A DNA stretch of 64,000 nt, from NCBI GenBank assembly GCA_025450315.1, contig JANWHQ010000159.1:8429-72428 (forward strand), in the 5' to 3' direction. Each line of letters opens with the position of its first letter. The first letter of the stretch is position 1. The notes beneath the pieces are model-generated. The model was given only the letters and a program-made list of their open reading frames with translations, was not told where the DNA came from and searched no databases. Source of the DNA: Caulobacteraceae bacterium (GTDB lineage: Bacteria; Pseudomonadota; Alphaproteobacteria; Caulobacterales; Caulobacteraceae). The translations under genes and the position numbers were made by a program. Below are positions 1 through 64,000 of the stretch, piece after piece.

Positions 1-254
1 CGCCCCAGCCCCTGTCGCCGCAGCTCCGGATCGGCCGCCAGATAGTAGACCCAGCCCCGATGCCCGTCGGTCCCCACCATGGCCGAGGCGACGATCCGGC
101 CGTGGAGCCGGCCCGCCAGGACTTCGGAGGCGGGGCCCGATCGCGCCAGGGCGATGTCGTCGCGCGGATCGTTCCAGGGACGGGTGAGGCTGCAGCGCTC
201 CCAGAGGGCCACGACCTCCTCGATCTCGCCATCCTCCAGAGGACCGATCCGCAC
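1..254 (-). CDS. GNAT family N-acetyltransferase, YpeA-like (partial; C-terminus outside window)
   Basis: Open-ended minus-strand frame, absent from the ORF track. My translation from GTG at 254 (or 257) reads V(V)RIGPLEDGEIEEVVALWERCSLTRPWNDPRDDIALARSG...DGHRGWVYYLAADPELRRQGLG. It is collinear with E. coli YpeA (..[40 protein letters not shown]). Confidence 0.6.
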   Translation of the reverse strand, partial: MRIGPLEDGEIEEVVALWERCSLTRPWNDPRDDIALARSGPASEVLAGRLHGRIVASAMVGTDGHRGWVYYLAADPELRRQGLG

Positions 255-265
255 CACGGTTCCCG

Positions 266-1009
266 CTACTTCAGGACGCCGTCGAACAGCGAGACCAGTT
301 CGCGCCAGTGCCGCTCGGCGGCCGGCTCGTCGTAAACGGACAGGTCCGGCATGGTGTAGCCGTGCTTGGCGCCGGCGTAGATCTCGACCGTGCTCTCGAC
401 GCCGGCGTCGTCCAGCGCCTGTTTCAGCCGGTCCTTCTGCTCGGGCGGGAAGCCCGCGTCCTGGTCGGCGCCGCCGACATAGACCTTGGCCTTGATCCTC
501 GGCGCCAGCAGGTGAGGGCTGTTCGGGTCGTCGGTGGCGAGGTGGCCCGGATGGAAGCCCGCCGCCGCGGCGATGCGGCCCGGGAACTCGGCCGCCGCGA
601 TCATGGAGACCCGACCGCCCATGCAATAGCCAGTGACGCCGACCTTGGAGCCCTTCACGTCGGGCTGCCCGGAGAGGAAATCGAGGAAGGCGCCGGTGTC
701 GGTCCTGACCGCCTCGGCGCTGACGCACCTGCCCATCTTGGCGAAGATGGCGGCGCGGGCGGCCTCGTCGGCGAACAGCTTGGCGGGGTCCATCGGCTCG
801 TAGGGGCCGTCGCGGTAGAACAGGTCGGGCAGCAGGGTGAAATAGCCATGCCCGGCCAGCCGTTCGCCGAAGTCGAACAGGGCTGGGCGGATCGCCGGGG
901 CGTCCATGTAGATGATCGCGGCGGGCCAGGGGCCCTGGCCCGGGGGGCGGAACACCCAGGCCCGACAGTGGCCATCCCGTGTCTTGATCGAGACCTGTTC
1001 GCGGCTCAT
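266..1009 (-). CDS. dienelactone hydrolase family protein (carboxymethylenebutenolidase-like)
   Basis: 247-aa ORF with the nucleophile elbow GYCMGG (the Cys-type elbow typical of dienelactone hydrolases). The alpha/beta-fold layout carries a C-terminal His region (YAGAKHGY). Confidence 0.85.
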   Translation of the reverse strand: MSREQVSIKTRDGHCRAWVFRPPGQGPWPAAIIYMDAPAIRPALFDFGERLAGHGYFTLLPDLFYRDGPYEPMDPAKLFADEAARAAIFAKMGRCVSAEAVRTDTGAFLDFLSGQPDVKGSKVGVTGYCMGGRVSMIAAAEFPGRIAAAAGFHPGHLATDDPNSPHLLAPRIKAKVYVGGADQDAGFPPEQKDRLKQALDDAGVESTVEIYAGAKHGYTMPDLSVYDEPAAERHWRELVSLFDGVLK

Positions 1010-1037
1010 CGGACCTCTCTCCAGCGGCGAGTCTGGG

Positions 1038-2270
1038 CTATTCGGCGGCGAGCCGCTGACGGCCCGCGCGAGCGCGAGGCGGAAGCTTGGACGCCGCGGC
1101 GACGGCGTCCTTCAGCGCGGCCTCGGTCTCGATCAAAAGGTGCGGGCCGGCCTTTCGCACGTCGGTGCAGCCGGTCAGGGCCAGGGCGGTGGCCAGCTCG
1201 CCGCGCATGATGTCCAGCACATGGGTCACGCCGGCCTCTCCCCCGCCGCCGGCCAGGCCGAAAGCCCAGGCGCGTCCGAGGAAGCAGCCCTTGGCGCCCA
1301 GGGCCATGGCCTTCAGCACGTCCAGGCCCGAGCGCACCCCACCGTCCATGAACAGCGTCAGGTCGTCGCCCACCGCGTCGGCGATCGGGGGCAGGGCGGT
1401 GATCGAGGACTGGGCCCCGTCGAGCTGACGCCCGCCGTGGTTGGAGACGATCAGCCCGTCGAAGCCCGAGCGCACGGCCTGCTTGGCGTCCTCGACGTCC
1501 TGGACGCCCTTGAGGATGATCTTGCCCGGGTAGTTCTCGCGCAGCCAGTCGATGTGCGACCAGGTCAGGGCGTTGTCCATGCTGCCGCGCACCCAGGGCC
1601 AGAAGCCCTCCACGCCCTTGGCCTCGGGCACGGCGGGGGCGATGTTGCCGAAGATGTGCGGCCGGCCGTTCAGCCACACGTCCCACACCCAGGGCAGGTG
1701 GGTGATCCCGTCCCAGGCGCGGCGGAGCGGCAGATGCCAGCTGTTGTCGCCGGCCAGGCCGTTGCGGATGTCGCGATAGCGGGTTCCCGGCACAGGCAGG
1801 TCCACGGTGAAGGCCAGCACCGGGCTGCCGAGCTCGGCGGCGCGCTGCAGCAGCGCCTTCATGTAGCCGCGGTCCTTGATCATGTAGAGCTGGAACCAGG
1901 TCGCGCCGCCCGAGCCCCTGGCCACTTCCTCCAGGTCGCAGATCGACATGGTCGACAGGCACATGGGAACGCCGGCCTTGCGGGCCGCGCGGGCGGCCTG
2001 CACCTCGCCCCGGCGTGCGTACATGCCCGCCATGCCGATCGGCGAGAGCACCATGGGCATGGCCAGCTCCTGGCCCAGCAGCTCGGTCCTCATCGAGACC
2101 TGCGAGACGTCGATCAGCACCCGCTGGCGCAGGTGGATCTTCTGGAAGTCCTCGACGTTGGCCCGGAGGGTGGCCTCCGAATAGGCGCCGCCGTCGACGT
2201 AGTCGAACAGCACCTTGGGGATGCGCCGCCGGGCCAGCTCGCGATAGTCGGCGACATTTGCGGGGCGCAT
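1038..2270 (-). CDS. lldD: FMN-dependent alpha-hydroxy-acid dehydrogenase, L-lactate dehydrogenase type
   Basis: 410-aa ORF collinear with E. coli LldD: DYRELARRRIPKVLFDYVDGGAYSE, GMYARRGEVQAARAA, SNHGGRQLDG, GRAWAFGLA. Confidence 0.85.
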   Translation of the reverse strand: MRPANVADYRELARRRIPKVLFDYVDGGAYSEATLRANVEDFQKIHLRQRVLIDVSQVSMRTELLGQELAMPMVLSPIGMAGMYARRGEVQAARAARKAGVPMCLSTMSICDLEEVARGSGGATWFQLYMIKDRGYMKALLQRAAELGSPVLAFTVDLPVPGTRYRDIRNGLAGDNSWHLPLRRAWDGITHLPWVWDVWLNGRPHIFGNIAPAVPEAKGVEGFWPWVRGSMDNALTWSHIDWLRENYPGKIILKGVQDVEDAKQAVRSGFDGLIVSNHGGRQLDGAQSSITALPPIADAVGDDLTLFMDGGVRSGLDVLKAMALGAKGCFLGRAWAFGLAGGGGEAGVTHVLDIMRGELATALALTGCTDVRKAGPHLLIETEAALKDAVAAASKLPPRARAGRQRLAAE

Positions 2271-2345
2271 GCGGGCGGCCTCCTGGATCGGGTTCTTATC
2301 GGCCCTGGGCAGTCATAGCCGACGCGGGGAGGGGGCCGCTACGGC

Positions 2346-4274
2346 CTAGACGCCCGCCGCGGCCCTCACGGCCTGCAGGGTGGCGCGGGACATCACCGGC
2401 CGGCCGGCGCTGAGCACCGAGGAGACTCCCGGCTTGCGGGCGGTCACGGCCTTGGGCTCTTCCTCGAACAGGTCCGCCAGGTTCTCGGTCATGGCCCCGC
2501 CCAGCTGCTCGACGTCGACGATGGTCACCGCCCGCCGGTAGTAGCGGGTCACGTCGTGGCCGATGCCGATGGCCAGGAGCTCGACCGGCGAATGCTGCTC
2601 GATCTCGGCGATCACCGTGCGCAGGTGCCGCTCCAGATAGTGGCCGGAGTTCACCGAAAGGGTGGAATCGTCCACCGGCGCGCCGTCGGAGATCACCATC
2701 AGGATGTGGCGCTGTTCGGGACGGGCCATCAGCCGCTGGTGGGCCCAGACCAGGGCCTCGCCGTCGATGTTCTCCTTGAGCAGCCCCTCGCGCATCATCA
2801 GGCCGAGGTTCTTGCGCGCGCGCCGCCAGGGCTCGTCGGCCGCCTTGTAGACGATGTGCCTGAGGTCGTTCAGCCGCCCGGGCTGGCCCGGCTTGCCCTC
2901 TTTGATCCAGTCGTCGCGCGACATGCCGCCCTTCCAGGCGCGGGTGGTGAACCCCAGGATCTCGACCTTCACCGCGCAGCGCTCGAGCGTGCGGGCCAGG
3001 ATGTCGGCGCAGACCGCGGCCACCATGATCGGGCGTCCGCGCATGGAGCCGGAGTTGTCGAGCAGGAGGGTGACGACCGTGTCGCGGAACTCCATGTCCT
3101 TCTCTTCCATGAAAGACAGGGGCGCGGTGGGATCGACCACCACCCGGGTGAGGCGCGAGGTGTCGAGGATCCCTTCCTCCAGGTCGAAGGTCCAGGCGCG
3201 GTTCTGCTTGGCCATCAGCCGCCGCTGCAGCCGGTTGGCCAGGCGCGAGACCACGCTGGAGAGACTGGCCAGCTGCTGGTCCAGATAGGCCCTGAGACGC
3301 TCCAGCTCCTCCGGCTCGCAGAGATCGGCGGCGCCGACCACCTCGTCGTGGGCGGTGGTGAACACCTTGTAGGGGGGCTCGGGCAGGCCCGGGTCCTTGA
3401 CGTCGGGACGGGAGGTCTTGGCCGAGTCGCCGAGATCGGCGGCCTCGTCGGACTCCTCGCTCATCTCCATGTCGTCGACCTGCACCATCTCCGCGTCGGC
3501 GGAGTCGGTCTGCTGGTCGGACAGCTGCACCCTGTCGGGCGGAGCGGTCTCGCCGTCGCCCTGTTCGCCCTGCTGGCCGTCGCCTTCGCCACCCTCGGGC
3601 TCCTCCTCGCCTTCCTCGCCGTCGGACTCCTCCGCGTCGCTCGCGTCGGTCAGATCCAGATCGCGCAGGATCGAGCGGGCCACCCTGCCGAAGGCCGACT
3701 GGTCGTCGATGGCGCCCAGAAGCCGGTCCAGGTCGGCGCCGGCGCGGCCCTCGATGTCGGTGCGGAACTGGTCGACCAGGGCCTTGGCCCCGTCGGGCGG
3801 CGCCGCGCCGGTCAGCCGCTCGCGCACCAGCAGCGACAGCACGTCGGCCATGGGCGCGCGAGAACGGTCCATCACCCGGTTCAGGCCCTTGCGCTCGATC
3901 TCGCTTTCCAGCGCGGCGGCCAGGTTGGCGCGCACGCCGCCCAGCGCATTGGCGCCGATGGCGTCGGTGCGGGCCTGCTCCAGGGCCTCGAAGATGGCCG
4001 CGCTTTCCGCCGAATGGGGCCGGAGCCGGGCGTGGGCGCCCTCGTCGTGGTGGGCCAGGCGCAGGGCCATCTGGTCGGCCAGGCCGCGGATGCGGGCGGC
4101 CTCCTTCAGCGGCAGGTCGCGCGGCGGATGCGGCAGCACCGCCTTGTGGCCCTGCAGGCTCGGCCCCTCGGCCGAGAACACCACCTCCAGGTCGGGCAGT
4201 TCGGCCAGCGAACGCGCCGCGTGCGCCAGGGCGCGCTTGAAGGGTTCGGTCGGGGCTTCCGTCTTGGCGGCCAT
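2346..4274 (-). CDS. cobT: CobT-type cobaltochelatase subunit (acidic linker plus C-terminal VWA domain)
   Basis: 642-aa ORF with a CobT-like N-terminus, a long D/E-rich low-complexity linker, and a VWA/MIDAS motif ([13 protein letters not shown]). Confidence 0.85.
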
Positions 4275-4420
4275 GAGGGAGGACTTAGCGGCCTGACGGG
4301 AGGTTGCAAGGGGCGGCTGGTTTCGAATGCGGCATGCGCGCGCTATGCGGACGGCTTCTCAGGTGATAGAGGCCCGCCGTCTGGCGGCAGGTCCCGCCGC
4401 TTCCCATCTCACCTGTCGTC

Positions 4421-5014
4421 ATGCTGCTGAACATCCTTCTGGTCATCCTGGTCCTCGACTGCGTCGCGCTCACCGCCGTGATCCTGATGCAGCGCTCCGA
4501 AGGGGGCGCGCTCGGCATGGGCGGCGGCCCGCAGGGCATGTTCACCGCCAGGGGCGCGGGCGATCTGCTCACCCGCATGACCTCGATCCTCACCACGGTG
4601 TTCTTCGTGCTCAGCCTGGGCATCACCCTCATGGCCGGGCACAGCCGCCAGAACGCCTCGCTGACCCAGCGGCTGAAGGTCAATCCGATCGACATCTCGG
4701 CCCTGGCCGCCTCGTCCGCCCCCGCCCCGGCGGCGTCCTCGGCCCCGGCCGCGCCGCCGCTGCCGGGCGCCATCCCGCCGTTGCCGAGCGCCGCGCCGCT
4801 GCCGACCGTGGCCAGCCAGGCCCCGCGCCCTGGCCCCGCTGCTCCGCCGCGGCTTCGCCCGCAGCTAAGGCCCAGCGCCCCGCCGCTGGCCGCCGCGCCG
4901 GGCGCCCTGAAGACCACCCTGCCGTCGATCGCCAAGCCCACGCCCCTGATCGTTCCGCCGCCGGCCACCGCCGCGCCGGCTGGGCCGGCCGGTCAGGCGC
5001 CGTCCGGACAGTAA
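4421..5014 (+). CDS. secG: preprotein translocase subunit SecG with a long Pro/Ala-rich C-terminal extension
   Basis: The N-terminal ~100 aa is SecG-like (MLLNILLVILVLDCVALTAVILMQRSEGGALGMGGG... plus a second TM segment TSILTTVFFVLSLGITL). About 90 aa of A/P-rich tail follow. Confidence 0.8.
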   Translation: MLLNILLVILVLDCVALTAVILMQRSEGGALGMGGGPQGMFTARGAGDLLTRMTSILTTVFFVLSLGITLMAGHSRQNASLTQRLKVNPIDISALAASSAPAPAASSAPAAPPLPGAIPPLPSAAPLPTVASQAPRPGPAAPPRLRPQLRPSAPPLAAAPGALKTTLPSIAKPTPLIVPPPATAAPAGPAGQAPSGQ

Positions 5015-5070
5015 CCGATCGAACGTCGCGCTTTCGGGGAGTTCACTTGGCCGAATCGGCGCTAATCTGA

Positions 5071-6768
<1,698 letters not shown>

Positions 6769-6863
6769 CTTGTTCCGAAAACCGGTTCCCACTTTTCGGA
6801 ACGCGCTCCAGCCTGCAGGCCCGAGCGTCGCCCGGCGGGGCCGGGCGACGGGGCGAGTGTCGG

Positions 6864-7151
6864 CTACTGGGGCGGCGCGCCCTCGGACTTTTCGACCTTT
6901 TCCGCCTTCTTGGCGGCGACCTTGGCCTTGTGACGCGCGACCTTGGCCTTCTTGTGGGCCACGTGCGCCTTCTTCTTGGCGTCCTTGGCCTCGTCCTTCG
7001 CGATCGCTTCGTCGGCCTTGACCGGGTTCTTGATCTCGCCGTCCTTCTTCATCTGGGCGGGCGTGGGGCCCGCGCTGGCGGCGAACGGAATGGCGGCGAC
7101 GGACGACAGGGCGACGGCCGCGGCGGCGGCCAGCAAGATCTTGTTGCGCAT
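6864..7151 (-). CDS. hypothetical exported Lys/Ala-rich small protein
   Basis: 95-aa ORF with a signal-peptide-like N-terminus (MRNKILLAAAAAVALSSVAAIPFAASA) followed by a K/A/E-rich tail. I recognise no family. Confidence 0.5.
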   Translation of the reverse strand: MRNKILLAAAAAVALSSVAAIPFAASAGPTPAQMKKDGEIKNPVKADEAIAKDEAKDAKKKAHVAHKKAKVARHKAKVAAKKAEKVEKSEGAPPQ

Positions 7152-7401
7152 TGGATCCTCCCGGGATTCTGCGCCAGTGAAACGCCAAGGCCGAGCTATC
7201 GTTCAGCGGCCGGACGAAACCCGTTCCTCGGGCGCGAGAAAATATTGCGGTATCATATTACCATAATCGAAAAGATGTGAGATTATAATGCGTTAGATGG
7301 GGGTGCGCCGCCGAGGTTGGCTTGACCCACGCGCCCGGCTCCTGTATGTCGCCCGCTCCTCGGAGAGGGCCTTCGCCTCTCCCCGTACCGGACACCGTTT
7401 C

Positions 7402-7878
7402 ATGCAAAGCAAGATCACGGCGTCGCTGAAGCCGGCGGACGTCGAGAAGAAGTGGATCGTGATCGACGCCGAGAACGCCGTGGTCGGCCGCCTCGCGTCC
7501 TTCATCGCCAACCGCCTGCGCGGCAAGCACCTGGCGACCTACACCCCGCACGTCGACTGCGGCGACTTCGTCGTCGTGATCAACGCCGGCAAGGTGAAGC
7601 TCACCGGCCGCAAGCTCGAGCAGAAGACCTACTATTGGCACACCGGCTATCCCGGCGGCATCAAGGAAACCACCGCCGGCAAGGTGCTGGGCGGCCGCTT
7701 CCCCGACCGGGTGCTGAAGAAGGCGGTCGAGCGGATGCTGCCCAAGGAGAGCCCGCTGGCGCGCCGCCAGCTCGGCCACCTCAAGATTTACAACGGGCCC
7801 GAGCATCCCCACGCCGCCCAGACCCCCGAAGCCATCGCGTTCGCCGAGCTGAACGCCAAGAACGTGCGGAGCGCCTGA
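7402..7878 (+). CDS. rplM: 50S ribosomal protein L13
   Basis: Internal ATG at 7402 of ORF 7297..7878 gives [33 protein letters not shown]..., a typical L13 N-terminus and length (158 aa). Confidence 0.95.
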
Positions 7879-7880
7879 GC

Positions 7881-8357
7881 ATGGCCAGCGACACCCACGG
7901 CCTGGAAGCCCTCCAGTCCATCGCCACGCCTGAGCCGCAGGCGGCCCCGGTCGAGCCCAAGCGCGACCAGTTCGGCCGCGCCTACGCCACCGGCAAGCGC
8001 AAGAACGCCGTCGCCCGCGTGTGGATCAAGCCCGGCAAGGGCAAGATCACCATCAACGACCGCGACCAGGAGATCTATTTCGCCCGCCCCGTGCTGCGCA
8101 TGATGATCGCCCAGCCGCTGCAGGTGGCCGGCCGGCTCGGCGAGTTCGACGTGGTGGTCACGGTGGTCGGCTCGGGCCTTTCGGGCCAGGCCGGCGCGGT
8201 CCGTCACGGCATCGCCAAGGCCCTGACCTACTATGAGCCCGGGCTGCGGGCGGTGCTGAAGCCGCACGGCTTCCTCACCCGCGACCCGCGGGTGGTCGAG
8301 CGCAAGAAGTACGGCAAGGCCAAGGCCCGACGCAGCTTCCAGTTCTCGAAGCGCTAG
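7881..8357 (+). CDS. rpsI: 30S ribosomal protein S9
   Basis: The ATG at 7881 lies 2 nt after the rplM stop. The C-terminus [25 protein letters not shown] is the canonical S9 end. Confidence 0.95.
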
Positions 8358-8382
8358 ACGCGACCTCGCACGCGCGTCTCGG

Positions 8383-8419
8383 AAGAGCGCTTCGGGAAAC
8401 CGGAGCGCTCTTTTTCTTT
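8383..8419 (+). terminator. Rho-independent terminator after rplM-rpsI
   Basis: AAGAGCGCTTCGG-GAAA-CCGGAGCGCTCTT forms a ~13-bp stem with a GAAA tetraloop. It is followed directly by TTTTTCTTT. Confidence 0.8.
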
Positions 8420-8443
8420 GGCTGGAAGCATGGAGGCCAGGAG

Positions 8444-9391
8444 ATGGCCGCGAAGATCTTCATCGACGGCGAGGCGGGCACCACGGGTCTGCAGATCCGC
8501 GAGCGGCTGGCGAGCCGCGGGGACCTGCAGCTGCTGGCCATCGATCCGGCGCGGCGCAAGGACGAGGACGCGCGGCGCGAGCTGCTGAACAGCGCCGATC
8601 TGGTGGTGCTCTGCCTGCCCGACGAGGCCGCCCGCCAGGCGGTGGCCCTGATCGAGAACAACTCGACCCGCGTGATCGACGCCTCGACCGCCCACCGCAC
8701 GGCGCCGGGCTGGGTCTACGGCTTCGCCGAGATGGCCGAGGGGCAGCGCGAGGCGATCGCGGGGGCGGCGCGGGTGAGCAATCCCGGCTGCTATCCCACC
8801 GGCATGATCGCCCTGGTGCGCCCGCTGGTGGAGGCCGACCTGATCCCGCCGGTCTGGCCGGTCACGGTCAACGCGATCTCCGGCTATTCCGGCGGCGGCA
8901 GGTCGATGATCGCCGAGTTCGAGGACCAGGCCTCGCCCGCCTTCAGCAAGGACGCGTTCCGGCTCTACGGACTGTCGCTGCGGCACAAGCACGTGCCGGA
9001 GATGCAGCTCCATGCGGGGCTGGAGAACCCGCCGCTCTTCGCGCCGGCCGTCGGCCGCTACTACAAGGGCATGATCGTCGAGGTCCCGCTGCAGCTCTGG
9101 TCCCTGCCGGCCCAGCCGACGCTGGAGGAGGTGCACGACGCGCTGGCGGCGGCCTATCCGGGGGGCGGCTTCGTCGAGGTCGCGTCGCTGGAGGACTGCC
9201 GGGCGCTGAAGGGCCTGGATCCGGAGGGGCTGAACGGCTCCAACCGGATGAAGCTCTACGTCTTCGGCAACGAGGACGAGGGCCAGGCCCGGCTGGTGGC
9301 GCTGCTCGACAACCTGGGCAAGGGGGCCTCGGGCGCGGCCGTGCAGAACCTCAACATCATGCTGGGGCTGGACGAGGGCCTCGGCCTATAA
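8444..9391 (+). CDS. argC: N-acetyl-gamma-glutamyl-phosphate reductase (short type)
   Basis: 315-aa ORF starting [22 protein letters not shown], with the catalytic-Cys region SNPGCYPTG. Confidence 0.9.
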
Positions 9392-9416
9392 CGACTGCGA
9401 CGGAGGACAAGACCGC

Positions 9417-9857
9417 ATGCGCTATCTGCACACCATGGTCCGCGTGAAGGACCTCGACGCCGCGCTCGACTTCTACTGCGACAAGCTGGGGCTGGTGGAA
9501 GTGAACCGGATGGAGTCCGACAAGGGCCGTTTCACCCTGGTGTTCCTGGCCGCGCCGGAAGACGCCGAGGCCGCCAAGGCCAAGCAGGCCCCGTGCGTGG
9601 AGCTGACCTACAACTGGGACGCCGAGGACTACGGCGGCGGCCGCAACTTCGGGCACATGGCCTACCAGGTCGACGACATCTACGCCCTGTGCCAGCGGCT
9701 GCAGGACAAGGGCGTGACCATCAACCGCCCCCCGCGCGACGGCCACATGGCCTTCATCCGCTCGCCGGACGGCATCTCCATCGAGCTGCTGCAGAAGGGC
9801 GGCTCGCTGCCGCCGCAGGAGCCGTGGGCGTCGATGCAGAACACCGGCGCCTGGTAG
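9417..9857 (+). CDS. gloA: lactoylglutathione lyase (glyoxalase I, VOC family)
   Basis: 146-aa ORF starting [26 protein letters not shown], with ELTYNWD and [11 protein letters not shown] motifs. Confidence 0.85.
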
Positions 9858-9867
9858 CCGGGCGGCC

Positions 9868-10278
9868 TTGAACGGCCTCATCCAGCGCCTGCCGGAGCCG
9901 GCGCGAGCCCTGGCCGACATCCGGGGCGGGGAGGCGGCCTGGCGCCGGGCCGACCTTCCGCTGGTTTCCAACGCCGCCCGAGCCGTGGGGCTGGCGACCA
10001 CCGGCGGCCAGGTGCAGCTGCGCCTGCCCAGCGCCATCCACGAGCTCTACTGGCAGGACTACGACCCCGGCGAGCGCAAGCCGGACGAGAGCTGGAGCGT
10101 CTACGCCGACCGCTCCTGGAAGGAACTGCTGTTCCTGGTGGGCACGCTGCCGGACGACGCCGCGATCATCGACGGCGTCCGCCGGCTGTGGCCCTGGTTC
10201 GGCCTTCCGGACGCCGAGGCCAGGGCGGCGATGTGGTTCGTGGTCTATCTGACGGCGGGGACCGAACGCGGCCGCTAG
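9868..10278 (+). CDS. hypothetical protein (TTG start)
   Basis: 136-aa ORF beginning 10 nt after gloA. Codon usage matches its neighbours. I assign no confident family (see finding). Confidence 0.4.
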   Translation: MNGLIQRLPEPARALADIRGGEAAWRRADLPLVSNAARAVGLATTGGQVQLRLPSAIHELYWQDYDPGERKPDESWSVYADRSWKELLFLVGTLPDDAAIIDGVRRLWPWFGLPDAEARAAMWFVVYLTAGTERGR

Positions 10279-10805
10279 ACCTCCTCGCAGGAACAGACCT
10301 TCGCGCCCCCGCCGGGAGAGATGAAGTCCGCCCAGATGGCGTTGTGGTGCTCGATGATCGTGCGGGCGTCCAGATGGGCACGGTCAGATGTGGTGTGACC
10401 GTCACGCGGCGCGATGGTCGCATAGCCCCGCGCCAGGGCCGATCTGACCGTGGTGTCCACGCAGAAGTCCGTCGCACATCCGGTGACGATCAACTCGCCC
10501 ACGGAAGCCGCCGCCAGGTCATCCTGCAGGCTGGTGTCCAGGAATGCGTCGCACGACCTCTTCCGGACCCGCAGATCGCCAGGTTCGACACGCAGGTCGG
10601 GGAGGATCTCGAAGCCCGGCTGACTGGGATGGTGGGCATCGCCCGGGGGTCCTTCGTGCTGCACGAAGACAACCAATCCACCGTCCTGGCGGACGCCGTC
10701 CGCAAGCTTGTTGAGGCGGGCGACGAGCCCCTCCGCATCGAAGCGGGGCGTGGCCTCGCTGAACGAGCCGCACTGCATATCGACGATGATCAGCGCTCGT
10801 CGCAT
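10275..10805 (-). CDS. isochorismatase-family cysteine hydrolase
   Basis: Internal ATG at 10805 of ORF 10275..11852 gives MRRALIIVDMQCGSF... with IVTGCATDFCV, the isochorismatase catalytic Cys motif (176 aa). The upstream part of the tracked ORF is antisense shadow of phaC. Confidence 0.8.
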   Translation of the reverse strand: MRRALIIVDMQCGSFSEATPRFDAEGLVARLNKLADGVRQDGGLVVFVQHEGPPGDAHHPSQPGFEILPDLRVEPGDLRVRKRSCDAFLDTSLQDDLAAASVGELIVTGCATDFCVDTTVRSALARGYATIAPRDGHTTSDRAHLDARTIIEHHNAIWADFISPGGGAKVCSCEEV

Positions 10806-10834
10806 GGCCCACGACCGTCGGCGGAGGCGCTCTC

Positions 10835-12697
10835 TCAGCTCTTCACCTTCACATAGCTGCCGGGGGCGTCCTCGATCGGCTTCAGCTTGCCCTTGGCGGG
10901 GTCGCGGGCGGGGACCTTGCCGCCGGATTTCTCGCTCAGCCACTTGGCCCAGTCCGGCCACCAGGAGCCGGGGTGCTCGACGGCGCCCGACTGCCATTCG
11001 CCGAGCGTCGGCGGCAGCTCGGGGTTGGTCCAGTACTGGTACTTCTTGGCGGCCGGGTGGTTGATCACCCCGGCGATGTGGCCGGAGCCGGCCATGATGA
11101 AGGTCTTGGGGCCGCCGAACAGCTTCACGCCCTTGTAGACCGAGACCGCCGGGGCGATGTGGTCTTCCTTGGACGACTGGGCGTAGATCGGGGTCTTCAC
11201 CTTCGACAGGTCCAGCGTCTCGCCGCCCAGGACCATCTTGCCCTGGGCCAGCATGTTCTTCTGGTAGAATTCGCGCAGGTAGTAGAGGTGCAGCGCCCGC
11301 GGCATGCGGGTCTGGTCCGAGTTCCAGTAGAGCAGGTCGAAGGCCTTGGGGTCCTTGCCCATCAGGTAGTTGTTCACGAAGAACGACCAGATCAGGTCGT
11401 TGGCCCTCAGCGCGTTGAAGGTGCCGGCCATGGACGAGCCGGGCAGCACCCCGCCCGAGCGCTCCATCGACACCTCGACCACCCTGAGCCAGTCCTCCTC
11501 GGTGAACATCTTCAGGTCGCCGGATTCGGAGAAGTCCTGCTGGGCCGCGAAGAAGGTGGTCGAGGCCACCCGTTCGTCGCCCTTGGCCGCCATGTGGGCC
11601 AGGGTGCAGGACATCATGGTGCCGGCGATGCAGTAGCCGACGGCGTTCAGCCGGTCGGTCCCGGCCTGCTCCAGCGCCTTTTCGATGGCGAGGTAGGTCC
11701 CTTCGAGCATGTAGTCCTCGAAGGTCTTGTGGGCGAGCTTGGGCTCGGGATTGACCCAGGACACAAGGAAGACGGTGAAGCCCTGCTCGGTCAGCCAGCG
11801 GACCATCGAATTCTCGGCCCTGAGGTCGAGGATGTAGTACTTGTTGATCCACGGCGGGAAGATCAGCAGCGGCCGCTCGTAGACTTCCTCGGTAGTCGGG
11901 TTGAACTGCAGCAGCTGGAACAGCTCGCCCTCGAACACCACCTTGCCGGGGGTGACGGCGACGTTGCGGCCCACCTCGAACTGCGAGGAATCGGTCTGGC
12001 TGATGGCCAGCTGGCCGCCGCCGCGGCCCAGGTCGGCGGCGAAGTTCTCCATGCCCCGCACCAGGCTCTCGCCCTTGGTGCGCAGCGCCTCGTTCAGCGC
12101 AGCGGGGTTGGACATCAGGAAGTTCGATGGCGAGAAGGCGTCGGTCAGCATCTTGGTGAAGAACTCGACGCGGCGGTTCTCTTCGGCGTCGCCGCCGTCG
12201 GCCGCCGCCACCAGGCTGTTCAGCCAGTTGGCCGACAGCAGATAGGACTGCTTGATCGCATCGAAGACCGGGTTCTCGCTCCAGGCCGGATCGGAGAAGC
12301 GACGGTCGCCGCGCTCGGGCTGGATCGCCGGTTCGACCGTCTCGCCAGCCATGCGCCGGGCGGTGGACTGCCAGAGGTTCATGTAGCCCGAGAACAGCTC
12401 GGCCTGGGCCTTCAGCACCTTGTCGGGCTGGGACGCCAGGCGGGTCATCATGCCGGTCATCGAGGGGCCCACCCGGAACGGATCGTTGGGCATGGACGAG
12501 GGCTGGTCGGCCTGCCGCATCACCGCTTCGGTGAAGGCGCCCTGGGCGATCATGGCCGCGCGGGCCAGGTTGGTGGACAGCTCCTGGAACGCCTTCATGG
12601 CGTCGGCGGTCATCTGGCCGGAAGAGGCTTCGCCCGTTTCGGAGGCCGCCGCCTTGGGGTCGGCCTCGGGCTTGGAAGCGCTCTTCACGTCAGCCAT
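10835..12697 (-). CDS. phaC: class I poly(R)-hydroxyalkanoate synthase
   Basis: 620-aa ORF with the PhaC lipase-box-like GYCIAG. Conserved blocks include PLLIFPPWINKYYILDL and NSDQTRMP. Confidence 0.9.
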   Translation of the reverse strand: MADVKSASKPEADPKAAASETGEASSGQMTADAMKAFQELSTNLARAAMIAQGAFTEAVMRQADQPSSMPNDPFRVGPSMTGMMTRLASQPDKVLKAQAELFSGYMNLWQSTARRMAGETVEPAIQPERGDRRFSDPAWSENPVFDAIKQSYLLSANWLNSLVAAADGGDAEENRRVEFFTKMLTDAFSPSNFLMSNPAALNEALRTKGESLVRGMENFAADLGRGGGQLAISQTDSSQFEVGRNVAVTPGKVVFEGELFQLLQFNPTTEEVYERPLLIFPPWINKYYILDLRAENSMVRWLTEQGFTVFLVSWVNPEPKLAHKTFEDYMLEGTYLAIEKALEQAGTDRLNAVGYCIAGTMMSCTLAHMAAKGDERVASTTFFAAQQDFSESGDLKMFTEEDWLRVVEVSMERSGGVLPGSSMAGTFNALRANDLIWSFFVNNYLMGKDPKAFDLLYWNSDQTRMPRALHLYYLREFYQKNMLAQGKMVLGGETLDLSKVKTPIYAQSSKEDHIAPAVSVYKGVKLFGGPKTFIMAGSGHIAGVINHPAAKKYQYWTNPELPPTLGEWQSGAVEHPGSWWPDWAKWLSEKSGGKVPARDPAKGKLKPIEDAPGSYVKVKS

Positions 12698-12830
12698 GAC
12701 GAATCCTTTTCGCAGTGCACACTAAGACGACGCGCCTTTCTTAAGGCCCGATCATCGCATAAGACCAGTTGGGTTCTGAACCTGGGGCCGTCAATTGGCG
12801 CAGAAATCAACAGGTTTGACCGTTTGTCGC

Positions 12831-13277
12831 ATGGGGCGCGCCGCCGTGCTCTTCGGCGCTGCGGCAAGCCTGGCCGGCTGCTCGGTTCCGTCCCAGATCG
12901 CCGGCTTCAAGAGCCCGGCCATGGATCCCAGCTCGCCCGTCTATCAGGACGTCATGTCCGCGACGCGACACCCCGGGCCCTATCCGCAGTTCTCCGACAT
13001 CCCCAAGATCCCCACCGACATCCGCCCGGTCTCGGCCTGGGCCCAGGCCGTGGCCTCGATCAAGCACGACAAGGCCGGCCTCGACGCGTCCGTGGCCGCC
13101 CTGCCGGCGCCGCCGGCCGACACCCAGGCCTTCGCGGCCAACGCCCGAAGCGCGGCCCGGCCGCCGGCGGCGGCGGACGCCGCCCCGCCCAATACCCCGG
13201 ACCAGGCCCAGGCCTACGCACAGTCCCTGCGTCAGCGAGCTACCCCGCCTCCGAAGCGCAAAGCGCACAAGCGCTGA
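12831..13277 (+). CDS. hypothetical lipoprotein
   Basis: ATG at 12831 gives MGRAAVLFGAAASLAGCS (lipobox LAGC). The remainder is Pro/Ala-rich and I recognise no family. Confidence 0.5.
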   Translation: MGRAAVLFGAAASLAGCSVPSQIAGFKSPAMDPSSPVYQDVMSATRHPGPYPQFSDIPKIPTDIRPVSAWAQAVASIKHDKAGLDASVAALPAPPADTQAFAANARSAARPPAAADAAPPNTPDQAQAYAQSLRQRATPPPKRKAHKR

Positions 13278-13377
13278 GGCCTCGGGGGCGAAATCGAAGC
13301 TCGCTCATGCGCTTGGCTCCGACACGGCCGGAGTCTATCCAGGCGCCCAGGGACCGTCCGGCCAGGCACTTTTCGTC

Positions 13378-14595
13378 ATGAACAACGACTTCCACCGCAT
13401 CCAGCGGCTGCCGCCTTACATTTTCGAGGAGGTCAACCGCATCAAGGCCAAGCTGCGCGGCCAGGGCGTGGACATCATCGACTTCGGCATGGGCAACCCC
13501 GACATGCCCACGCCCCAGCACATCGTCGACAAGCTGTGCGAGACCGCGCGCAAGCCCAAGGCGCACCGCTATTCGGCCTCCAAGGGCATCCCGGGCCTGC
13601 GCAAGGCCATGGCCGGCTACTACGGCCGCCGCTTCGGGGTGAAGCTGAACCCCGACACCGAGGTGATCGCCACCCTGGGCTCCAAGGAGGGCTTCGCCAA
13701 CCTGGCCCAGGCCATCACCGGGCCCGGCGACGTGGTGATCTGTCCCAACCCCGCATATCCGATCCACGCCTACGGCTTCATCATGGCCGGCGGCGCCATC
13801 CAGCACGTGCCGGCGCTGAGCCCCGAGCAGTACCTGTCCGGCATCAGCCAGGCGGTGGCCGGCCTCACCCCGCCGCCGATCGCGGTGATCGTCAGCTACC
13901 CGTCCAACCCGACCGCCCAGTGGGTCGACCTCGATTTCTACAAGGAGGTCATCGCCCTGGCGAAGAGGCACGAGCTTCTGGTGCTGTCGGACGTCGCCTA
14001 TTCGGAGATCTACTTCGAGGACAATCCGCCGCCCTCGATCCTGCAGGTCGAGGGGGCCAAGGACATCGCCGTCGAGGTCAATTCCCTGTCCAAGACCTAC
14101 GCCATGCCCGGCTGGCGGGTTGGCATGGTGGTGGGCAACGAGCGGATGTGCGCCGCCCTGGCGCGGGTGAAGTCCTATCTCGACTACGGCGCCTTCACCC
14201 CGGTGCAGGTGGCCGCGGCCGCGGCCTTGAACGGGCCGCAGGACTGCGTCGAGGAGATCCGCCAGACCTACAAGTCCCGCCGCGACGTGCTGGTGGAATC
14301 CATGGCCCGGGCCGGCTGGGACATTCCCTCGCCGCCGGCCTCGATGTTCGCCTGGGCGCCCGTGCCCGAGCCCTTCCGCGAGGCCGGCTCGATGCTGTTC
14401 TCCAAGCTCCTGATCGAGCACGCCGAGGTGGCCGTGTCGCCGGGTGTGGGCTTCGGCGAGCATGGCGAGGGCTTCGTCCGCATCGGCCTGGTCGAGAACG
14501 AGCACCGGATCCGCCAGGCCGCGCGCAACGTGCGCAAGTTCCTGCAGAACTCGGACGAGATCCTTCGTGGCGAGCCTGCGCTCGCGGCCCAATAG
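13378..14595 (+). CDS. PLP-dependent class I/II aminotransferase (AlaC/LL-DAP-aminotransferase-like)
   Basis: 405-aa ORF with FHRIQRLPPYIFEEVN, DFGMGNPD and SLSKTYAMPGWRVG (PLP-Lys motif). Confidence 0.9.
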   Translation: MNNDFHRIQRLPPYIFEEVNRIKAKLRGQGVDIIDFGMGNPDMPTPQHIVDKLCETARKPKAHRYSASKGIPGLRKAMAGYYGRRFGVKLNPDTEVIATLGSKEGFANLAQAITGPGDVVICPNPAYPIHAYGFIMAGGAIQHVPALSPEQYLSGISQAVAGLTPPPIAVIVSYPSNPTAQWVDLDFYKEVIALAKRHELLVLSDVAYSEIYFEDNPPPSILQVEGAKDIAVEVNSLSKTYAMPGWRVGMVVGNERMCAALARVKSYLDYGAFTPVQVAAAAALNGPQDCVEEIRQTYKSRRDVLVESMARAGWDIPSPPASMFAWAPVPEPFREAGSMLFSKLLIEHAEVAVSPGVGFGEHGEGFVRIGLVENEHRIRQAARNVRKFLQNSDEILRGEPALAAQ

Positions 14596-14604
14596 GAGCA
14601 TCGC

Positions 14605-15894
14605 ATGGTGCGACGGACGTGGCGGCTGGGGGTCGCGGGGCTCGGCACCGTGGGAGCGGGGCTGCTGGACTTCCTGGCCGGAAATCCGGACTTCGCGCCG
14701 GCGGGCGACCGGGCCGAGATCGCCGGCGTCTCCGCCCGCTCGCGGTCTCGCCCGCGGCCGGTGGACATCTCCCACCTGCGCTGGTTCGACGATCCGGTGG
14801 CCATGGCCACGTCGGACGACGTCGATGTGCTGGTCGAGCTGATCGGCGGCTCGGACGGCACGGCCAAGGCCGCGGTCGAGGCGGCCCTGCGCGCCAAAAA
14901 GCCCGTGGTCACCGCCAACAAGGCGCTGATCGCCGAGCACGGCCGCGAGCTGGCCGCCATCGCCGAAGCCAGCGAGGTTCCGTTGCTGTTCGAGGCGGCG
15001 GTGATGGGCGGCACGCCGGCGGTGAAGATGCTGCGCGAGGCCATGGTGGGCGACGAGGTCTCGGCGGTGGCCGGCATCCTCAACGGCACCTGCAACTTCA
15101 TCCTGAGCGAGATGGACGCCACCGGCCGGCCGTTCGCCGAGGTGCTGGCCGAGGCCCAGCGGCGCGGCTACGCCGAGGCCGATCCGACCATGGACGTCGG
15201 CGGCTTCGACGCCGGCCACAAGGCGACCATCCTGGCGGCCCTGGCCTTCGGCTGCGCGCCCTGCTTCGAGGCCGCCGAGATCGAGGGCGTGCAGGCCGTC
15301 GACCAGCTCGACATCCGCCTGGCCCGCGAACTGGGCTACAGGATCAAGCTGGTGGCCGCCGCCCTGCGCGAGGCGGACGGAATCTCGGTGCGGGTCTATC
15401 CGGCCCTGGCCAGGCTGGACCATCCGCTGGCCCAGACCTCCGGGGCGCTGAACGCCCTGTTCATCCAGGGCAAGCGCATCGGCCGCATCTTCATCCAGGG
15501 CCCGGGCGCGGGCGCGGGCCCCACCGCCGCGGCCGTGGCCGCCGACATCTCCGACGTGATGACCGGCCAGCACCGCCCGGTGTTCCAGAAGCCCGCGGGC
15601 GAGCTCAAGCCCTTCACCCGCATCGACGCCAGCCGCCACGCCAGCCGAGCCTACATCCGCCTGCTGGTGCGCGACCAGCCGGGCGTGATCGCCGCGGTCT
15701 CCGAGACCCTGGCCGAGTGCGGCGTCTCCATCGACAGCTTCCTGCAGAAGCCCGTGGAGGACGCCGGCGGCGTGCCGATCGTGCTGACCACCCACCTGGC
15801 GCCGGAGTCGGTGCTGCGCGACGCCATGGACCGCATGGCGCGGCTTGACGCGGTGGTGGCCGAGCCGCGCATGCTGCGCATCGCCCCGATCTGA
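14605..15894 (+). CDS. hom: homoserine dehydrogenase
   Basis: 429-aa ORF with an N-terminal NAD-binding motif GVAGLGTVG. It also has TANKALIA, ILNGTCNFIL and a C-terminal ACT-like region. Confidence 0.92.
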   Translation: MVRRTWRLGVAGLGTVGAGLLDFLAGNPDFAPAGDRAEIAGVSARSRSRPRPVDISHLRWFDDPVAMATSDDVDVLVELIGGSDGTAKAAVEAALRAKKPVVTANKALIAEHGRELAAIAEASEVPLLFEAAVMGGTPAVKMLREAMVGDEVSAVAGILNGTCNFILSEMDATGRPFAEVLAEAQRRGYAEADPTMDVGGFDAGHKATILAALAFGCAPCFEAAEIEGVQAVDQLDIRLARELGYRIKLVAAALREADGISVRVYPALARLDHPLAQTSGALNALFIQGKRIGRIFIQGPGAGAGPTAAAVAADISDVMTGQHRPVFQKPAGELKPFTRIDASRHASRAYIRLLVRDQPGVIAAVSETLAECGVSIDSFLQKPVEDAGGVPIVLTTHLAPESVLRDAMDRMARLDAVVAEPRMLRIAPI

Positions 15895-15930
15895 GAATCC
15901 CGCGATAAGGGGGCTCCAGGAGACGCGCAG

Positions 15931-16884
15931 ATGAGTTCTAGGGAGTGGGACCGAACCCTGGTCCTCGACGCCGTCTGGGCGACGGAGGCCGCCGCGGTCG
16001 CGGCCTGGAAGCTGGTCGGGCGCGGCGACGAGAAGGCCGCCGACCAGGCCGCGGTCGACGCCATGCGCACCGCCCTCAACAACCTCAACATCGACGGCCG
16101 GGTGGTGATCGGAGAGGGCGAGCGCGACGAGGCGCCCATGCTCTACATCGGCGAGAAGGTGGGCCGGGGCAAGGGCATCGAGATCGACATCGCGCTGGAT
16201 CCCCTGGAGGGCACCACCCTCACCGCCAAGGCCATGGACAACGCCCTGGCGGTGATGGCCTGGGCCCCGCGCGGGACCATGCTGCACGCGCCCGACACCT
16301 ACATGGACAAGATCGCCATCGGCCCGGGGTATCCCAAGGGCGTGGTGGACCTGAACGCCTCGCCCGCCGACAACATCAAGGCCCTGGCCAAGGCCAAGGG
16401 GGTCGATCCCTCCCACATCACCGCCTGCGTGCTGGATCGGCCGCGCCACGGCGAGATCATCTCCAGCCTGCGCGAGGTCGGCGCGCGCGTGCGGCTGATC
16501 ACCGACGGCGACGTGGCGGGCGTGATCCACACCGCCGATCCCGACACCGGCATCGACATCTACCTGGGCTCGGGCGGCGCGCCCGAGGGCGTCCTGGCCT
16601 GCGCGGCGCTGAAATGCGTCGGGGGCCAGTTCCAGGGCCGGCTCGTGTTCCGCAACGCCGACGAGCGGGTCAGGGCCCAGCGCATCGGCCTCACCGACTT
16701 CGAGAAGACCTACGACCTGCACGAGCTGGTGCAGGGCCCAGCCATCTTCGCCGCCACCGGGGTCACCAAGGGCGCCCTGCTGGACGGGGTGAAGCTGGAG
16801 CGCGGCATCGTGCACACCCATTCGCTGGTGATGGATTCCGCCAACGGCTTCGTGCGCCAGATCCGCATGAAGAGGCCCCTCTGA
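15931..16884 (+). CDS. glpX: class II fructose-1,6-bisphosphatase
   Basis: 317-aa ORF with GRGDEKAADQAAVDAMR, EGERDEAPMLYIGE and DPLEGTT motifs. Confidence 0.92.
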   Translation: MSSREWDRTLVLDAVWATEAAAVAAWKLVGRGDEKAADQAAVDAMRTALNNLNIDGRVVIGEGERDEAPMLYIGEKVGRGKGIEIDIALDPLEGTTLTAKAMDNALAVMAWAPRGTMLHAPDTYMDKIAIGPGYPKGVVDLNASPADNIKALAKAKGVDPSHITACVLDRPRHGEIISSLREVGARVRLITDGDVAGVIHTADPDTGIDIYLGSGGAPEGVLACAALKCVGGQFQGRLVFRNADERVRAQRIGLTDFEKTYDLHELVQGPAIFAATGVTKGALLDGVKLERGIVHTHSLVMDSANGFVRQIRMKRPL

Positions 16885-18683
16885 TGGCCGACGGCGGACA
16901 GATGTCTGGCTTCCTGGGCGTCGCGCGTTCGCTCTCGGGCAGGCTGTGGACCCAGCGGCCGGCCGATCCGGAGGCGGTGCGCCAGCACCAGCTGCGGCTT
17001 GGCCTCTCCGAGCCCCTGGCCCGGGCGCTGGCGGCGCGGCGGATCGGCCCGGAGGGCGCCGAGGCCTATCTGAGCCCCACCCTGAAGGCGCAGTTTCCCG
17101 ACCCGTCGTCCTTCCTGGACATGGACCGGGCCGCCGAGATCCTGGTGGACGCGCTGCAAGGCGGCCGGCCTGCCGCGGTCTTCGCCGACTACGACGTCGA
17201 CGGGGCCTCCAGCGCCGCCCTGCTGGTGCGCTGGTTCCGGGCCATGGGCGCGGAGCTGCCGATCTACGTTCCCGACCGCCTGACCGAGGGCTATGGCCCC
17301 AGCGCCATCGCCTTCGAGCGGCTGAAGGCGCAGGGGACGGAGCTGGTGGTCACAGTCGACTGCGGCGCGGCGGCGCACGAAGCGATCGCGGCGGCGACCG
17401 AGCTGGGCCTGGACGTGGTGGTCATCGACCATCACCTGATGCGCGGAGAGGCGCCGGCGGCGGCCGCCTTGGTCAATCCGAACCGGCCGGGCTGCAACTC
17501 CGGCCAGGGGATGCTGGCCGCCGCGGGGGTGTCGTTCGTGCTGCTGGCGGCCCTGAACCGCGAGGCGCGGCGGCGCGGCCTGTTCGCCCAGCGCGGCGAG
17601 CCGGACCTGCGCCAATGGCTCGACCTCGCCGCCCTCGGCGCCGTCTGCGACGTGACCCAGCTGGTGGGCTTCAACCGCGCCCTGGCCGCCCAGGGCCTGA
17701 AGGTGATGTCCGGCTGGGCCAATCCAGGGCTCAAGGCGCTGCTGGAGGTTTCGGGCTCCAAGCCCTCGCCCGCCACGGTGTTCCACGCGGGCTTCATCCT
17801 GGGACCCCGGATCAACGCCGGCGGCCGCATCGGCCGGGCGGACCTGGGCGCGCGGCTGCTGTCCACCGACGACCCCGCCGAGGCCCTGGCCCTGGCCGAG
17901 GAGCTGGACGCGCTGAACGCCTCGCGCAAGGAGGTCGAGCGCCAGGTGCTGGACGAGGCCGTCGAGGCCATCGAGGCCTCCGGCCAGGCCTCGGCGCCGG
18001 TGCTGGTCGCCGCCCGCGAGGGCTGGCATCCGGGCGTGGTCGGCATCGTCGCGGGGCGCCTGCGCGAGCGCTACCGGCGGCCGGCCATCGTCATCGGCAT
18101 CGACCCCGTCGCCCGCGTCGGCAAGGGTTCGGGCCGGTCGCAGCCGGGCGTCGACCTCGGCCGGGGAATCCTCGCGGCCTTCGAGCAGGGCCTGCTGCTG
18201 GCCGGCGGCGGCCACGCCATGGCCGCGGGTCTGACCGTGCGCGCCGACAGCGTCGAGCAGCTGCGGGCCTTCCTCTGCGATCGGCTGGAGGCCGACTCCG
18301 TCCTGGCCGCGGCGGCCGATGCGGTGGAGATCGACGCCCTGATCGCGCCGGGCGGCGCGGACCGGCGCCTGTTCGAGGACTTCCAGCGCCTGGCGCCGTT
18401 CGGCCCCGGCAACCCCGAGCCGATGTTCGCCCTGGGCGAGGTGCTGGTCGAGCAGCCCATGGCCATGCGCGGCGGCCACATCCGCTGCACCCTTTCGGAC
18501 GGCCGCGGGGCGCGCCTGAGGGCGATCGCCTGGCGGGCGAGCGACACCGACCTCGGCCGCCGGCTGATGTCGGGGCAGGGGGGCCTGCACGTCGCCGGTC
18601 GTCTCAAGGCGGACGATTACAACGGCCGCCAAGGCGTCCAGCTCGAGATCGAGGACGCCGCCGACCCCAGAATGTGCGTCTAG
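16884..18683 (+). CDS. recJ: single-stranded-DNA-specific exonuclease RecJ
   Basis: The ATG at 16884 overlaps the glpX stop (TGATG). DHH motifs are present: FADYDVDGASS, TVDCG and VIDHH. Confidence 0.92.
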   Translation: MADGGQMSGFLGVARSLSGRLWTQRPADPEAVRQHQLRLGLSEPLARALAARRIGPEGAEAYLSPTLKAQFPDPSSFLDMDRAAEILVDALQGGRPAAVFADYDVDGASSAALLVRWFRAMGAELPIYVPDRLTEGYGPSAIAFERLKAQGTELVVTVDCGAAAHEAIAAATELGLDVVVIDHHLMRGEAPAAAALVNPNRPGCNSGQGMLAAAGVSFVLLAALNREARRRGLFAQRGEPDLRQWLDLAALGAVCDVTQLVGFNRALAAQGLKVMSGWANPGLKALLEVSGSKPSPATVFHAGFILGPRINAGGRIGRADLGARLLSTDDPAEALALAEELDALNASRKEVERQVLDEAVEAIEASGQASAPVLVAAREGWHPGVVGIVAGRLRERYRRPAIVIGIDPVARVGKGSGRSQPGVDLGRGILAAFEQGLLLAGGGHAMAAGLTVRADSVEQLRAFLCDRLEADSVLAAAADAVEIDALIAPGGADRRLFEDFQRLAPFGPGNPEPMFALGEVLVEQPMAMRGGHIRCTLSDGRGARLRAIAWRASDTDLGRRLMSGQGGLHVAGRLKADDYNGRQGVQLEIEDAADPRMCV

Positions 18684-18751
18684 AACGGGTTTGGCGGCCT
18701 CACCGCCTTGCGCGTCGGGGGCTCTGCGGATATATCGCCGCTTCCTCCGAG

Positions 18752-18826
18752 GGGCCCTTCGTCTATCGGTTAGGACATCAGATTTTCAATCTGGGAAGAG
18801 GGGTTCGACTCCCCTAGGGCCTGCCA
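18752..18826 (+). tRNA. tRNA-Glu (anticodon TTC)
   Basis: Hand-folded cloverleaf. Acceptor GGGCCCT/AGGGCCT, anticodon arm TCAGA-TTTTCAA-TCTGG, T arm AGGGG-TTCGACT-CCCCT, encoded CCA. Collinear with E. coli tRNA-Glu. Confidence 0.9.
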
Positions 18827-18965
18827 CTCCGTCGCGAAGCGACGCGCGTCCGCGACTCACCAGAGACGCGGCGGCAAAATCCGTAATTGACGCTCTCCTG
18901 ATACGAGAACATTGTTATAGTGGAGGCGTCCGCCATAAGGCTGTTCGGCGGACGAGAGGGGCGGG

Positions 18966-19604
18966 ATGTCAAGTTACGAACTCGAGGGGGAGGATCCGCA
19001 CGAGGAGACCGTGCGGATTTCAGGGCGTGTGAAGTGGTTCGATCCGGCCAAGGGCTACGGCTTCATTGTTCCGGACGATCCGGACCAGACCGATCTTCGC
19101 GACGTGCTGTTGCATGTCACCAGCCTGCGCCAATCCGGCCGCGAAACCGCGCTGGAAGGCTCTGTCATTGTCTGCGACGTGGTGCGCCGCCCCAAGGGCT
19201 GGCAGGTCACCGGCATCATCGAATACGACGAGTCCTCGGCCGCGCCGATGGAGCGCCCGCTCCGCCAGCACGACGGCGGCGGCTTCCGCCGCGAGCGCGA
19301 CCAGTTCGGCCACCGGGGCGACCGCGGCGGCCATTTCTCGCGTCAGGAAAGCTTCGAGCGCCGTCCGCCGCGCCGGCCGCTGTCGCCTTCCGGGCCGCTG
19401 GAGCGGGCCAAGGTCAAGTGGTTCAACCGCACCAAGGGCTATGGATTCGTGGTGCGCGACGCCGAGCCCGGCGACATCTTCATCCACATCGAGACCCTGC
19501 GTCGCAGCGGTCTGGAGGACCTGCAGCCCGGCGAGGACGTGATGGTGCGTTTCGCCGAAGGCCCCAAGGGCTTGGTGGTGGCCGAAATCGAGCCGCCGAC
19601 CTAG
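18966..19604 (+). CDS. cold-shock protein with two cold-shock domains
   Basis: 212-aa ORF with two CSD cores ([17 protein letters not shown] and [17 protein letters not shown]) joined by an R/G-rich linker. This architecture is known from Caulobacter CspC/CspD. Confidence 0.85.
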
Positions 19605-19639
19605 ACTAGGGCGTCATCTCGGTTCGGGTCGCAGTCTCC

Positions 19640-20128
19640 ATGTATATTCCCATGCGTCGCCTGATCCTCGGCCTTGTGCTCGCGCTGGCCGCGGGTTGCA
19701 GTTCGCCCGGCCGCGGCGACGACTTGGCCCCGCAATCGGGCTTGCCCGTCGAGAACCTGCAGATCGTCACCCACGACGGTCGCGTCCACAACTTCAGGGT
19801 CGAGATCGCCGACAACGACGCCTCGCGCGAGCGGGGCCTGATGTTTCGCAAGTCGCTGGCGCCGGACGCGGGGATGCTGTTCGACTTCAAGACGCCGCAG
19901 GACGTGTCGTTCTGGATGAAGAACACCCTGATCCCGCTCGACATGGTGTTCATCGACGCGCACGGGGTGGTGCTGAACGTCGCCGCCAACGCCACGCCGC
20001 TGTCGGAGGCCAACATCCCCTCGGCCGGGCCGGTGCTGGGCGTGCTCGAGATCAAGGGCGGCCGCGCCGCGGAGATCGACATCGAGCCGGGCGACAAGGT
20101 CCGCGAGCGGATCTTCGGCGACCAGTAG
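19640..20128 (+). CDS. DUF192 domain-containing lipoprotein
   Basis: 162-aa ORF with lipobox LAAGC and a DUF192-like core (RERGLMFR, MLFDF, FWMKNTLIPLDMVFID). Confidence 0.8.
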   Translation: MYIPMRRLILGLVLALAAGCSSPGRGDDLAPQSGLPVENLQIVTHDGRVHNFRVEIADNDASRERGLMFRKSLAPDAGMLFDFKTPQDVSFWMKNTLIPLDMVFIDAHGVVLNVAANATPLSEANIPSAGPVLGVLEIKGGRAAEIDIEPGDKVRERIFGDQ

Positions 20129-21157
20129 CTAGAGCCGCACCAGCCTCGGCTGGATGCTGTCCTCGTAGAGCTTGTCCCAGTCGTTCTTCAGGTCGGGATG
20201 GGTGACGCCCTTCGGCGGCTTGGGGCCGCCCGGGCCGAACGGATAGGCATAGCCCTTCAGCCCTTCGGCGGCGCCCTCGGCGCCGGCGGCCTGGGCCGCG
20301 TGCATCGCCTCCACCTTCGAGGCCAGGCTGGGGTGCCAAGGGGGCAGGGCGGCGCTGTCCAGCCGGTAGAAGCTCGAGGCCACGCGCCGGCCGTAGATCA
20401 CCTGATGCGGCACGGTGCGCCCGTCGCAGATCCACACGTCGCCCGGCTCGAACAGCACCATGTGGCGGGGGAACTGCTCGCGGCCGCGCGAGGCCCAGTT
20501 GCCGAACAGGCGCAGCGACAGCACCTGCAGCAGCGTCTCCAGCGGCTGGTCCCGCAGGGCGGCGAGCTCCAGCGTCTCGTAGTAGTGCGGGACGATCTGG
20601 CTGAGCTGGTGGGAGGTGTGCCAGATGCGCGGGATGTCATCCATGTTGAGGTAGAGCCGCACGGACTCGAAATCGGCGGAGTCCTTGTCGATGTCGAAGT
20701 GCAGGTTCTCGACCCGCGTCTCGGTGTGCCGCCAGATGATGTCGGTGGCCGAAGTCCGGTGGTGACGCAGGAGCTCGTCCAGCACCCGGCGGATACCCGA
20801 GTTCACCGCCCGCACCTCGCCTTCGAAACGGTGGAACAGCCCCGCGTCGCCGGCGAAGAGGTCGCGGCAGAGGGCCTTCTTGGCGTCGGACTTGGCCAGC
20901 GGCTTGTCGCGCTCGACCACCTTGGAGGGGAACTTCTTGAAGTACCAGGTGGGCGGGAAGCTCACCTTGGAGATGAAGTCCTGGTCGTAGTCGATCCGGA
21001 CGTTGCGCAGCAGGATGCACTTCTCGCCGACATAGTCCTGCATGACCTGCCGGCGCAGGTCCGCCGGGCCGCCGTCGCAGGGCGAGCCCGCCACCTCGGC
21101 GAAGTCGTATTCGACGAAGTAGTCGCCGATCTCGGGATGAAGATAGACCTGGGTCAT
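20129..21157 (-). CDS. hypothetical protein; candidate Fe(II)/2-oxoglutarate-type oxygenase (HxD...H)
   Basis: 342-aa ORF with good coding character. It has a candidate facial triad H153-F-D155 (ENLHFDID) and H251 (RTVPHQVIYGRR). The family call is tentative. Confidence 0.6.
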   Translation of the reverse strand: MTQVYLHPEIGDYFVEYDFAEVAGSPCDGGPADLRRQVMQDYVGEKCILLRNVRIDYDQDFISKVSFPPTWYFKKFPSKVVERDKPLAKSDAKKALCRDLFAGDAGLFHRFEGEVRAVNSGIRRVLDELLRHHRTSATDIIWRHTETRVENLHFDIDKDSADFESVRLYLNMDDIPRIWHTSHQLSQIVPHYYETLELAALRDQPLETLLQVLSLRLFGNWASRGREQFPRHMVLFEPGDVWICDGRTVPHQVIYGRRVASSFYRLDSAALPPWHPSLASKVEAMHAAQAAGAEGAAEGLKGYAYPFGPGGPKPPKGVTHPDLKNDWDKLYEDSIQPRLVRL

Positions 21158-21263
21158 GGACGGCGCGGACTCTGACGCTGGCCCACGGCCAAGGTCAACG
21201 GCGGGGCGGCATCACTTCCGTTGCGGGCCGAACGGGGCCATGTCATGAACCCCGCGCCGAAGA

Positions 21264-21340
21264 CGGGGCGTAGCGCAGCCTGGTAGCGCATCTGCTTTGG
21301 GAGCAGAGGGTCGCGTGTTCGAATCACGCCGCCCCGACCA
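21264..21340 (+). tRNA. tRNA-Pro (anticodon TGG)
   Basis: Cloverleaf with acceptor CGGGGCG/CGCCCCG, anticodon arm TCTGC-TTTGGGA-GCAGA, T arm GCGTG-TTCGAAT-CACGC and encoded CCA. Confidence 0.92.
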
Positions 21341-21372
21341 TCGGCGGCAGGAGAGCGAAGAGGGAAGGCGGC

Positions 21373-21678
21373 ATGCTCGCGCGGATCTACAAGCCGGCCA
21401 AGACGGCCATGCAGTCGGGCAAGGCCAGAACCCGCGACTGGGTGCTGGAGTTCGAGCCCGCCACCGCGCGCGTGCCCGACCCCCTGATGGGCTGGACCAG
21501 CTCGACCGACATGAACGGGCAGGTGCGCCTGGAATTCGAGACCCGGGACGAGGCGGTCGCCTACGCCCAGAGCAACGGCATCGCCTTCCAGCTGTTCGAG
21601 CCCAGGGAGCACAAACTGATCCTCAAGGCCTATGCGGATAACTTCTCGGTGGATCGCAAGGAGCCCTGGACCCACTAG
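21373..21678 (+). CDS. ETC complex I subunit conserved-region protein (NDUFS4-like)
   Basis: 101-aa ORF starting [29 protein letters not shown], with DPLMGWTSS and KAYADNF motifs. Confidence 0.85.
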
Positions 21679-21697
21679 CCCAGGCTTCCGGCGAAGG

Positions 21698-21774
21698 GCG
21701 CCCTTAGCTCAGCTGGATAGAGCATCTGCCTTCTAAGCAGAGGGTCGCAGGTTCGAGTCCTGCAGGGCGCGCCA
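21698..21774 (+). tRNA. tRNA-Arg (anticodon TCT)
   Basis: Cloverleaf with acceptor GCGCCCT/AGGGCGC, anticodon arm TCTGC-CTTCTAA-GCAGA, T arm GCAGG-TTCGAGT-CCTGC and encoded CCA. Confidence 0.92.
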
Positions 21775-21807
21775 TCCTCATCTTGTCCGCTTTCACGCCG
21801 ACCAAGA

Positions 21808-22968
21808 CTATCCCCGAGCGGCGTTGAACGCCGCGAGCCCCCGCTTCAGGTCCTCGATCAGGTCGCCCGGATCCTCCAGGCCCACGTGCAGGCGCATCAA
21901 CGGGCCGCCGTAGTCTTCCAGGTCCGCGCCCGTGCGGCGCTGGGGGTCGCAGCTGATGGCCAGGCTTTCGTGGCCGCCCCAGGAGAAGCCGAGGCCGAAG
22001 AGGTCGAGCGCATCCAGGAAGGCGTTGACCGCCGCTTCCGGCGCTGGCCGGAAGACGAAGGCGAAGAGGCCGCAGGCGCCGGTGTAGTCGCGGGCCCACA
22101 GCTCGTGGCCGCGGGCGCCGGGCAGGGCCGGGTGGATCACCTCGCGGACCTCGGGCTGCTGGCTGAGCCAGAGCGCGACCTCGAGGCCGCTGTCGCCGTG
22201 CCGCTTCAGGCGGGTGGGCAGGGTCCTGAGCCCGCGCAGCATCAGATAGGCGTCCTCGGGCGAGACCGACCAGCCGATGTCGTGCATGGCCGCGTCGAGC
22301 AGCTTCAGCATGGCGGCGTCGCGCGCCGCGGCCGAGCCCATGAACACGTCCGAGTGGCCGCCCATGTACTTGGTCAGGGCCTGGACGCTGATGTCGACGC
22401 CGTGGGCGATCGGCTTGAACAGCAGCCCCGCGCCCCAGGTGTTGTCCATCACCGTCAGCACGCCCCGCTCGCGCGCGCCCGAGGCGATGGCGGCGACGTC
22501 CTGCATCTCGAAGCTGAGCGAGCCGGGGGATTCCACCACGATCACCCGCGTCCTATCGGTGACCATGGCCATCAGCCCGGCCGCCGGCATTGTCTGGGGG
22601 TAGTAGGTCGTCTTCACGCCGAAGCGCTTCAGCACCCCGTCGCAGAACTTGCGGGTGGGGCGATAGACGTGCTGGCAGACCAGCATCTCGTCCCCCGCCT
22701 TCAGCAGCGCCAGCAGCACCCCGGTCATGGCCGCCAGGCCCGAGGGGAACAGCTTCGCCCCGACCCCGCCCTCCAGTTCGGCGATCGCGTCGCAGAGGGC
22801 GCTGCGCACCGCCAGGGAGTCGCGGCCGTAGAGCACCTGGCTGGAGTCGTAGAGCGAGGCGGCGTCGGGCAAGAGCACGGTGGAAGCGCGCTGGATCGGT
22901 GGATTGACCGTCCGCGCCAGGGGCCTCTCCTCGGCGCCGGCGCGGATGACGCGGGTGGTGTCCTTCAT
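21808..22968 (-). CDS. metC: cystathionine beta-lyase (Cys/Met-metabolism PLP enzyme)
   Basis: I prefer the internal ATG at 22968 (MKDTTRVIRAG...). The PLP-Lys region is QALTKYMGGHSD. An upstream ATG at 23013 is also possible. Confidence 0.85.
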   Translation of the reverse strand: MKDTTRVIRAGAEERPLARTVNPPIQRASTVLLPDAASLYDSSQVLYGRDSLAVRSALCDAIAELEGGVGAKLFPSGLAAMTGVLLALLKAGDEMLVCQHVYRPTRKFCDGVLKRFGVKTTYYPQTMPAAGLMAMVTDRTRVIVVESPGSLSFEMQDVAAIASGARERGVLTVMDNTWGAGLLFKPIAHGVDISVQALTKYMGGHSDVFMGSAAARDAAMLKLLDAAMHDIGWSVSPEDAYLMLRGLRTLPTRLKRHGDSGLEVALWLSQQPEVREVIHPALPGARGHELWARDYTGACGLFAFVFRPAPEAAVNAFLDALDLFGLGFSWGGHESLAISCDPQRRTGADLEDYGGPLMRLHVGLEDPGDLIEDLKRGLAAFNAARG

Positions 22969-22981
22969 CGCGCCCCGACTC

Positions 22982-23833
22982 TCATGACCCCGTGACGACA
23001 GGCGCCTCGGCATGGGCGCCCCATTCGGTCCAGGATCCGTCGTAGACCGCCGCGTTCCAGTGGTTCAGCCGCGCCAGCCCCAGCGCGGCCAGGGAGGCGG
23101 CGATGCCCGAGCCGCAGCTGGTCACCACCGCGCCGCTCAGGTCGACGCCGGCCCTGGCGAAGGTCTCGGCGAGGCCCTCGGCGGACTTCAGCCGCCCCTC
23201 GGCGTCCATCAGCTCGCCGATCGGCAGGTTGACCGCGCCGGGCATGTGGCCGGCCCGGAGGCCCGCGCGGGGCTCGGGCGCGGCGCCCCGGAAGCGTTCG
23301 GCCGAGCGCACGTCGACGATCTGCTCGGAGTGCTGCTCCAGCGCCCGCCACACCTGCATCAGGTTGCGCACCAGCTCCGGGTGGGTGGTCAGCACCGCGA
23401 AGTCGCCGGCGGCGGGCGGAGCGGCTGGGCCGTGCTCCAGCGGGCGGCCCTCGCGGGTCCAGGCCGGCAGGCCGCCGTCCAGCACGAACACCTTGCCGTG
23501 GCCGAACAGGCGGAAGGTCCACCATACCCTGGGCGCCGAGAACAGCCCGGCCTGGTCGTAGACCACAACCGTGTCCTCGCCGCCGATGCCCAGCTCCCCC
23601 ACCTCGAAGGCGAACTGTTCGGGCTCGGGCGCCATGTGGGGCAGGGGCGAGGTCTTGTCGCAGATCTCGTCGATGGAGAAGAACTGCGCGCCGGGGATGT
23701 GGGCGGCCTCGAAGCCCACGATCGGATCGCGCGGATCGCCGGGCAGAAACCAGCTGGCGTCCAGCACCTTCACGCGCGTGTCGCCGAGGTGCTCGTGCAG
23801 CCACTCGGTGGAGACCAGGGGATCGTCGGGCAT
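22982..23833 (-). CDS. sseA: 3-mercaptopyruvate sulfurtransferase (tandem rhodanese)
   Basis: Internal ATG at 23833 gives MPDDPLVSTEWLHEHL... (283 aa). The active-site loop is CGSGIAAS. Confidence 0.85.
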   Translation of the reverse strand: MPDDPLVSTEWLHEHLGDTRVKVLDASWFLPGDPRDPIVGFEAAHIPGAQFFSIDEICDKTSPLPHMAPEPEQFAFEVGELGIGGEDTVVVYDQAGLFSAPRVWWTFRLFGHGKVFVLDGGLPAWTREGRPLEHGPAAPPAAGDFAVLTTHPELVRNLMQVWRALEQHSEQIVDVRSAERFRGAAPEPRAGLRAGHMPGAVNLPIGELMDAEGRLKSAEGLAETFARAGVDLSGAVVTSCGSGIAASLAALGLARLNHWNAAVYDGSWTEWGAHAEAPVVTGS

Positions 23834-23835
23834 GA

Positions 23836-24855
23836 TCAGAGCCAATCCGGATATGGCAGGCCGCGTTCCTTGAGGAACTCGGGATTGAACAGCTTGCCCT
23901 GGTAGCGCTGGCCGAGGTCGGCCAGGATGGTGACGACGGTCTTGCCGGGGCCCAGCTCGCGCGCCAGGCGGATGGCGCCAGCGACATTCACGCCCGACGA
24001 ACCGCCCAGGCACATGCCTTCGTGCTGGACCAGGTCGTAGACGATCTCCAGCGCCTCGGGATCGGGGATCTGGCAGCTGAAGTCCAGGTCCAGGCCCTCG
24101 AGGTTGCCGGTCACCCGGCCCTGGCCGATGCCTTCGGTGATCGACGAGCCCTCGGCCTTCAGCTCGCCGGCCGAATACCAGTTGAACAGGGCCGAGCCCA
24201 GCGGGTCGGCCAGGCCGATCTTGATGTCGGGCTTGCGCTCGCGCAGCGCCATGGCCACCCCGGCCAGGGTGCCGCCCGAGCCCACCGCGCAGATGAAGCC
24301 GTCGACCTTGCCCTCGGACTGGGCCCAGATCTCGGGGCCCGTGGTCTCGTAGTGGCCCTGGCGGTTGGCGACGTTGTCGAACTGGTTGGCCCAGACCGCG
24401 CCGTTAGGCTCGGTCTTCGCCCGTTCCTCGGCCAGGGTCCCGGAATAGCGGACGTAGTTGCCGGGATTGGCGTAGGGGACCGCGTCCACCTCGATCAGCT
24501 CGGCGCCCAGAAGGCGCAGGGCGTCCTTCTTCTCCTGGCTCTGGGTGCGCGGGATGACGATGGTGGACCGGTAGCCCAGCGCCTTGCCGACCATGGTCAG
24601 GCCGATGCCGGTGTTGCCGGCGGTGCCCTCCACGATCAGGCCGCCGGGCTTCAGAAGGCCCCGCCGCTCGGCGTCGCGGATGATCGCCAGGGCCGCGCGG
24701 TCCTTGACCGACTGGCCGGGGTTCATGAACTCGGCCTTGCCCCAGATCTCGCAGCCGGTGAGCTCGGACGCGCGTCTCAGACGGATCAGGGGGGTGTCGC
24801 CGATGGCCTCGATGACGCTCGGGCGAACGGTGCGGGGGAGAACTTGGCTTGCCAT
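23836..24855 (-). CDS. cysteine synthase / cystathionine beta-synthase-like PLP enzyme (CysK family, no CBS domains)
   Basis: ATG at 24855 (339 aa). Motifs are [13 protein letters not shown] (PLP Lys), [11 protein letters not shown] and GSGGTLAG. Its stop lies 2 nt from the sseA start. Confidence 0.85.
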
Positions 24856-24960
24856 GAATGGGGCGACGCTAAGGCCTCGGCCAAGGCCGCGCAAGGCCGC
24901 CGCGCTTGCCTGGGCCGCGGGCGCAAGCTAGGCGAGGGACCCCTCTCGGGAGCGGAGCGG

Positions 24961-25818
24961 ATGCAGCCCAACGCCATCGTCGAAGTCCAGGCCCCCGGCG
25001 GCGCCGCCGTGCGCATCGGCAACGGCCTGCCGCTGACCATCATCGCCGGTCCCTGCGCCATGGAGAGCCGCGCCCATGCGCTGGAGACGGCCCAGGCGTT
25101 GAAGGAGATCGCCGGCCGGCTGGGGATCGGGCTGATCTACAAGACCTCGTTCGACAAGGCCAACCGCACCTCGGGGCGGGGCGCCAGGGGCGTCGGCCTG
25201 AACGCCGCCCTGCCGGTGTTCGCCGAAATCCGCGAGAGCCTGGGGATGCCCACCCTGACCGACGTGCACGCGGCCGATCAGTGCGCCGCCGTCGCCGAGG
25301 CGGTGGACGTGCTGCAGATCCCCGCCTTCCTGAGCCGCCAGACCGACCTGCTGGTCGCCGCCGCCCGGACCGGCCGTGCCGTCAACGTCAAGAAGGGCCA
25401 GTTCCTCGCCCCCTGGGACATGAAGAACGTCATCGCCAAGGTGACCGAGGCCGGCAATCCCAACGTCATGGCCTGCGAGCGCGGGGTCTCGTTCGGCTAC
25501 AACACCCTGGTGTCCGACATGCGGGCCTTGCCGATCATGGCCGAGATCGGCTGTCCGGTGGTGTTCGACGCCACCCATTCGGTGCAGGAGCCGGGCGGCC
25601 AGGGGCAATCCTCGGGCGGCCGGCGCGAGTTCGTGCCGGTGCTGGCCCGCGCGGCGGTGGCCGTGGGCGTGGCCTGCGTCTTCATGGAAACCCACCCCGA
25701 CCCCGACAGCGCCCCCTCGGACGGCCCCAACATGGTGCCGCTGAAGGACTTCGAGCCCCTGCTGGCCGAGCTGATGGCCTTCGACGCCCTGGCCAAGCGC
25801 CGCCGGGCCCTGGGGTGA
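24961..25818 (+). CDS. kdsA: 3-deoxy-8-phosphooctulonate synthase
   Basis: ATG at 24961 inside ORF 24022..25818 (285 aa). Motifs are [26 protein letters not shown] and DATHSVQ. Confidence 0.93.
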
Positions 25819-25909
25819 TCCGGCGCAGCCCAGGTTTATGTCGCCCCCGACGCATGTCTGCCGTAATTGTCGCGGAGGCTAAGGTTCAGTCCGGCCCAGG
25901 AGTGATCTG

Positions 25910-26440
25910 ATGAGTCTCCGCCTGCTGCTCCTGGCCGCGAGCGTCATGGCCCTGTCCGGCTCGGCCGTGGCCGCCGACTCCGGGTCCGGCTCGGACGCCG
26001 CCCCGGTGAGCACCGCCTCGCAGGACACCGACCACAAGATCGCCGCCTGGCTGGGCGACACCTCCGACACCCGCCAGCTGCCGGCCGCCAAGAGCCCGTC
26101 GGACGAACCGATTCGCTATCCCGACCAGGGCAAGCCCGACCGCAAGATCCACGGCGAGGTCGGCGCGGGCGTGGGCTCGGACGGCTACCGCAGCGCCTAT
26201 GGCGTGGCGACCATCCCCATCGGCAAGTCGAGCTCGGCGACCATCGCCGTCTCGACCATCCCCGGCCGCGTCCCCTGGGTCGCCGGCGCGCCCTGGTCGG
26301 TCGGCCCCGCCGGCGCCGGGATCAGCGCCGACTGCGTCTGCCACGAGGCGCCCGACGGCCAACAGGTGTGCCGTGTCGCCAGCGCCGCCTCGCCGCTGGA
26401 CGCCCAGCTGGCCGAAGGGGCCTGCCTGGGCGCGCCCTGA
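25910..26440 (+). CDS. hypothetical exported protein
   Basis: 176-aa ORF with a signal peptide (MSLRLLLLAASVMALSGSAVAAD) and a Cys-containing C-terminus. I recognise no family. Confidence 0.5.
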   Translation: MSLRLLLLAASVMALSGSAVAADSGSGSDAAPVSTASQDTDHKIAAWLGDTSDTRQLPAAKSPSDEPIRYPDQGKPDRKIHGEVGAGVGSDGYRSAYGVATIPIGKSSSATIAVSTIPGRVPWVAGAPWSVGPAGAGISADCVCHEAPDGQQVCRVASAASPLDAQLAEGACLGAP

Positions 26441-26475
26441 TCCCGGCGCGGCCTCCGGCATGACGGGCCGCTGCT

Positions 26476-27906
26476 TCAGGCCGCCGGGCTCCAGCCCAGC
26501 ACCGACTTCAGCTCCAGGAACTCCGAGAAGGCGTAGTCGCCGAACTCGCGGCCGTTGCCCGACTGTTTGTAGCCGCCGAAGGGCACGTTGAGGTCGAGGC
26601 CCGCGTTGTTCAGGCTGATGTAGCCGGCGCGGATCTCGCGGCCGACGGCGCGGGCCTTGTCGATGTCGGCGCTCTGCACATAGCCGGCCAGGCCGTAGTC
26701 GGTGTCGTTGCCGATCTCGATGGCCTCGTCCAGGGTGTCGTAGCCCAGGATGCAGAGCACCGGGCCGAAGATCTCTTCGCGCGCCACGGCCATGTCGTTG
26801 GTGACGCCAGCCAGGATGGTCGGCTTGACGAAATAGCCGGTCTCCAGCCCCTCGGGCTTGCCGAGGCCGCCCGTCACCACCGTCGCACCGGCGTCCATGC
26901 CCTTGCGGATCAGGCCCTGGACCTTGTTCCACTGGGCCTCGGAGACCACCGGCCCCATGCGGGCGTTGCCGGTGGGATCGCCGGGCGTCCAGGTCTCGGC
27001 CACCTGCTTGGCGATGGCGCAGACCTGGTCCATCAGCGTGTTGGGCGCCAGCATGCGCGTGGGCGCGCGGCACGACTGCCCGGAGTTCTGCATCACCGCG
27101 TTGACGCTGCCGGTGATGGCCGGGGTGAGGTCGGCGTCCTCCAGCACGATGTTGGGCGACTTGCCCCCCAGCTCCTGGTGCACGCGCTTGAGGGTGGGGG
27201 CGGCGGCCTTGGCGACCTCGATGCCCGCGCGGGTCGAGCCGGTGATCGAGACCATGTCGACGTCCGGATGGGCCGACAGGGCCGCGCCGACCACGGGGCC
27301 TTCGCCCTGGACCAGGTTGAAGACGCCGGGCGGCGTTCCCGCCGCCTCGAGGATCTCGGCGAAGATCTGGCCCGAGAAGGGGGCGATCTCGGAGGGTTTC
27401 AAGACCACGGTGCAGCCCACCGCCAGGGCCGGTGCGACCTTGGCGCAGATCTGGTGGATCGGCCAGTTCCAGGGGGTGATGAAGCCGCAGACGCCGATCG
27501 GCTCCTTCAGTATGCGGCTGGTCCCGCGGTCCTCCTCGAAGGCGTAGCGCTCGAGCACGCCGATGGCCGACTTGAAGTGGTTGACGCCGATGGGCGCCTG
27601 GGTGCCCTGGGCCAGCCAGGCAGGGGCGCCCATCTCCTGGGTGATGGCTTCGCCCATGTCGCCGACGCGGGCCTGGAAGGCCTCGACGATGCGGTTCAAG
27701 AGCGTCAGCCGGTCTTCCCGCGAGGACTTGCGCCAGGTCTTGAACGCCGTCTTGGCCGCGGCGACGGCGCGGTCCACGTCGGCGGCGGAGCCCGCGCTGA
27801 CGCGGCCGCAGACCTCCTCGGTCGCCGGATTGATGACGTCGATGGTGCGGGGCTGGGCGGGCAGGATCCACTGGCCGCCGATGTAGAACTTCAGATGCTC
27901 GCGCAT
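26476..27906 (-). CDS. NAD(P)-dependent aldehyde dehydrogenase
   Basis: 476-aa ORF with ITPWNWP, ELGGKSP and a catalytic Cys region (NSGQSCRAPTR). Confidence 0.9.
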   Translation of the reverse strand: MREHLKFYIGGQWILPAQPRTIDVINPATEEVCGRVSAGSAADVDRAVAAAKTAFKTWRKSSREDRLTLLNRIVEAFQARVGDMGEAITQEMGAPAWLAQGTQAPIGVNHFKSAIGVLERYAFEEDRGTSRILKEPIGVCGFITPWNWPIHQICAKVAPALAVGCTVVLKPSEIAPFSGQIFAEILEAAGTPPGVFNLVQGEGPVVGAALSAHPDVDMVSITGSTRAGIEVAKAAAPTLKRVHQELGGKSPNIVLEDADLTPAITGSVNAVMQNSGQSCRAPTRMLAPNTLMDQVCAIAKQVAETWTPGDPTGNARMGPVVSEAQWNKVQGLIRKGMDAGATVVTGGLGKPEGLETGYFVKPTILAGVTNDMAVAREEIFGPVLCILGYDTLDEAIEIGNDTDYGLAGYVQSADIDKARAVGREIRAGYISLNNAGLDLNVPFGGYKQSGNGREFGDYAFSEFLELKSVLGWSPAA

Positions 27907-28018
27907 GATCCCTCCTGGCGGGAGGGTCTTAGAGGGTTTTCACCGCGCCGGGGAAGCCCAAGCGAACGGAACCGAAGCTGGCGCGGCCCGCCGGGGCCAG
28001 CCGCGCCGCGGCTCCAGG

Positions 28019-28435
28019 CTAGTGGTGGTGGCCGCCGCCGCCATGGCCGCCGTGACCGCCATGGTCGCCGCCGCCACGACCGCCACGGTCCCCGCCGCCC
28101 TGACCGCCATAGTGGCCGCCCTCGTAGCGGCCGCCGCCGTAGTGGCCGTCGCGATGACCGTAGTCGCGGCCGCCGCCACCGCGGCGGCTCCAGCCGTTCC
28201 AGCCGTAGACGCCGCCCCAGCCGTAGCCGCGGCGCCAGCCATAGCCGCACCAGTACCAGCCCGGACCGTGCCAGCCGCCGTCGTACCAGCAGTAGCGATG
28301 GCCGCCGTAGTTATAGATGCCGATGCCGCCGGGGCCGATGACGATGGCCTGGGCGCTGGCGACCTGCGGAATGGCCGCCGCCCCGCCGGCCGCGGTGGCC
28401 AGCGCGAGGGATGCTGCAAGCAAGGCGCGTTTCAT
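28019..28435 (-). CDS. exported Gly/Trp/Tyr-rich protein with a His-rich C-terminus
   Basis: 138-aa ORF. It has a signal peptide (MKRALLAASLALATAAGGAAAIPQVASAQA), a G/W/Y-rich core with two Cys, and the tail GGGDHGGHGGHGGGGHHH. Confidence 0.55.
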   Translation of the reverse strand: MKRALLAASLALATAAGGAAAIPQVASAQAIVIGPGGIGIYNYGGHRYCWYDGGWHGPGWYWCGYGWRRGYGWGGVYGWNGWSRRGGGGRDYGHRDGHYGGGRYEGGHYGGQGGGDRGGRGGGDHGGHGGHGGGGHHH

Positions 28436-28523
28436 GGAGAGTCTCCCGTGTTGTCCAGTCTCAGCTAAAACGCAGAAGCGGGCCGAGGGTTGGGCCCCTG
28501 GGGCTGAACCGCGCCTGAACGGA

Positions 28524-29273
28524 TCAGATGAGTCCGAGGGCCCTGAAGCTGGCGACGCCCTGGAGGCCCACCACCAGATGGTCGTGCACCGAGAGGTTCA
28601 GGGTGCGGCAGGCCGAGATCACCTGTCGTGTCATGTCCACGTCGGCCTGGGAAGGGCTGGGATCGCCCGAGGGGTGGTTGTGCACCAGGATCACCGCCGA
28701 GGCCGCCAGCTCCAGCGCCCGACGGGCCACCTCGCGCGGATAGACCGGGGCATGGTCGACCGTGCCCTGGTTCATCACCTCGTCGGCGATCAGCTGGTTC
28801 TTCTTGTCCAGGAACAGCACGCGGAACTGCTCGCGCGGCTCGTGCGCCAGGGCCAGCTTGACGTAGGCCAGAAGCGCGCTCCACGAGCCGATGACGGTGC
28901 GTTTCTGCATGCAATCCAGACCCATGCGCTGGGCCAGTTCATGCACCAGCTTCAGGTCGAGCGCCGCCTGGGGACCGATCCCGCGCACGGTGCAGAGATC
29001 CTCGACCGAGGCCGACAACACGCCCTGCAGCGTGCCGAAGCGGGTGATCAGGGCCTTGGCCAGCGGCTTGACGTCGCCGCGCGGGAACGAGCGGAACAGG
29101 TAGAGCTCCAGCGCCTCGTAGTCGGCCAGGGCCGCGAACCCCGCGTTCAGCGCCCGCTCGCGCAGCCGCTCGCGATGGCCGAGGTGATGCGGCCTGGGCT
29201 GTGCCGGCGCGGCCGGCGGCGCGAACAGCTGCGCGCCGCTCCAGGCCTCCCGCACCTCGCCCGAATCCGCCAT
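28524..29273 (-). CDS. radC: RadC-family JAB/MPN domain protein
   Basis: 249-aa ORF with an HhH region (DLCTVRGIGPQAA) and the JAMM motif HNHPSGDPSPSQAD. Confidence 0.9.
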   Translation of the reverse strand: MADSGEVREAWSGAQLFAPPAAPAQPRPHHLGHRERLRERALNAGFAALADYEALELYLFRSFPRGDVKPLAKALITRFGTLQGVLSASVEDLCTVRGIGPQAALDLKLVHELAQRMGLDCMQKRTVIGSWSALLAYVKLALAHEPREQFRVLFLDKKNQLIADEVMNQGTVDHAPVYPREVARRALELAASAVILVHNHPSGDPSPSQADVDMTRQVISACRTLNLSVHDHLVVGLQGVASFRALGLI

Positions 29274-29321
29274 GGCCCGCTCCGAGAACGCCGCATCATG
29301 TTCGTTATTTGTTCCGCCGGC

Positions 29322-29329
29322 AAGGGGCG
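29322..29329. repeat. left copy of the 8-bp target-site duplication AAGGGGCG
   Basis: Identical octamer at 32370..32377. Each copy directly abuts the outer end of a terminal inverted repeat. Confidence 0.85.
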
Positions 29330-29354
29330 GGCGATGTTACACTTGACAAACCAG
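29330..29354 (+). repeat. left terminal inverted repeat (IRL) GGCGATGTTACACTTGACAAACCAG
   Basis: The reverse complement of 32345..32369 is GGCGATGTTACACTTCGCAAACTAG. The first 15 nt are identical and 22 of 25 match overall. Confidence 0.85.
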
Positions 29355-29391
29355 CCTCAAGATATAGGTTGGGCGTCAAGGAGTTACGCCC

Positions 29392-30357
29392 ATGGCCCGC
29401 GCCGTTCTCGATGCCCCGCACTTCCACGATGAAGCCGCCGCATTCGCCTACGTAGAAGCGCTGCTGTGGCCGCAAGGCCCGGTCTGCCCCCACTGCCAAG
29501 CGGCTGGGGAACAGGTCTATCGGCTGGGCGGCAATGCCACCCGGATCGGCCTGCACAAGTGCCGGAGCTGCAAGGGCCAGTTCACCGTCCGCCAAGGGAC
29601 CATCTTCGAAAGCTCGCACCTGCCCCTGCATCTCTGGCTGCAGGTCATCCACCTCATGTGCGCCTCGAAGAAGGGCATCAGCACCCGTCAGATCCAACGG
29701 ATGCTGCAATGCTCCATGAAGACCGCCTGGTTCCTCGGCCACCGCATCCGCGAAGCCATGGCCGAGAAGCACGGCATCTTCACCCCGCCGCTTGGCGGCG
29801 CTGGCAAGGTCATCGAGGCCGATGAGGCATTCCTGAGCCGCGATCCCTCCAAGAAGCTCAAGGGCCCCGGGCCGGCATTGCCGGTCATGTCGCTGGTCGA
29901 GCGCGAAGGAAAGGTCCGCTCGTTCCACATTCCCGACGTGACCGTGAAGACCCTCCACACCGTCCTCGCTCGGCACGCCTCCAAGGAAAGCCGCCTGATG
30001 ACCGATGGCGCATACGCCTATCGCTCCATCGGCTGGAACTTCGCCGACCACGCTTGGGTCAACCACGAGGAGCGCGAGTACGTCTCCCGCCAGGACCCCT
30101 CGATCCATTCGAACACCGTGGAAGGGGTCTTCTCGATCCTGAAGCGCGGCGTTTACGGGACCTTCCACCACGTCTCGGAAGCGCACCTGAAGCGCTACCT
30201 CGCGGAGTTCGACTTCCGGTACAACACCCGCGCCAAGCTGGGCGTTGACGACATCGAGCGCGCCGACATCGCGCTTCAGGGCGCCAAGGGCAAGCGCCTC
30301 ACCTACGAAACGACTGGTCGCAGAGGGCAAGCTTCGGCCGGGGGCGCTACCGCCTAG
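29392..30357 (+). CDS. IS1595 family transposase
   Basis: 321-aa ORF with an N-terminal zinc ribbon (CPHC...CRSC) and the ISXO2-like DDE region (..VIEADEAFL.., ..LMTDGAYAY.., ..NTVEGVFSILKRG..). Confidence 0.9.
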   Translation: MARAVLDAPHFHDEAAAFAYVEALLWPQGPVCPHCQAAGEQVYRLGGNATRIGLHKCRSCKGQFTVRQGTIFESSHLPLHLWLQVIHLMCASKKGISTRQIQRMLQCSMKTAWFLGHRIREAMAEKHGIFTPPLGGAGKVIEADEAFLSRDPSKKLKGPGPALPVMSLVEREGKVRSFHIPDVTVKTLHTVLARHASKESRLMTDGAYAYRSIGWNFADHAWVNHEEREYVSRQDPSIHSNTVEGVFSILKRGVYGTFHHVSEAHLKRYLAEFDFRYNTRAKLGVDDIERADIALQGAKGKRLTYETTGRRGQASAGGATA

Positions 30358-30411
30358 GCGCTGGCGTCGCTCGCGTGACTCTGAGCCTGATCCGGCGCAG
30401 CTGCGGCAACA

Positions 30412-30612
30412 CTAATTCAAGAGGGATTGCCTCTTCCGTGAACGCCATTGCCCACGAACTTCCGCACCTTCTGAAGAGGTGAGGATTCCGAGGCGCCGAA
30501 GTTGGTCCACTGTAAGGTTTTCCCAATCGGCCCTGGCGTCCAACGCCTCGGCCAACGGGATGCCACGAACAAAGAAATCGTTCAGGGACGGCTTCGGTCG
30601 TTGATTGCGCAT
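30412..30612 (-). CDS. hypothetical small protein (weak call)
   Basis: 66-aa ORF in the lower-GC cargo, antisense to the rest of the cargo operon. I recognise no family and it may not be expressed. Confidence 0.25.
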   Translation of the reverse strand: MRNQRPKPSLNDFFVRGIPLAEALDARADWENLTVDQLRRLGILTSSEGAEVRGQWRSRKRQSLLN

Positions 30613-30743
30613 GCCGCATCCTCTCGCGTAGATTCATCCACGCGATGGCGGCCAGCCATCTTGTCACGGCCAGGGGGATTCCGGCCCCCTGAAAACAGGG
30701 CTTTCGCCCCGCGAGTCCTATAGCGGATGCGGGGTGATTTGTC

Positions 30744-31481
30744 GTGTCAGAACACCGGAAAGGGCGTTGGCCCGATCTTTATTTGCCGTTTGATGAGGAA
30801 TTGCGCCTAGCCCATAGTCAGGCGGAAACAGTCATGGACGATGCATCGAACGTCATAGGCGCATTCAGCGAGGACCATGCCGCCGCGCTGAGCGAGATTT
30901 CCGTCCGCCAGCTTCGCAAATGGAATCGCATCGGTTTGCTCCGGCCGAGCTACGGCGCTGACGAGCGCCACGTTCCCTATGGCCGGGTCTATTCCTTCCG
31001 CGACGTCGTCTCGCTGCGCGTGCTCGGGCAGCTACGGAACAAGCTCCGGGTCCCCGAGGCGCACCTGATGGACGTGCAAAGGGAACTATCGAAGCTGTCT
31101 GATGAGCCATGGGCCTCTCGGACCTTAGAAGTGCTCAAGCGTCGTGTTGTGATCCGAGACCCGGTCACCTTGGAGAAACGGGAGCTCATCAGTGGTCAGC
31201 GGGTATTGGACATCCCGCTAAGGTTGGTAATCTCCAGCCTTCGTGGTGCGGTGGCCAAGTTGAATGAACGCGGCGCTGACGAGATTGGAAAAGTGAAGCG
31301 GTACAAGTTCGTCTCAGAGAACCAGCCCGTGATCGCCGGCACCCGCATTTCTGTGGCGGCGATCAAGTCATTTGCCGACGCTGGCTACAGCGTTGACGCC
31401 ATCATCAAGGAGTATCCCGGCCTCAAAGCCGAGGACGTTAAGGCGGCCATTGAGTACCATGGCCAGTCCGCCGCCGCTTAA
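30744..31481 (+). CDS. MerR-type HTH fused to a C-terminal DUF433 (antitoxin-like) domain
   Basis: 245-aa ORF. The N-terminal part is MerR-like (FSEDHAAALSEISVRQLRKWNRIGLLRP...YSFRDVVSLRVLGQLR). The C-terminus is DUF433-like (PVIAGTRISVAAIKSFADAGYSVDAIIKEYPGLKAEDVKAAIEY). An alternative start at the internal MDDASN is possible. Confidence 0.75.
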   Translation: MSEHRKGRWPDLYLPFDEELRLAHSQAETVMDDASNVIGAFSEDHAAALSEISVRQLRKWNRIGLLRPSYGADERHVPYGRVYSFRDVVSLRVLGQLRNKLRVPEAHLMDVQRELSKLSDEPWASRTLEVLKRRVVIRDPVTLEKRELISGQRVLDIPLRLVISSLRGAVAKLNERGADEIGKVKRYKFVSENQPVIAGTRISVAAIKSFADAGYSVDAIIKEYPGLKAEDVKAAIEYHGQSAAA

Positions 31482-31867
31482 TGGCGAAGGCAACGCCAAA
31501 GCTGCGCTTTTTCACCGATGCCAACGTGCCTGACTCCGTCGGGGATTATCTGCGCCTCCGAGGCCACAGCGTTCACCGAATGCGCCACCATATGCCGGTC
31601 AATTCGGCCGATCCCATCGTTGCGACCGCCGCTATGCGGGATAATCGAATTCTAGTCAGCCAAGACAAGGATTTCGGTCATCAGCGCTTCATGGCGCCGC
31701 GCTTCGCCAGTCTCAACCGCTTGGCGCTTGTCGGGGCTGGCCCGACGTTGTCATCGGCCGTGAAGCAGTACATGCACCTGATCGAACTTCACTGGAGCCA
31801 CAAGAGCCGGAAGGGCGCGCGGCTCACGATCCACGTCAAAGCGGACGAGGTCCGGTTCCGGGACTGA
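31481..31867 (+). CDS. DUF5615 family PIN-like nuclease (putative toxin)
   Basis: 128-aa ORF whose start overlaps the upstream stop (TAATG). The acidic residues are placed as in a PIN-like fold (RFFTDANVP..., ILVSQDKDFG). Confidence 0.8.
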   Translation: MAKATPKLRFFTDANVPDSVGDYLRLRGHSVHRMRHHMPVNSADPIVATAAMRDNRILVSQDKDFGHQRFMAPRFASLNRLALVGAGPTLSSAVKQYMHLIELHWSHKSRKGARLTIHVKADEVRFRD

Positions 31868-31876
31868 CGTGTTAAG

Positions 31877-32062
31877 ATGACGACCATGGCCAAAGCACAA
31901 CCGAAGCCCAAGCTCACCGACGCCGAACGCCACGAGCGCTTCAAGGATATGGCGAAGGAGCTAGGAGCCGAGGGCGAAGCGCCGGGATTTGACCGCGTTG
32001 TTGGACGTGTGGCGAAGCTTCCCCGCGAGAACCCAAGTTCGGATAAGGGGCAGCAGGATTGA
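31877..32062 (+). CDS. hypothetical small soluble protein
   Basis: 61-aa charged ORF starting 9 nt after the PIN-like gene, on the same strand. I recognise no family. Confidence 0.35.
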   Translation: MTTMAKAQPKPKLTDAERHERFKDMAKELGAEGEAPGFDRVVGRVAKLPRENPSSDKGQQD

Positions 32063-32307
32063 GTGTAGACCCGCGCGTGCCTGGCGACGCCATCGTCGCG
32101 GCGGTATCGGGCCTCTACGTCGCCGCTTCGATCAGCTTGGGTCGCACCATCAACCCGAACGTGTTTGCGTGGCCGCTCGGGAGGGTCATTCTGCGCCGGA
32201 GAGGCGATGCCGGCATCTTCTGGCTTTGGGTTGTCATGGCCGCGCTGTGGTTCGTTGGTTCCTTCTACGCGACGGTCAGACTCCTGTTTTTCGGTCGTTA
32301 CCCCTGA
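32059..32307 (+). CDS. hypothetical small membrane protein (two predicted TM segments)
   Basis: 82-aa ORF whose TTG start overlaps the upstream stop (TTGA). Hydrophobic stretches are AIVAAVSGLYVAASISL and IFWLWVVMAALWFVGSFYATV. Confidence 0.4.
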   Translation: MSVDPRVPGDAIVAAVSGLYVAASISLGRTINPNVFAWPLGRVILRRRGDAGIFWLWVVMAALWFVGSFYATVRLLFFGRYP

Positions 32308-32344
32308 ACGTCACCCGGACGTTTCCTAGTCCTACATCTGGCCC

Positions 32345-32369
32345 CTAGTTTGCGAAGTGTAACATCGCC
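32345..32369 (-). repeat. right terminal inverted repeat (IRR)
   Basis: Reverse complement of IRL (22/25). It is immediately followed by the right TSD copy. Confidence 0.85.
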
Positions 32370-32377
32370 AAGGGGCG
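32370..32377. repeat. right copy of the 8-bp target-site duplication AAGGGGCG
   Basis: Identical to 29322..29329. Confidence 0.85.
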
Positions 32378-32430
32378 ATGGCCAAGGTGGGCGACGCGCG
32401 CTATCGTTTCGATCCGGACACACTGACGCC

Positions 32431-33039
32431 ATGCGCATGAGACGCCTGATCTGCGCCGCCGCCATGGGCGCCGTCCTGACCGGCGGGCCCCCCGCCACCG
32501 CCCAGTCCGCCGACCCGACCGTGGTCGCGGGCGTGACCGTGCTGGCGCGCCGGCCCCACGTGGTGGCCGGTCTGACGATCACCCCCGGACGCAGATGCCT
32601 GGGGGCCCGCCATCCCGCCGATCCGGAGGTCCCGGCGCCGAAACTCGTCAGCACCTTCCCGGCGAAAGGGGGCGTGGTGCGGCCGGGGATCCTGGTCCTG
32701 CGGCTGACCTTCGATCTGCCGATGACCTGCGAAGGCCTGCTCGACGGCCATCCGGACCTGCTGAATCCCTGCCCTCAGCCGCTCCACGATCCGCTGCTCA
32801 GCTTCGACCGGCGCACCTTCCTGACGGTCTGCCAGGTCAAGAAGAGCAGCCATTACGGCCTGTGGCTCAACCACAGCATCTATCACCGCTTCACCGGTCT
32901 GGCGGGACGGTCCTCGCAAGCCTCCGAACTGGTGTTCGACACCTCGGACGGGCCCGAGACCACCACCGTCGAGCAGGCGATCGCGGAGGACAATTGGCTG
33001 CAGCGGGCGGCGCTGCCGCAGCAGCCGCCGAAGGATTAG
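32431..33039 (+). CDS. hypothetical exported protein
   Basis: ATG at 32431 gives MRMRRLICAAAMGAVLTGGPPATAQS (signal peptide), 202 aa. The tracked start at 32350 lies inside the IS inverted repeat, so I rejected it. Confidence 0.55.
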   Translation: MRMRRLICAAAMGAVLTGGPPATAQSADPTVVAGVTVLARRPHVVAGLTITPGRRCLGARHPADPEVPAPKLVSTFPAKGGVVRPGILVLRLTFDLPMTCEGLLDGHPDLLNPCPQPLHDPLLSFDRRTFLTVCQVKKSSHYGLWLNHSIYHRFTGLAGRSSQASELVFDTSDGPETTTVEQAIAEDNWLQRAALPQQPPKD

Positions 33040-33452
33040 GAGTCGCCCGGGGCGGACGATCCGGGCCTGGGCCGGTTCAGGACCGCCGCGGCGCGGACGA
33101 GCGCCTTGAAGGCCTCCTCGTCGATCGCTTCGCCCTCATGGATGTCGATGGCGCGGCGGACGTTGCCCTCGAGGCTGGAGTTGAACAGGCCCTGGGGGTC
33201 GTCCAGCGCCGCGCCCTTGGCGAAGGTGACCTTCACCACCGCCTTGTAGGTCTCGCCGGTGCAGATCATGCCGTCCCAATACCAGACCGGAACGCCGCGC
33301 CATTTCCAGTCCTCGGTCACGCCGGGAACGGCCTGCCTGATCAGGGCGCGCAGGCGGGCCAGCACCTCGCCCCGCCAGTCGCCGAGCTCCTCGATCCGCC
33401 CGTCGATCCGCTGGGACGGGGAGGGGCCTTCGGCGGCGGGGGTCTCGGCCAT
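33036..33452 (-). CDS. DUF1801 (YdhG-like) domain protein
   Basis: Internal ATG at 33452 (138 aa): ...RIDGRIEELGDWRGEVLARLRALIRQAVPGVTEDWKWRGVPVWYWDGMICTGETYKAVVKVTFAKGA. Confidence 0.75.
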   Translation of the reverse strand: MAETPAAEGPSPSQRIDGRIEELGDWRGEVLARLRALIRQAVPGVTEDWKWRGVPVWYWDGMICTGETYKAVVKVTFAKGAALDDPQGLFNSSLEGNVRRAIDIHEGEAIDEEAFKALVRAAAVLNRPRPGSSAPGDS

Positions 33453-33606
33453 GGTCACTTCACCTGGACGGCGGCGGGCTGCCCGGTCTCGGGCGGCGGC
33501 TGGTTGCGGGGCAGCATGGCGCCGATGGCCAGCAGCGCCAGCACCGCGATGGTCACCACCGCGGCGCGGATCTGCCGCGGCGAAAGGCGCGGCTTGGCGG
33601 CCAGGG

Positions 33607-34434
33607 CTATTCCCCGCCCTGGAGGGGCGGACGGTCCAGCCCCTTCGGCGACAGGGTGAAGATCTCGACCCCCGTCTCGGTGACGCCGACGGCATGCTCG
33701 AACTGGGCCGACAGGGACTTGTCGCGGGTGACGGCGGTCCAGCCGTCGCTCAGCAGCTTCACCGGGTATTTGCCGAGGTTCACCATCGGCTCGACGGTGA
33801 AGAACATGCCGGGCTTCAACACCGCGCCCGAGCCCGGCGCGCCGTAGTGCAGCACGTTCGGATTGTCGTGGAACACCTGGCCCAGCCCGTGGCCGCAGAA
33901 GTCGCGCACCACCGAGCAGCGCTGGGCCTCCACATAGCTCTGGATGGCGTGGCCGATGTCGCCGAAGGTCCGGCCCGGCCGCGCCGCCGCGATGCCGCGC
34001 ATCATGGCCTCGTAGGTCACGTCCACCAGGCGGCGGGCGCGGGGCGAGACCTCGCCGACGCCGTACATGCGGCTGGTGTCGCCGTGCCAGCTGTCCAGCA
34101 CCACGGTCACGTCGATGTTGATGATGTCGCCTTCGCGCAGCGCCCGGTCCGAGGGGATGCCGTGGCAGACCACGTGATTGGGCGAGATGCAGACCGTCTT
34201 GGCGTAGCCGCGGTAGAACAGGCAGGCGGGCAGGGCGCCGTTGTCCAGGATGAACTCGCGGGCCAGCCGGTCCAGGTCGTCGGTGACCACCCCTGGCTTC
34301 ACCTCGGGAACCAGCAGGTCCAGGCATTCGGCGGCCAGCCGGCCGGCCCGGCGCATGCCCTCGAACGCTTCGGCGTCGTGCACCTTGATCTGCGAGGTGC
34401 GGGTGGGGATGTCGAGGACGTCGCTGTCGCTCAT
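33607..34434 (-). CDS. map: type I methionine aminopeptidase
   Basis: ATG at 34434 (275 aa). Metal-ligand motifs are present: [19 protein letters not shown] and FTVEPM. Confidence 0.93.
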
Positions 34435-35162
34435 GCCGTGATCCGTGCGTTGGCCGCCATGGCGCCGCGCCAGGGAATGGGACGGACGAGGCGGACGGCT
34501 TCGGAGCTTATGTCGCAACCATAACAAAGGACTTCAACCCCCCGGCCCGCCGCCTCCACGAGGCCGGCGGCATAGGCCGGGTCGAGGTCGGGCGCGGTGT
34601 CGAACAGCTCGCAGTCGGTGCGCTGGATCACATAAAGCATGACCGCCCGGGCGCCGCCCTCGACCTCGCGGGTCAGCTCCTTCAGGTGCTTCAGCGAGCG
34701 GGCGGCGACGCAGTCGGGGAATTCCGCCAGGCCCCCGCCGCGCGACAGGTGGCAGTTCTTGATCTCCAGCCAGCAGGGCGGCCGGTCGGGGCCCGTCAGC
34801 AGGAAGTCGACCCGGCTGTTCGTCCCGTATCTCACCTCGCGCCGCACCTCGGTATAGCCGGCCAGCTCGGGGATGGCGCCGGCCTCCAGCGCCTCGGCGA
34901 CCAGGCGGTTGGGGTGCATGGTGTTGACCCCCACGAGCCCCCCGTCGGCCTCGACCAGCTCCAGGGTATGGGGCAGCTTGCGGGTGGGCGAGTCCGAGAC
35001 CGACAGCCACACCGGCAGGCCCGGGATGTTCAGCCCCAGCATGGCGCCGGGATTGGGACAGTGGGCGGTCAGCTCGCGGCCGTCCTCCATCGCCACGTCG
35101 GCGAAGAACCGCTTGTAACGCCGCACCAGCCGCCCGCGCTCGAGGGGGGAAGGGAATTGCAT
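34431..35162 (-). CDS. sfsA: sugar fermentation stimulation protein SfsA (DNA/RNA nuclease fold)
   Basis: ATG at 35162 (243 aa): [23 protein letters not shown]...CPNPG. Its stop overlaps the map start (ATGA). Confidence 0.9.
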
Positions 35163-35235
35163 GGTTCGCAAGTAGCCCCTGTGGCCGCGTCGTCCAACCG
35201 CGGATAGCTTCCGACTTGGAAGCGGGGGCGAGCGC

Positions 35236-36648
35236 ATGACCTTCCTTACGCGGCGCAAGTCGATCGACGCCATGGCGGCGGATGCTCACGGCGAACGCCG
35301 GCTGCGGCGCACCCTGTCCTGGCCGCATCTGATGGCGCTGGGCGTGGGCGCCATCGTCGGCACCGGCATCTACACCCTGATCGGCCAGGGGGCCGACCGG
35401 GCGGGGCCGGCGGTGATCCTGTCGTTCGCCATCGCGGGCGTGGTCTGCGCCTGTGCGGCCCTGGCCTACGCCGAGATGTCGACCATGATGCCGGCCGCGG
35501 GCAGCGCCTACACCTACACCTATGCGGTGCTGGGCGAGGGCCTGGCCTGGATCGTCGGCTGGAGCCTGATCCTGGAATACACCGTGGTCTGCTCCACCGT
35601 GGCGGTGGGCTGGTCGGGATATGCGACCGGGTTCCTGACCTCCCTGGGCGTGCATCTGCCCGCGGCGCTGACCACCGGGCCCGGCGGCGGCGGGCTGGTG
35701 AACCTGCCGGCCGTGCTGATCACCCTTGTGGTGGCGGCCCTGCTCGCAGCCGGCACCCGCGAGAGCGCCACGGTCAACGCCCTGCTGGTGGCCCTGAAGA
35801 TCGCGGCCCTGGCGGTGTTCGTGGCCATCGCCCTGCCGCACTTCGACGGCGCCAACTTCCACCCCTTCATGCCCTACGGCTTCACCTCGCACGAGGTGGC
35901 CGGCCTGCAGCGCGGGGTGATGGGGGCGGCGGCCCTGATCTTCTTCGCCTTCTATGGCTTCGATGCGGTCTCCACGGCGGCCGAGGAGGCCAAGAACCCC
36001 GGCCGCGACCTGATCATCGGCATCGTGGGCTCGATGGCGGTCTGCACCGTGCTCTACATGGTCATCGCCGCGGCGGCCCTGGGCGCCTTGCCCTACGGCC
36101 AGTTCGCCAAGAGCGCCGAGCCCCTGGCCCTGGTGCTGCGCAGCGTGCATGCGCCGGGCGCCGCGCGCATCATCGCCGCGGCGGCCGTCATCGCCTTGCC
36201 GACGGTGATCCTGGCCTTCATGTACGGGCAGAGCCGCATCTTCTTCGTCATGGCCCGCGACGGCCTTCTGCCCCGCGCCCTCAGCACCGTCAGCGACCGC
36301 ACCCACACGCCCGTGGCCATGACCGCATTCACCGCCATCGTGGTGGCCGTCGTGGCGGGGGTGTTCCAGCTGGGCCAGATCGCCGAGGTGGCCAATTCCG
36401 GCACCCTGGCCGCCTTCGTCGCCGTCTCGGCCTGCATGCTGGTGCTGCGCCGCACCGACCCGGACCGTCCAAGGGTGTTCAGGACCCCCCTGGCCTGGGT
36501 GCTGGGCCCCGTCGCCATCGTCGGCTGCATCTATCTGTTCTTCAGCCTGGCGCACCTGACCCAGGTCGCCTTCCTGATCTGGAACATCGTCGGCGTGGGG
36601 GTCTATCTGCTCTACGGCCGCCGCAAGAGCCTGCTCGCCCTGAACTGA
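35236..36648 (+). CDS. APC-superfamily amino acid permease
   Basis: 470-aa ORF with about 12 hydrophobic segments and the N-terminal signature [15 protein letters not shown]. Confidence 0.9.
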
Positions 36649-36714
36649 ACGGGGCGACATCCGCGCCCGCCTCGGCTAGAAGGCGCGCCTCTCCCCATTT
36701 CTGCGAGGCGCCCG

Positions 36715-37182
36715 ATGGCTTCCGATCCCGAAAACACGATCGTCATGACCCTGGAGTCCGGACCGGTCACCATTGCGCTGCGCCCCGACCTGGCGCCCAA
36801 GCACGTGGCGCGGATCAAGGAGCTGGCGCGCGAGGGTTTCTACGACGGCGTCGTGTTCCACCGGGTCATCCCGGGCTTCATGGCCCAGGGCGGCGATCCC
36901 ACCGGCACCGGCACGGGCGGCTCGGACAAGCCCAACCTGCCGGCCGAGTTCTCCAAGGAGCCGCACCAGCGCGGCGCCTGCTCGATGGCCCGCACCAACA
37001 ACCCGAACTCGGCCAACAGCCAGTTCTTCATCTGCTTCGACGACGCCACCTTCCTGGACGGCCAGTACACCGTCTGGGGCGAGGTGACCGAAGGCATGGA
37101 GCACATCGACGCCCTGCCCAAGGGCGAGCCCCCGCGCGCGCCGGGCAAGATCGTCTCCAGGAAGGTCGCCGCGGACGCGTGA
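36715..37182 (+). CDS. cyclophilin-type peptidyl-prolyl cis-trans isomerase
   Basis: 155-aa ORF with FHRVIPGFMAQGGDPTGTGTGG and NSQFFI motifs. No signal peptide. Confidence 0.92.
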   Translation: MASDPENTIVMTLESGPVTIALRPDLAPKHVARIKELAREGFYDGVVFHRVIPGFMAQGGDPTGTGTGGSDKPNLPAEFSKEPHQRGACSMARTNNPNSANSQFFICFDDATFLDGQYTVWGEVTEGMEHIDALPKGEPPRAPGKIVSRKVAADA

Positions 37183-37299
37183 GGTCCAGGCCTACCCCTT
37201 ACCGTCATGGCCGGGCTCGTCCCGGCCACCCATGAACACCTAGCTCTTCCAGCGTGCATGGGTTCGCGGGACAAGCCCGCGAATGACGGTGATCATGGA

Positions 37300-38376
37300 A
37301 TGAATGTCTCCGACTTCGACTTCGAGCTGCCGGAGGACCGCATCGCGCTTCGGCCGGCCGAGCCGCGCGATGCGGCGCGGCTGCTGCGCGCGCCGGCGGC
37401 GGGGCCGTTCGAGGATCGCATCGTGCGCGATCTCCCGGAGCTGCTGAGGCCGGGCGACGTGGTGGTGGTCAACGACACCAAGGTGATCCCCGCGCGCCTC
37501 TCGGGCGTGCGCACCCGCGAGGACTCGGTGGTGGCGGTCGAGGCCACGCTGCATCGGCGCCTGACGCCCTCGCGCTGGAGCGCCTTCATGAAGCCGGGCA
37601 AGCGGCTGAAGCCCGGCGACCGGGTGCGCTTCGGCGAGCGCACCGACCGCGCCTGCCTGCTGGGCGCGCTGGACGCCACGGTGAAGGAGAAGGGGGAGGG
37701 GGGCGAGGTCGTCCTGGCCTTCGACCTTTCCGGCCCCGACCTCGACATGGCCATCGCCGAGCGTGGCGTCATGCCCCTGCCGCCCTATATCGCCGCCCGC
37801 CGGGCCGAGGACGAGCGCGACCAGGCCGACTACCAGACCATGTTCGCCGAGCCGGAGGGCTCGGTCGCCGCGCCCACCGCCGGGCTGCATTTCACCCCCG
37901 GGCTGACCGACAGGCTGGCGGCGCGGGGGATCGGGCTGCAACGGGTCACCCTGCACGTCGGGGCGGGCACCTTCCTGCCGGTGAAGGTCGAGCAGGTGGC
38001 CGAGCACCGCATGCACGCCGAATACGGCGAGGTCGCCCGGGCCACGGCCGACGCCCTGAACGCCGCGCGGGCGGCGGGCGGACGGATTGTCTGCGTCGGC
38101 ACCACGTCCCTGCGCCTGCTGGAAAGCGCGGCCGGCGAGGACGGGGTGATCCGGCCGTTCGCGGACGAGACCTCGATCTTCATCACCCCGGGCTACCGCT
38201 TCCGCACGGCGGAGGTGCTGCTGACCAACTTCCACCTGCCGCGCTCGACCCTGTTCATGCTGGTCGCGGCCTTCGCCGGCCTGGAGCGCATGCGCGCAGC
38301 CTACGCCCACGCCATCGACGGCGGCTATCGCTTCTATTCCTACGGCGATGCTTGCCTGCTGGAGCGGGCGGCGTGA
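37300..38376 (+). CDS. queA: S-adenosylmethionine:tRNA ribosyltransferase-isomerase
   Basis: Internal ATG at 37300 gives [24 protein letters not shown] (358 aa). Motifs include PLPPYI and GTTSLR. Confidence 0.93.
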
Positions 38377-39494
38377 GCGCCTTCGCCTTCGCCATCCACG
38401 CCCGCGACGGGGCGGCGCGCACCGGCGTCCTGGCCACGCCGCGCGGCGATATCCGCACGCCGGCCTTCATGCCGGTGGCCACCGCCGGCACGGTGAAGGC
38501 CCTGACCACCGACCAGGTGCGCCAGTCCGGCGCCGACATCCTGCTGGGCAACACCTATCACCTGATGCTTCGTCCCGGGGCCGAGCGGGTGAAGCGGCTG
38601 GGCGGGCTGCACCGGCTGATGCGCTGGGACGGGCCGATCCTCACCGATTCCGGCGGCTTCCAGGTCATGTCCCTGGCCAAGATCTCCAAGGTCCGCGAGG
38701 ACGGCGTCACCTTCCAGAGCCACCTCGACGGCTCGCGCCACGAGCTCAGCCCCGAGCGCTCGATCGAGATCCAGGCCGACCTGCTGGGGTCGGACATCGT
38801 CATGCAGCTGGACGAATGCGTCGCCTGGCCGGCCGAGGAGCCCCGGGCGCGCCAGGCGATGGAGCTGTCGATCCGCTGGGCCAAACGCTGCAAGGCCGCC
38901 TTCGGCGCGCGCGAGAGCCAGGCGCTGTTCGGCATCCAGCAGGGCTCGACCTTCCGGCGCCTGCGGCAGGAGTCGGCCGAGCGGCTGATCGAGCTTGGAT
39001 TCGACGGCTACGCCATCGGCGGTCTCGCGGTCGGCGAGGGGCACGCGGGGATGACCGAGGTGCTCGACTACGCCCCCGCCATGCTGCCCGAGGACCGGCC
39101 GCGCTACCTGATGGGCGTCGGCAAGCCGATCGACCTGGTCGAGGCGGTGGCGCGGGGCATCGACATGTTCGACTGCGTCCTGCCCACCCGTTCGGGCCGG
39201 CACGGCCAGGCCTGGACCGCCGAAGGCCCGATCAACCTGAAGAACGCCGTCTTCGCCGAGGACCAGGCGCCGCTGGACGCCGGCATCGACTGCCCCGCCA
39301 GCCGGGATTACGCCAAGGCCTATCTGCATCACCTGGTGAAGTCGGACGAGATCCTGGGCCAGGTGCTGCTCTCCTGGCACAACCTGGCCTTCTACCAGGC
39401 CCTGATGGGGCGCATGCGCGCCGCCGTCGCCGAGGGCCGCTTCGAGGCTTTCCGGCGGGCGTTCGCCGCGGCCCAGCGCCGCCAGGACGGCTGA
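38373..39494 (+). CDS. tgt: tRNA-guanine transglycosylase
   Basis: The GTG at 38373 overlaps the queA stop (GTGA). Motifs are [17 protein letters not shown] and GLAVGE. A TTG at 38352 is an alternative start. Confidence 0.93.
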
Positions 39495-39548
39495 CCTGCG
39501 CAGCGGCCTTGCCCCGCCCGCGGGCTTGCGCCTATGCACACCCCCGAT

Positions 39549-39623
39549 GGGCCGGTAGCTCAGCGGTAGAGCACCCGACTTTTAATCGAGTGGTCGTGGG
39601 TTCGATCCCCACCCGGCCTACCA
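39549..39623 (+). tRNA. tRNA-Lys (anticodon TTT)
   Basis: Cloverleaf with acceptor GGGCCGG/CCGGCCT (one G:U), anticodon loop CTTTTAA (one stem mismatch), T arm GTGGG-TTCGATC-CCCAC and encoded CCA. Confidence 0.85.
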
Positions 39624-39718
39624 TCGCCTGATCCGTGATGGCCCGATTGGCCTTCGCCGGCGCCATGGACAGCCGCGCCGAGATTGGCCGATCATCCGGC
39701 GAACGAGAGGGAGAGCCG

Positions 39719-41179
39719 ATGGCTGATTTCTCCGGCCAGGCGGGGATGCGCGGCTATTTCGCGCCGTCGCGGTTCGAGGCCGACGTCTACGACTGCGAAA
39801 CGACCGGCGAGATCCCCAAGGACCTCGACGGCGCCTTCTACCGGCTGCATCCGGACTGGCTCTATCCGCCCAATCCGCCCGACGACATTCCCCTGGCCTC
39901 GGACGGCTACATGTCGATGTTCCGTTTCCGGGGCGGCGTGGTGGACTACAAGGGGCGCTACGTCCGCACCGAGCGGTTCGAGCGGCAGATGTCGGCGCGC
40001 CGCCAGCTCTACGGCTACTACCGCAACCCGTTCACCGACGATCCGGGCGTGCGCGATCCGGAGCACCCGCAACGGCGCACCACCGCCAACACCACCCCGG
40101 TCGCCCACGCCGGCGTGCTCTACGCCACCAAGGAAGACGGACTGCCGCACCGGATCGATCCGAACACGCTGGAGACGATCGGGCCCACGGATTTCGGCGG
40201 CGCCTGGAAGAGCCAGGCCTTCACCGCCCATCCCAAGATCGACCCGGTCACCGGCGAGATGGCGGCCTTCGGCTACGAGGCCTCCGGCCTGTGCTCGAAG
40301 GACGTGTTCCTGGCCATCTTCGATAGGACCGGCGCCGTCACCCGCGAGTGGCGCTTCGAGGTCCCCTACACAAGCATGCTGCACGACATGGCCTTGACCC
40401 GCGAGCACGTGATCATCCCGGGCGGCGGCTGCGTGACCAGCCTGGAGCGGCTGCACGAGGGCAAGACCCACTGGGCCTGGGATTCCTCCAAGCCGTCCTA
40501 CTACGGGGTCATCCCCCGCGACGGCGAGGCCAAGGACATCCGCTGGTTCCTGGGGCCCGAGCGCGCGGTGGTCCACACGGCCAACGCCCGCACCGAAGGC
40601 TCCAAGGTCATCCTGGAAGCGCCCGCGGCCGACGCGAACCCATGGCCTTGGTTCGAAGACCTCGCCGGCGGTCAGTTCACCGCGCCCCGCAACACCCTCA
40701 GGCGGATCACCTTCGACCTGGACTCCAAGGATGACCGCTGCACGGAGGAGGTGCTGTTCGAGCAGCCGGTGACCAGCTTCACGCGGGTCGACGACCGGCG
40801 TCTGGGTCTGCCGTACCGCTACATCTACGTCCAGTATTTCGATCTGGACCGTCCCTCGCGGGCCGGCTCGCATCCGCAGCTGCGCTACGGGGCCAACAGC
40901 TTCGGAAGGTTCGACATCCTGACCGGCGAGCTGAAGTCCTGCTTCGGCGGCGAGACCCACATGCTGCAGGAGCCGAGCTTCGTCCCCCGGCCGGGCTCGA
41001 GCGAGGAAGGCGACGGCTGGCTGATCGGCACGGCGCACAATCCCGCCGAGATGCGCGCGGAGCTGATGATCGTGGACGCGCCGACCATGCAGGAGGTCGC
41101 CCGGGTGATCCTGCCGTTCCGCAACGCGACCCAGGTGCACGGCGCCTGGTTCGGGGCGGGCGAGCTGCCGCTGGCCTGA
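39719..41179 (+). CDS. carotenoid oxygenase family dioxygenase (apocarotenoid/lignostilbene-type)
   Basis: ATG at 39719 behind GAGAGGGAGAG (486 aa). The four conserved His contexts are present: FTAHPKIDP, MLHDMALT, VVHTANA and VHGAWF. Confidence 0.88.
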   Translation: MADFSGQAGMRGYFAPSRFEADVYDCETTGEIPKDLDGAFYRLHPDWLYPPNPPDDIPLASDGYMSMFRFRGGVVDYKGRYVRTERFERQMSARRQLYGYYRNPFTDDPGVRDPEHPQRRTTANTTPVAHAGVLYATKEDGLPHRIDPNTLETIGPTDFGGAWKSQAFTAHPKIDPVTGEMAAFGYEASGLCSKDVFLAIFDRTGAVTREWRFEVPYTSMLHDMALTREHVIIPGGGCVTSLERLHEGKTHWAWDSSKPSYYGVIPRDGEAKDIRWFLGPERAVVHTANARTEGSKVILEAPAADANPWPWFEDLAGGQFTAPRNTLRRITFDLDSKDDRCTEEVLFEQPVTSFTRVDDRRLGLPYRYIYVQYFDLDRPSRAGSHPQLRYGANSFGRFDILTGELKSCFGGETHMLQEPSFVPRPGSSEEGDGWLIGTAHNPAEMRAELMIVDAPTMQEVARVILPFRNATQVHGAWFGAGELPLA

Positions 41180-41193
41180 AGGAGCCGCACGCC

Positions 41194-41799
41194 ATGACCG
41201 ACGACGACACGCCCCTTTACGCCGCGCCCCTCTGGTCGCCCGGCGCGCCGGGCGCCGCCGACTGGGTGAAGACGCCGGCCCCGGCCGCCCCCAGCCCGTT
41301 CCCGGTCGCCGTGCCCGAGGGCCGGGCGCACGACTACCTCTCGATCCTCAACCTGATGAGCGCCTACATGATCGCCCTCGACGCGGGCGACATCGACACC
41401 TACGCGGACCTGTTCGCGCCGGACGCGGTGATGTGCTGGATCGGCGGCGTCGAGCGCGGGCGCGAGGAGATCCGCCGGAACCTGGCCAGCTTCGGGACCG
41501 GCCGCCAGAAGCTGCCCAGGGACGCCGGCCATCGGCCGCGCTTCATCCATGTCTCCGTCAGCCAGCGGATCGACTTCACCGGGCCCGACACGGCCCACGA
41601 CGTCGGCATGTGGCTGGGGTTCAGCAACCGGACGGCGGACGGCAGCTTCGAAACCAACGAGTTCGGCCACTACGAGGACTGGTACGTGAAGACGGGCGCC
41701 CGCTGGTACTTCCAGGAGCGGCGCATCTTCAACGAGCGGCTGTCCAACAAGGCGCTGTTCTATCCGGAACTCGGCGAGACCGATCCGCGCGAGCTCTGA
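41194..41799 (+). CDS. SnoaL-like / NTF2-superfamily protein
   Basis: 201-aa ORF starting 15 nt after the oxygenase. It has the NTF2-like pattern DYLSILNLMSAYMIALDAGDIDTYADLFAPDAV. Confidence 0.6.
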   Translation: MTDDDTPLYAAPLWSPGAPGAADWVKTPAPAAPSPFPVAVPEGRAHDYLSILNLMSAYMIALDAGDIDTYADLFAPDAVMCWIGGVERGREEIRRNLASFGTGRQKLPRDAGHRPRFIHVSVSQRIDFTGPDTAHDVGMWLGFSNRTADGSFETNEFGHYEDWYVKTGARWYFQERRIFNERLSNKALFYPELGETDPREL

Positions 41800-41813
41800 C
41801 GCTAGGGCGCAGA

Positions 41814-41876
41814 ACGCGCGTAAATACAAAGATCTGGAGCGGCGATCTGATTCCATCAGATCGCAACCTGCTCTAG
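41814..41876 (-). repeat. Copy B (inverted orientation) of the ~64-nt intergenic element
   Basis: Its reverse complement matches 6705..6768. The core palindrome is GCGATCTGAT-TCC-ATCAGATCGC. Its CTAG end supplies the stop codon of the minus-strand gene 41873..42823. Confidence 0.75.
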
Positions 41877-42823
41877 TCGTCCAGCGGCGGATTGGTCGGG
41901 GCGGGCGGCGAGGGCGGCGCCCTGGGCGCGGGCGGGGTTAGGCCGCCGGGTCGCGTCTCCGGCGCCTTGGTCCAGGGCGAGCGCATGTAATAGGGCGTCT
42001 GGATGAACACGGCCTCGACGCCGGTGATCTCGCCACTCCTGATCTTGAACATCTCCAGCAGGCCCCAGCTCTGGGGTTCGCGGAACACCGACGTCTGCGG
42101 CGTCCCGTCGGTCAAGGCGTAGGCGTCCAGCACGCCCTTGTGGTCGATGAAGGCCCGCGCCATCACGATCCCGCGCGCCTCGTCCACCAGGAAGAAGTCG
42201 CGGTCGCGCACCCGCTCGTTGAAGCGATATCGGCCCGAGCGGAAGCCCTTCTCGATGTCGGGGAAGCTCATGCCGTTCTCCGAACGGGTGGCGCCGGGCG
42301 AGAACCGGGCCCCGCCGCGCAGCTCGCCGGTGTTGTTCTCCAGGGTCTCGAAATAGGCGTCGCCCATGGCGATCAGCGCGGCGCGGCTCATGCGCTCTGC
42401 CGGATCGACGGGGCGGGCGAGGTCGGGGTCGTGCTCGAAACCTTCGACCGGTCCGATCGGGGTGGGCGGCGCGGACAAGTAGCGCCGCGTGGACAGGATC
42501 TGCTCCACTTCGGTGATCCGGCCGTCCTCGATCTTGAGGCGGACGGCCAGGAAGCCCGGCACGTCCTTCTGCATGACGCTGGTGTAGATCCCCACCTGGC
42601 CGGTCGCGGGGTCCGAGATGGTCAGCGCCGGCCCCACCTCCCGGGTGACCGTGTCCCAGCTGCCGTCGGGAAGCCGCATCTCGACGTGGTTCTCGGTGAA
42701 GCGCAGGCCGGGCGCGAAGGGCGCGAGCGACGGCTCATGGGCCAGATAGGCGGTGCGATAGGCGGTTCCGAGGGCTTCGAGCGCGGCCTTGGCCGAGGCG
42801 GAGGCGGCAGTGGCTTGGGGCAT
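41873..42823 (-). CDS. hypothetical protein (possibly tandem NTF2-like) with a Pro-rich C-terminal tail
   Basis: 316-aa ORF with good coding character and no signal peptide. The tail is TRPGGLTPPAPRAPPSPPAPTNPPLDD. I assign no confident family. Confidence 0.55.
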   Translation of the reverse strand: MPQATAASASAKAALEALGTAYRTAYLAHEPSLAPFAPGLRFTENHVEMRLPDGSWDTVTREVGPALTISDPATGQVGIYTSVMQKDVPGFLAVRLKIEDGRITEVEQILSTRRYLSAPPTPIGPVEGFEHDPDLARPVDPAERMSRAALIAMGDAYFETLENNTGELRGGARFSPGATRSENGMSFPDIEKGFRSGRYRFNERVRDRDFFLVDEARGIVMARAFIDHKGVLDAYALTDGTPQTSVFREPQSWGLLEMFKIRSGEITGVEAVFIQTPYYMRSPWTKAPETRPGGLTPPAPRAPPSPPAPTNPPLDD

Positions 42824-42869
42824 CGGGTCGGACCTCCGGGCGGCGCGGGCATACGTCGGATCGAGGATC

Positions 42870-43361
42870 CTAGAGCACGCGGTAGAAGTCGATCTCCACC
42901 GCGTCGGGCCAGCGCTTGCCCACGCAGATGAAGGCGTTGTCCGCCAGCCATTGATGCGGGCCGGGCCCCACGTCGAAGCGGGGGGTGGTGCGGAAGTAGT
43001 AGCTGGAGGGATCCACCATCTCCCCGGCGGCGAGGCGCGCCACCACGTCCGGCGGACCTCTTCGCACCCCCGGATTGGTCACGCCCACGATCGAGCCATC
43101 CTCGTGCCGGAGGGTGTAGCGGGCGTAGATCTCGGCCACGCCGTCGGAGAGGCGGATGCTCTGCCAGTCCGCGCCGCCGGGCAGCACGACGCCCTTGAAG
43201 CGCTCCCCCTCGACCGTACCGCCCAGTATGGGGATGATCCGGCGTCGCCGCTCTTCCCAGGTCCCCTGTTCGATGGACGCCCCAAGCTGGGCCTGGATGC
43301 GGAACTCGAACTGGAGGCCGGGCCGCAGTTCTGCATAGCCGTCCCTATCGAGCTTTTTCAT
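42870..43361 (-). CDS. DUF3237 (UPF0311) family protein
   Basis: 163-aa ORF with IPILGGTVEGERFKGVVLPGGADWQ and YYFRTTPRFD motifs. Confidence 0.8.
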   Translation of the reverse strand: MKKLDRDGYAELRPGLQFEFRIQAQLGASIEQGTWEERRRRIIPILGGTVEGERFKGVVLPGGADWQSIRLSDGVAEIYARYTLRHEDGSIVGVTNPGVRRGPPDVVARLAAGEMVDPSSYYFRTTPRFDVGPGPHQWLADNAFICVGKRWPDAVEIDFYRVL

Positions 43362-43554
43362 CAGCGGTCCCTCGATCTGTCATGCGTGGCGCGCCGTATT
43401 TCCCCCGTATTTAGCGGTGGATCGCCGGATCAGCCGAGCCTCCGCAGATTGAATCAATCTCCATCGCCCGCGCGCGGTCCTTTGCTCCAGTCAAACGGTG
43501 CATGTTGGGCGTGCGGGAGGGGCTGGTTAGCGTGGCGCTAAGCCGGGCGATCCG

Positions 43555-44547
43555 CTAGCTCCCAAGCGTTCGCCTCAGCCAGAGATCGAACAGCGGGATC
43601 CATTCCTGGGTCGGCGTGCCCGGGAATCCGGTCCCGAAGGCGTGGCCGCCTTCCTGGAAGAAGTGGGCTTCCACCGGCCGGTGCGTGGCGCGCATGGCGG
43701 CCATCATCATCAGGCTGTTCTCGACAGGGACGGCGGGATCGTCGCAGGCATGGGCCAAAAAGACGGGGGGCGTCGCCGCGGTCACGTGCTGTTCGGGTGA
43801 CCGCGCGGCGACGAGCTGGTCCGAAGGCGAGCGTCCGAGCAGGTGATCGCGCGACCCTTCGTGGGTGTAGGGCCGGGTCATGGTGATCACCGGATAGATC
43901 AGGCCGGCCGCCGCAGGCCGGGCGTCGAGCCGATCGGCGCTGTCGGAGGGCGGGTAGAGGTCCTCGGCGAAGCCAGTGGCGAGCGATGCGGCCAGGTGGC
44001 CGCCCGCGGAGAAGCCCAACACCGAGAGGCGCGCCGGATCGATCCGGTGGCGCGCCGCCGAGGCGCGGATCACCCGCATGGCGCGCTGCGCGTCCTGCAG
44101 CGGCGCGTCAGGGCCGTGGGTCCAGCCCTCGGCGGGCAGCCGGTAGTTCAGCACGAAGACAGTGTAGCCGCGCGGGTTCATGCGCGCGGCGATGTCCACA
44201 CCCTCGTTCGCGACGGACACGAATTCATAGCCTCCGCCGGGAATGACCAACAGCCCCGAGCCGTTCGGCTTCCTCGCAGGGAAGATGTGCAGGGTCGGGT
44301 CGCGGGTATTGCGCAGGAAGACGGGCGGGAAGTCGGCAGGGAGCGGAGCCGGGCGGAATTCGCCGGCGCCGGGTGCGCCCTCTGGCCACAGACGCGCCAC
44401 CCGTGCTTTCGGCCAGGCGGCGGGCATGGCCTTCGCCGGGCGCGGAGGCTCGAGTTGCACGGGCGCAGCGGCGGCCGCCCCGGCCGCTGCGAGCGCTCCC
44501 CCTCCGATCAGTCCGAACAGGGACCTGCGATCGACGCCTGAGTTCAT
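43555..44547 (-). CDS. exported alpha/beta hydrolase (esterase, PGGG-type)
   Basis: Internal ATG at 44547 (330 aa). It has a Tat-like signal (MNSGVDRRSLFGLIGGGALAAAGAAAAA), the oxyanion region VIPGGGY and the nucleophile elbow GFSAGG. Confidence 0.8.
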   Translation of the reverse strand: MNSGVDRRSLFGLIGGGALAAAGAAAAAPVQLEPPRPAKAMPAAWPKARVARLWPEGAPGAGEFRPAPLPADFPPVFLRNTRDPTLHIFPARKPNGSGLLVIPGGGYEFVSVANEGVDIAARMNPRGYTVFVLNYRLPAEGWTHGPDAPLQDAQRAMRVIRASAARHRIDPARLSVLGFSAGGHLAASLATGFAEDLYPPSDSADRLDARPAAAGLIYPVITMTRPYTHEGSRDHLLGRSPSDQLVAARSPEQHVTAATPPVFLAHACDDPAVPVENSLMMMAAMRATHRPVEAHFFQEGGHAFGTGFPGTPTQEWIPLFDLWLRRTLGS

Positions 44548-44571
44548 GACTTTCCCCGGTAGCTTCGGCCT

Positions 44572-44583
44572 GAAAACGATTGC
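44572..44583. promoter_or_regulatory. degenerate LacI-type operator-like site GAAAACGATTGC
   Basis: Lies in the divergent gap between the esterase (ATG 44547) and the SGNH gene (44656). It shares the 14-mer AAACGATTGCATGA with the site at 58410. Confidence 0.4.
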
Positions 44584-44655
44584 ATGATGGCTTTGCCGCG
44601 TCCATAGCCGCGATCGAGTTCCGCATGGGCGTGGGCCCGAGGAAAGGGGAACGAG

Positions 44656-45492
44656 GTGTCTGGGGGGAACACGAGGATCTGGGCGTCGGTCGCGGCCGCC
44701 GCCCTCTGTCTTCTGGCGAAGACTGGGCTGGCGGACGCCTCTGGCGGCCCGACCGCGATCGTCGCCGATCCCTGCTCGGGTCTCGTGGACAAGCCCATGG
44801 ACTCCAGTCTGAGACCGATACTGGCTCCGGGGGCGAAGCTCACGCCGCCCCCGCCCGATCCGGCGCAGGCCAAGGCCATGGCTGAACAGAGGGCCAAGGA
44901 CTGGCCGAACCTCTGCCGTTACCGGGCGGCCAATGCGGCGATGAAGCACGCGCCAAGGGTCGTCTTCATGGGCGACTCGATCACCGAGCTCTGGAAGATC
45001 GCCGATCCGGGGTTCTTCTCGGACGATCGGGTGGATCGGGGCATCAGCGGTCAGACCAGTCCGCAGATGCTGCTCCGCTTCAGAGCAGACGTCGTCGACA
45101 TCAGGCCCCGGACCGTGCACATCCTGGCCGGCACCAACGACATCGCCGGCAACACCGGGCCGACGAGCGAGAAGGCGTTCCAGGACAATATCGAGTCGAT
45201 GGTCGAGCTCGCCAAGGCGCACCACATCCGGGTCGTGCTGGCCTCGATCCTGCCAATGGGCTCGATCGGCTGGCAGCCCCAATACCGGCCGGCCGAAGAA
45301 GTCCGTCGGTTGAACCGGTGGCTGCGCGAATACGCGGCTCGGAGCGGCGAGACCTACCTGGACTACTACAGCCGCCTGGCCACGGCGGATGGGTCGTTCA
45401 GGTCCGATCTTTCCAATGACGGGGTGCACCCGAACCTGGCGGGATACGCGATCATGCGCGAGATGGCCGACAGGGCCCTTGGCTTGAATTAG
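44656..45492 (+). CDS. exported SGNH/GDSL hydrolase
   Basis: 278-aa ORF (GTG start) with a signal peptide. All SGNH blocks are present: FMGDSITE, GISGQT, AGTNDI and DGVHPN. Confidence 0.85.
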   Translation: MSGGNTRIWASVAAAALCLLAKTGLADASGGPTAIVADPCSGLVDKPMDSSLRPILAPGAKLTPPPPDPAQAKAMAEQRAKDWPNLCRYRAANAAMKHAPRVVFMGDSITELWKIADPGFFSDDRVDRGISGQTSPQMLLRFRADVVDIRPRTVHILAGTNDIAGNTGPTSEKAFQDNIESMVELAKAHHIRVVLASILPMGSIGWQPQYRPAEEVRRLNRWLREYAARSGETYLDYYSRLATADGSFRSDLSNDGVHPNLAGYAIMREMADRALGLN

Positions 45493-45507
45493 CCGGGCGC
45501 GTCCCCG

Positions 45508-46770
45508 TCAGGAGATGGCGCCTGCAGCGGCCGCGGGTTCGTCGAGATAATCTTCGTCGTCGCGCTGGGCGAGACGGCCGCGGGTGGGGTTGGCGACAAC
45601 GTTCCAGACGCCAAGGGCGGCAAGCAGCCCGGCGAAGACGCTGGCCAGATAGAGGCTGTATTTCGCATCGCCCAGCGCGTCGCTCAGGGCGGCCATGGCC
45701 AGGGGGGCGAGGACCGCGCTCAGGCACGTGAAGAACAGCAGGAGGCCCGCGATTTCGCCGTGCTTGGGCTTTGCGAAGCTGCTGATGCCCTTGGAGTTGA
45801 TGGTCGGGTAGAGCACCGACATGAAGAGGCCGGATGCCGGGAGGGTCACCGCGGCCACTCCCCGGCCGCCCAGGCACCCGGCCAGGAAGCACAGGAAGAC
45901 CCCGGAGCTGCAGATGACCACCACCTGCGCCCAGGGAAGGCGCGCCAGCAGCCAGGCGCCGACAAATCGCCCGGCGGCGCGCAGCACGAAGAAGATCGAG
46001 ACGACATAAAGGGCGAACCAGGCGACGGGACCGCGGTAGCCCTGCAGGTAGGTGGGCGCCCAGACATAGACGGCCGCCTCCGTGGCTACGTAGAGCATGA
46101 GCGCCAGTGAAAACACCAAGGCGTAAGGATCGCGGAGCAGCGACAAGGTCTCGCTCAGACTCCGGGACCTGACCGCCTCTCGCCGAGCAGATTGCGGAAA
46201 ACGAGTGAAGACCGCGACGGCGATCAGGATCGCGCACAGCCCGCTGGCGATCACATAGAGCCACTTCCAATCGGCCCCCGACACGAGCAGGCGGGCCACG
46301 ATCGCGGGTCCGACGATCGCGCCGACGCCGAAGAAACCCTCCAGCATGTTCATGGTGGCCGAATGCTCGCGGGTGGAGCGGGAGATGTCGCCGATCATCG
46401 CCAGGGCGCCGGCCTTGAAGACGCCGATGCCCACGCCGGAAAGGAACAGAAGGAAGATGAAGACCACGAAGTCGCGGCCGACGGCGAAGAGGGCGCACGA
46501 GGCGGCGAACACCAGGAGTCCCGCGACGATGCTCCTTTTGCGGCCCCACCGGTCGGCGAGGAAGCCGAGGCCGAACGCGGCGATCGCGATGCCCGACATG
46601 GTCGCGTACTGGAACGCGCCGCCCGCCGTCATTCCGAGCGAGTACCGCTTGATGACCTGCGGAATGATCACGCCCACGGAGTCCGTGGTCATTGCGAACA
46701 TCGCGAACATGAAGAAGGCCAGCGCCTTCAGAAGGCCGATGCGGGGTGTTCCGTGGCCGGTCATGTGCAC
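45508..46770 (-). CDS. MFS transporter
   Basis: 420-aa ORF with about 12 TM segments and the MFS loop motif DRWGRKRS. Confidence 0.88.
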   Translation of the reverse strand: MHMTGHGTPRIGLLKALAFFMFAMFAMTTDSVGVIIPQVIKRYSLGMTAGGAFQYATMSGIAIAAFGLGFLADRWGRKRSIVAGLLVFAASCALFAVGRDFVVFIFLLFLSGVGIGVFKAGALAMIGDISRSTREHSATMNMLEGFFGVGAIVGPAIVARLLVSGADWKWLYVIASGLCAILIAVAVFTRFPQSARREAVRSRSLSETLSLLRDPYALVFSLALMLYVATEAAVYVWAPTYLQGYRGPVAWFALYVVSIFFVLRAAGRFVGAWLLARLPWAQVVVICSSGVFLCFLAGCLGGRGVAAVTLPASGLFMSVLYPTINSKGISSFAKPKHGEIAGLLLFFTCLSAVLAPLAMAALSDALGDAKYSLYLASVFAGLLAALGVWNVVANPTRGRLAQRDDEDYLDEPAAAAGAIS

Positions 46771-46863
46771 CGTTGCCGGCGCGCCGCCCGCATTCCTTTG
46801 GTCAAGCCGTCCTCCCGGGCTGTTTGCAGCCGCCGGGAAAGAGTATCCCGATCAGGCCGCTAC

Positions 46864-46875
46864 GCAACCGTTTGC
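46864..46875. promoter_or_regulatory. LacI-type operator-like site GCAACCGTTTGC (10/12 palindromic)
   Basis: Lies in the 122-bp gap upstream of the MFS gene (ATG 46770). Confidence 0.4.
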
Positions 46876-46892
46876 GGAGCGGTAGGCGCGCG

Positions 46893-47957
46893 TCAGACCT
46901 GTGCAGAGCGCAGCATCCGCCCCAGGGCGGCGTCGATGGCCCGGCTGAACCGGCGCGACACCGCCGCTGTCGGCACGAGGAACTGGAACGCGTGATAGGC
47001 GCCCGGAACCACCAGCAACTCGGTTGGGACGCCCGCGTCGAGCAGGCGTTGGGCGTAGGCGATGTCCTCCTGGACGAACAGGTCGAGGCCCCCGACGCCG
47101 ATGAAGGTCGGCGGCAGTCCGGCGAGTGTTGCGGCCCGGGCCGGGACGGCGCCCTTGGGGACCGCGGCGGAGCCGGCGGGCAAGCCGAGAAGCGCCGACC
47201 AGCCGAGCACGTTCAGCTCGGGCGTCCAGATGTAGGCGCCTTGATAGGGCGATGGCCGCCGAACGCTGCCGGTGCGGTCGTCGAGCATGGCGTAGACCAG
47301 CACCTGACCCGCCAGCGTGACCTCGCCCCGATCGCGGGCCGCCAGCGCGAGCGCCGCCGCGTGTCCCCCACCGGCGCTTTCGCCCATGACCGCGATGCGG
47401 CTGCGGTCCACGCCCAACCGTTCGGCGTGGTCGTGCAGCCAGAGGAGGCCCGCGTAATTGTCTTCCAGGGATCCTGGGAACCGGGTTTCGGGCGCGAGGC
47501 GGTAGTCGACGCTGACGATTAGGCAGCCCTGTTCGGCGGCGATCCGTTGCAGGTTCCGCATGTCGCTCTGGGGCGAACCGAGGATGTAGCCGCCGCCGTG
47601 CGTGTGGAGGATGGCCGGCCGGAGCTGGTCCGAAGGTCCCCCGCCGACGAGGAAGAGCCGCACCGGCGGCGCGTCCCCGCGACCCGGAATGAGCTCCTGC
47701 CGCACCGGAGGGGTCGCCAGGGGAGGGGGCGGCGCCTGGGTCGACGCTCGGCGGAAGGCCGGAATGTCCTGTTCCCGCAGCATGGGGATCCTGACCTTGT
47801 CAGGCTGTCGGACGGCGGACCGGAGTTCCGGATCGACGAGGTCCAGCGGGGTCTTTGGCGGCGAGCCGGGCGTGGCGCCCGCGCCGATCGCAGGAACGGC
47901 GGCGCCTAACGCAGTCAGCGCCAGCGTCAGTCCGCGCCGCGTAAGATCATGCGCCAT
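46893..47957 (-). CDS. exported alpha/beta hydrolase fold-3 esterase (HGGG type)
   Basis: Internal ATG at 47957 (354 aa). It has a Tat-like signal (MAHDLTRRGLTLALTALGAAVPA), HTHGGGY and GESAGG. Confidence 0.85.
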   Translation of the reverse strand: MAHDLTRRGLTLALTALGAAVPAIGAGATPGSPPKTPLDLVDPELRSAVRQPDKVRIPMLREQDIPAFRRASTQAPPPPLATPPVRQELIPGRGDAPPVRLFLVGGGPSDQLRPAILHTHGGGYILGSPQSDMRNLQRIAAEQGCLIVSVDYRLAPETRFPGSLEDNYAGLLWLHDHAERLGVDRSRIAVMGESAGGGHAAALALAARDRGEVTLAGQVLVYAMLDDRTGSVRRPSPYQGAYIWTPELNVLGWSALLGLPAGSAAVPKGAVPARAATLAGLPPTFIGVGGLDLFVQEDIAYAQRLLDAGVPTELLVVPGAYHAFQFLVPTAAVSRRFSRAIDAALGRMLRSAQV

Positions 47958-48006
47958 GATTGTCCTCCCGCGCCGGACCGCGTTCACGGCCGAGCCAGAA
48001 GCGTGC

Positions 48007-48018
48007 GCAAACGTTTGC
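48007..48018. promoter_or_regulatory. LacI-type operator, perfect palindrome GCAAACGTTTGC
   Basis: 12-bp perfect palindrome with a central CG. It sits 50 bp upstream of the esterase ATG (47957) and 28 bp after the LacI gene stop. Confidence 0.6.
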
Positions 48019-48045
48019 AAACGTCAAGGCGCAATGGCGCCGGAC

Positions 48046-49122
48046 CTAGCCGCCGCTGGGCGCGTGGCCGGGGACCGGCGGAGTGGAGTCCCGCTCGATC
48101 AGGGCGATGGGCAGCGTGGCCGACGGCGTCTCCTCGCCCGCCATGCGGCGGAACAGGAACTCCACGACGGTGGCGGCGCCGCGCTTGAGGTCCTGGCGTA
48201 TGGTGGTGAGCCGCGGGTGGGAGTGCTGCGCCAGCTCCAGATCGTCGAAACCCACCACCGCGACCTGGTCCGGCACGGACACGCCGCTGGCCTCGAGCGC
48301 CCTCAGCGCCGAGAGCGCGATCACGTCGGAGGCGGCGAAGATGGCGTCGAACTCGATCCCGCGCGAGATCAGGTCCTGCACCGCGGCCAGGGCCGTGTCG
48401 CCGGTGAAGTGGGCAGGCAGGATCAGGTCGGGATCGACCGACAGCCCCGCGCGCTCGAGGCCGCTGCGGTACCCCTGAAGCCGCATCTGGATTTCGGGCA
48501 AGGGCGCCGCGCCGAGGAATACGATTCGTCTGCGCCCTGTTTCGATCAGCCGATCCACCGCCGCCCGGCCGCCGCCGACATTGTCCGAACCGACCGAGCA
48601 GTACACCTGCTCGGGCAGGTGGGCGCCCCAGACGACGAGCGGCAGGAATGCGCGGGCCGCCGCATTGAGCTCCTCATGCTGGTCGCTCTGGCCGACGATG
48701 ATATAGCCGTCGGCTTTCTGGGACTGGACGTGGCGGACCAGCCAACCGGGCTTTGGCGACGGGACCCGGGAAAGCAGGACGTCGTGATTCCGGAGCGAGA
48801 CCTCGTCGGCGATGTGGCCGAACAGCTGCAGGAAGAACGGATCGGAGATCAGCTGGTCCGCCTCGTGTCCGAGCGGGATCGCCACCCCGATGGTCCGGGT
48901 CCGATTGGACCGGAGCCGTTGCGCCGCCTGGTTGATCACATAGCCGCTCTCCGCGGCGATCCGCTGGATCTGCTGGCGCGTCTTGATCGGGATCGCCGGG
49001 CTTTCGGCCAGGGCGCGGGACACGGTCGAGGTGGAGACGCCGGCCAGACGGGCGATATCGGCCATCTTCAACGGGGCCTGGCCGGGCCTCTTCAACGCCC
49101 TCAATTGGTTCGCGCGCGCCAT
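48046..49122 (-). CDS. LacI family transcriptional regulator
   Basis: It has an N-terminal HTH (KMADIARLAGVSTSTVSRAL) and a periplasmic-binding-protein-like sugar-binding core. The start is taken at ATG 49122 (49140 is also possible). Confidence 0.9.
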   Translation of the reverse strand: MARANQLRALKRPGQAPLKMADIARLAGVSTSTVSRALAESPAIPIKTRQQIQRIAAESGYVINQAAQRLRSNRTRTIGVAIPLGHEADQLISDPFFLQLFGHIADEVSLRNHDVLLSRVPSPKPGWLVRHVQSQKADGYIIVGQSDQHEELNAAARAFLPLVVWGAHLPEQVYCSVGSDNVGGGRAAVDRLIETGRRRIVFLGAAPLPEIQMRLQGYRSGLERAGLSVDPDLILPAHFTGDTALAAVQDLISRGIEFDAIFAASDVIALSALRALEASGVSVPDQVAVVGFDDLELAQHSHPRLTTIRQDLKRGAATVVEFLFRRMAGEETPSATLPIALIERDSTPPVPGHAPSGG

Positions 49123-49207
49123 GCGGCCTAGATAACCCAATGTGGCGGCCTGCGCGACGGTTCGGCTCCGGGCTCGCGCTCGCAGGAGATCAGCCGCTCC
49201 CGGCCAG

Positions 49208-50923
49208 CTATGCGGGCGCGAGGCTGGCCCGTTCGGGCCCGTCCGGGTCGAATTCGAGCCGCACTTCGTCGTCGAAGATCATGGTGGGGACCTTCTCCCG
49301 GGAACAGGGCGCCCAGGCCGGCATCGCCGCATGGTTCGGGTCGCCGGTGCGGGCGAACTGGATCCAGGCGTCGGAGACGATCGAACTCAGAGCGCGAGCC
49401 CGCGACCCGCCGCCTGTCATGTGATCGCAGACATCTGTGTTGGCGAAGACGAAGGGGATCTCGGCGCAGTGAAACGCGCGTGGCCGGCCGTCGAAGATGG
49501 GCGTCTGCCAGGCGAACCAGTAAAGATAGGCCGGCGCCCGGTTCAGGGCCGCCTTCGCCGCGGCCTGGCGGATGGCTGCCTGCCGCACCGGCGCGCTGGC
49601 GATGCGGGACCAGACGTCGAAGGGCTTGGCGCCGGGCATGCGCGCGCGGAACGCTGCGACGACGGCGGCCCCGCGGCCGGGATATGTCGCCTCGGTCCTG
49701 GCGAGGAGCTCCGGCTCGGTCATGAGCTCGTAGTCCGGATGGTTCATGGCCGTTGTGAACTCGTTCATGGTCGTGCCGATGATCATCGGCACGTCGGCGG
49801 AGAGTTCGGGCGCGCGCGGGTTGAACGGCGCTTCTGGCAGGACGTGTCCATCGGCCACCGGCGCAAAGCTCGCGCGAGAGGCCATGCTCCGGACATCTGG
49901 GACGCCCCCCGCCGGGCCGTTGGCCTTCAACAGCGCCGCCACGCTCGCTCGTTGGAGGTCGGCGTACGGCAGGTCGTGAAGCCGATCGAGGCTCGCGGAG
50001 TTGAGACCCAGCTCGGTCAGAACCAGGTCCGCCAGCCTTTGCGACTTGTCAGGCGTGTTGGTGAAGGCGAACGACCCGCTCTCCACCACCGCCCTGTGGA
50101 AGAGGCCCTTGGCCGACGGCATGCCCATCAGCGTGCCGACCTTGGCCCCGCCGCCCGACTGGCCGAAGATCAGGACCCTTCCAGGGTCGCCGCCAAACCC
50201 GGCGATGTTGTCGCGGACCCATTCCAGCGCGGCGACGATGTCGAGCATCCCGACGTTGCCCGAGGGGGCGTAGGCCGCGCCGTATTTCGACAGGTCGAGG
50301 AAGCCCAGGACGTTGAGCCGGTGGTTCAGGGTCACCACCACCACGTCGCCGCGCCGGGCGAGATTATCTCCATCGAAAGCCGGAATGTCGTTGCCGGAGC
50401 CCGCCTCGAAGCCGCCGCCGTGCAGCCAGACCATGACCGGGCGGCGCCCTGCGTCATTGATCCCCGGCGTCCAGACGTTCACCCGCAGGCAGTCTTCGCC
50501 TTCGACGCTGTCGTTCCACTGGAAGATGAAGGCTTCCTCGTCGTTCAGCCGTCCCGTGCCCTTGTCCTGGGGCGCGACGTAGCCGTACTGGCGCGAGCTT
50601 CGGATCCCCGTCCAAGGCCTCGGCGTCTTCGGCGGCAGAAAGCGGTTGGGACCGGCGGTGGTGTCGCCATAGGGGATTCCCTTGAAGGCGAAGACCCCTT
50701 TGCGGACATAGCCGGCGACCTTGCCGGACTGGGTGTCCACGATCGCGACGTCCGACCGGGCGACGACAGCGTCCTCACCCGTGCGATCCCGGTCTAGATG
50801 CGGTGCGGGCTGGGCCGCCAGATCCGAGGCGGCCCCGGCGGCGACCATGAGGCTTGCGCCCTTCAGCACGGTCCGGCGGGCCAGCCGCCTGGCCGAGGTC
50901 TTGTCATCTGCCTGATGCGTCAT
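49208..50923 (-). CDS. exported type-B carboxylesterase/lipase family protein
   Basis: 571-aa ORF with a Tat-like signal (SARRLARRTVLKGASLMVAAGAA), HGGGF and the nucleophile elbow GQSGGG. Confidence 0.9.
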   Translation of the reverse strand: MTHQADDKTSARRLARRTVLKGASLMVAAGAASDLAAQPAPHLDRDRTGEDAVVARSDVAIVDTQSGKVAGYVRKGVFAFKGIPYGDTTAGPNRFLPPKTPRPWTGIRSSRQYGYVAPQDKGTGRLNDEEAFIFQWNDSVEGEDCLRVNVWTPGINDAGRRPVMVWLHGGGFEAGSGNDIPAFDGDNLARRGDVVVVTLNHRLNVLGFLDLSKYGAAYAPSGNVGMLDIVAALEWVRDNIAGFGGDPGRVLIFGQSGGGAKVGTLMGMPSAKGLFHRAVVESGSFAFTNTPDKSQRLADLVLTELGLNSASLDRLHDLPYADLQRASVAALLKANGPAGGVPDVRSMASRASFAPVADGHVLPEAPFNPRAPELSADVPMIIGTTMNEFTTAMNHPDYELMTEPELLARTEATYPGRGAAVVAAFRARMPGAKPFDVWSRIASAPVRQAAIRQAAAKAALNRAPAYLYWFAWQTPIFDGRPRAFHCAEIPFVFANTDVCDHMTGGGSRARALSSIVSDAWIQFARTGDPNHAAMPAWAPCSREKVPTMIFDDEVRLEFDPDGPERASLAPA

Positions 50924-50929
50924 CTGTGC

Positions 50930-52063
50930 CTAGCGTCCCAGATGACGATCGAAGAACCTGACCATGACGTCATAGGCGTCCCGCGATTCCGGCACGTCCG
51001 GGTCGTAGAAGAAGCCGTGGAACATGCCGTCCCAGACGTGCAGCTCGGCGTCCACGCCGAGCCTCGACAGCCGGCTGTGGGTGTAGACGGCCGAGCTCAT
51101 CTCGAAACCCCTCGTCGCGGTGATGACCAGGGTCGGCGGGAACCGGCGGAGGACATCATCCGATGCGGCCGGGGCGACCTCAGGATCGTTCGGATCCGTC
51201 CCCGCGAAATAGCCAAGCGGCGGAACGCCGCCCGCTTTCGCCGGCGACGGGGCGGGCGGCGGCGGCGCTGGCCGCGCTTCACCGAGCGGAGCGGCCGTGT
51301 AGCTCGCATCGCCTCCGAACCCGAGGTCCGCCAGGGTCGCGCCGGCGCAGAAGATTCCGACCGCGCCGGGCCTCGGCAGGCCGTGCTTCTGGAACCACGC
51401 AACCGACATGCCGGTAAGCATGCCGCCGGCGGAACAGCCGTAGATACCGATGTTCGCTGCGGGATAGTGTTTCAGAAGATGGCGATAGACCGCCGCAACG
51501 TCCTCGCTGGCGGCCGGAAACCGGTATTTCGGGCCTTCCCGATAGTCGAGGCTGATCACCTCGATACGGGCGAGCGACGCGACCGGCATGGACTCCAGCT
51601 CGGCGCACCCGGGGAAGCATCCCGAGAACCCACCGCCATGCAGGTTGATCAGGACGCGCCGCCGGTTGCGCGGGGCGACGCCCGACCGCGGCGTAAAGAC
51701 ATAGGCATGCACGCCCGCAATCGTCGTGTCCTGCTTCGCGACCGGGAACAGCGTCTTCTGCCGGGCCAGATAGCCCTGCATGAAGACGGGGACGCCGTCC
51801 TTCTGAGCCACGAGATCAGGGCGCTGCATGTCTTTCAGGTGCTGGGCGAGATAGGCCTTGCCCTCGGGGCTGAGGAAGCTCGAGGGCGGCACCGTCATGG
51901 CCGGGACGTGCACCGTGCCGTCGTCGTCGACCTGGACGGCGGGGCTCCGCTCCGCCGGCTGGGCATGGACCATTCCCGGCGCTGCGCAGGCCAACGTCAC
52001 GGCGATCGCCGTGACCGCTCGGGCGAACCCCGCCAGGAAGGCAGATCTGGAATTCCACAACAT
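50930..52063 (-). CDS. exported alpha/beta hydrolase fold-3 esterase
   Basis: 377-aa ORF with a signal peptide ending in MVHAQ, plus NLHGGGF and GCSAGG. It starts 6 nt upstream of the next gene in the same orientation. Confidence 0.85.
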   Translation of the reverse strand: MLWNSRSAFLAGFARAVTAIAVTLACAAPGMVHAQPAERSPAVQVDDDGTVHVPAMTVPPSSFLSPEGKAYLAQHLKDMQRPDLVAQKDGVPVFMQGYLARQKTLFPVAKQDTTIAGVHAYVFTPRSGVAPRNRRRVLINLHGGGFSGCFPGCAELESMPVASLARIEVISLDYREGPKYRFPAASEDVAAVYRHLLKHYPAANIGIYGCSAGGMLTGMSVAWFQKHGLPRPGAVGIFCAGATLADLGFGGDASYTAAPLGEARPAPPPPAPSPAKAGGVPPLGYFAGTDPNDPEVAPAASDDVLRRFPPTLVITATRGFEMSSAVYTHSRLSRLGVDAELHVWDGMFHGFFYDPDVPESRDAYDVMVRFFDRHLGR

Positions 52064-52153
52064 CGCCGGGACCTTCCTGGAAACGCCGCGCCGGGGCGCG
52101 AGGGGGGAAAAGAGGAGGGGCGGCCGAATGACGGCCGCTTCAGGTAGGAGAGC

Positions 52154-54367
52154 CTAGAAATTGTAGGACGCGCGCACGCCGAACTGCCGCGGCGGCCCCA
52201 GGAACTCGTCGTTGATGAACTGGCCGCTGACGTAGGTCTTGTTGGCGAGGTTGGTGACGTAGCCCGTCAAACTGTAACGGCCCTGGGCGTAGGTCAGATG
52301 GGCGTTCCAGAGCCCGTGGCTGGCGAGGAAGTCGGTGGAGTTCTCCAGGAGCGTGGTCCACTGGGAGCCCTGGTACGAGTAATCGATCCGCGGCGTCAGG
52401 GTGGCGCCATGTCCGAGGTCGAAGTTGTATTCAGCGCCGATATTGTAGGTCCAGCGTGGCGCATAGGTATTCGAGCGGCCGGCGACCGAGACGAAATAGG
52501 GCCCATAGTTGAAACAGACCGGCGGGTTTGATGGGACGCCCGCCGCGCATTGGGGCCCGAGGTTGTTCCCTCCGTTCGGGAGCAGGCGGTTGTTGGTCAG
52601 CGTGACCGCCCCGATGCTCGAGTCCACCCACGCGGCGCCGAAGTCCACGGACAGCCCCCCGAGCCGGCCCTGGCCCTGCAGTTCCACCCCCTTGATGATC
52701 GCGCCCTTGGTGTTGCCGGTGCCGGACGTGCCCGTGGCCGGATCGATGATGCCGTCGACCTGGTAGTTGCTGTAATTGTTGTAGAAGCCGTCGAGCTGAA
52801 GTCTCAGCCTGCGGTCGAAGAGCTGGGTCTTCCACCCCGCCTCGTAATCCCAGACCGTCTCCGCGAGGAAGTTTGTGGCGCCATTCGAGCCGCCAGCCTT
52901 GGCTCCCTTCGACGCGAAGACGTACAGGAAGTTCTCGTCGTTGAGCGTGTAGTTGAGGGCGGCCTTGCCGGTCCAGTTGTCGCCGGCATAGTGGCCCGCG
53001 TTGGGGATCGTCACGAACGGCGGCAGGCCGGGGAAACCGATCTTGATCTGGCCCCCATTGTCCACGACGTCATGGGTGTAGCGCCCACCCACTTCGAGCT
53101 GGAGGGCCTTGGTCAGGTCGTACTGCACGCGGCCGAACAGGGCCTCGGAAGACTTCTCGGTGAAGATGGTGACGAAGGTGTGCGGCTGGCCTGCCGTGTC
53201 GAGGTCGATGCCGACCTTGATGCTGTCGTGCCAGTAGAAGCCGCCGGCGATCCACTTCAGCGGTCCATCGTCCGGCGAGAGGATGTTGAATTCCTGAGTG
53301 ATCGGCCGCTCCGAAACGTCTTGCGCTTCGTACTGGGCCGGCGGCCCGTTCGAGGCGTCGGAATCGTAGAGGTCGACTACCTTGTTGTACTGGAACCCCG
53401 TAACAGAACGTAAGGTGACGCCGTTCTTCAGCTGGTACTTGAGCTCCAAGCTGTTACGGATCGCATGTTCGTTGTTCTTCTCGGCCTGGTCGAAGTTCAG
53501 GGTCCGCAGGTCGATCGGCGCGAACTGCGCGTAGGGGGTGCCGGGGATGGGGCGGTAGTCGTACCCTCCGGTGTCCTTCTGGCCGAGACCCACCTTCAGC
53601 AGCACGCTGAGATTATCGATCGGCTCCCAGAGCATGCTCAGCCGAAGGTCCTGCTCGTTCAGCTTCCCCGGCGTCTCGAAGGAGCCCCCGGTCGGGGTCG
53701 TCTGTCCCCCGATGTCGTGGAAGAAGCTGTCGCGGCGCTCGACGTTGTAGGCGACCCTGAACGCGAGCTTGTCATTGACGGGGAGATTGACCGCGCCTCG
53801 CGAGCCGATGTCCGAATAGTTGCCGCCCCAGACCTCGACATTGCCGTCGACCCCCGTGAACGTTGGGCTCCTGGAGGTGATGAACACCGCACCGCCCGTC
53901 GAACTGGCTCCGGCGAAGGTCCCCTGTGGTCCGCGGTAGACCTCCACTTCGCCGATATCGAAGAAGCTGTTGGTGGTGACGATCGGAGGCTGCAGCAGCC
54001 AGTCCAGGTAGATCGGCACCCCCGGAACTACCGCCGGATTGCCGCTGGACAGGCCGATGCCGCGGATGTTGACGTTCTGGGTCAGGGCCGCGCTGGTGAT
54101 GGAAAGCGACGGCGTCGCCTGCTGCAGGTCCGAGACTTGCTGGATCTCCTTCTTCTCGAGATCCGCGCCGCTGAGGGCGGAGACGGCGGCCGGCACGGTC
54201 TGGATGTTTTCCGTGGTCCGGGAGGCGGTGACGACCACCTCGCCGACCGTCGCTGTCCTTTTGGCGTCGTCGGCGCTTTGCGCATGCGCCACTGACCCTA
54301 CAGCCGAGAGCGTGATGGCGAGGGCAAGCCCCGACGGGGCGCCCAAATGGTGCAGTTTGCGAGTCAC
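52154..54367 (-). CDS. TonB-dependent receptor
   Basis: 737-aa ORF with a signal peptide, a TonB-box/plug region (EVVVTASRTTENIQTVPAAVSAL) and a C-terminal beta-barrel ending in the aromatic YNF. Confidence 0.92.
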   Translation of the reverse strand: MTRKLHHLGAPSGLALAITLSAVGSVAHAQSADDAKRTATVGEVVVTASRTTENIQTVPAAVSALSGADLEKKEIQQVSDLQQATPSLSITSAALTQNVNIRGIGLSSGNPAVVPGVPIYLDWLLQPPIVTTNSFFDIGEVEVYRGPQGTFAGASSTGGAVFITSRSPTFTGVDGNVEVWGGNYSDIGSRGAVNLPVNDKLAFRVAYNVERRDSFFHDIGGQTTPTGGSFETPGKLNEQDLRLSMLWEPIDNLSVLLKVGLGQKDTGGYDYRPIPGTPYAQFAPIDLRTLNFDQAEKNNEHAIRNSLELKYQLKNGVTLRSVTGFQYNKVVDLYDSDASNGPPAQYEAQDVSERPITQEFNILSPDDGPLKWIAGGFYWHDSIKVGIDLDTAGQPHTFVTIFTEKSSEALFGRVQYDLTKALQLEVGGRYTHDVVDNGGQIKIGFPGLPPFVTIPNAGHYAGDNWTGKAALNYTLNDENFLYVFASKGAKAGGSNGATNFLAETVWDYEAGWKTQLFDRRLRLQLDGFYNNYSNYQVDGIIDPATGTSGTGNTKGAIIKGVELQGQGRLGGLSVDFGAAWVDSSIGAVTLTNNRLLPNGGNNLGPQCAAGVPSNPPVCFNYGPYFVSVAGRSNTYAPRWTYNIGAEYNFDLGHGATLTPRIDYSYQGSQWTTLLENSTDFLASHGLWNAHLTYAQGRYSLTGYVTNLANKTYVSGQFINDEFLGPPRQFGVRASYNF

Positions 54368-54466
54368 TCGTCCCTCCCGCGTTTCCGGACGCAGTGGGGG
54401 CTCTGCCTTCGCGCGAGCCGTCCCCCCTTGGCTGCGGCCTCCCTGAGGGGCCGTGTACCGTGGTAC

Positions 54467-54478
54467 GCAATCGATTGC
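54467..54478. promoter_or_regulatory. LacI-type operator, perfect palindrome GCAATCGATTGC
   Basis: 12-bp perfect palindrome located 100 bp upstream of the TonB-dependent receptor ATG, in the divergent gap. Confidence 0.6.
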
Positions 54479-54577
54479 AAAAGATTTCTGCTTGGATATG
54501 CCTTAGGTGAAGCGGCCCGCGATGTTGAACTGGATCTACCGTCGGCGTATCCGCCGAGCCGGCCGGCGTCTTGTTCT

Positions 54578-54589
54578 GCAATCAATTGC
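54578..54589. promoter_or_regulatory. LacI-type operator-like site GCAATCAATTGC
   Basis: Same half-sites as 54467 but with a central CA instead of CG. It lies 30 bp upstream of the amylosucrase ATG. Confidence 0.5.
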
Positions 54590-54618
54590 GCAGCTCACCT
54601 TAGGGAGATAGACGGTCG

Positions 54619-56472
54619 ATGAGCGGTGCAGTGAAATTGGGCCAAGGACAAATGCACGCCGCCCCGGACCTGGCGCAGCTCGAGCTCCCCGACCGGATGG
54701 ATCGCTTATGGCCCGTCGCCGAGGCGTGCCTGCGGCGGGTCTACGGATCGCGACCCGACTGCGAGTTCTGGCTGCAGGGCATCGCACGGGTGGTCAAGGC
54801 GCTCGGGGAGGCCCGGCCGCGGGAACTGGCCCTGCGGGATCAGTCCCGTCCCGAATGGTGGCGGACGGGGAGCGTGGTCGGCTATTCGGCCTATGTCGAT
54901 CGCTTCGCGGGCGATCTGCGTGGCCTGCGGAGCCGCCTCCCGTACCTCAAGGAACTGGGCGTCCGCTATCTTCACCTCCTGCCGCTGCTCAAGTCGCGCG
55001 AGGGCGACAACGACGGGGGGTTCGCGGTCTCGGACTTCGGCTCGGTCGAGCCCCGACTGGGGACCAACGCAGACCTGCAGGACCTGGCGAGAGCGGCGCA
55101 CGAGATGGACCTCAGCCTCGTCCTTGACCTCGTCTGCAACCACACCGCCGACGATCACGCCTGGGCGAAGGCCGCGCGATCGGGCGACGAGGAATACAGG
55201 GACTACTACATCGTCCTGCCGGATCAGGGCGTGGTGGCGGACTACGAGAAGCGGCTGATCGACGTCTTTCCGGACGTCGCTCCCGGCAACTTCACCTATT
55301 CCAAGGAGATGGGCGGCTGGGTCTGGACCACCTTCTACCCATTCCAGTGGGACCTGAACTACGCCAATCCGGCCGTGTTCTGCGAGATGACGGCGGCCAT
55401 GCTGCGGTTGGCCAACATGGGGGTGGACGGCCTGCGCCTGGATTCCGCGCCTTTCATCTGGAAGCGGCGAGGGACAGCCTGCCGCAACCTGCCCGAGGCG
55501 CACTGGCTCCTGGCGACCTGGCGCGCACTGCTGACCATCGCCGCGCCCGGGGTGGTGCTCAAGGCCGAGGCGATCGAGCGCCTCGAGGATGTGAAGTCCT
55601 ATTTTGGGGAGACCGTCACCGAGCCGGAGTGTCACCTCGCCTACAACAACGGCGCCATGACCGCGCTCTGGGCGTCCCTGGCGCTCGGCCGTGCGGAGCC
55701 CATGCGGCGACTCGTCGATGCGGCCAGCCGGAAGCCTGCCTGGGGGACGTGGGTGAACTATGTGCGCTGCCACGACGACATCATCTGGTCTGCGCTGAGC
55801 CCGTGCCTGAGCCCTGAAGACCAGGCCCGCTGCTCCTCGTTCTTCGCCGGCCAGGTGAGCGGCTCGTTCGCCGCCGGCTCCGCCTTCCAGTCGGTCGCCG
55901 GCGCCGCCGCCAGCACCAACGGGATGGCCGCCGCGCTGGTCGGCATCGGTGACGATGATCCGGGCTCGGACGCCGCCAGGAGACTGGCGTTGTTGTACGC
56001 CGTGAGCTTCGCCTTGGATGGGATCCCGATCATCTGGATGGGCGACGAGATCGCCTTGGGAGACGCCGCGGCGAACCAGGACGCAGGCGCCGCCGGGTCC
56101 GACGGCCGATGGCTGCAACGGCCCCGCATGGATTGGCGGCGCGCAGACCTGCGAGGCGACGGCGGCGCGTTGCCCGGCCATGTGTTCCAGCAGTTTGCGC
56201 TCTATGCCCGGATTCGCGCGGCCGAGGCGGCCTTCGACGCCCAGCACGTGGCCAGGACAACGAAGGCGGACCATGTCGCCGTCCTGTGTTTCGTGCGAGG
56301 CGAGGGGGCCAGCTCGATCCAGTGCGCGGCGAACTTCTCGAACGCGAGATGCTCCACCAGATTGACGCTCGATGGCGGCAGCTGGCTGGACCTCCTGTCG
56401 CAGGACGCGGGAAGGGCGCGGGAGGTTGAGCTCGGCCCGTACCAGGTCCGTTGGCTCGTCAGCCGCCCGTGA
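54619..56472 (+). CDS. amylosucrase / sucrose hydrolase (GH13)
   Basis: 617-aa ORF without a signal peptide. GH13 blocks are DLVCNHTA and GLRLDSAPFIWKRRGTACRNLPEAH (amylosucrase-type), plus VRCHDD. Confidence 0.88.
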   Translation: MSGAVKLGQGQMHAAPDLAQLELPDRMDRLWPVAEACLRRVYGSRPDCEFWLQGIARVVKALGEARPRELALRDQSRPEWWRTGSVVGYSAYVDRFAGDLRGLRSRLPYLKELGVRYLHLLPLLKSREGDNDGGFAVSDFGSVEPRLGTNADLQDLARAAHEMDLSLVLDLVCNHTADDHAWAKAARSGDEEYRDYYIVLPDQGVVADYEKRLIDVFPDVAPGNFTYSKEMGGWVWTTFYPFQWDLNYANPAVFCEMTAAMLRLANMGVDGLRLDSAPFIWKRRGTACRNLPEAHWLLATWRALLTIAAPGVVLKAEAIERLEDVKSYFGETVTEPECHLAYNNGAMTALWASLALGRAEPMRRLVDAASRKPAWGTWVNYVRCHDDIIWSALSPCLSPEDQARCSSFFAGQVSGSFAAGSAFQSVAGAAASTNGMAAALVGIGDDDPGSDAARRLALLYAVSFALDGIPIIWMGDEIALGDAAANQDAGAAGSDGRWLQRPRMDWRRADLRGDGGALPGHVFQQFALYARIRAAEAAFDAQHVARTTKADHVAVLCFVRGEGASSIQCAANFSNARCSTRLTLDGGSWLDLLSQDAGRAREVELGPYQVRWLVSRP

Positions 56473-56483
56473 GCGGCCGATGC

Positions 56484-56832
56484 GCAGCCGTCGAGCTCGA
56501 CGGCGCCCGGGTCGCCGTCGATGCGGTATGGGAGCTCGCCGGCGCCTATCCGGGCCCAGCTCTGCGCGGTGCTCGCCCTGATCGTGTCGCCCCGCAGGAT
56601 CGTGCTGGGCGGCGGCGTCGGCCGCCGGCCCGGGGTTCTCCGGGCGGCTCGGCGCGGGCTGGCGACCCAACTTTCAGGCTATCTGACCCGCCCTCAGCCC
56701 GATGAACTCGACAGCTACCTGGTCGAACCCGGCTTCGGATCGGACTCGGGGCTCTTCGGCGCGCTCGCGTTGGCCCAAGGTCAAGGCGAACAGGAGAAGC
56801 TTTCGGCGCGCGCCTTGTCGCCGCCCTCGTAG
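56484..56832 (+). pseudogene. remnant of a ROK-family sugar kinase (fructokinase-like): C-terminal part only, frameshifted
   Basis: One frame reads ...VELDGARVAVDAVWELAGAY. A second frame continues ...IRAQLCAVLALIVSPRRIVLGGGV...LSGYL...YLVEPGFGSDSGLFGALALA. No N-terminal ATP-binding half is present, and the 3' end overlaps the converging tannase gene. Confidence 0.5.
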
Positions 56833-58376
56833 CGGGCGACCTGGGGGTAGGGGCAAAGCGGCCGGCTCTGTCCGGGGAACGATGCGCCGGTGGCCACGAG
56901 CCGCTCGGGGGCGTGGTCGTCCTCGACCCATGACATCAGCGCGCTCAGGGCGTCGAAGCGATCGGTGGCCGGACCGCCCTGGCAGTGGTTCATGCCCGGC
57001 ACGAGGAACAGGCGCGCCCAGTCCTGGGGCGGGCCCGCGTCCTTGGCCAGCTCATCGTACCAGCCGATGATGTCGTTGGCCGAAAACACGGGATCGCTCA
57101 GGCCCTGGTAGATCAGAAGGCGCCCGCCGTGCTGGACGAAGCTGCTCAGGAAGGTCGACGTAGGGTCGTTGATCGCGCCGGTCTGGGCAGTCAGATCCGC
57201 GGCCTTGTCGAAGTCGAAGGTCAGGGGATCGATGGCGGCGTCCTTGGGGGTCGCGAAGTACCGGCGCAGAGCGTCCAGCCCCATGGTCTGGTTGATGCCA
57301 TTGGCGGCGCCGGAGGGGGCCGAGCCCATCTTCCAGATCCGCCAGCCCATGTCGCCCACGCCGGCGTCGTAGGGCCAGCTCGCATAGATCGGGCGGCCTT
57401 TCGAGTCGCGCGCGCCAGCGAAGATCCGCTCGATCGCCCCGACCTTGGCCGCGCTCAGGCACCCGGTGGTCGAGCGGGCCTTGCAGGTCAGGACCCGGGG
57501 GTTGAAGCGGCAGGCGCGGAAATCGTTGATCATGCCGTCCTTCAAGCCATCGAGGCCGTCGCAAGCCTCGAGCGTCGCCTTGGCCAGGAGCTTCAGGTCG
57601 TCCGGGGTCAGGGCCTGGCTCACGATGGGCCGTCCCTGGGCATCGCGAGGCGCGATCTTGGCGAGCTGGGTGGTGTCCCAGAGCTCGCCGACCGCGGCGC
57701 GGCTGAGTCGGAATCCCGGGTCGCCGGCGATGATCCCGTCGAAGTCGAGGGGATATCGTTCGGCGGCCATCATCCCTTGGCGGCCGCCATTGGAACAGCC
57801 CATGAAATAGGAACGCTTGGGACCCTGGCCATAGAAGCGGGCGATGATCGCCTTGGCTTCGGCGGTCACCTTGCCCAACGCCTGATAGGCATAGTCCAGC
57901 CGCGCCTGCTGGTCGTCGGCGAAGCTCGCGTCGCCCCCTTGGTGCCCGGCGTCGGTGGTGACCACGGCGAAGCCCCTGGCCAGGGCGGGCTCGCCCCCGC
58001 TCCCAGCGCCCACGGCCGGGGTCACGACGCCGTCCAGGCCGCCCCCGCCCTGAAACAGGAAGCGGCCGTTCCACTTGGTCGGCAGGCGCAGCTCGAAGCC
58101 GATGCCATAGCTCTTGCCGCCGACGCCGGTTCGGGGGTCGAGCATGCCGCGGACGACGCAATGCTCGGGAAGCTGCACTGCCGGGGCGCCCGGCGGACCG
58201 AAAGCCGCCTTCATCGGGCCCGCCGGTGTCAACTCCGCCTTCTCGACGCGAAGGGCAGGGGACGCCAGGTCGGTCAGCGCGCGGCAGGCCTCTGCCGTAC
58301 CGTCCTGGGCATGGGCCAGCGACGCGCCGGCGAGCGATGCGGTCGCCGCGATGACCGCGGCCAGAAGCGATTTCAA
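56781..58376 (-). CDS. exported tannase/feruloyl esterase family hydrolase (paralog 1)
   Basis: 531-aa ORF with a signal peptide (MKSLLAAVIAATASLAGASLAHAQ). It has GCSNGGRQ (Cys-Ser) and PGMNHCQGG (His-Cys), the signature of this family. Confidence 0.9.
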   Translation of the reverse strand: MKSLLAAVIAATASLAGASLAHAQDGTAEACRALTDLASPALRVEKAELTPAGPMKAAFGPPGAPAVQLPEHCVVRGMLDPRTGVGGKSYGIGFELRLPTKWNGRFLFQGGGGLDGVVTPAVGAGSGGEPALARGFAVVTTDAGHQGGDASFADDQQARLDYAYQALGKVTAEAKAIIARFYGQGPKRSYFMGCSNGGRQGMMAAERYPLDFDGIIAGDPGFRLSRAAVGELWDTTQLAKIAPRDAQGRPIVSQALTPDDLKLLAKATLEACDGLDGLKDGMINDFRACRFNPRVLTCKARSTTGCLSAAKVGAIERIFAGARDSKGRPIYASWPYDAGVGDMGWRIWKMGSAPSGAANGINQTMGLDALRRYFATPKDAAIDPLTFDFDKAADLTAQTGAINDPTSTFLSSFVQHGGRLLIYQGLSDPVFSANDIIGWYDELAKDAGPPQDWARLFLVPGMNHCQGGPATDRFDALSALMSWVEDDHAPERLVATGASFPGQSRPLCPYPQVARYEGGDKARAESFSCSP

Positions 58377-58409
58377 AGCAGCTTCCCCCGAAGACTCTGG
58401 TTTTCAGGG

Positions 58410-58421
58410 ACAAACGATTGC
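58410..58421. promoter_or_regulatory. degenerate LacI-type operator-like site ACAAACGATTGC
   Basis: Lies in the divergent gap between tannase paralog 1 (ATG 58376) and the hydrolase gene (58483). It shares AAACGATTGCATGA with the site at 44572. Confidence 0.4.
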
Positions 58422-58482
58422 ATGAAGATTTAGCGGAGGTCCATGGGCGTGTACCCTGGGCCAGGAGCCTGGGGAGGCGAAC

Positions 58483-59478
58483 ATGATCGGACGTGTGATC
58501 CTTGGGGCCGCCGCGGGCGGCTGCCTGCTGGCCACGGCCTTGACCTGCGGGACGAGTCGGGCCCAGCCGGCGCCGCCGTCGGCGGACTTCCGGGCGGCCA
58601 TGGCGGCCTACGACAAGCTGCCCGACACGCCGGGCACGGGGCCGTTTCCGGCGATGAAGGCGGAGGATCCCGCGTTCCCGGGCCATGTGGTCTACCGCCC
58701 CGCGGACCTGGACCGGCTCGGCGGCCGCAAGCTGCCCATCGTGCTCTGGGGCAACGGCGGCTGCACCGACGATGCGGCGGCCGAACGGCTGTTCCTGGAG
58801 GAGATCGCCTCGCACGGCTACCTGCTGATCGCGCCGGGCGCCATCCTCTCCGGCCCGGGCGCGCCGCCCGCCCGTCCGGCCGCACCCCCGCCACCGCCGC
58901 CGCCCGCGGGGGCGCCGCGGCAGCCGCCGAAGCTCAGCGTCCGCACCACGACCGCCCAGATGGGGCAGGGGCTCGAACAGGCGCTCGCCGCCAACCGGGC
59001 GCCGGGCCCCTGGCACGACCGGCTGGACGAGAGCCGCGTCGCCGTCTCGGGCTATAGCTGCGGCGGCTTGCAGGCGCTGGCGCTGGCGGGCGATCCGCGG
59101 GTCAAGGCGGTGCTGATCCTCCACTCGGGCGTGTTCAATTCGGGAAGCCCGATCCAGGGCCTCCAGGTCGACAAGTCGGTGCTGAACACCCTGCACACGC
59201 CGGTGATCTACCTGCTGGGCGGGAAGACCGACATCGCCTGGCCGAACGGGACGGACGACTTCGCCCGCATCGACAAGGTCCCGGCGCTGCTGGCCAGCCA
59301 TGACGTCGGCCATGGCGGCACCTTCATGCAGCCCAACGGCGGGGCGGAGGCGCAGGTCGCGCGCGAATGGCTGGACTGGCAGCTGATGGGCGACGCCAAC
59401 GCCGGCAAGGCGTTCGTGGGCCCCGACTGCGGGCTCTGCCGCGATCCGCAGTGGACCGTGCAGCGCAAGGGCTTCTAG
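58483..59478 (+). CDS. exported alpha/beta hydrolase with an internal poly-Pro insertion
   Basis: 331-aa ORF with a signal peptide, the nucleophile elbow GYSCGG and a C-terminal His region (SHDVGHGG). It carries an unusual insert, PGAPPARPAAPPPPPPPAGAPRQPP. Confidence 0.75.
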   Translation: MIGRVILGAAAGGCLLATALTCGTSRAQPAPPSADFRAAMAAYDKLPDTPGTGPFPAMKAEDPAFPGHVVYRPADLDRLGGRKLPIVLWGNGGCTDDAAAERLFLEEIASHGYLLIAPGAILSGPGAPPARPAAPPPPPPPAGAPRQPPKLSVRTTTAQMGQGLEQALAANRAPGPWHDRLDESRVAVSGYSCGGLQALALAGDPRVKAVLILHSGVFNSGSPIQGLQVDKSVLNTLHTPVIYLLGGKTDIAWPNGTDDFARIDKVPALLASHDVGHGGTFMQPNGGAEAQVAREWLDWQLMGDANAGKAFVGPDCGLCRDPQWTVQRKGF

Positions 59479-59482
59479 GCCG

Positions 59483-61102
59483 ATGGGAGCAATCGCCGTG
59501 AGACTGCCGATCGTCCTCGCCCTGGCCTGGCTGGCCTGCGCCACGGCCGGCGCCGCCCAGGCGAGCGAAGCGGGCGACCGCTGCGCCGCCCTGAGGTCCT
59601 TCCCCTGGCCCAAGCTGCAGGTGGAGGCCGACCGCCTGGTCGCCGCGGGCCCGGCCGAGACGCCCCCCGGCGCGCCTGCGACGGCGCCCGTCGTGCTTCC
59701 CGAGCACTGCCTGTTCCGGGCGGTCATCTCGCCGCGGGTCTCCGCGGCGGGCCAACGGCTGGGCGTCGGCTTCGAACTGCGGCTTCCCACCGACTGGAAC
59801 GGCAGGTTCGTGTTCGAGGGCGGCGGCGGGCTGGACGGCGTGCTGAACCCGGCCCTGGGCGGGCTGGGCGGGCGCTCGCATCCGCCGGCGCTGGCGCAGG
59901 GATTCGCCGTCGTCACCACCGACGGAGGGCACCGGGGCGCCTCGCTGATGGACGCCCGCTTCGCCTTCGATCAGCAGGCGCGCATCGACTACGCCTACGG
60001 CGCGCTCGAGAAGACCACCTGGGCGGCCAAGGCGCTGATCCAGGCCTATTACGGCCGCGAGCCCGCCCATTCCTACTTCATCGGCTGCAGCAACGGCGGC
60101 CGCCAGGCCCTGATCGCCGCCGAACGGCTGCCGCTGGAGTTCGACGGCATCGTCGCGGGCGATCCGACTTTCCGTCTCGCCTGGACCAACGTCGACCAGG
60201 TCTGGAACGAGATCGTCCTGGCGCGCGGCGCACCCAGGGGGCCGGACGGCAGGCCAATCGTCAGCCGGACGCTTTCCGAGGGTGACCTGAAGCTCGTGGC
60301 GGATGCGGTGCTGCGCCAGTGCGATGGCTTGGACGGGCTGAAGGACGGGATGATCAACGACTTCCGCGCCTGCCGCTTCGACCCGGCGGTGCTGACCTGC
60401 AAGGGGGCCAAGACCGACCAGTGCCTCACCGTCCTTCAGGTGCGCACCCTGAAGGCTTTGATGGGCGGGCCGCACGACAGCCGGGGCCACGCGCTCTATG
60501 CCGCCTTCCCCTACGACACCGGCATCGGCGGAAGGGCCTTCCGCCAGATGCACTTCGGAAGTTCGGCCACGGGCGCGCTCGACGCGGCGGACGCAACCCT
60601 CGGCTTCGATTCCCTGCGCTATTACGCCTTCACCCCGCCCGATCCGTCGTTCGATCCCATGACCTTCGACTTCGACCGCGACACCGCGCGCGTGCTCCAG
60701 ACGTCCAAGCAGAACGACGCCGACGCAACTTTTCTCACCACCTTCGCAAAACGCGGCAAGCTGTTGCTTTACCATGGCCTTTCCGACCAGGGCCTGTCCC
60801 CGCTCGACACCGTCGCCTGGTACGGTCGCCTGGCCGCCACGACCGGCAGCGACACCTCGGCTTGGGCGAGGCTCTACCTTGTCCCCGGCATGACCCATTG
60901 CGCAGGCGGCCAGGCGACCGACGAGTTCGATGTGCTGAAGGCCATCCAGGCCTGGGTCGAGGACGGCGCGGCGCCCGACCGCATCGTCGCGCGCGGCAAG
61001 GCCTTCCCTGGAGTCACCCGCCCGCTCTGCCCATATCCCAAGGTGGCGCGCTATCAAGGGGGCGATCCGGCGAGCGAGAAGAGCTTCGCCTGCCGGGCGT
61101 AG
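59483..61102 (+). CDS. exported tannase/feruloyl esterase family hydrolase (paralog 2)
   Basis: 539-aa ORF starting 4 nt after the preceding gene. It has a signal peptide, GCSNGGRQ and PGMTHCAGG. It is collinear with 56781..58376 (about half of residues identical by eye). Confidence 0.9.
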   Translation: MGAIAVRLPIVLALAWLACATAGAAQASEAGDRCAALRSFPWPKLQVEADRLVAAGPAETPPGAPATAPVVLPEHCLFRAVISPRVSAAGQRLGVGFELRLPTDWNGRFVFEGGGGLDGVLNPALGGLGGRSHPPALAQGFAVVTTDGGHRGASLMDARFAFDQQARIDYAYGALEKTTWAAKALIQAYYGREPAHSYFIGCSNGGRQALIAAERLPLEFDGIVAGDPTFRLAWTNVDQVWNEIVLARGAPRGPDGRPIVSRTLSEGDLKLVADAVLRQCDGLDGLKDGMINDFRACRFDPAVLTCKGAKTDQCLTVLQVRTLKALMGGPHDSRGHALYAAFPYDTGIGGRAFRQMHFGSSATGALDAADATLGFDSLRYYAFTPPDPSFDPMTFDFDRDTARVLQTSKQNDADATFLTTFAKRGKLLLYHGLSDQGLSPLDTVAWYGRLAATTGSDTSAWARLYLVPGMTHCAGGQATDEFDVLKAIQAWVEDGAAPDRIVARGKAFPGVTRPLCPYPKVARYQGGDPASEKSFACRA

Positions 61103-61133
61103 GGCGCGCCCGGGCGAATTGAAGGAGAGCCCC

Positions 61134-62054
61134 ATGTCGGAAGCATTGCAGACCCTCGAACCGGCCCGGGGCGTGATCGTCGCGGGCCGGCCGATGCCGG
61201 AATTCCGCCATATCGGCGTGGAGCCGATCACCGGCGCTTGCGGCTGCGAGATCTCGGGCGTCGACATCTCCAGGCCGCTGACGCCCGAGGTGCTGGACGA
61301 GGTGATGAAGGCCTTCGAGTACTTCCTGGTCATCATGTTCCGCGACCAGACGCTGACGCCCGAACAGCACAAGGCCTTCTCGCGCTACTTCGGCGAGCTG
61401 ACCGAGCTGCCCCAGGCGCCGATCTTCCCCGGCCATCCCGACATGCAGGAGGTCCGCCGCGAGGCGCACGAGCCGGTCTCGGTGGTGCCCTTCACCCGCT
61501 TCCACACCGACAGTCCCTTCCTGCCGCGCCCGCCGCTGTGCATCTGCATGCACGCCCACGACGTGCCGAAGTACGGCGGCGACACCGCCTTCTCCAACAT
61601 GTTCCTGGCCTACGAGACCCTGTCGGAGGGCCTGCGCGAGACGCTGGACCGGCTGCAGGTGGTCTATTCCGGCAAGAGCATCTGGAAGGACAACGCCAAG
61701 AAGGACAAGGACCAGCAGCTGCGCCTGCGCGACGGCCACAGCTTCACCGAGGATCAGCTCGAGAGCATCCATCCGGCGGTGCGTCGCCACCCGGTCACCG
61801 GGCGCAAGGCGCTCTACGTCACCTCCGCCTATTTCAGGCGCTTCGCCGGCTGGAGCGAGGAGGACAGCCGCGGACTGCTGGACTATCTGCAGACCATTCC
61901 CCACCGCCTCCAGCTGCAATGCCGCATCCGCTGGAAGCCGGGGACCTTCATCGTCTGGGACAACCGCTTCCTCCAGCACTGCGGCGTCCACGACTACGAG
62001 AACGAACGGCGCCACCTGGTGCGCACGACCGTGATCGGGGAGAAGCCGATCTAG
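61134..62054 (+). CDS. TauD/TfdA family Fe(II)/2-oxoglutarate dioxygenase
   Basis: ATG at 61134 behind GAAGGAGAG (306 aa). It has RFHTDSPF (HxD) and a distal His/Arg region (..VWDNRFLQHCGVHDY..RRHLVRT). Confidence 0.88.
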   Translation: MSEALQTLEPARGVIVAGRPMPEFRHIGVEPITGACGCEISGVDISRPLTPEVLDEVMKAFEYFLVIMFRDQTLTPEQHKAFSRYFGELTELPQAPIFPGHPDMQEVRREAHEPVSVVPFTRFHTDSPFLPRPPLCICMHAHDVPKYGGDTAFSNMFLAYETLSEGLRETLDRLQVVYSGKSIWKDNAKKDKDQQLRLRDGHSFTEDQLESIHPAVRRHPVTGRKALYVTSAYFRRFAGWSEEDSRGLLDYLQTIPHRLQLQCRIRWKPGTFIVWDNRFLQHCGVHDYENERRHLVRTTVIGEKPI

Positions 62055-62180
62055 GATCCTTGGGCTGGCTTCAGCCAGGGGGCAATCGCTCGGCTTCCCC
62101 GCCGCGCGGGCCGGTCGCGCCGGACCGGATCGATCCGGCCTCCAGGACGAAGCGGCCTGCGGTCGCGCCCCTGGAGGCAC

Positions 62181-62199
62181 AATTCGCTGCACTATTTTC
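62181..62199 (+). promoter_or_regulatory. 19-bp motif AATTCGCTGCACTATTTTC, copy 1
   Basis: Identical 19-mer at 63627..63645. It lies 52 bp upstream of the MFS ORF start. Confidence 0.45.
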
Positions 62200-62250
62200 G
62201 CCCACGCGAACCGGCACGCTCCCCCCTTCGGCTCAGGGAAAAGGGGCGAC

Positions 62251-63603
62251 ATGCCGGAGCGGGAGCGGGAGCGTGGCGTGGCGGAGCGGGACGAATCCGA
62301 CTTCTCGCCGCGCAAGATGAGCATCGCGCTGGCGTGCCTGCTCGGCTCGACCTTCGTGCCCTTCGTCCAGGCGACCACCAGTCCATTCATGATGCTGCCG
62401 ATGATCAGGGACTTCGGATGGACGCGGACCGACTACGCCTTCGCGAGCACCTTCATGTTCGTGTTCGGGTCGATCACCGCCCTGGTGTTCGGGCGGGTGG
62501 CCGACCGGATTGGCGTGCGTCCGATCCTGCTGACGGGGGCGATCTTCGGCGGCGCGACCATGATCCTGTTGTCGTTCCAGAACGCCGAGCTCTGGCGGCT
62601 GTACGGGACCTACGCCCTGCTCGGGACCTTCGGATCCAGCGGCGTCGGCTACACCAAGGTGATCGGGTCGCTGTTCACGCGGCACCGCGGCAAGGCGCTC
62701 GCCCTGTTTGGCGCGGAATCTACGGTGGCGCTGGCGATCCTTCCCATTCTCACCAACACCCTGATCGCCGACTTCGGCTGGCGCGGGGCCTATGTGGCCT
62801 TTGGGCTGATCATGTTCTGCGTGGTTCCGGTCATCTATTTCGCAATCCCCGAACCGGGCGAGACGTCTCCTGCCTGGGCCAAGCGGCCTCTCTTACCGGC
62901 CGCCGCCAGACCGCCGATGCAGCCTCCGGTGCTGGAAGGGATGACGGCGGCCGAAGTCCGCGGAAGCCGCACGTTCTGGCTGATCGTATTGACCGCCGTC
63001 CTGATCGGAGGGCTCTACCAGGGCCTGATCACCCACATCGTCGCGGCCATCGTGGACAAGGGCTTCTCCTCGGCCGCCGCCGCGGGAGCCATGTCCGCAT
63101 CCACGCTCGTCGGCCTCGTCGGAGCCTTTGCAGGCGGATTCGCCCTCGACCATTTCCGGGGCCCAAAGGTCTTGTCGATCTTCGCGGGGCTCCTTGCCGT
63201 AGGTGTCTTTCTCCTGGGGATCCTCAGCGCATCGGCGGGCGGTCTGCCGCTGCTGATCGTGGCCACGGCCTTGCAGGGGGCTGCGATCTCGGCCATGCGG
63301 CCCGGGTTAACCTATCTCTTGACCAGGTTCTTCGGTCTGCGCGCTTTTGGCGAGGCCAACGCCATCCAGGTTGTCTTCTCGGGCCTGGCTATGGCGGCTT
63401 CACCGCCACTGTTCGGCGTCATCTACGACAGAGTGGGGTCCTACGCGCCGATGTATTGGATTCTGGCCGGTGGAGCGGCCGCGGCCGCGGTCGTCTTCTT
63501 GCTCCTGGGCCCCTATCGTTACGGATCCGGCGCAGGCGATCCATCGGATATGGCGGGCGATGCCGAGACGGGGGCTCTGACCGCCGCGTCCGCTCAATCC
63601 TGA
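62251..63603 (+). CDS. MFS transporter
   Basis: 450-aa ORF with about 12 TM segments and the loop motif GRVADRIGVRP. The true start may be the internal MSIALA. Confidence 0.85.
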   Translation: MPERERERGVAERDESDFSPRKMSIALACLLGSTFVPFVQATTSPFMMLPMIRDFGWTRTDYAFASTFMFVFGSITALVFGRVADRIGVRPILLTGAIFGGATMILLSFQNAELWRLYGTYALLGTFGSSGVGYTKVIGSLFTRHRGKALALFGAESTVALAILPILTNTLIADFGWRGAYVAFGLIMFCVVPVIYFAIPEPGETSPAWAKRPLLPAAARPPMQPPVLEGMTAAEVRGSRTFWLIVLTAVLIGGLYQGLITHIVAAIVDKGFSSAAAAGAMSASTLVGLVGAFAGGFALDHFRGPKVLSIFAGLLAVGVFLLGILSASAGGLPLLIVATALQGAAISAMRPGLTYLLTRFFGLRAFGEANAIQVVFSGLAMAASPPLFGVIYDRVGSYAPMYWILAGGAAAAAVVFLLLGPYRYGSGAGDPSDMAGDAETGALTAASAQS

Positions 63604-63626
63604 ACGTGGAGTTTCGGAAGCGACCG

Positions 63627-63645
63627 AATTCGCTGCACTATTTTC
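63627..63645 (+). promoter_or_regulatory. 19-bp motif AATTCGCTGCACTATTTTC, copy 2
   Basis: Identical to 62181..62199. It lies 123 bp upstream of the second TauD/TfdA-like gene. Confidence 0.45.
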
Positions 63646-63767
63646 TCGATCGTGATGCCGTCAGCCTGAGTTCGCCATGATCGTCGCCTGGCGTGGGCTG
63701 GTTGACGAGAGCGGAGGGGAGCGGCGCGTCGCGCGTGTGCTGGCGCGGAAGCAAGGCAGAGATCGTA

Positions 63768-64000
63768 ATGCAGATCAATCCACTCCACCCGCTGTTCGCC
63801 GCGGAAATCATTGGCTTGGACACCTCGGCTCCGGTCACGCCGGAGATCGTCGCCGCCGTAGAAGCGGCCATGGCCGAATACGCCGTCTGCGTCGTCCGCG
63901 ACGCCAACCTGGACGATCAGGATCAGATCCGCTTCAGCCGCGCCTTTGGTGAAATCGAGATGCCGCCAGGGGCCGAAGCGAGCCGTCGTCCCGGCGTCGC
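63768..64000 (+). CDS. TauD/TfdA family dioxygenase (partial, runs off the window)
   Basis: Open-ended frame, absent from the ORF track. My translation is MQINPLHPLFAAEIIGLDTSAPVTPEIVAAVEAAMAEYAVCVVRDANLDDQDQIRFSRAFGEIEMPPG, a typical TfdA/TauD N-terminal layout. Confidence 0.7.
   Translation, partial: MQINPLHPLFAAEIIGLDTSAPVTPEIVAAVEAAMAEYAVCVVRDANLDDQDQIRFSRAFGEIEMPPGAEASRRPGV

Follow-up and report, generated by a model that had tools for sequence, protein, structure and literature searches.

A probable SucR/SuxR-type repressor and six candidate operators associated with sucrose genes and exported esterases in a Caulobacteraceae bacterium

Six palindromes in the intergenic gaps of this gene cluster, part of a 64,000-nucleotide window, are very probably, judging from sequence, operators for the LacI-family repressor that the cluster itself encodes, a regulator of the SucR/SuxR type on the minus strand (48046..49122). 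A sequence-only reading of the window had proposed that the palindromes point to a single regulon, and the proposal is supported, because the motif is confined to the locus, one of the two genes in the genome with a LacI-type helix-turn-helix (HTH) lies in the cluster, and the sites are conserved next to the orthologous regulator. The putative regulon comprises about nine exported esterases, a TonB-dependent receptor (TBDR), an MFS permease and a cytoplasmic SuxB-like hydrolase. Since the motif is also found before the TonB-dependent receptor and hydrolase genes of plain sucrose loci, the repressor-operator pair appears to be of a known kind, that of ordinary sucrose-locus control.

Results

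Operator sites and the genes they adjoin

All six 12-mers claimed by the sequence-only reading are present, every one in a non-coding gap: GAAAACGATTGC at 44572 (s1), GCAACCGTTTGC at 46864 (s2), GCAAACGTTTGC at 48007 (s3), GCAATCGATTGC at 54467 (s4), GCAATCAATTGC at 54578 (s5), and ACAAACGATTGC at 58410 (s6). The 16-bp palindrome consensus of the motif is ATGCAAWCGWTTGCAT. The shape ascribed to the sites was ..AA.CG.TT.. around a central CG; five of them have this central CG, and s5 has CA. The 14-mer AAACGATTGCATGA described as common to two degenerate sites does occur only at these two places genome-wide, but it consists mostly of the consensus flank ..GCAT, and its extra GA is not retained in orthologous sites. 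The gene calls made for the cluster stand, with the refinements given below for the esterase next to s1 and the GH13 enzyme.

The candidate operator s1, CTGAAAACGATTGCAT (44570..44585), occupies a 108-bp divergent gap between the genes of EstX, an exported BD-FAE/pectin-acetylesterase-PaeX-like esterase with a Tat signal (43555..44547, minus strand), and of an exported GDSL/SGNH esterase (44656..45492, plus strand), at 24-25 bp and 72 bp from their likely starts, respectively. It is upstream of a cluster gene, as had been noted, but it would also serve EstX, a second esterase that had not been listed. Candidate s2, ACGCAACCGTTTGCGG (46862..46877), is found between the Est3a stop and the start of the gene for a sugar-type, FucP/TsgA-like MFS permease (45508..46764, minus strand; 50-60% identical to the MFS proteins of plain suc loci), 99 bp from the likely start of the latter, and would be an internal operator within a co-directional gene string. 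Candidate s3, GCGCAAACGTTTGCAA (48005..48020), a perfect 12-bp palindrome, lies 25 bp past the lacI stop codon and abuts a conserved, -35-like TTGACG on the minus strand, 49 bp from the likely ATG of Est3a, an exported esterase of the hormone-sensitive-lipase (HSL) family with a Tat-type signal (46893..47957, minus strand).

Candidate s4, ACGCAATCGATTGCAA (54465..54480), is also a perfect palindrome and is placed 99 bp from the likely start of the receptor gene (737 aa; 52154..54367, minus strand; Pfam Plug and TonB_dep_Rec_b-barrel; signal peptide), which leads the gene string TBDR-Est3b-COest-lacI-Est3a-MFS. Est3b is an exported, GCSAG subfamily-like esterase of the HSL family (50930..52063, minus strand), and COest is an exported type-B carboxylesterase of the COesterase family with a Tat-type signal (49208..50923, minus strand). 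Neither lacI nor Est3b has an operator immediately before it; with the operon structure of the receptor string taken as an assumption, lacI would most simply be co-transcribed from the s4-controlled receptor promoter.

At 111 bp from s4, centre to centre, candidate s5, CTGCAATCAATTGCGC (54576..54591), has CA at its centre instead of CG and precedes by 29 bp the likely ATG of a GH13 gene (54619..56472, plus strand) for a SuxB-like sucrose hydrolase/amylosucrase, cytoplasmic and without a signal peptide. The enzyme had been called an amylosucrase, but it is closest to the Xanthomonas SuxB/SUH sucrose hydrolases: its best solved relatives are the Xanthomonas structures 2wpg, 9r8i and 3cze (E 1e-148 to 1e-151), with the Neisseria amylosucrase 1g5a (E 1e-119) behind them. 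The next segment (56473..56832, plus strand) is a remnant of a ROK-family, fructokinase-like kinase, of which only the C-terminal part is left (Pfam ROK positions 223-292). A complete fructokinase-like gene for sucrose catabolism is absent from the locus; an intact ROK gene of 294 aa follows the GH13 gene in a genome of the same genus (G002).

The weakest of the six sites, candidate s6, GGACAAACGATTGCAT (58408..58423), separates the divergently transcribed tannase-1 gene and putative DLH-like/tannase-2 operon, 33 bp from the likely start of the former and 61 bp from that of the DLH-like gene. Tannase-1 is an exported hydrolase of the tannase/feruloyl-esterase family (56781..58376, minus strand; Pfam Tannase; signal peptide), with Ideonella MHETase as its best solved relative (E about 1e-111 to 1e-114). 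Gaps of 4 and 16 bp suggest that the operon 3' of s6 (58483..62054, plus strand) comprises three genes, encoding a DLH/cutinase-like hydrolase (58483-59478), the tannase-family hydrolase tannase-2 (59483-61102), and a TauD/TfdA dioxygenase (61119-62054). That it ends after the dioxygenase gene is suggested by a larger gap and by a repeated 19-mer of another kind, both ahead of the gene that follows. Altogether, signal peptides are present on all of the approximately nine esterases, which represent about six families. An E. coli-type promoter/terminator scan of 44300-58700 gave a single promoter-like match, which was intragenic, whereas the operators had none, this model being uninformative for a high-GC alphaproteobacterium such as this host.

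The motif in the genome

The genome scanned comprises 3,812,969 bp (3.81 Mb) with 70% GC, and the three copies of GCAANCGNTTGC that it contains are all at this locus. When the approximately 3.8 million positions were ranked with an outside matrix, built on 35 sites drawn only from seven other genomes, s4 came first, s3 second, s1 third, s5 fourth, s2 sixth, and s6 eighth, the last with a score of 15.2 bits. With this outside matrix, only three matches of at least 15 bits occur elsewhere in the genome (~0.8 per Mb). In a leave-one-out analysis, every omitted site fell within the top 2-17 positions of the genome.

These figures bear on the idea that the palindromes are AT-rich words that arose by chance in the AT-richer DNA between genes, or that a small repeat element was copied there. 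The intergenic DNA of a 70% GC genome is indeed relatively AT-rich, which favours such words. However, all six sites fall inside the ~8.5% of the stretch that is non-coding; the density of the motif in the genome predicts ~0.01 site in the 14-kb stretch, against the six observed; identity of the flanks beyond the 16-bp core is at background level (0.16-0.39), which rules out a repeat-element origin; and in related genomes the sites are invariant while their surroundings have diverged. A chance or repeat origin is effectively refuted, and its probability is close to nil.

Beyond the window, 7.2 kb past its end, the best untrained match genome-wide is a seventh candidate, ATGCAATCGATTACAG (C159:79663), which overlaps the ATG of a second TonB-dependent receptor. 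As a paralogue of this receptor on contig C59 has much of the same N-terminal coding sequence, the match may be a coding coincidence; it is a possible seventh site and was left out of the count. Weaker matches on contigs C45, C117, C8 and C107 were not accepted into the regulon, as they fall within genes or have an unrelated context.

Conservation in other genomes

In genomes of the same genus, the sites occupy matching promoter gaps despite gene rearrangement and are invariant islands within intergenic DNA that has otherwise diverged, and they track their genes through the rearrangements seen in three of these genomes (G001, G002 and G005), in Brevundimonas and in Sphingomonas oligophenolica. 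Equivalents of s1 adjoin the GDSL gene in G001, G004 and G005; s2 is kept in the same gap in G001 (L019:11894) and G002 (L020:13872); s3, together with the adjacent GTCAAGGC, is invariant in three genomes; s4 is an invariant island in a four-genome alignment; and s6 has equivalents in G001 (L019:1928) and G002 (L020:1817). The centre of s5 is likewise not CG in G002 and G005, and is CG in G001, and the spacing between s4 and s5 is 110-111 bp in four genomes.

The conserved sites adjoin the orthologous regulator in the same-genus genomes, in Brevundimonas and in S. oligophenolica, where sites are found in all five promoter gaps of the stretch examined and one more precedes the GH13 gene. Seven of the ten 14-mer matches in same-genus genomes lie beside the regulator orthologue; there are none in the single member of the genus without the orthologue, a genome 54% complete, or in 11 of 14 other genomes of the family without a regulator match. 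The esterase-rich version of the locus recurs in Brevundimonas and S. oligophenolica, and the combination of esterases, GH13 enzyme and receptor recurs in Caulobacteraceae and Sphingomonadaceae. In G001, Est3b and COest are fragmentary.

The motif is also present 5' of TBDR-SuxB in about 20 plain alphaproteobacterial sucrose loci (Caulobacter, Asticcacaulis, Sphingomonas, Novosphingobium and others), with scores of 20-26 bits and mostly in pairs. Some otherwise plain loci contain a lone esterase with its own site, such as a Niveispirillum irakense tannase and an HSL esterase of Sphingomonas and Novosphingobium.

The regulator

The regulator is a protein of 358 aa without a signal peptide (Pfam LacI, Peripla_BP_3 and Peripla_BP_1), matching solved LacI-family repressors over its full length. 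Its LacI-type HTH domain (PF00356, 47.1 bits, cut-off 27) contains the sequence ..GVSTSTVSRAL.., and its effector/dimerisation core is periplasmic-binding-protein-like (PF13377, E 1.2e-32, and PF00532). The hinge that follows the HTH, YVINQAAQRL, has a Leu lever and, in an alignment made by eye, presumably parallels YIPNRVAQQL of LacI. As in related genomes, its gene shares the cluster with those of a GH13 sucrose hydrolase/amylosucrase, a TonB-dependent receptor and an MFS permease. The regulator is 70-92% identical to its orthologues in esterase-rich loci and 41-59% identical to the regulators of plain sucrose loci (57% for that of Caulobacter sp.), and the nearest gammaproteobacterial regulators found show ~37-42% identity. 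Because the motif is common to plain suc/sux-type loci across Alphaproteobacteria, the regulator appears to be SucR/SuxR-like and not an orphan.

The statement that it is the lone LacI-family gene of the region was borne out: the genome has two LacI-HTH genes, one of them in the cluster. As LacI-family motifs of the ..AA.CG.TT.. type are generic, the palindromes might instead be bound by the second of these proteins (contig C106) or by a factor outside the LacI family. However, the recognition helix of the second protein differs (VSMKTVSRV versus VSTSTVSRA here), the motif occurs in the genome only around the local regulator, and it co-occurs elsewhere with orthologues of that regulator, so that another binder is very unlikely.

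The palindrome of s3, GCAAACGTTTGC, is what we take to be the core of an idealised E. coli PurR box, and the recognition helix of PurR reads S-T-T-T-V-S. The regulon and effector of PurR are unrelated to the system described here, and the resemblance shows only that this pairing of half-site and recognition helix is a common solution in the family.

Discussion

This study establishes the existence, uniqueness, placement and conservation of six sites, as well as the identities of the genes around them. Binding, repression, inducer and substrate may be envisaged as follows, with the local repressor acting on operators located within five promoter regions or shortly before them. As in other members of the family, a repressor dimer would sit on each 16-bp palindrome, its two helix-turn-helix heads reading the GCAA half-sites and its hinge helices prying open the central CG. 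In the bound state, the repressor would prevent transcription of EstX and the GDSL gene at s1, of the MFS gene at s2, of Est3a at s3, of the receptor-Est3b-COest-lacI string at s4, of the SuxB-like hydrolase at s5, and of tannase-1 and the DLH-like/tannase-2/TauD operon at s6; through s4, the regulator would be autoregulated. An imported sugar would release the repressor, and by analogy with SucR and SuxR the inducer is most likely sucrose, or else a close derivative.

The closest known system belongs to the same bacterial family. According to later accounts, SucR of C. crescentus represses Psuc-sucABCD and sucrose relieves this repression (Modrak et al. 2018, cited in PMC11897816; PMC11909599). 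In both systems the gene of a LacI-type repressor adjoins those of a TonB-dependent receptor for sucrose, an MFS permease, a GH13 enzyme and a kinase, although the kinase gene is decayed here, and a Caulobacter sp. locus of sucABCD architecture, whose regulator is the one 57% identical to ours, has the motif twice before its receptor. In contrast to the single promoter of the SucR system, there are here six candidate operators and five promoter regions, the putative regulon includes the exported esterases, and lacI lies inside the presumed receptor operon, whereas the SucR-system repressor gene is upstream with its own constitutive promoter. The sux locus of X. campestris and X. oryzae (suxR, suxC, suxA, suxB) also places a LacI-family repressor over a receptor, an MFS permease and a GH13 enzyme (PMC1790865; bioRxiv 10.1101/2025.06.02.657373), and SuxR of Xanthomonas is a sucrose-relieved repressor (PMC1790865). 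The GH13 enzyme described here is closest to the SuxB/SUH structures from that genus, but the sux locus belongs to Gammaproteobacteria, a class other than that of the host, and no esterases have been reported in it; a pattern-based locus search with our GH13 protein did not recover the Xanthomonas loci.

More generally, sucrose regulons are distributed over 11 non-orthologous groups of LacI regulators, including SuxR (Ravcheev et al. 2014, PMC4052901; RegPrecise). Like the local regulons catalogued there, the present one has a palindrome of even length (16 bp) centred on CG, a regulator adjoining its targets, and paired sites in a shared intergenic region, but the pair spacing of 110-111 bp differs from the peaks at 13, 22 or 32 bp (PMC4052901). 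Esterase-dominated content for a LacI-family local regulon was not found in the literature searched.

What the esterases do in a regulon of this kind admits two readings. We propose tentatively that the regulon may be dedicated to the use of naturally esterified sucrose, such as acetylated or feruloylated phenylpropanoid sucrose esters and plant acylsucroses, a possible function for which sucrose esters are a plausible substrate. The esterified sugar would enter the periplasm through the receptor and be deacylated by the approximately nine exported esterases, which are of complementary families (acetyl-esterase-like, HSL, type-B carboxylesterase, GDSL, cutinase-like and two tannase/feruloyl-esterase); the freed sucrose would next be taken up by the MFS permease and split by the cytoplasmic SuxB-like GH13 enzyme, a SucR-type repressor having recruited the esterase promoters by operator gain. 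In the limited literature collection searched, nothing relevant was found on sucrose esters with TonB-dependent uptake or on bacterial acylsugar degradation.

Alternatively, the operators could be real and the regulon a plain sucrose one, with esterases inserted alongside that share no substrate with it and form no sugar-ester pathway, a reading that we consider quite possible, if just short of probable. It is in line with a motif and a regulator type that are those of plain suc/sux loci; with best solved relatives of the esterases that are generic carboxylesterases, MHETase/feruloyl esterases and GDSL proteins, none with a specific sugar-ester match; and with a locus in flux, as the decayed ROK kinase here and the fragmentary genes of G001 illustrate. 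Nevertheless, the esterase promoters have their own operators (s1, s3 and s6), conserved across genomes, the set of esterases, GH13 enzyme and receptor recurs in two families, and some loci that are plain in other respects include a lone esterase equipped with a site, observations that speak against mere insertion.

The present work extends SucR/SuxR-type sucrose control to an uncultured genus of Caulobacteraceae and provides a well-supported 16-bp motif for the group. Psuc is already used as an inducible switch in Caulobacter, and the motif and its repressor could be put to the same use, with tight control, in Alphaproteobacteria of high GC content. Less ordinary is that one sugar-type repressor seems to tie a core of sucrose uptake and hydrolysis to some nine exported esterases, and such shared operators are better evidence than gene adjacency alone that esterases and sucrose genes act on one substrate. 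This hint makes the scavenging of plant sucrose esters by bacteria directly testable, and it offers a rational approach to the substrates that MHETase-like and cutinase-like enzymes have in nature. If the sucrose-ester proposal is true, it would add a new substrate class for the TonB-receptor carbohydrate loci of Caulobacteraceae and Sphingomonadaceae.

Results

The gene cluster sits in an 80-kb contig of a 3.81-Mb assembly with 70% GC, and its relatives in protein searches point to an uncultured Caulobacteraceae genus near Brevundimonas. The sequence-only reading had assigned six LacI-type palindromes in this cluster to one regulon, and its gene identities are upheld by Pfam: on the plus strand, a GDSL esterase (44656-45492), a GH13 enzyme (54619-56472), a DLH-like hydrolase (58483-59478), tannase-family hydrolase 2 (59483-61102) and a TauD-type dioxygenase (61119-62054); on the minus strand, an MFS permease (45508-46764), the HSL-type esterases Est3a (46893-47957) and Est3b (50930-52063), a LacI-family regulator (48046-49122, 358 aa), the type-B carboxylesterase COest (49208-50923), a TonB-dependent receptor (52154-54367) and tannase-family hydrolase 1 (56781-58376). 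To this list we added EstX, a BD-FAE/PaeX-like esterase with a Tat signal (43555-44547, minus strand). All six 12-mers are present at the positions claimed for them; as 16-bp sites (s1 to s6) they start at 44570, 46862, 48005, 54465, 54576 and 58408, lie without exception in non-coding DNA, which makes up about 8.5% of the stretch, and stand 24-99 bp upstream of likely start codons, in agreement with the spacing proposed. The ATG of EstX is about 25 bp from s1, which therefore lies in a divergent promoter gap.

The sites had also been said to fit the generic LacI/GalR core, and this core, AANCGNTT, is indeed over-represented in the window (14 observed against 5.1 expected, a count reached in none of 100 shuffles). 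The relaxed word GCAANCGNTTGC has three copies genome-wide, all within 7.6 kb of this locus. In leave-one-out tests of a symmetrised 16-bp matrix, the omitted site always ranks between 2 and 17 among 3.8 million positions, and a second matrix, built from 35 sites of seven other genomes only (consensus atGCAATCGATTGCat), ranks the six sites at 1, 2, 3, 4, 6 and 8 in this genome, with just three further positions genome-wide at 15 bits or more. The whole-genome scan thus finds the sites enriched at this locus: the genome-wide density predicts about 0.01 sites for this 14-kb stretch, and six are observed. An origin of the sites as copies of a repeat element is ruled out, because identity between their 40-bp flanks is no higher than background (0.16-0.39). 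The 14-mer common to the two most degenerate sites, which had been taken as a sign that they are real, is present but consists mostly of the consensus flank GCAT, and its extra GA is absent from orthologous sites.

A genome scan for the LacI HTH domain returned only two genes, that of the cluster, the single one claimed for the region, and one on contig C106, whose product has the recognition helix VSMKTVSRV versus VSTSTVSRA in the cluster regulator. The latter combines the HTH with a periplasmic-binding-protein-like core and has the hinge YVINQAAQRL, with the LacI-family leucine lever. On these sequence grounds, the sites are assigned to the local regulator as its putative operators.

Both the regulator and the sites are conserved. 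In three genomes of the same genus (G001, G002 and G005) the regulator is 90%, 92% and 70% identical, respectively, and a high-scoring pair of sites stands upstream of the receptor, as here; sites are also found just after the lacI stop, between Est3a and the MFS gene, beside the GDSL gene, and between the DLH-like gene and the gene divergent from it. The gene order of G001 has changed, so that the receptor faces the DLH-like gene and GH13 faces lacI, and the sites have moved together with their promoters. Between its receptor and GH13 (L019:4520-7590), both esterase genes appear reduced to fragments, Est3b to a partial Abhydrolase_3 and the carboxylesterase to a COesterase remnant, and the esterase content of the locus therefore turns over quickly. 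When the intergenic regions are aligned, the operators stand out as invariant within diverged surroundings (67-69% mean column identity), and the non-CG centre of s5 is kept in three of the four aligned genomes. From centre to centre, s4 and s5 are 110-111 bp apart in four genomes (54467-54589 in the window; the corresponding gaps in L019, L020 and L021), despite divergence of the intervening sequence; helical phasing may lie behind this fixed spacing.

A 14-mer search covered 41 related genomes. In the same genus, seven of ten matches adjoin an orthologue of the regulator, and the 14-mer is absent from the one member without the orthologue (a genome 54% complete); it is likewise absent from 11 of the 14 other family genomes that have no regulator match. 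In other genera with similar loci, regulator identity is 76-83%. Four or five sites surround the genes for the regulator, the GH13 enzyme, the MFS permease and esterases in Brevundimonas genomes. The locus of Sphingomonas oligophenolica (regulator about 81% identical) comprises six esterase genes together with a tannase, an MFS permease and two receptors; sites occur in each of the five promoter gaps in the stretch retrieved, and another precedes the adjacent GH13 gene.

Besides the six sites, the best motif match in the genome is ATGCAATCGATTACAG, 7.2 kb beyond the window end (C159:79663-79678; L001:15664-15679), where it overlaps the ATG of a second TonB-dependent receptor (MQSITAGRR..., plug domain). 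It is a possible seventh site by sequence, but a paralogue at C59:40965 carries the related ATGCAATCGAATTCGT and shares the coding sequence; C59 and C159 both break off inside these paralogous genes, and C59 also contains the final 40 bp of C159. Within the window, an identical 19-mer, AATTCGCTGCACTATTTTC, precedes a second MFS gene (62181-62199) and a second TauD gene (63627-63645), and probably belongs to another regulator; its position before these next genes suggests that the operon controlled by s6 ends at the first TauD gene.

The GH13 gene had been labelled an amylosucrase. The family is confirmed, but the closest proteins are the Xanthomonas SuxB/SUH sucrose hydrolases 2wpg, 9r8i and 3cze (E 1e-148 to 1e-151), with Neisseria amylosucrase second (E 1e-119). 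In about 20 sucrose loci fetched with the GH13 protein, from Caulobacter, Asticcacaulis, Sphingomonas, Novosphingobium, Nitrospirillum, Niveispirillum and Hyphomonadaceae, the same motif, which is also found in genome G026, stands ahead of the receptor-GH13 pair, usually as two sites of 20-26 bits, and nearby LacI regulators are 41-59% identical to that of the cluster. In G002 an intact gene for a 294-aa ROK (fructokinase-like) protein overlaps the GH13 stop (L020:3454-4338); in the window only the C-terminal third of this kinase is left (56473-56832). In Niveispirillum cyanobacteriorum, whose regulator is 60% identical, the motif (L073:12761, 18892 and 19024) stands before genes for a TonB-dependent receptor and an SSF-family transporter, with a RoxA-like cytochrome c gene alongside; in that species the motif goes with a different regulon content.

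Each of the nine hydrolases under the operators has a signal peptide, Sec or Tat, which both the regulator and the GH13 enzyme lack. The hydrolase families are complementary: EstX and GDSL are acetyl-esterase-like, Est3a and Est3b HSL-type, and there are a type-B carboxylesterase, a DLH protein with weak cutinase/PETase-like matches and two tannase/feruloyl-esterase proteins. The DLH gene is followed after 4 bp by tannase-2 (58483-61102), whose paralogue tannase-1 has Ideonella MHETase as nearest solved relative (E ~1e-111 to 1e-114). The DLH-tannase pair recalls the PETase/MHETase duo and may have a natural aromatic ester as substrate. In some otherwise plain sucrose loci, too, a lone esterase gene has its own operator, for example a tannase gene in Niveispirillum irakense and, in Sphingomonas and Novosphingobium, one for an HSL esterase.

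Discussion

Taken together, the 16-base palindromes at five promoter regions and the one local LacI-family gene, both conserved, make a real local regulon of the SucR/SuxR type well supported at the level of sequence. In Caulobacter crescentus, the LacI-type SucR represses Psuc of sucABCD and sucrose induces (PMC11897816); in the Xanthomonas sux locus, SuxR represses suxR, suxC and suxAB, and sucrose relieves the repression (PMC1790865; bioRxiv 10.1101/2025.06.02.657373). Both share the architecture of the surveyed loci, and a comparative-genomic survey lists 11 LacI groups with sucrose regulons, SuxR among them (PMC4052901). The pairing of regulator and operator seen here therefore belongs to a known kind.

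By analogy with the LacI family, a dimer of the regulator would bind each operator, its hinge helices opening the central CG, and the bound repressor would block initiation or elongation until an imported sugar, most likely sucrose, lowered its affinity. A -35-like TTGACG (Caulobacter-type consensus), kept in three genomes, abuts s3 (48019-48026, minus strand), and s5 sits 29 bp before the GH13 ATG. No operator was found in the 85-bp gap before lacI, and the simplest reading is therefore that lacI shares a transcript with the receptor-Est3b-COest string and controls itself through s4. Est3a and the MFS gene, downstream of lacI in the same direction, have their own operators (s3 and s2), which would thus mark internal promoters or roadblocks. 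At about 10.5 helical turns, the conserved s4-s5 spacing would be suited to cooperative binding, but this is speculation, and the regulator lacks a LacI-like C-terminal tetramerisation tail, the match to LacI ending 11 residues before its C-terminus.

A coherent, though circumstantial, reading of the cluster is that an imported sucrose ester is deacylated in the periplasm, followed by sucrose uptake and hydrolysis. No sugar-ester-specific match was found among the cluster esterases, and our literature search returned no publication describing such a sucrose-ester system. The control system is ordinary; it is the content of the predicted regulon that is unusual.
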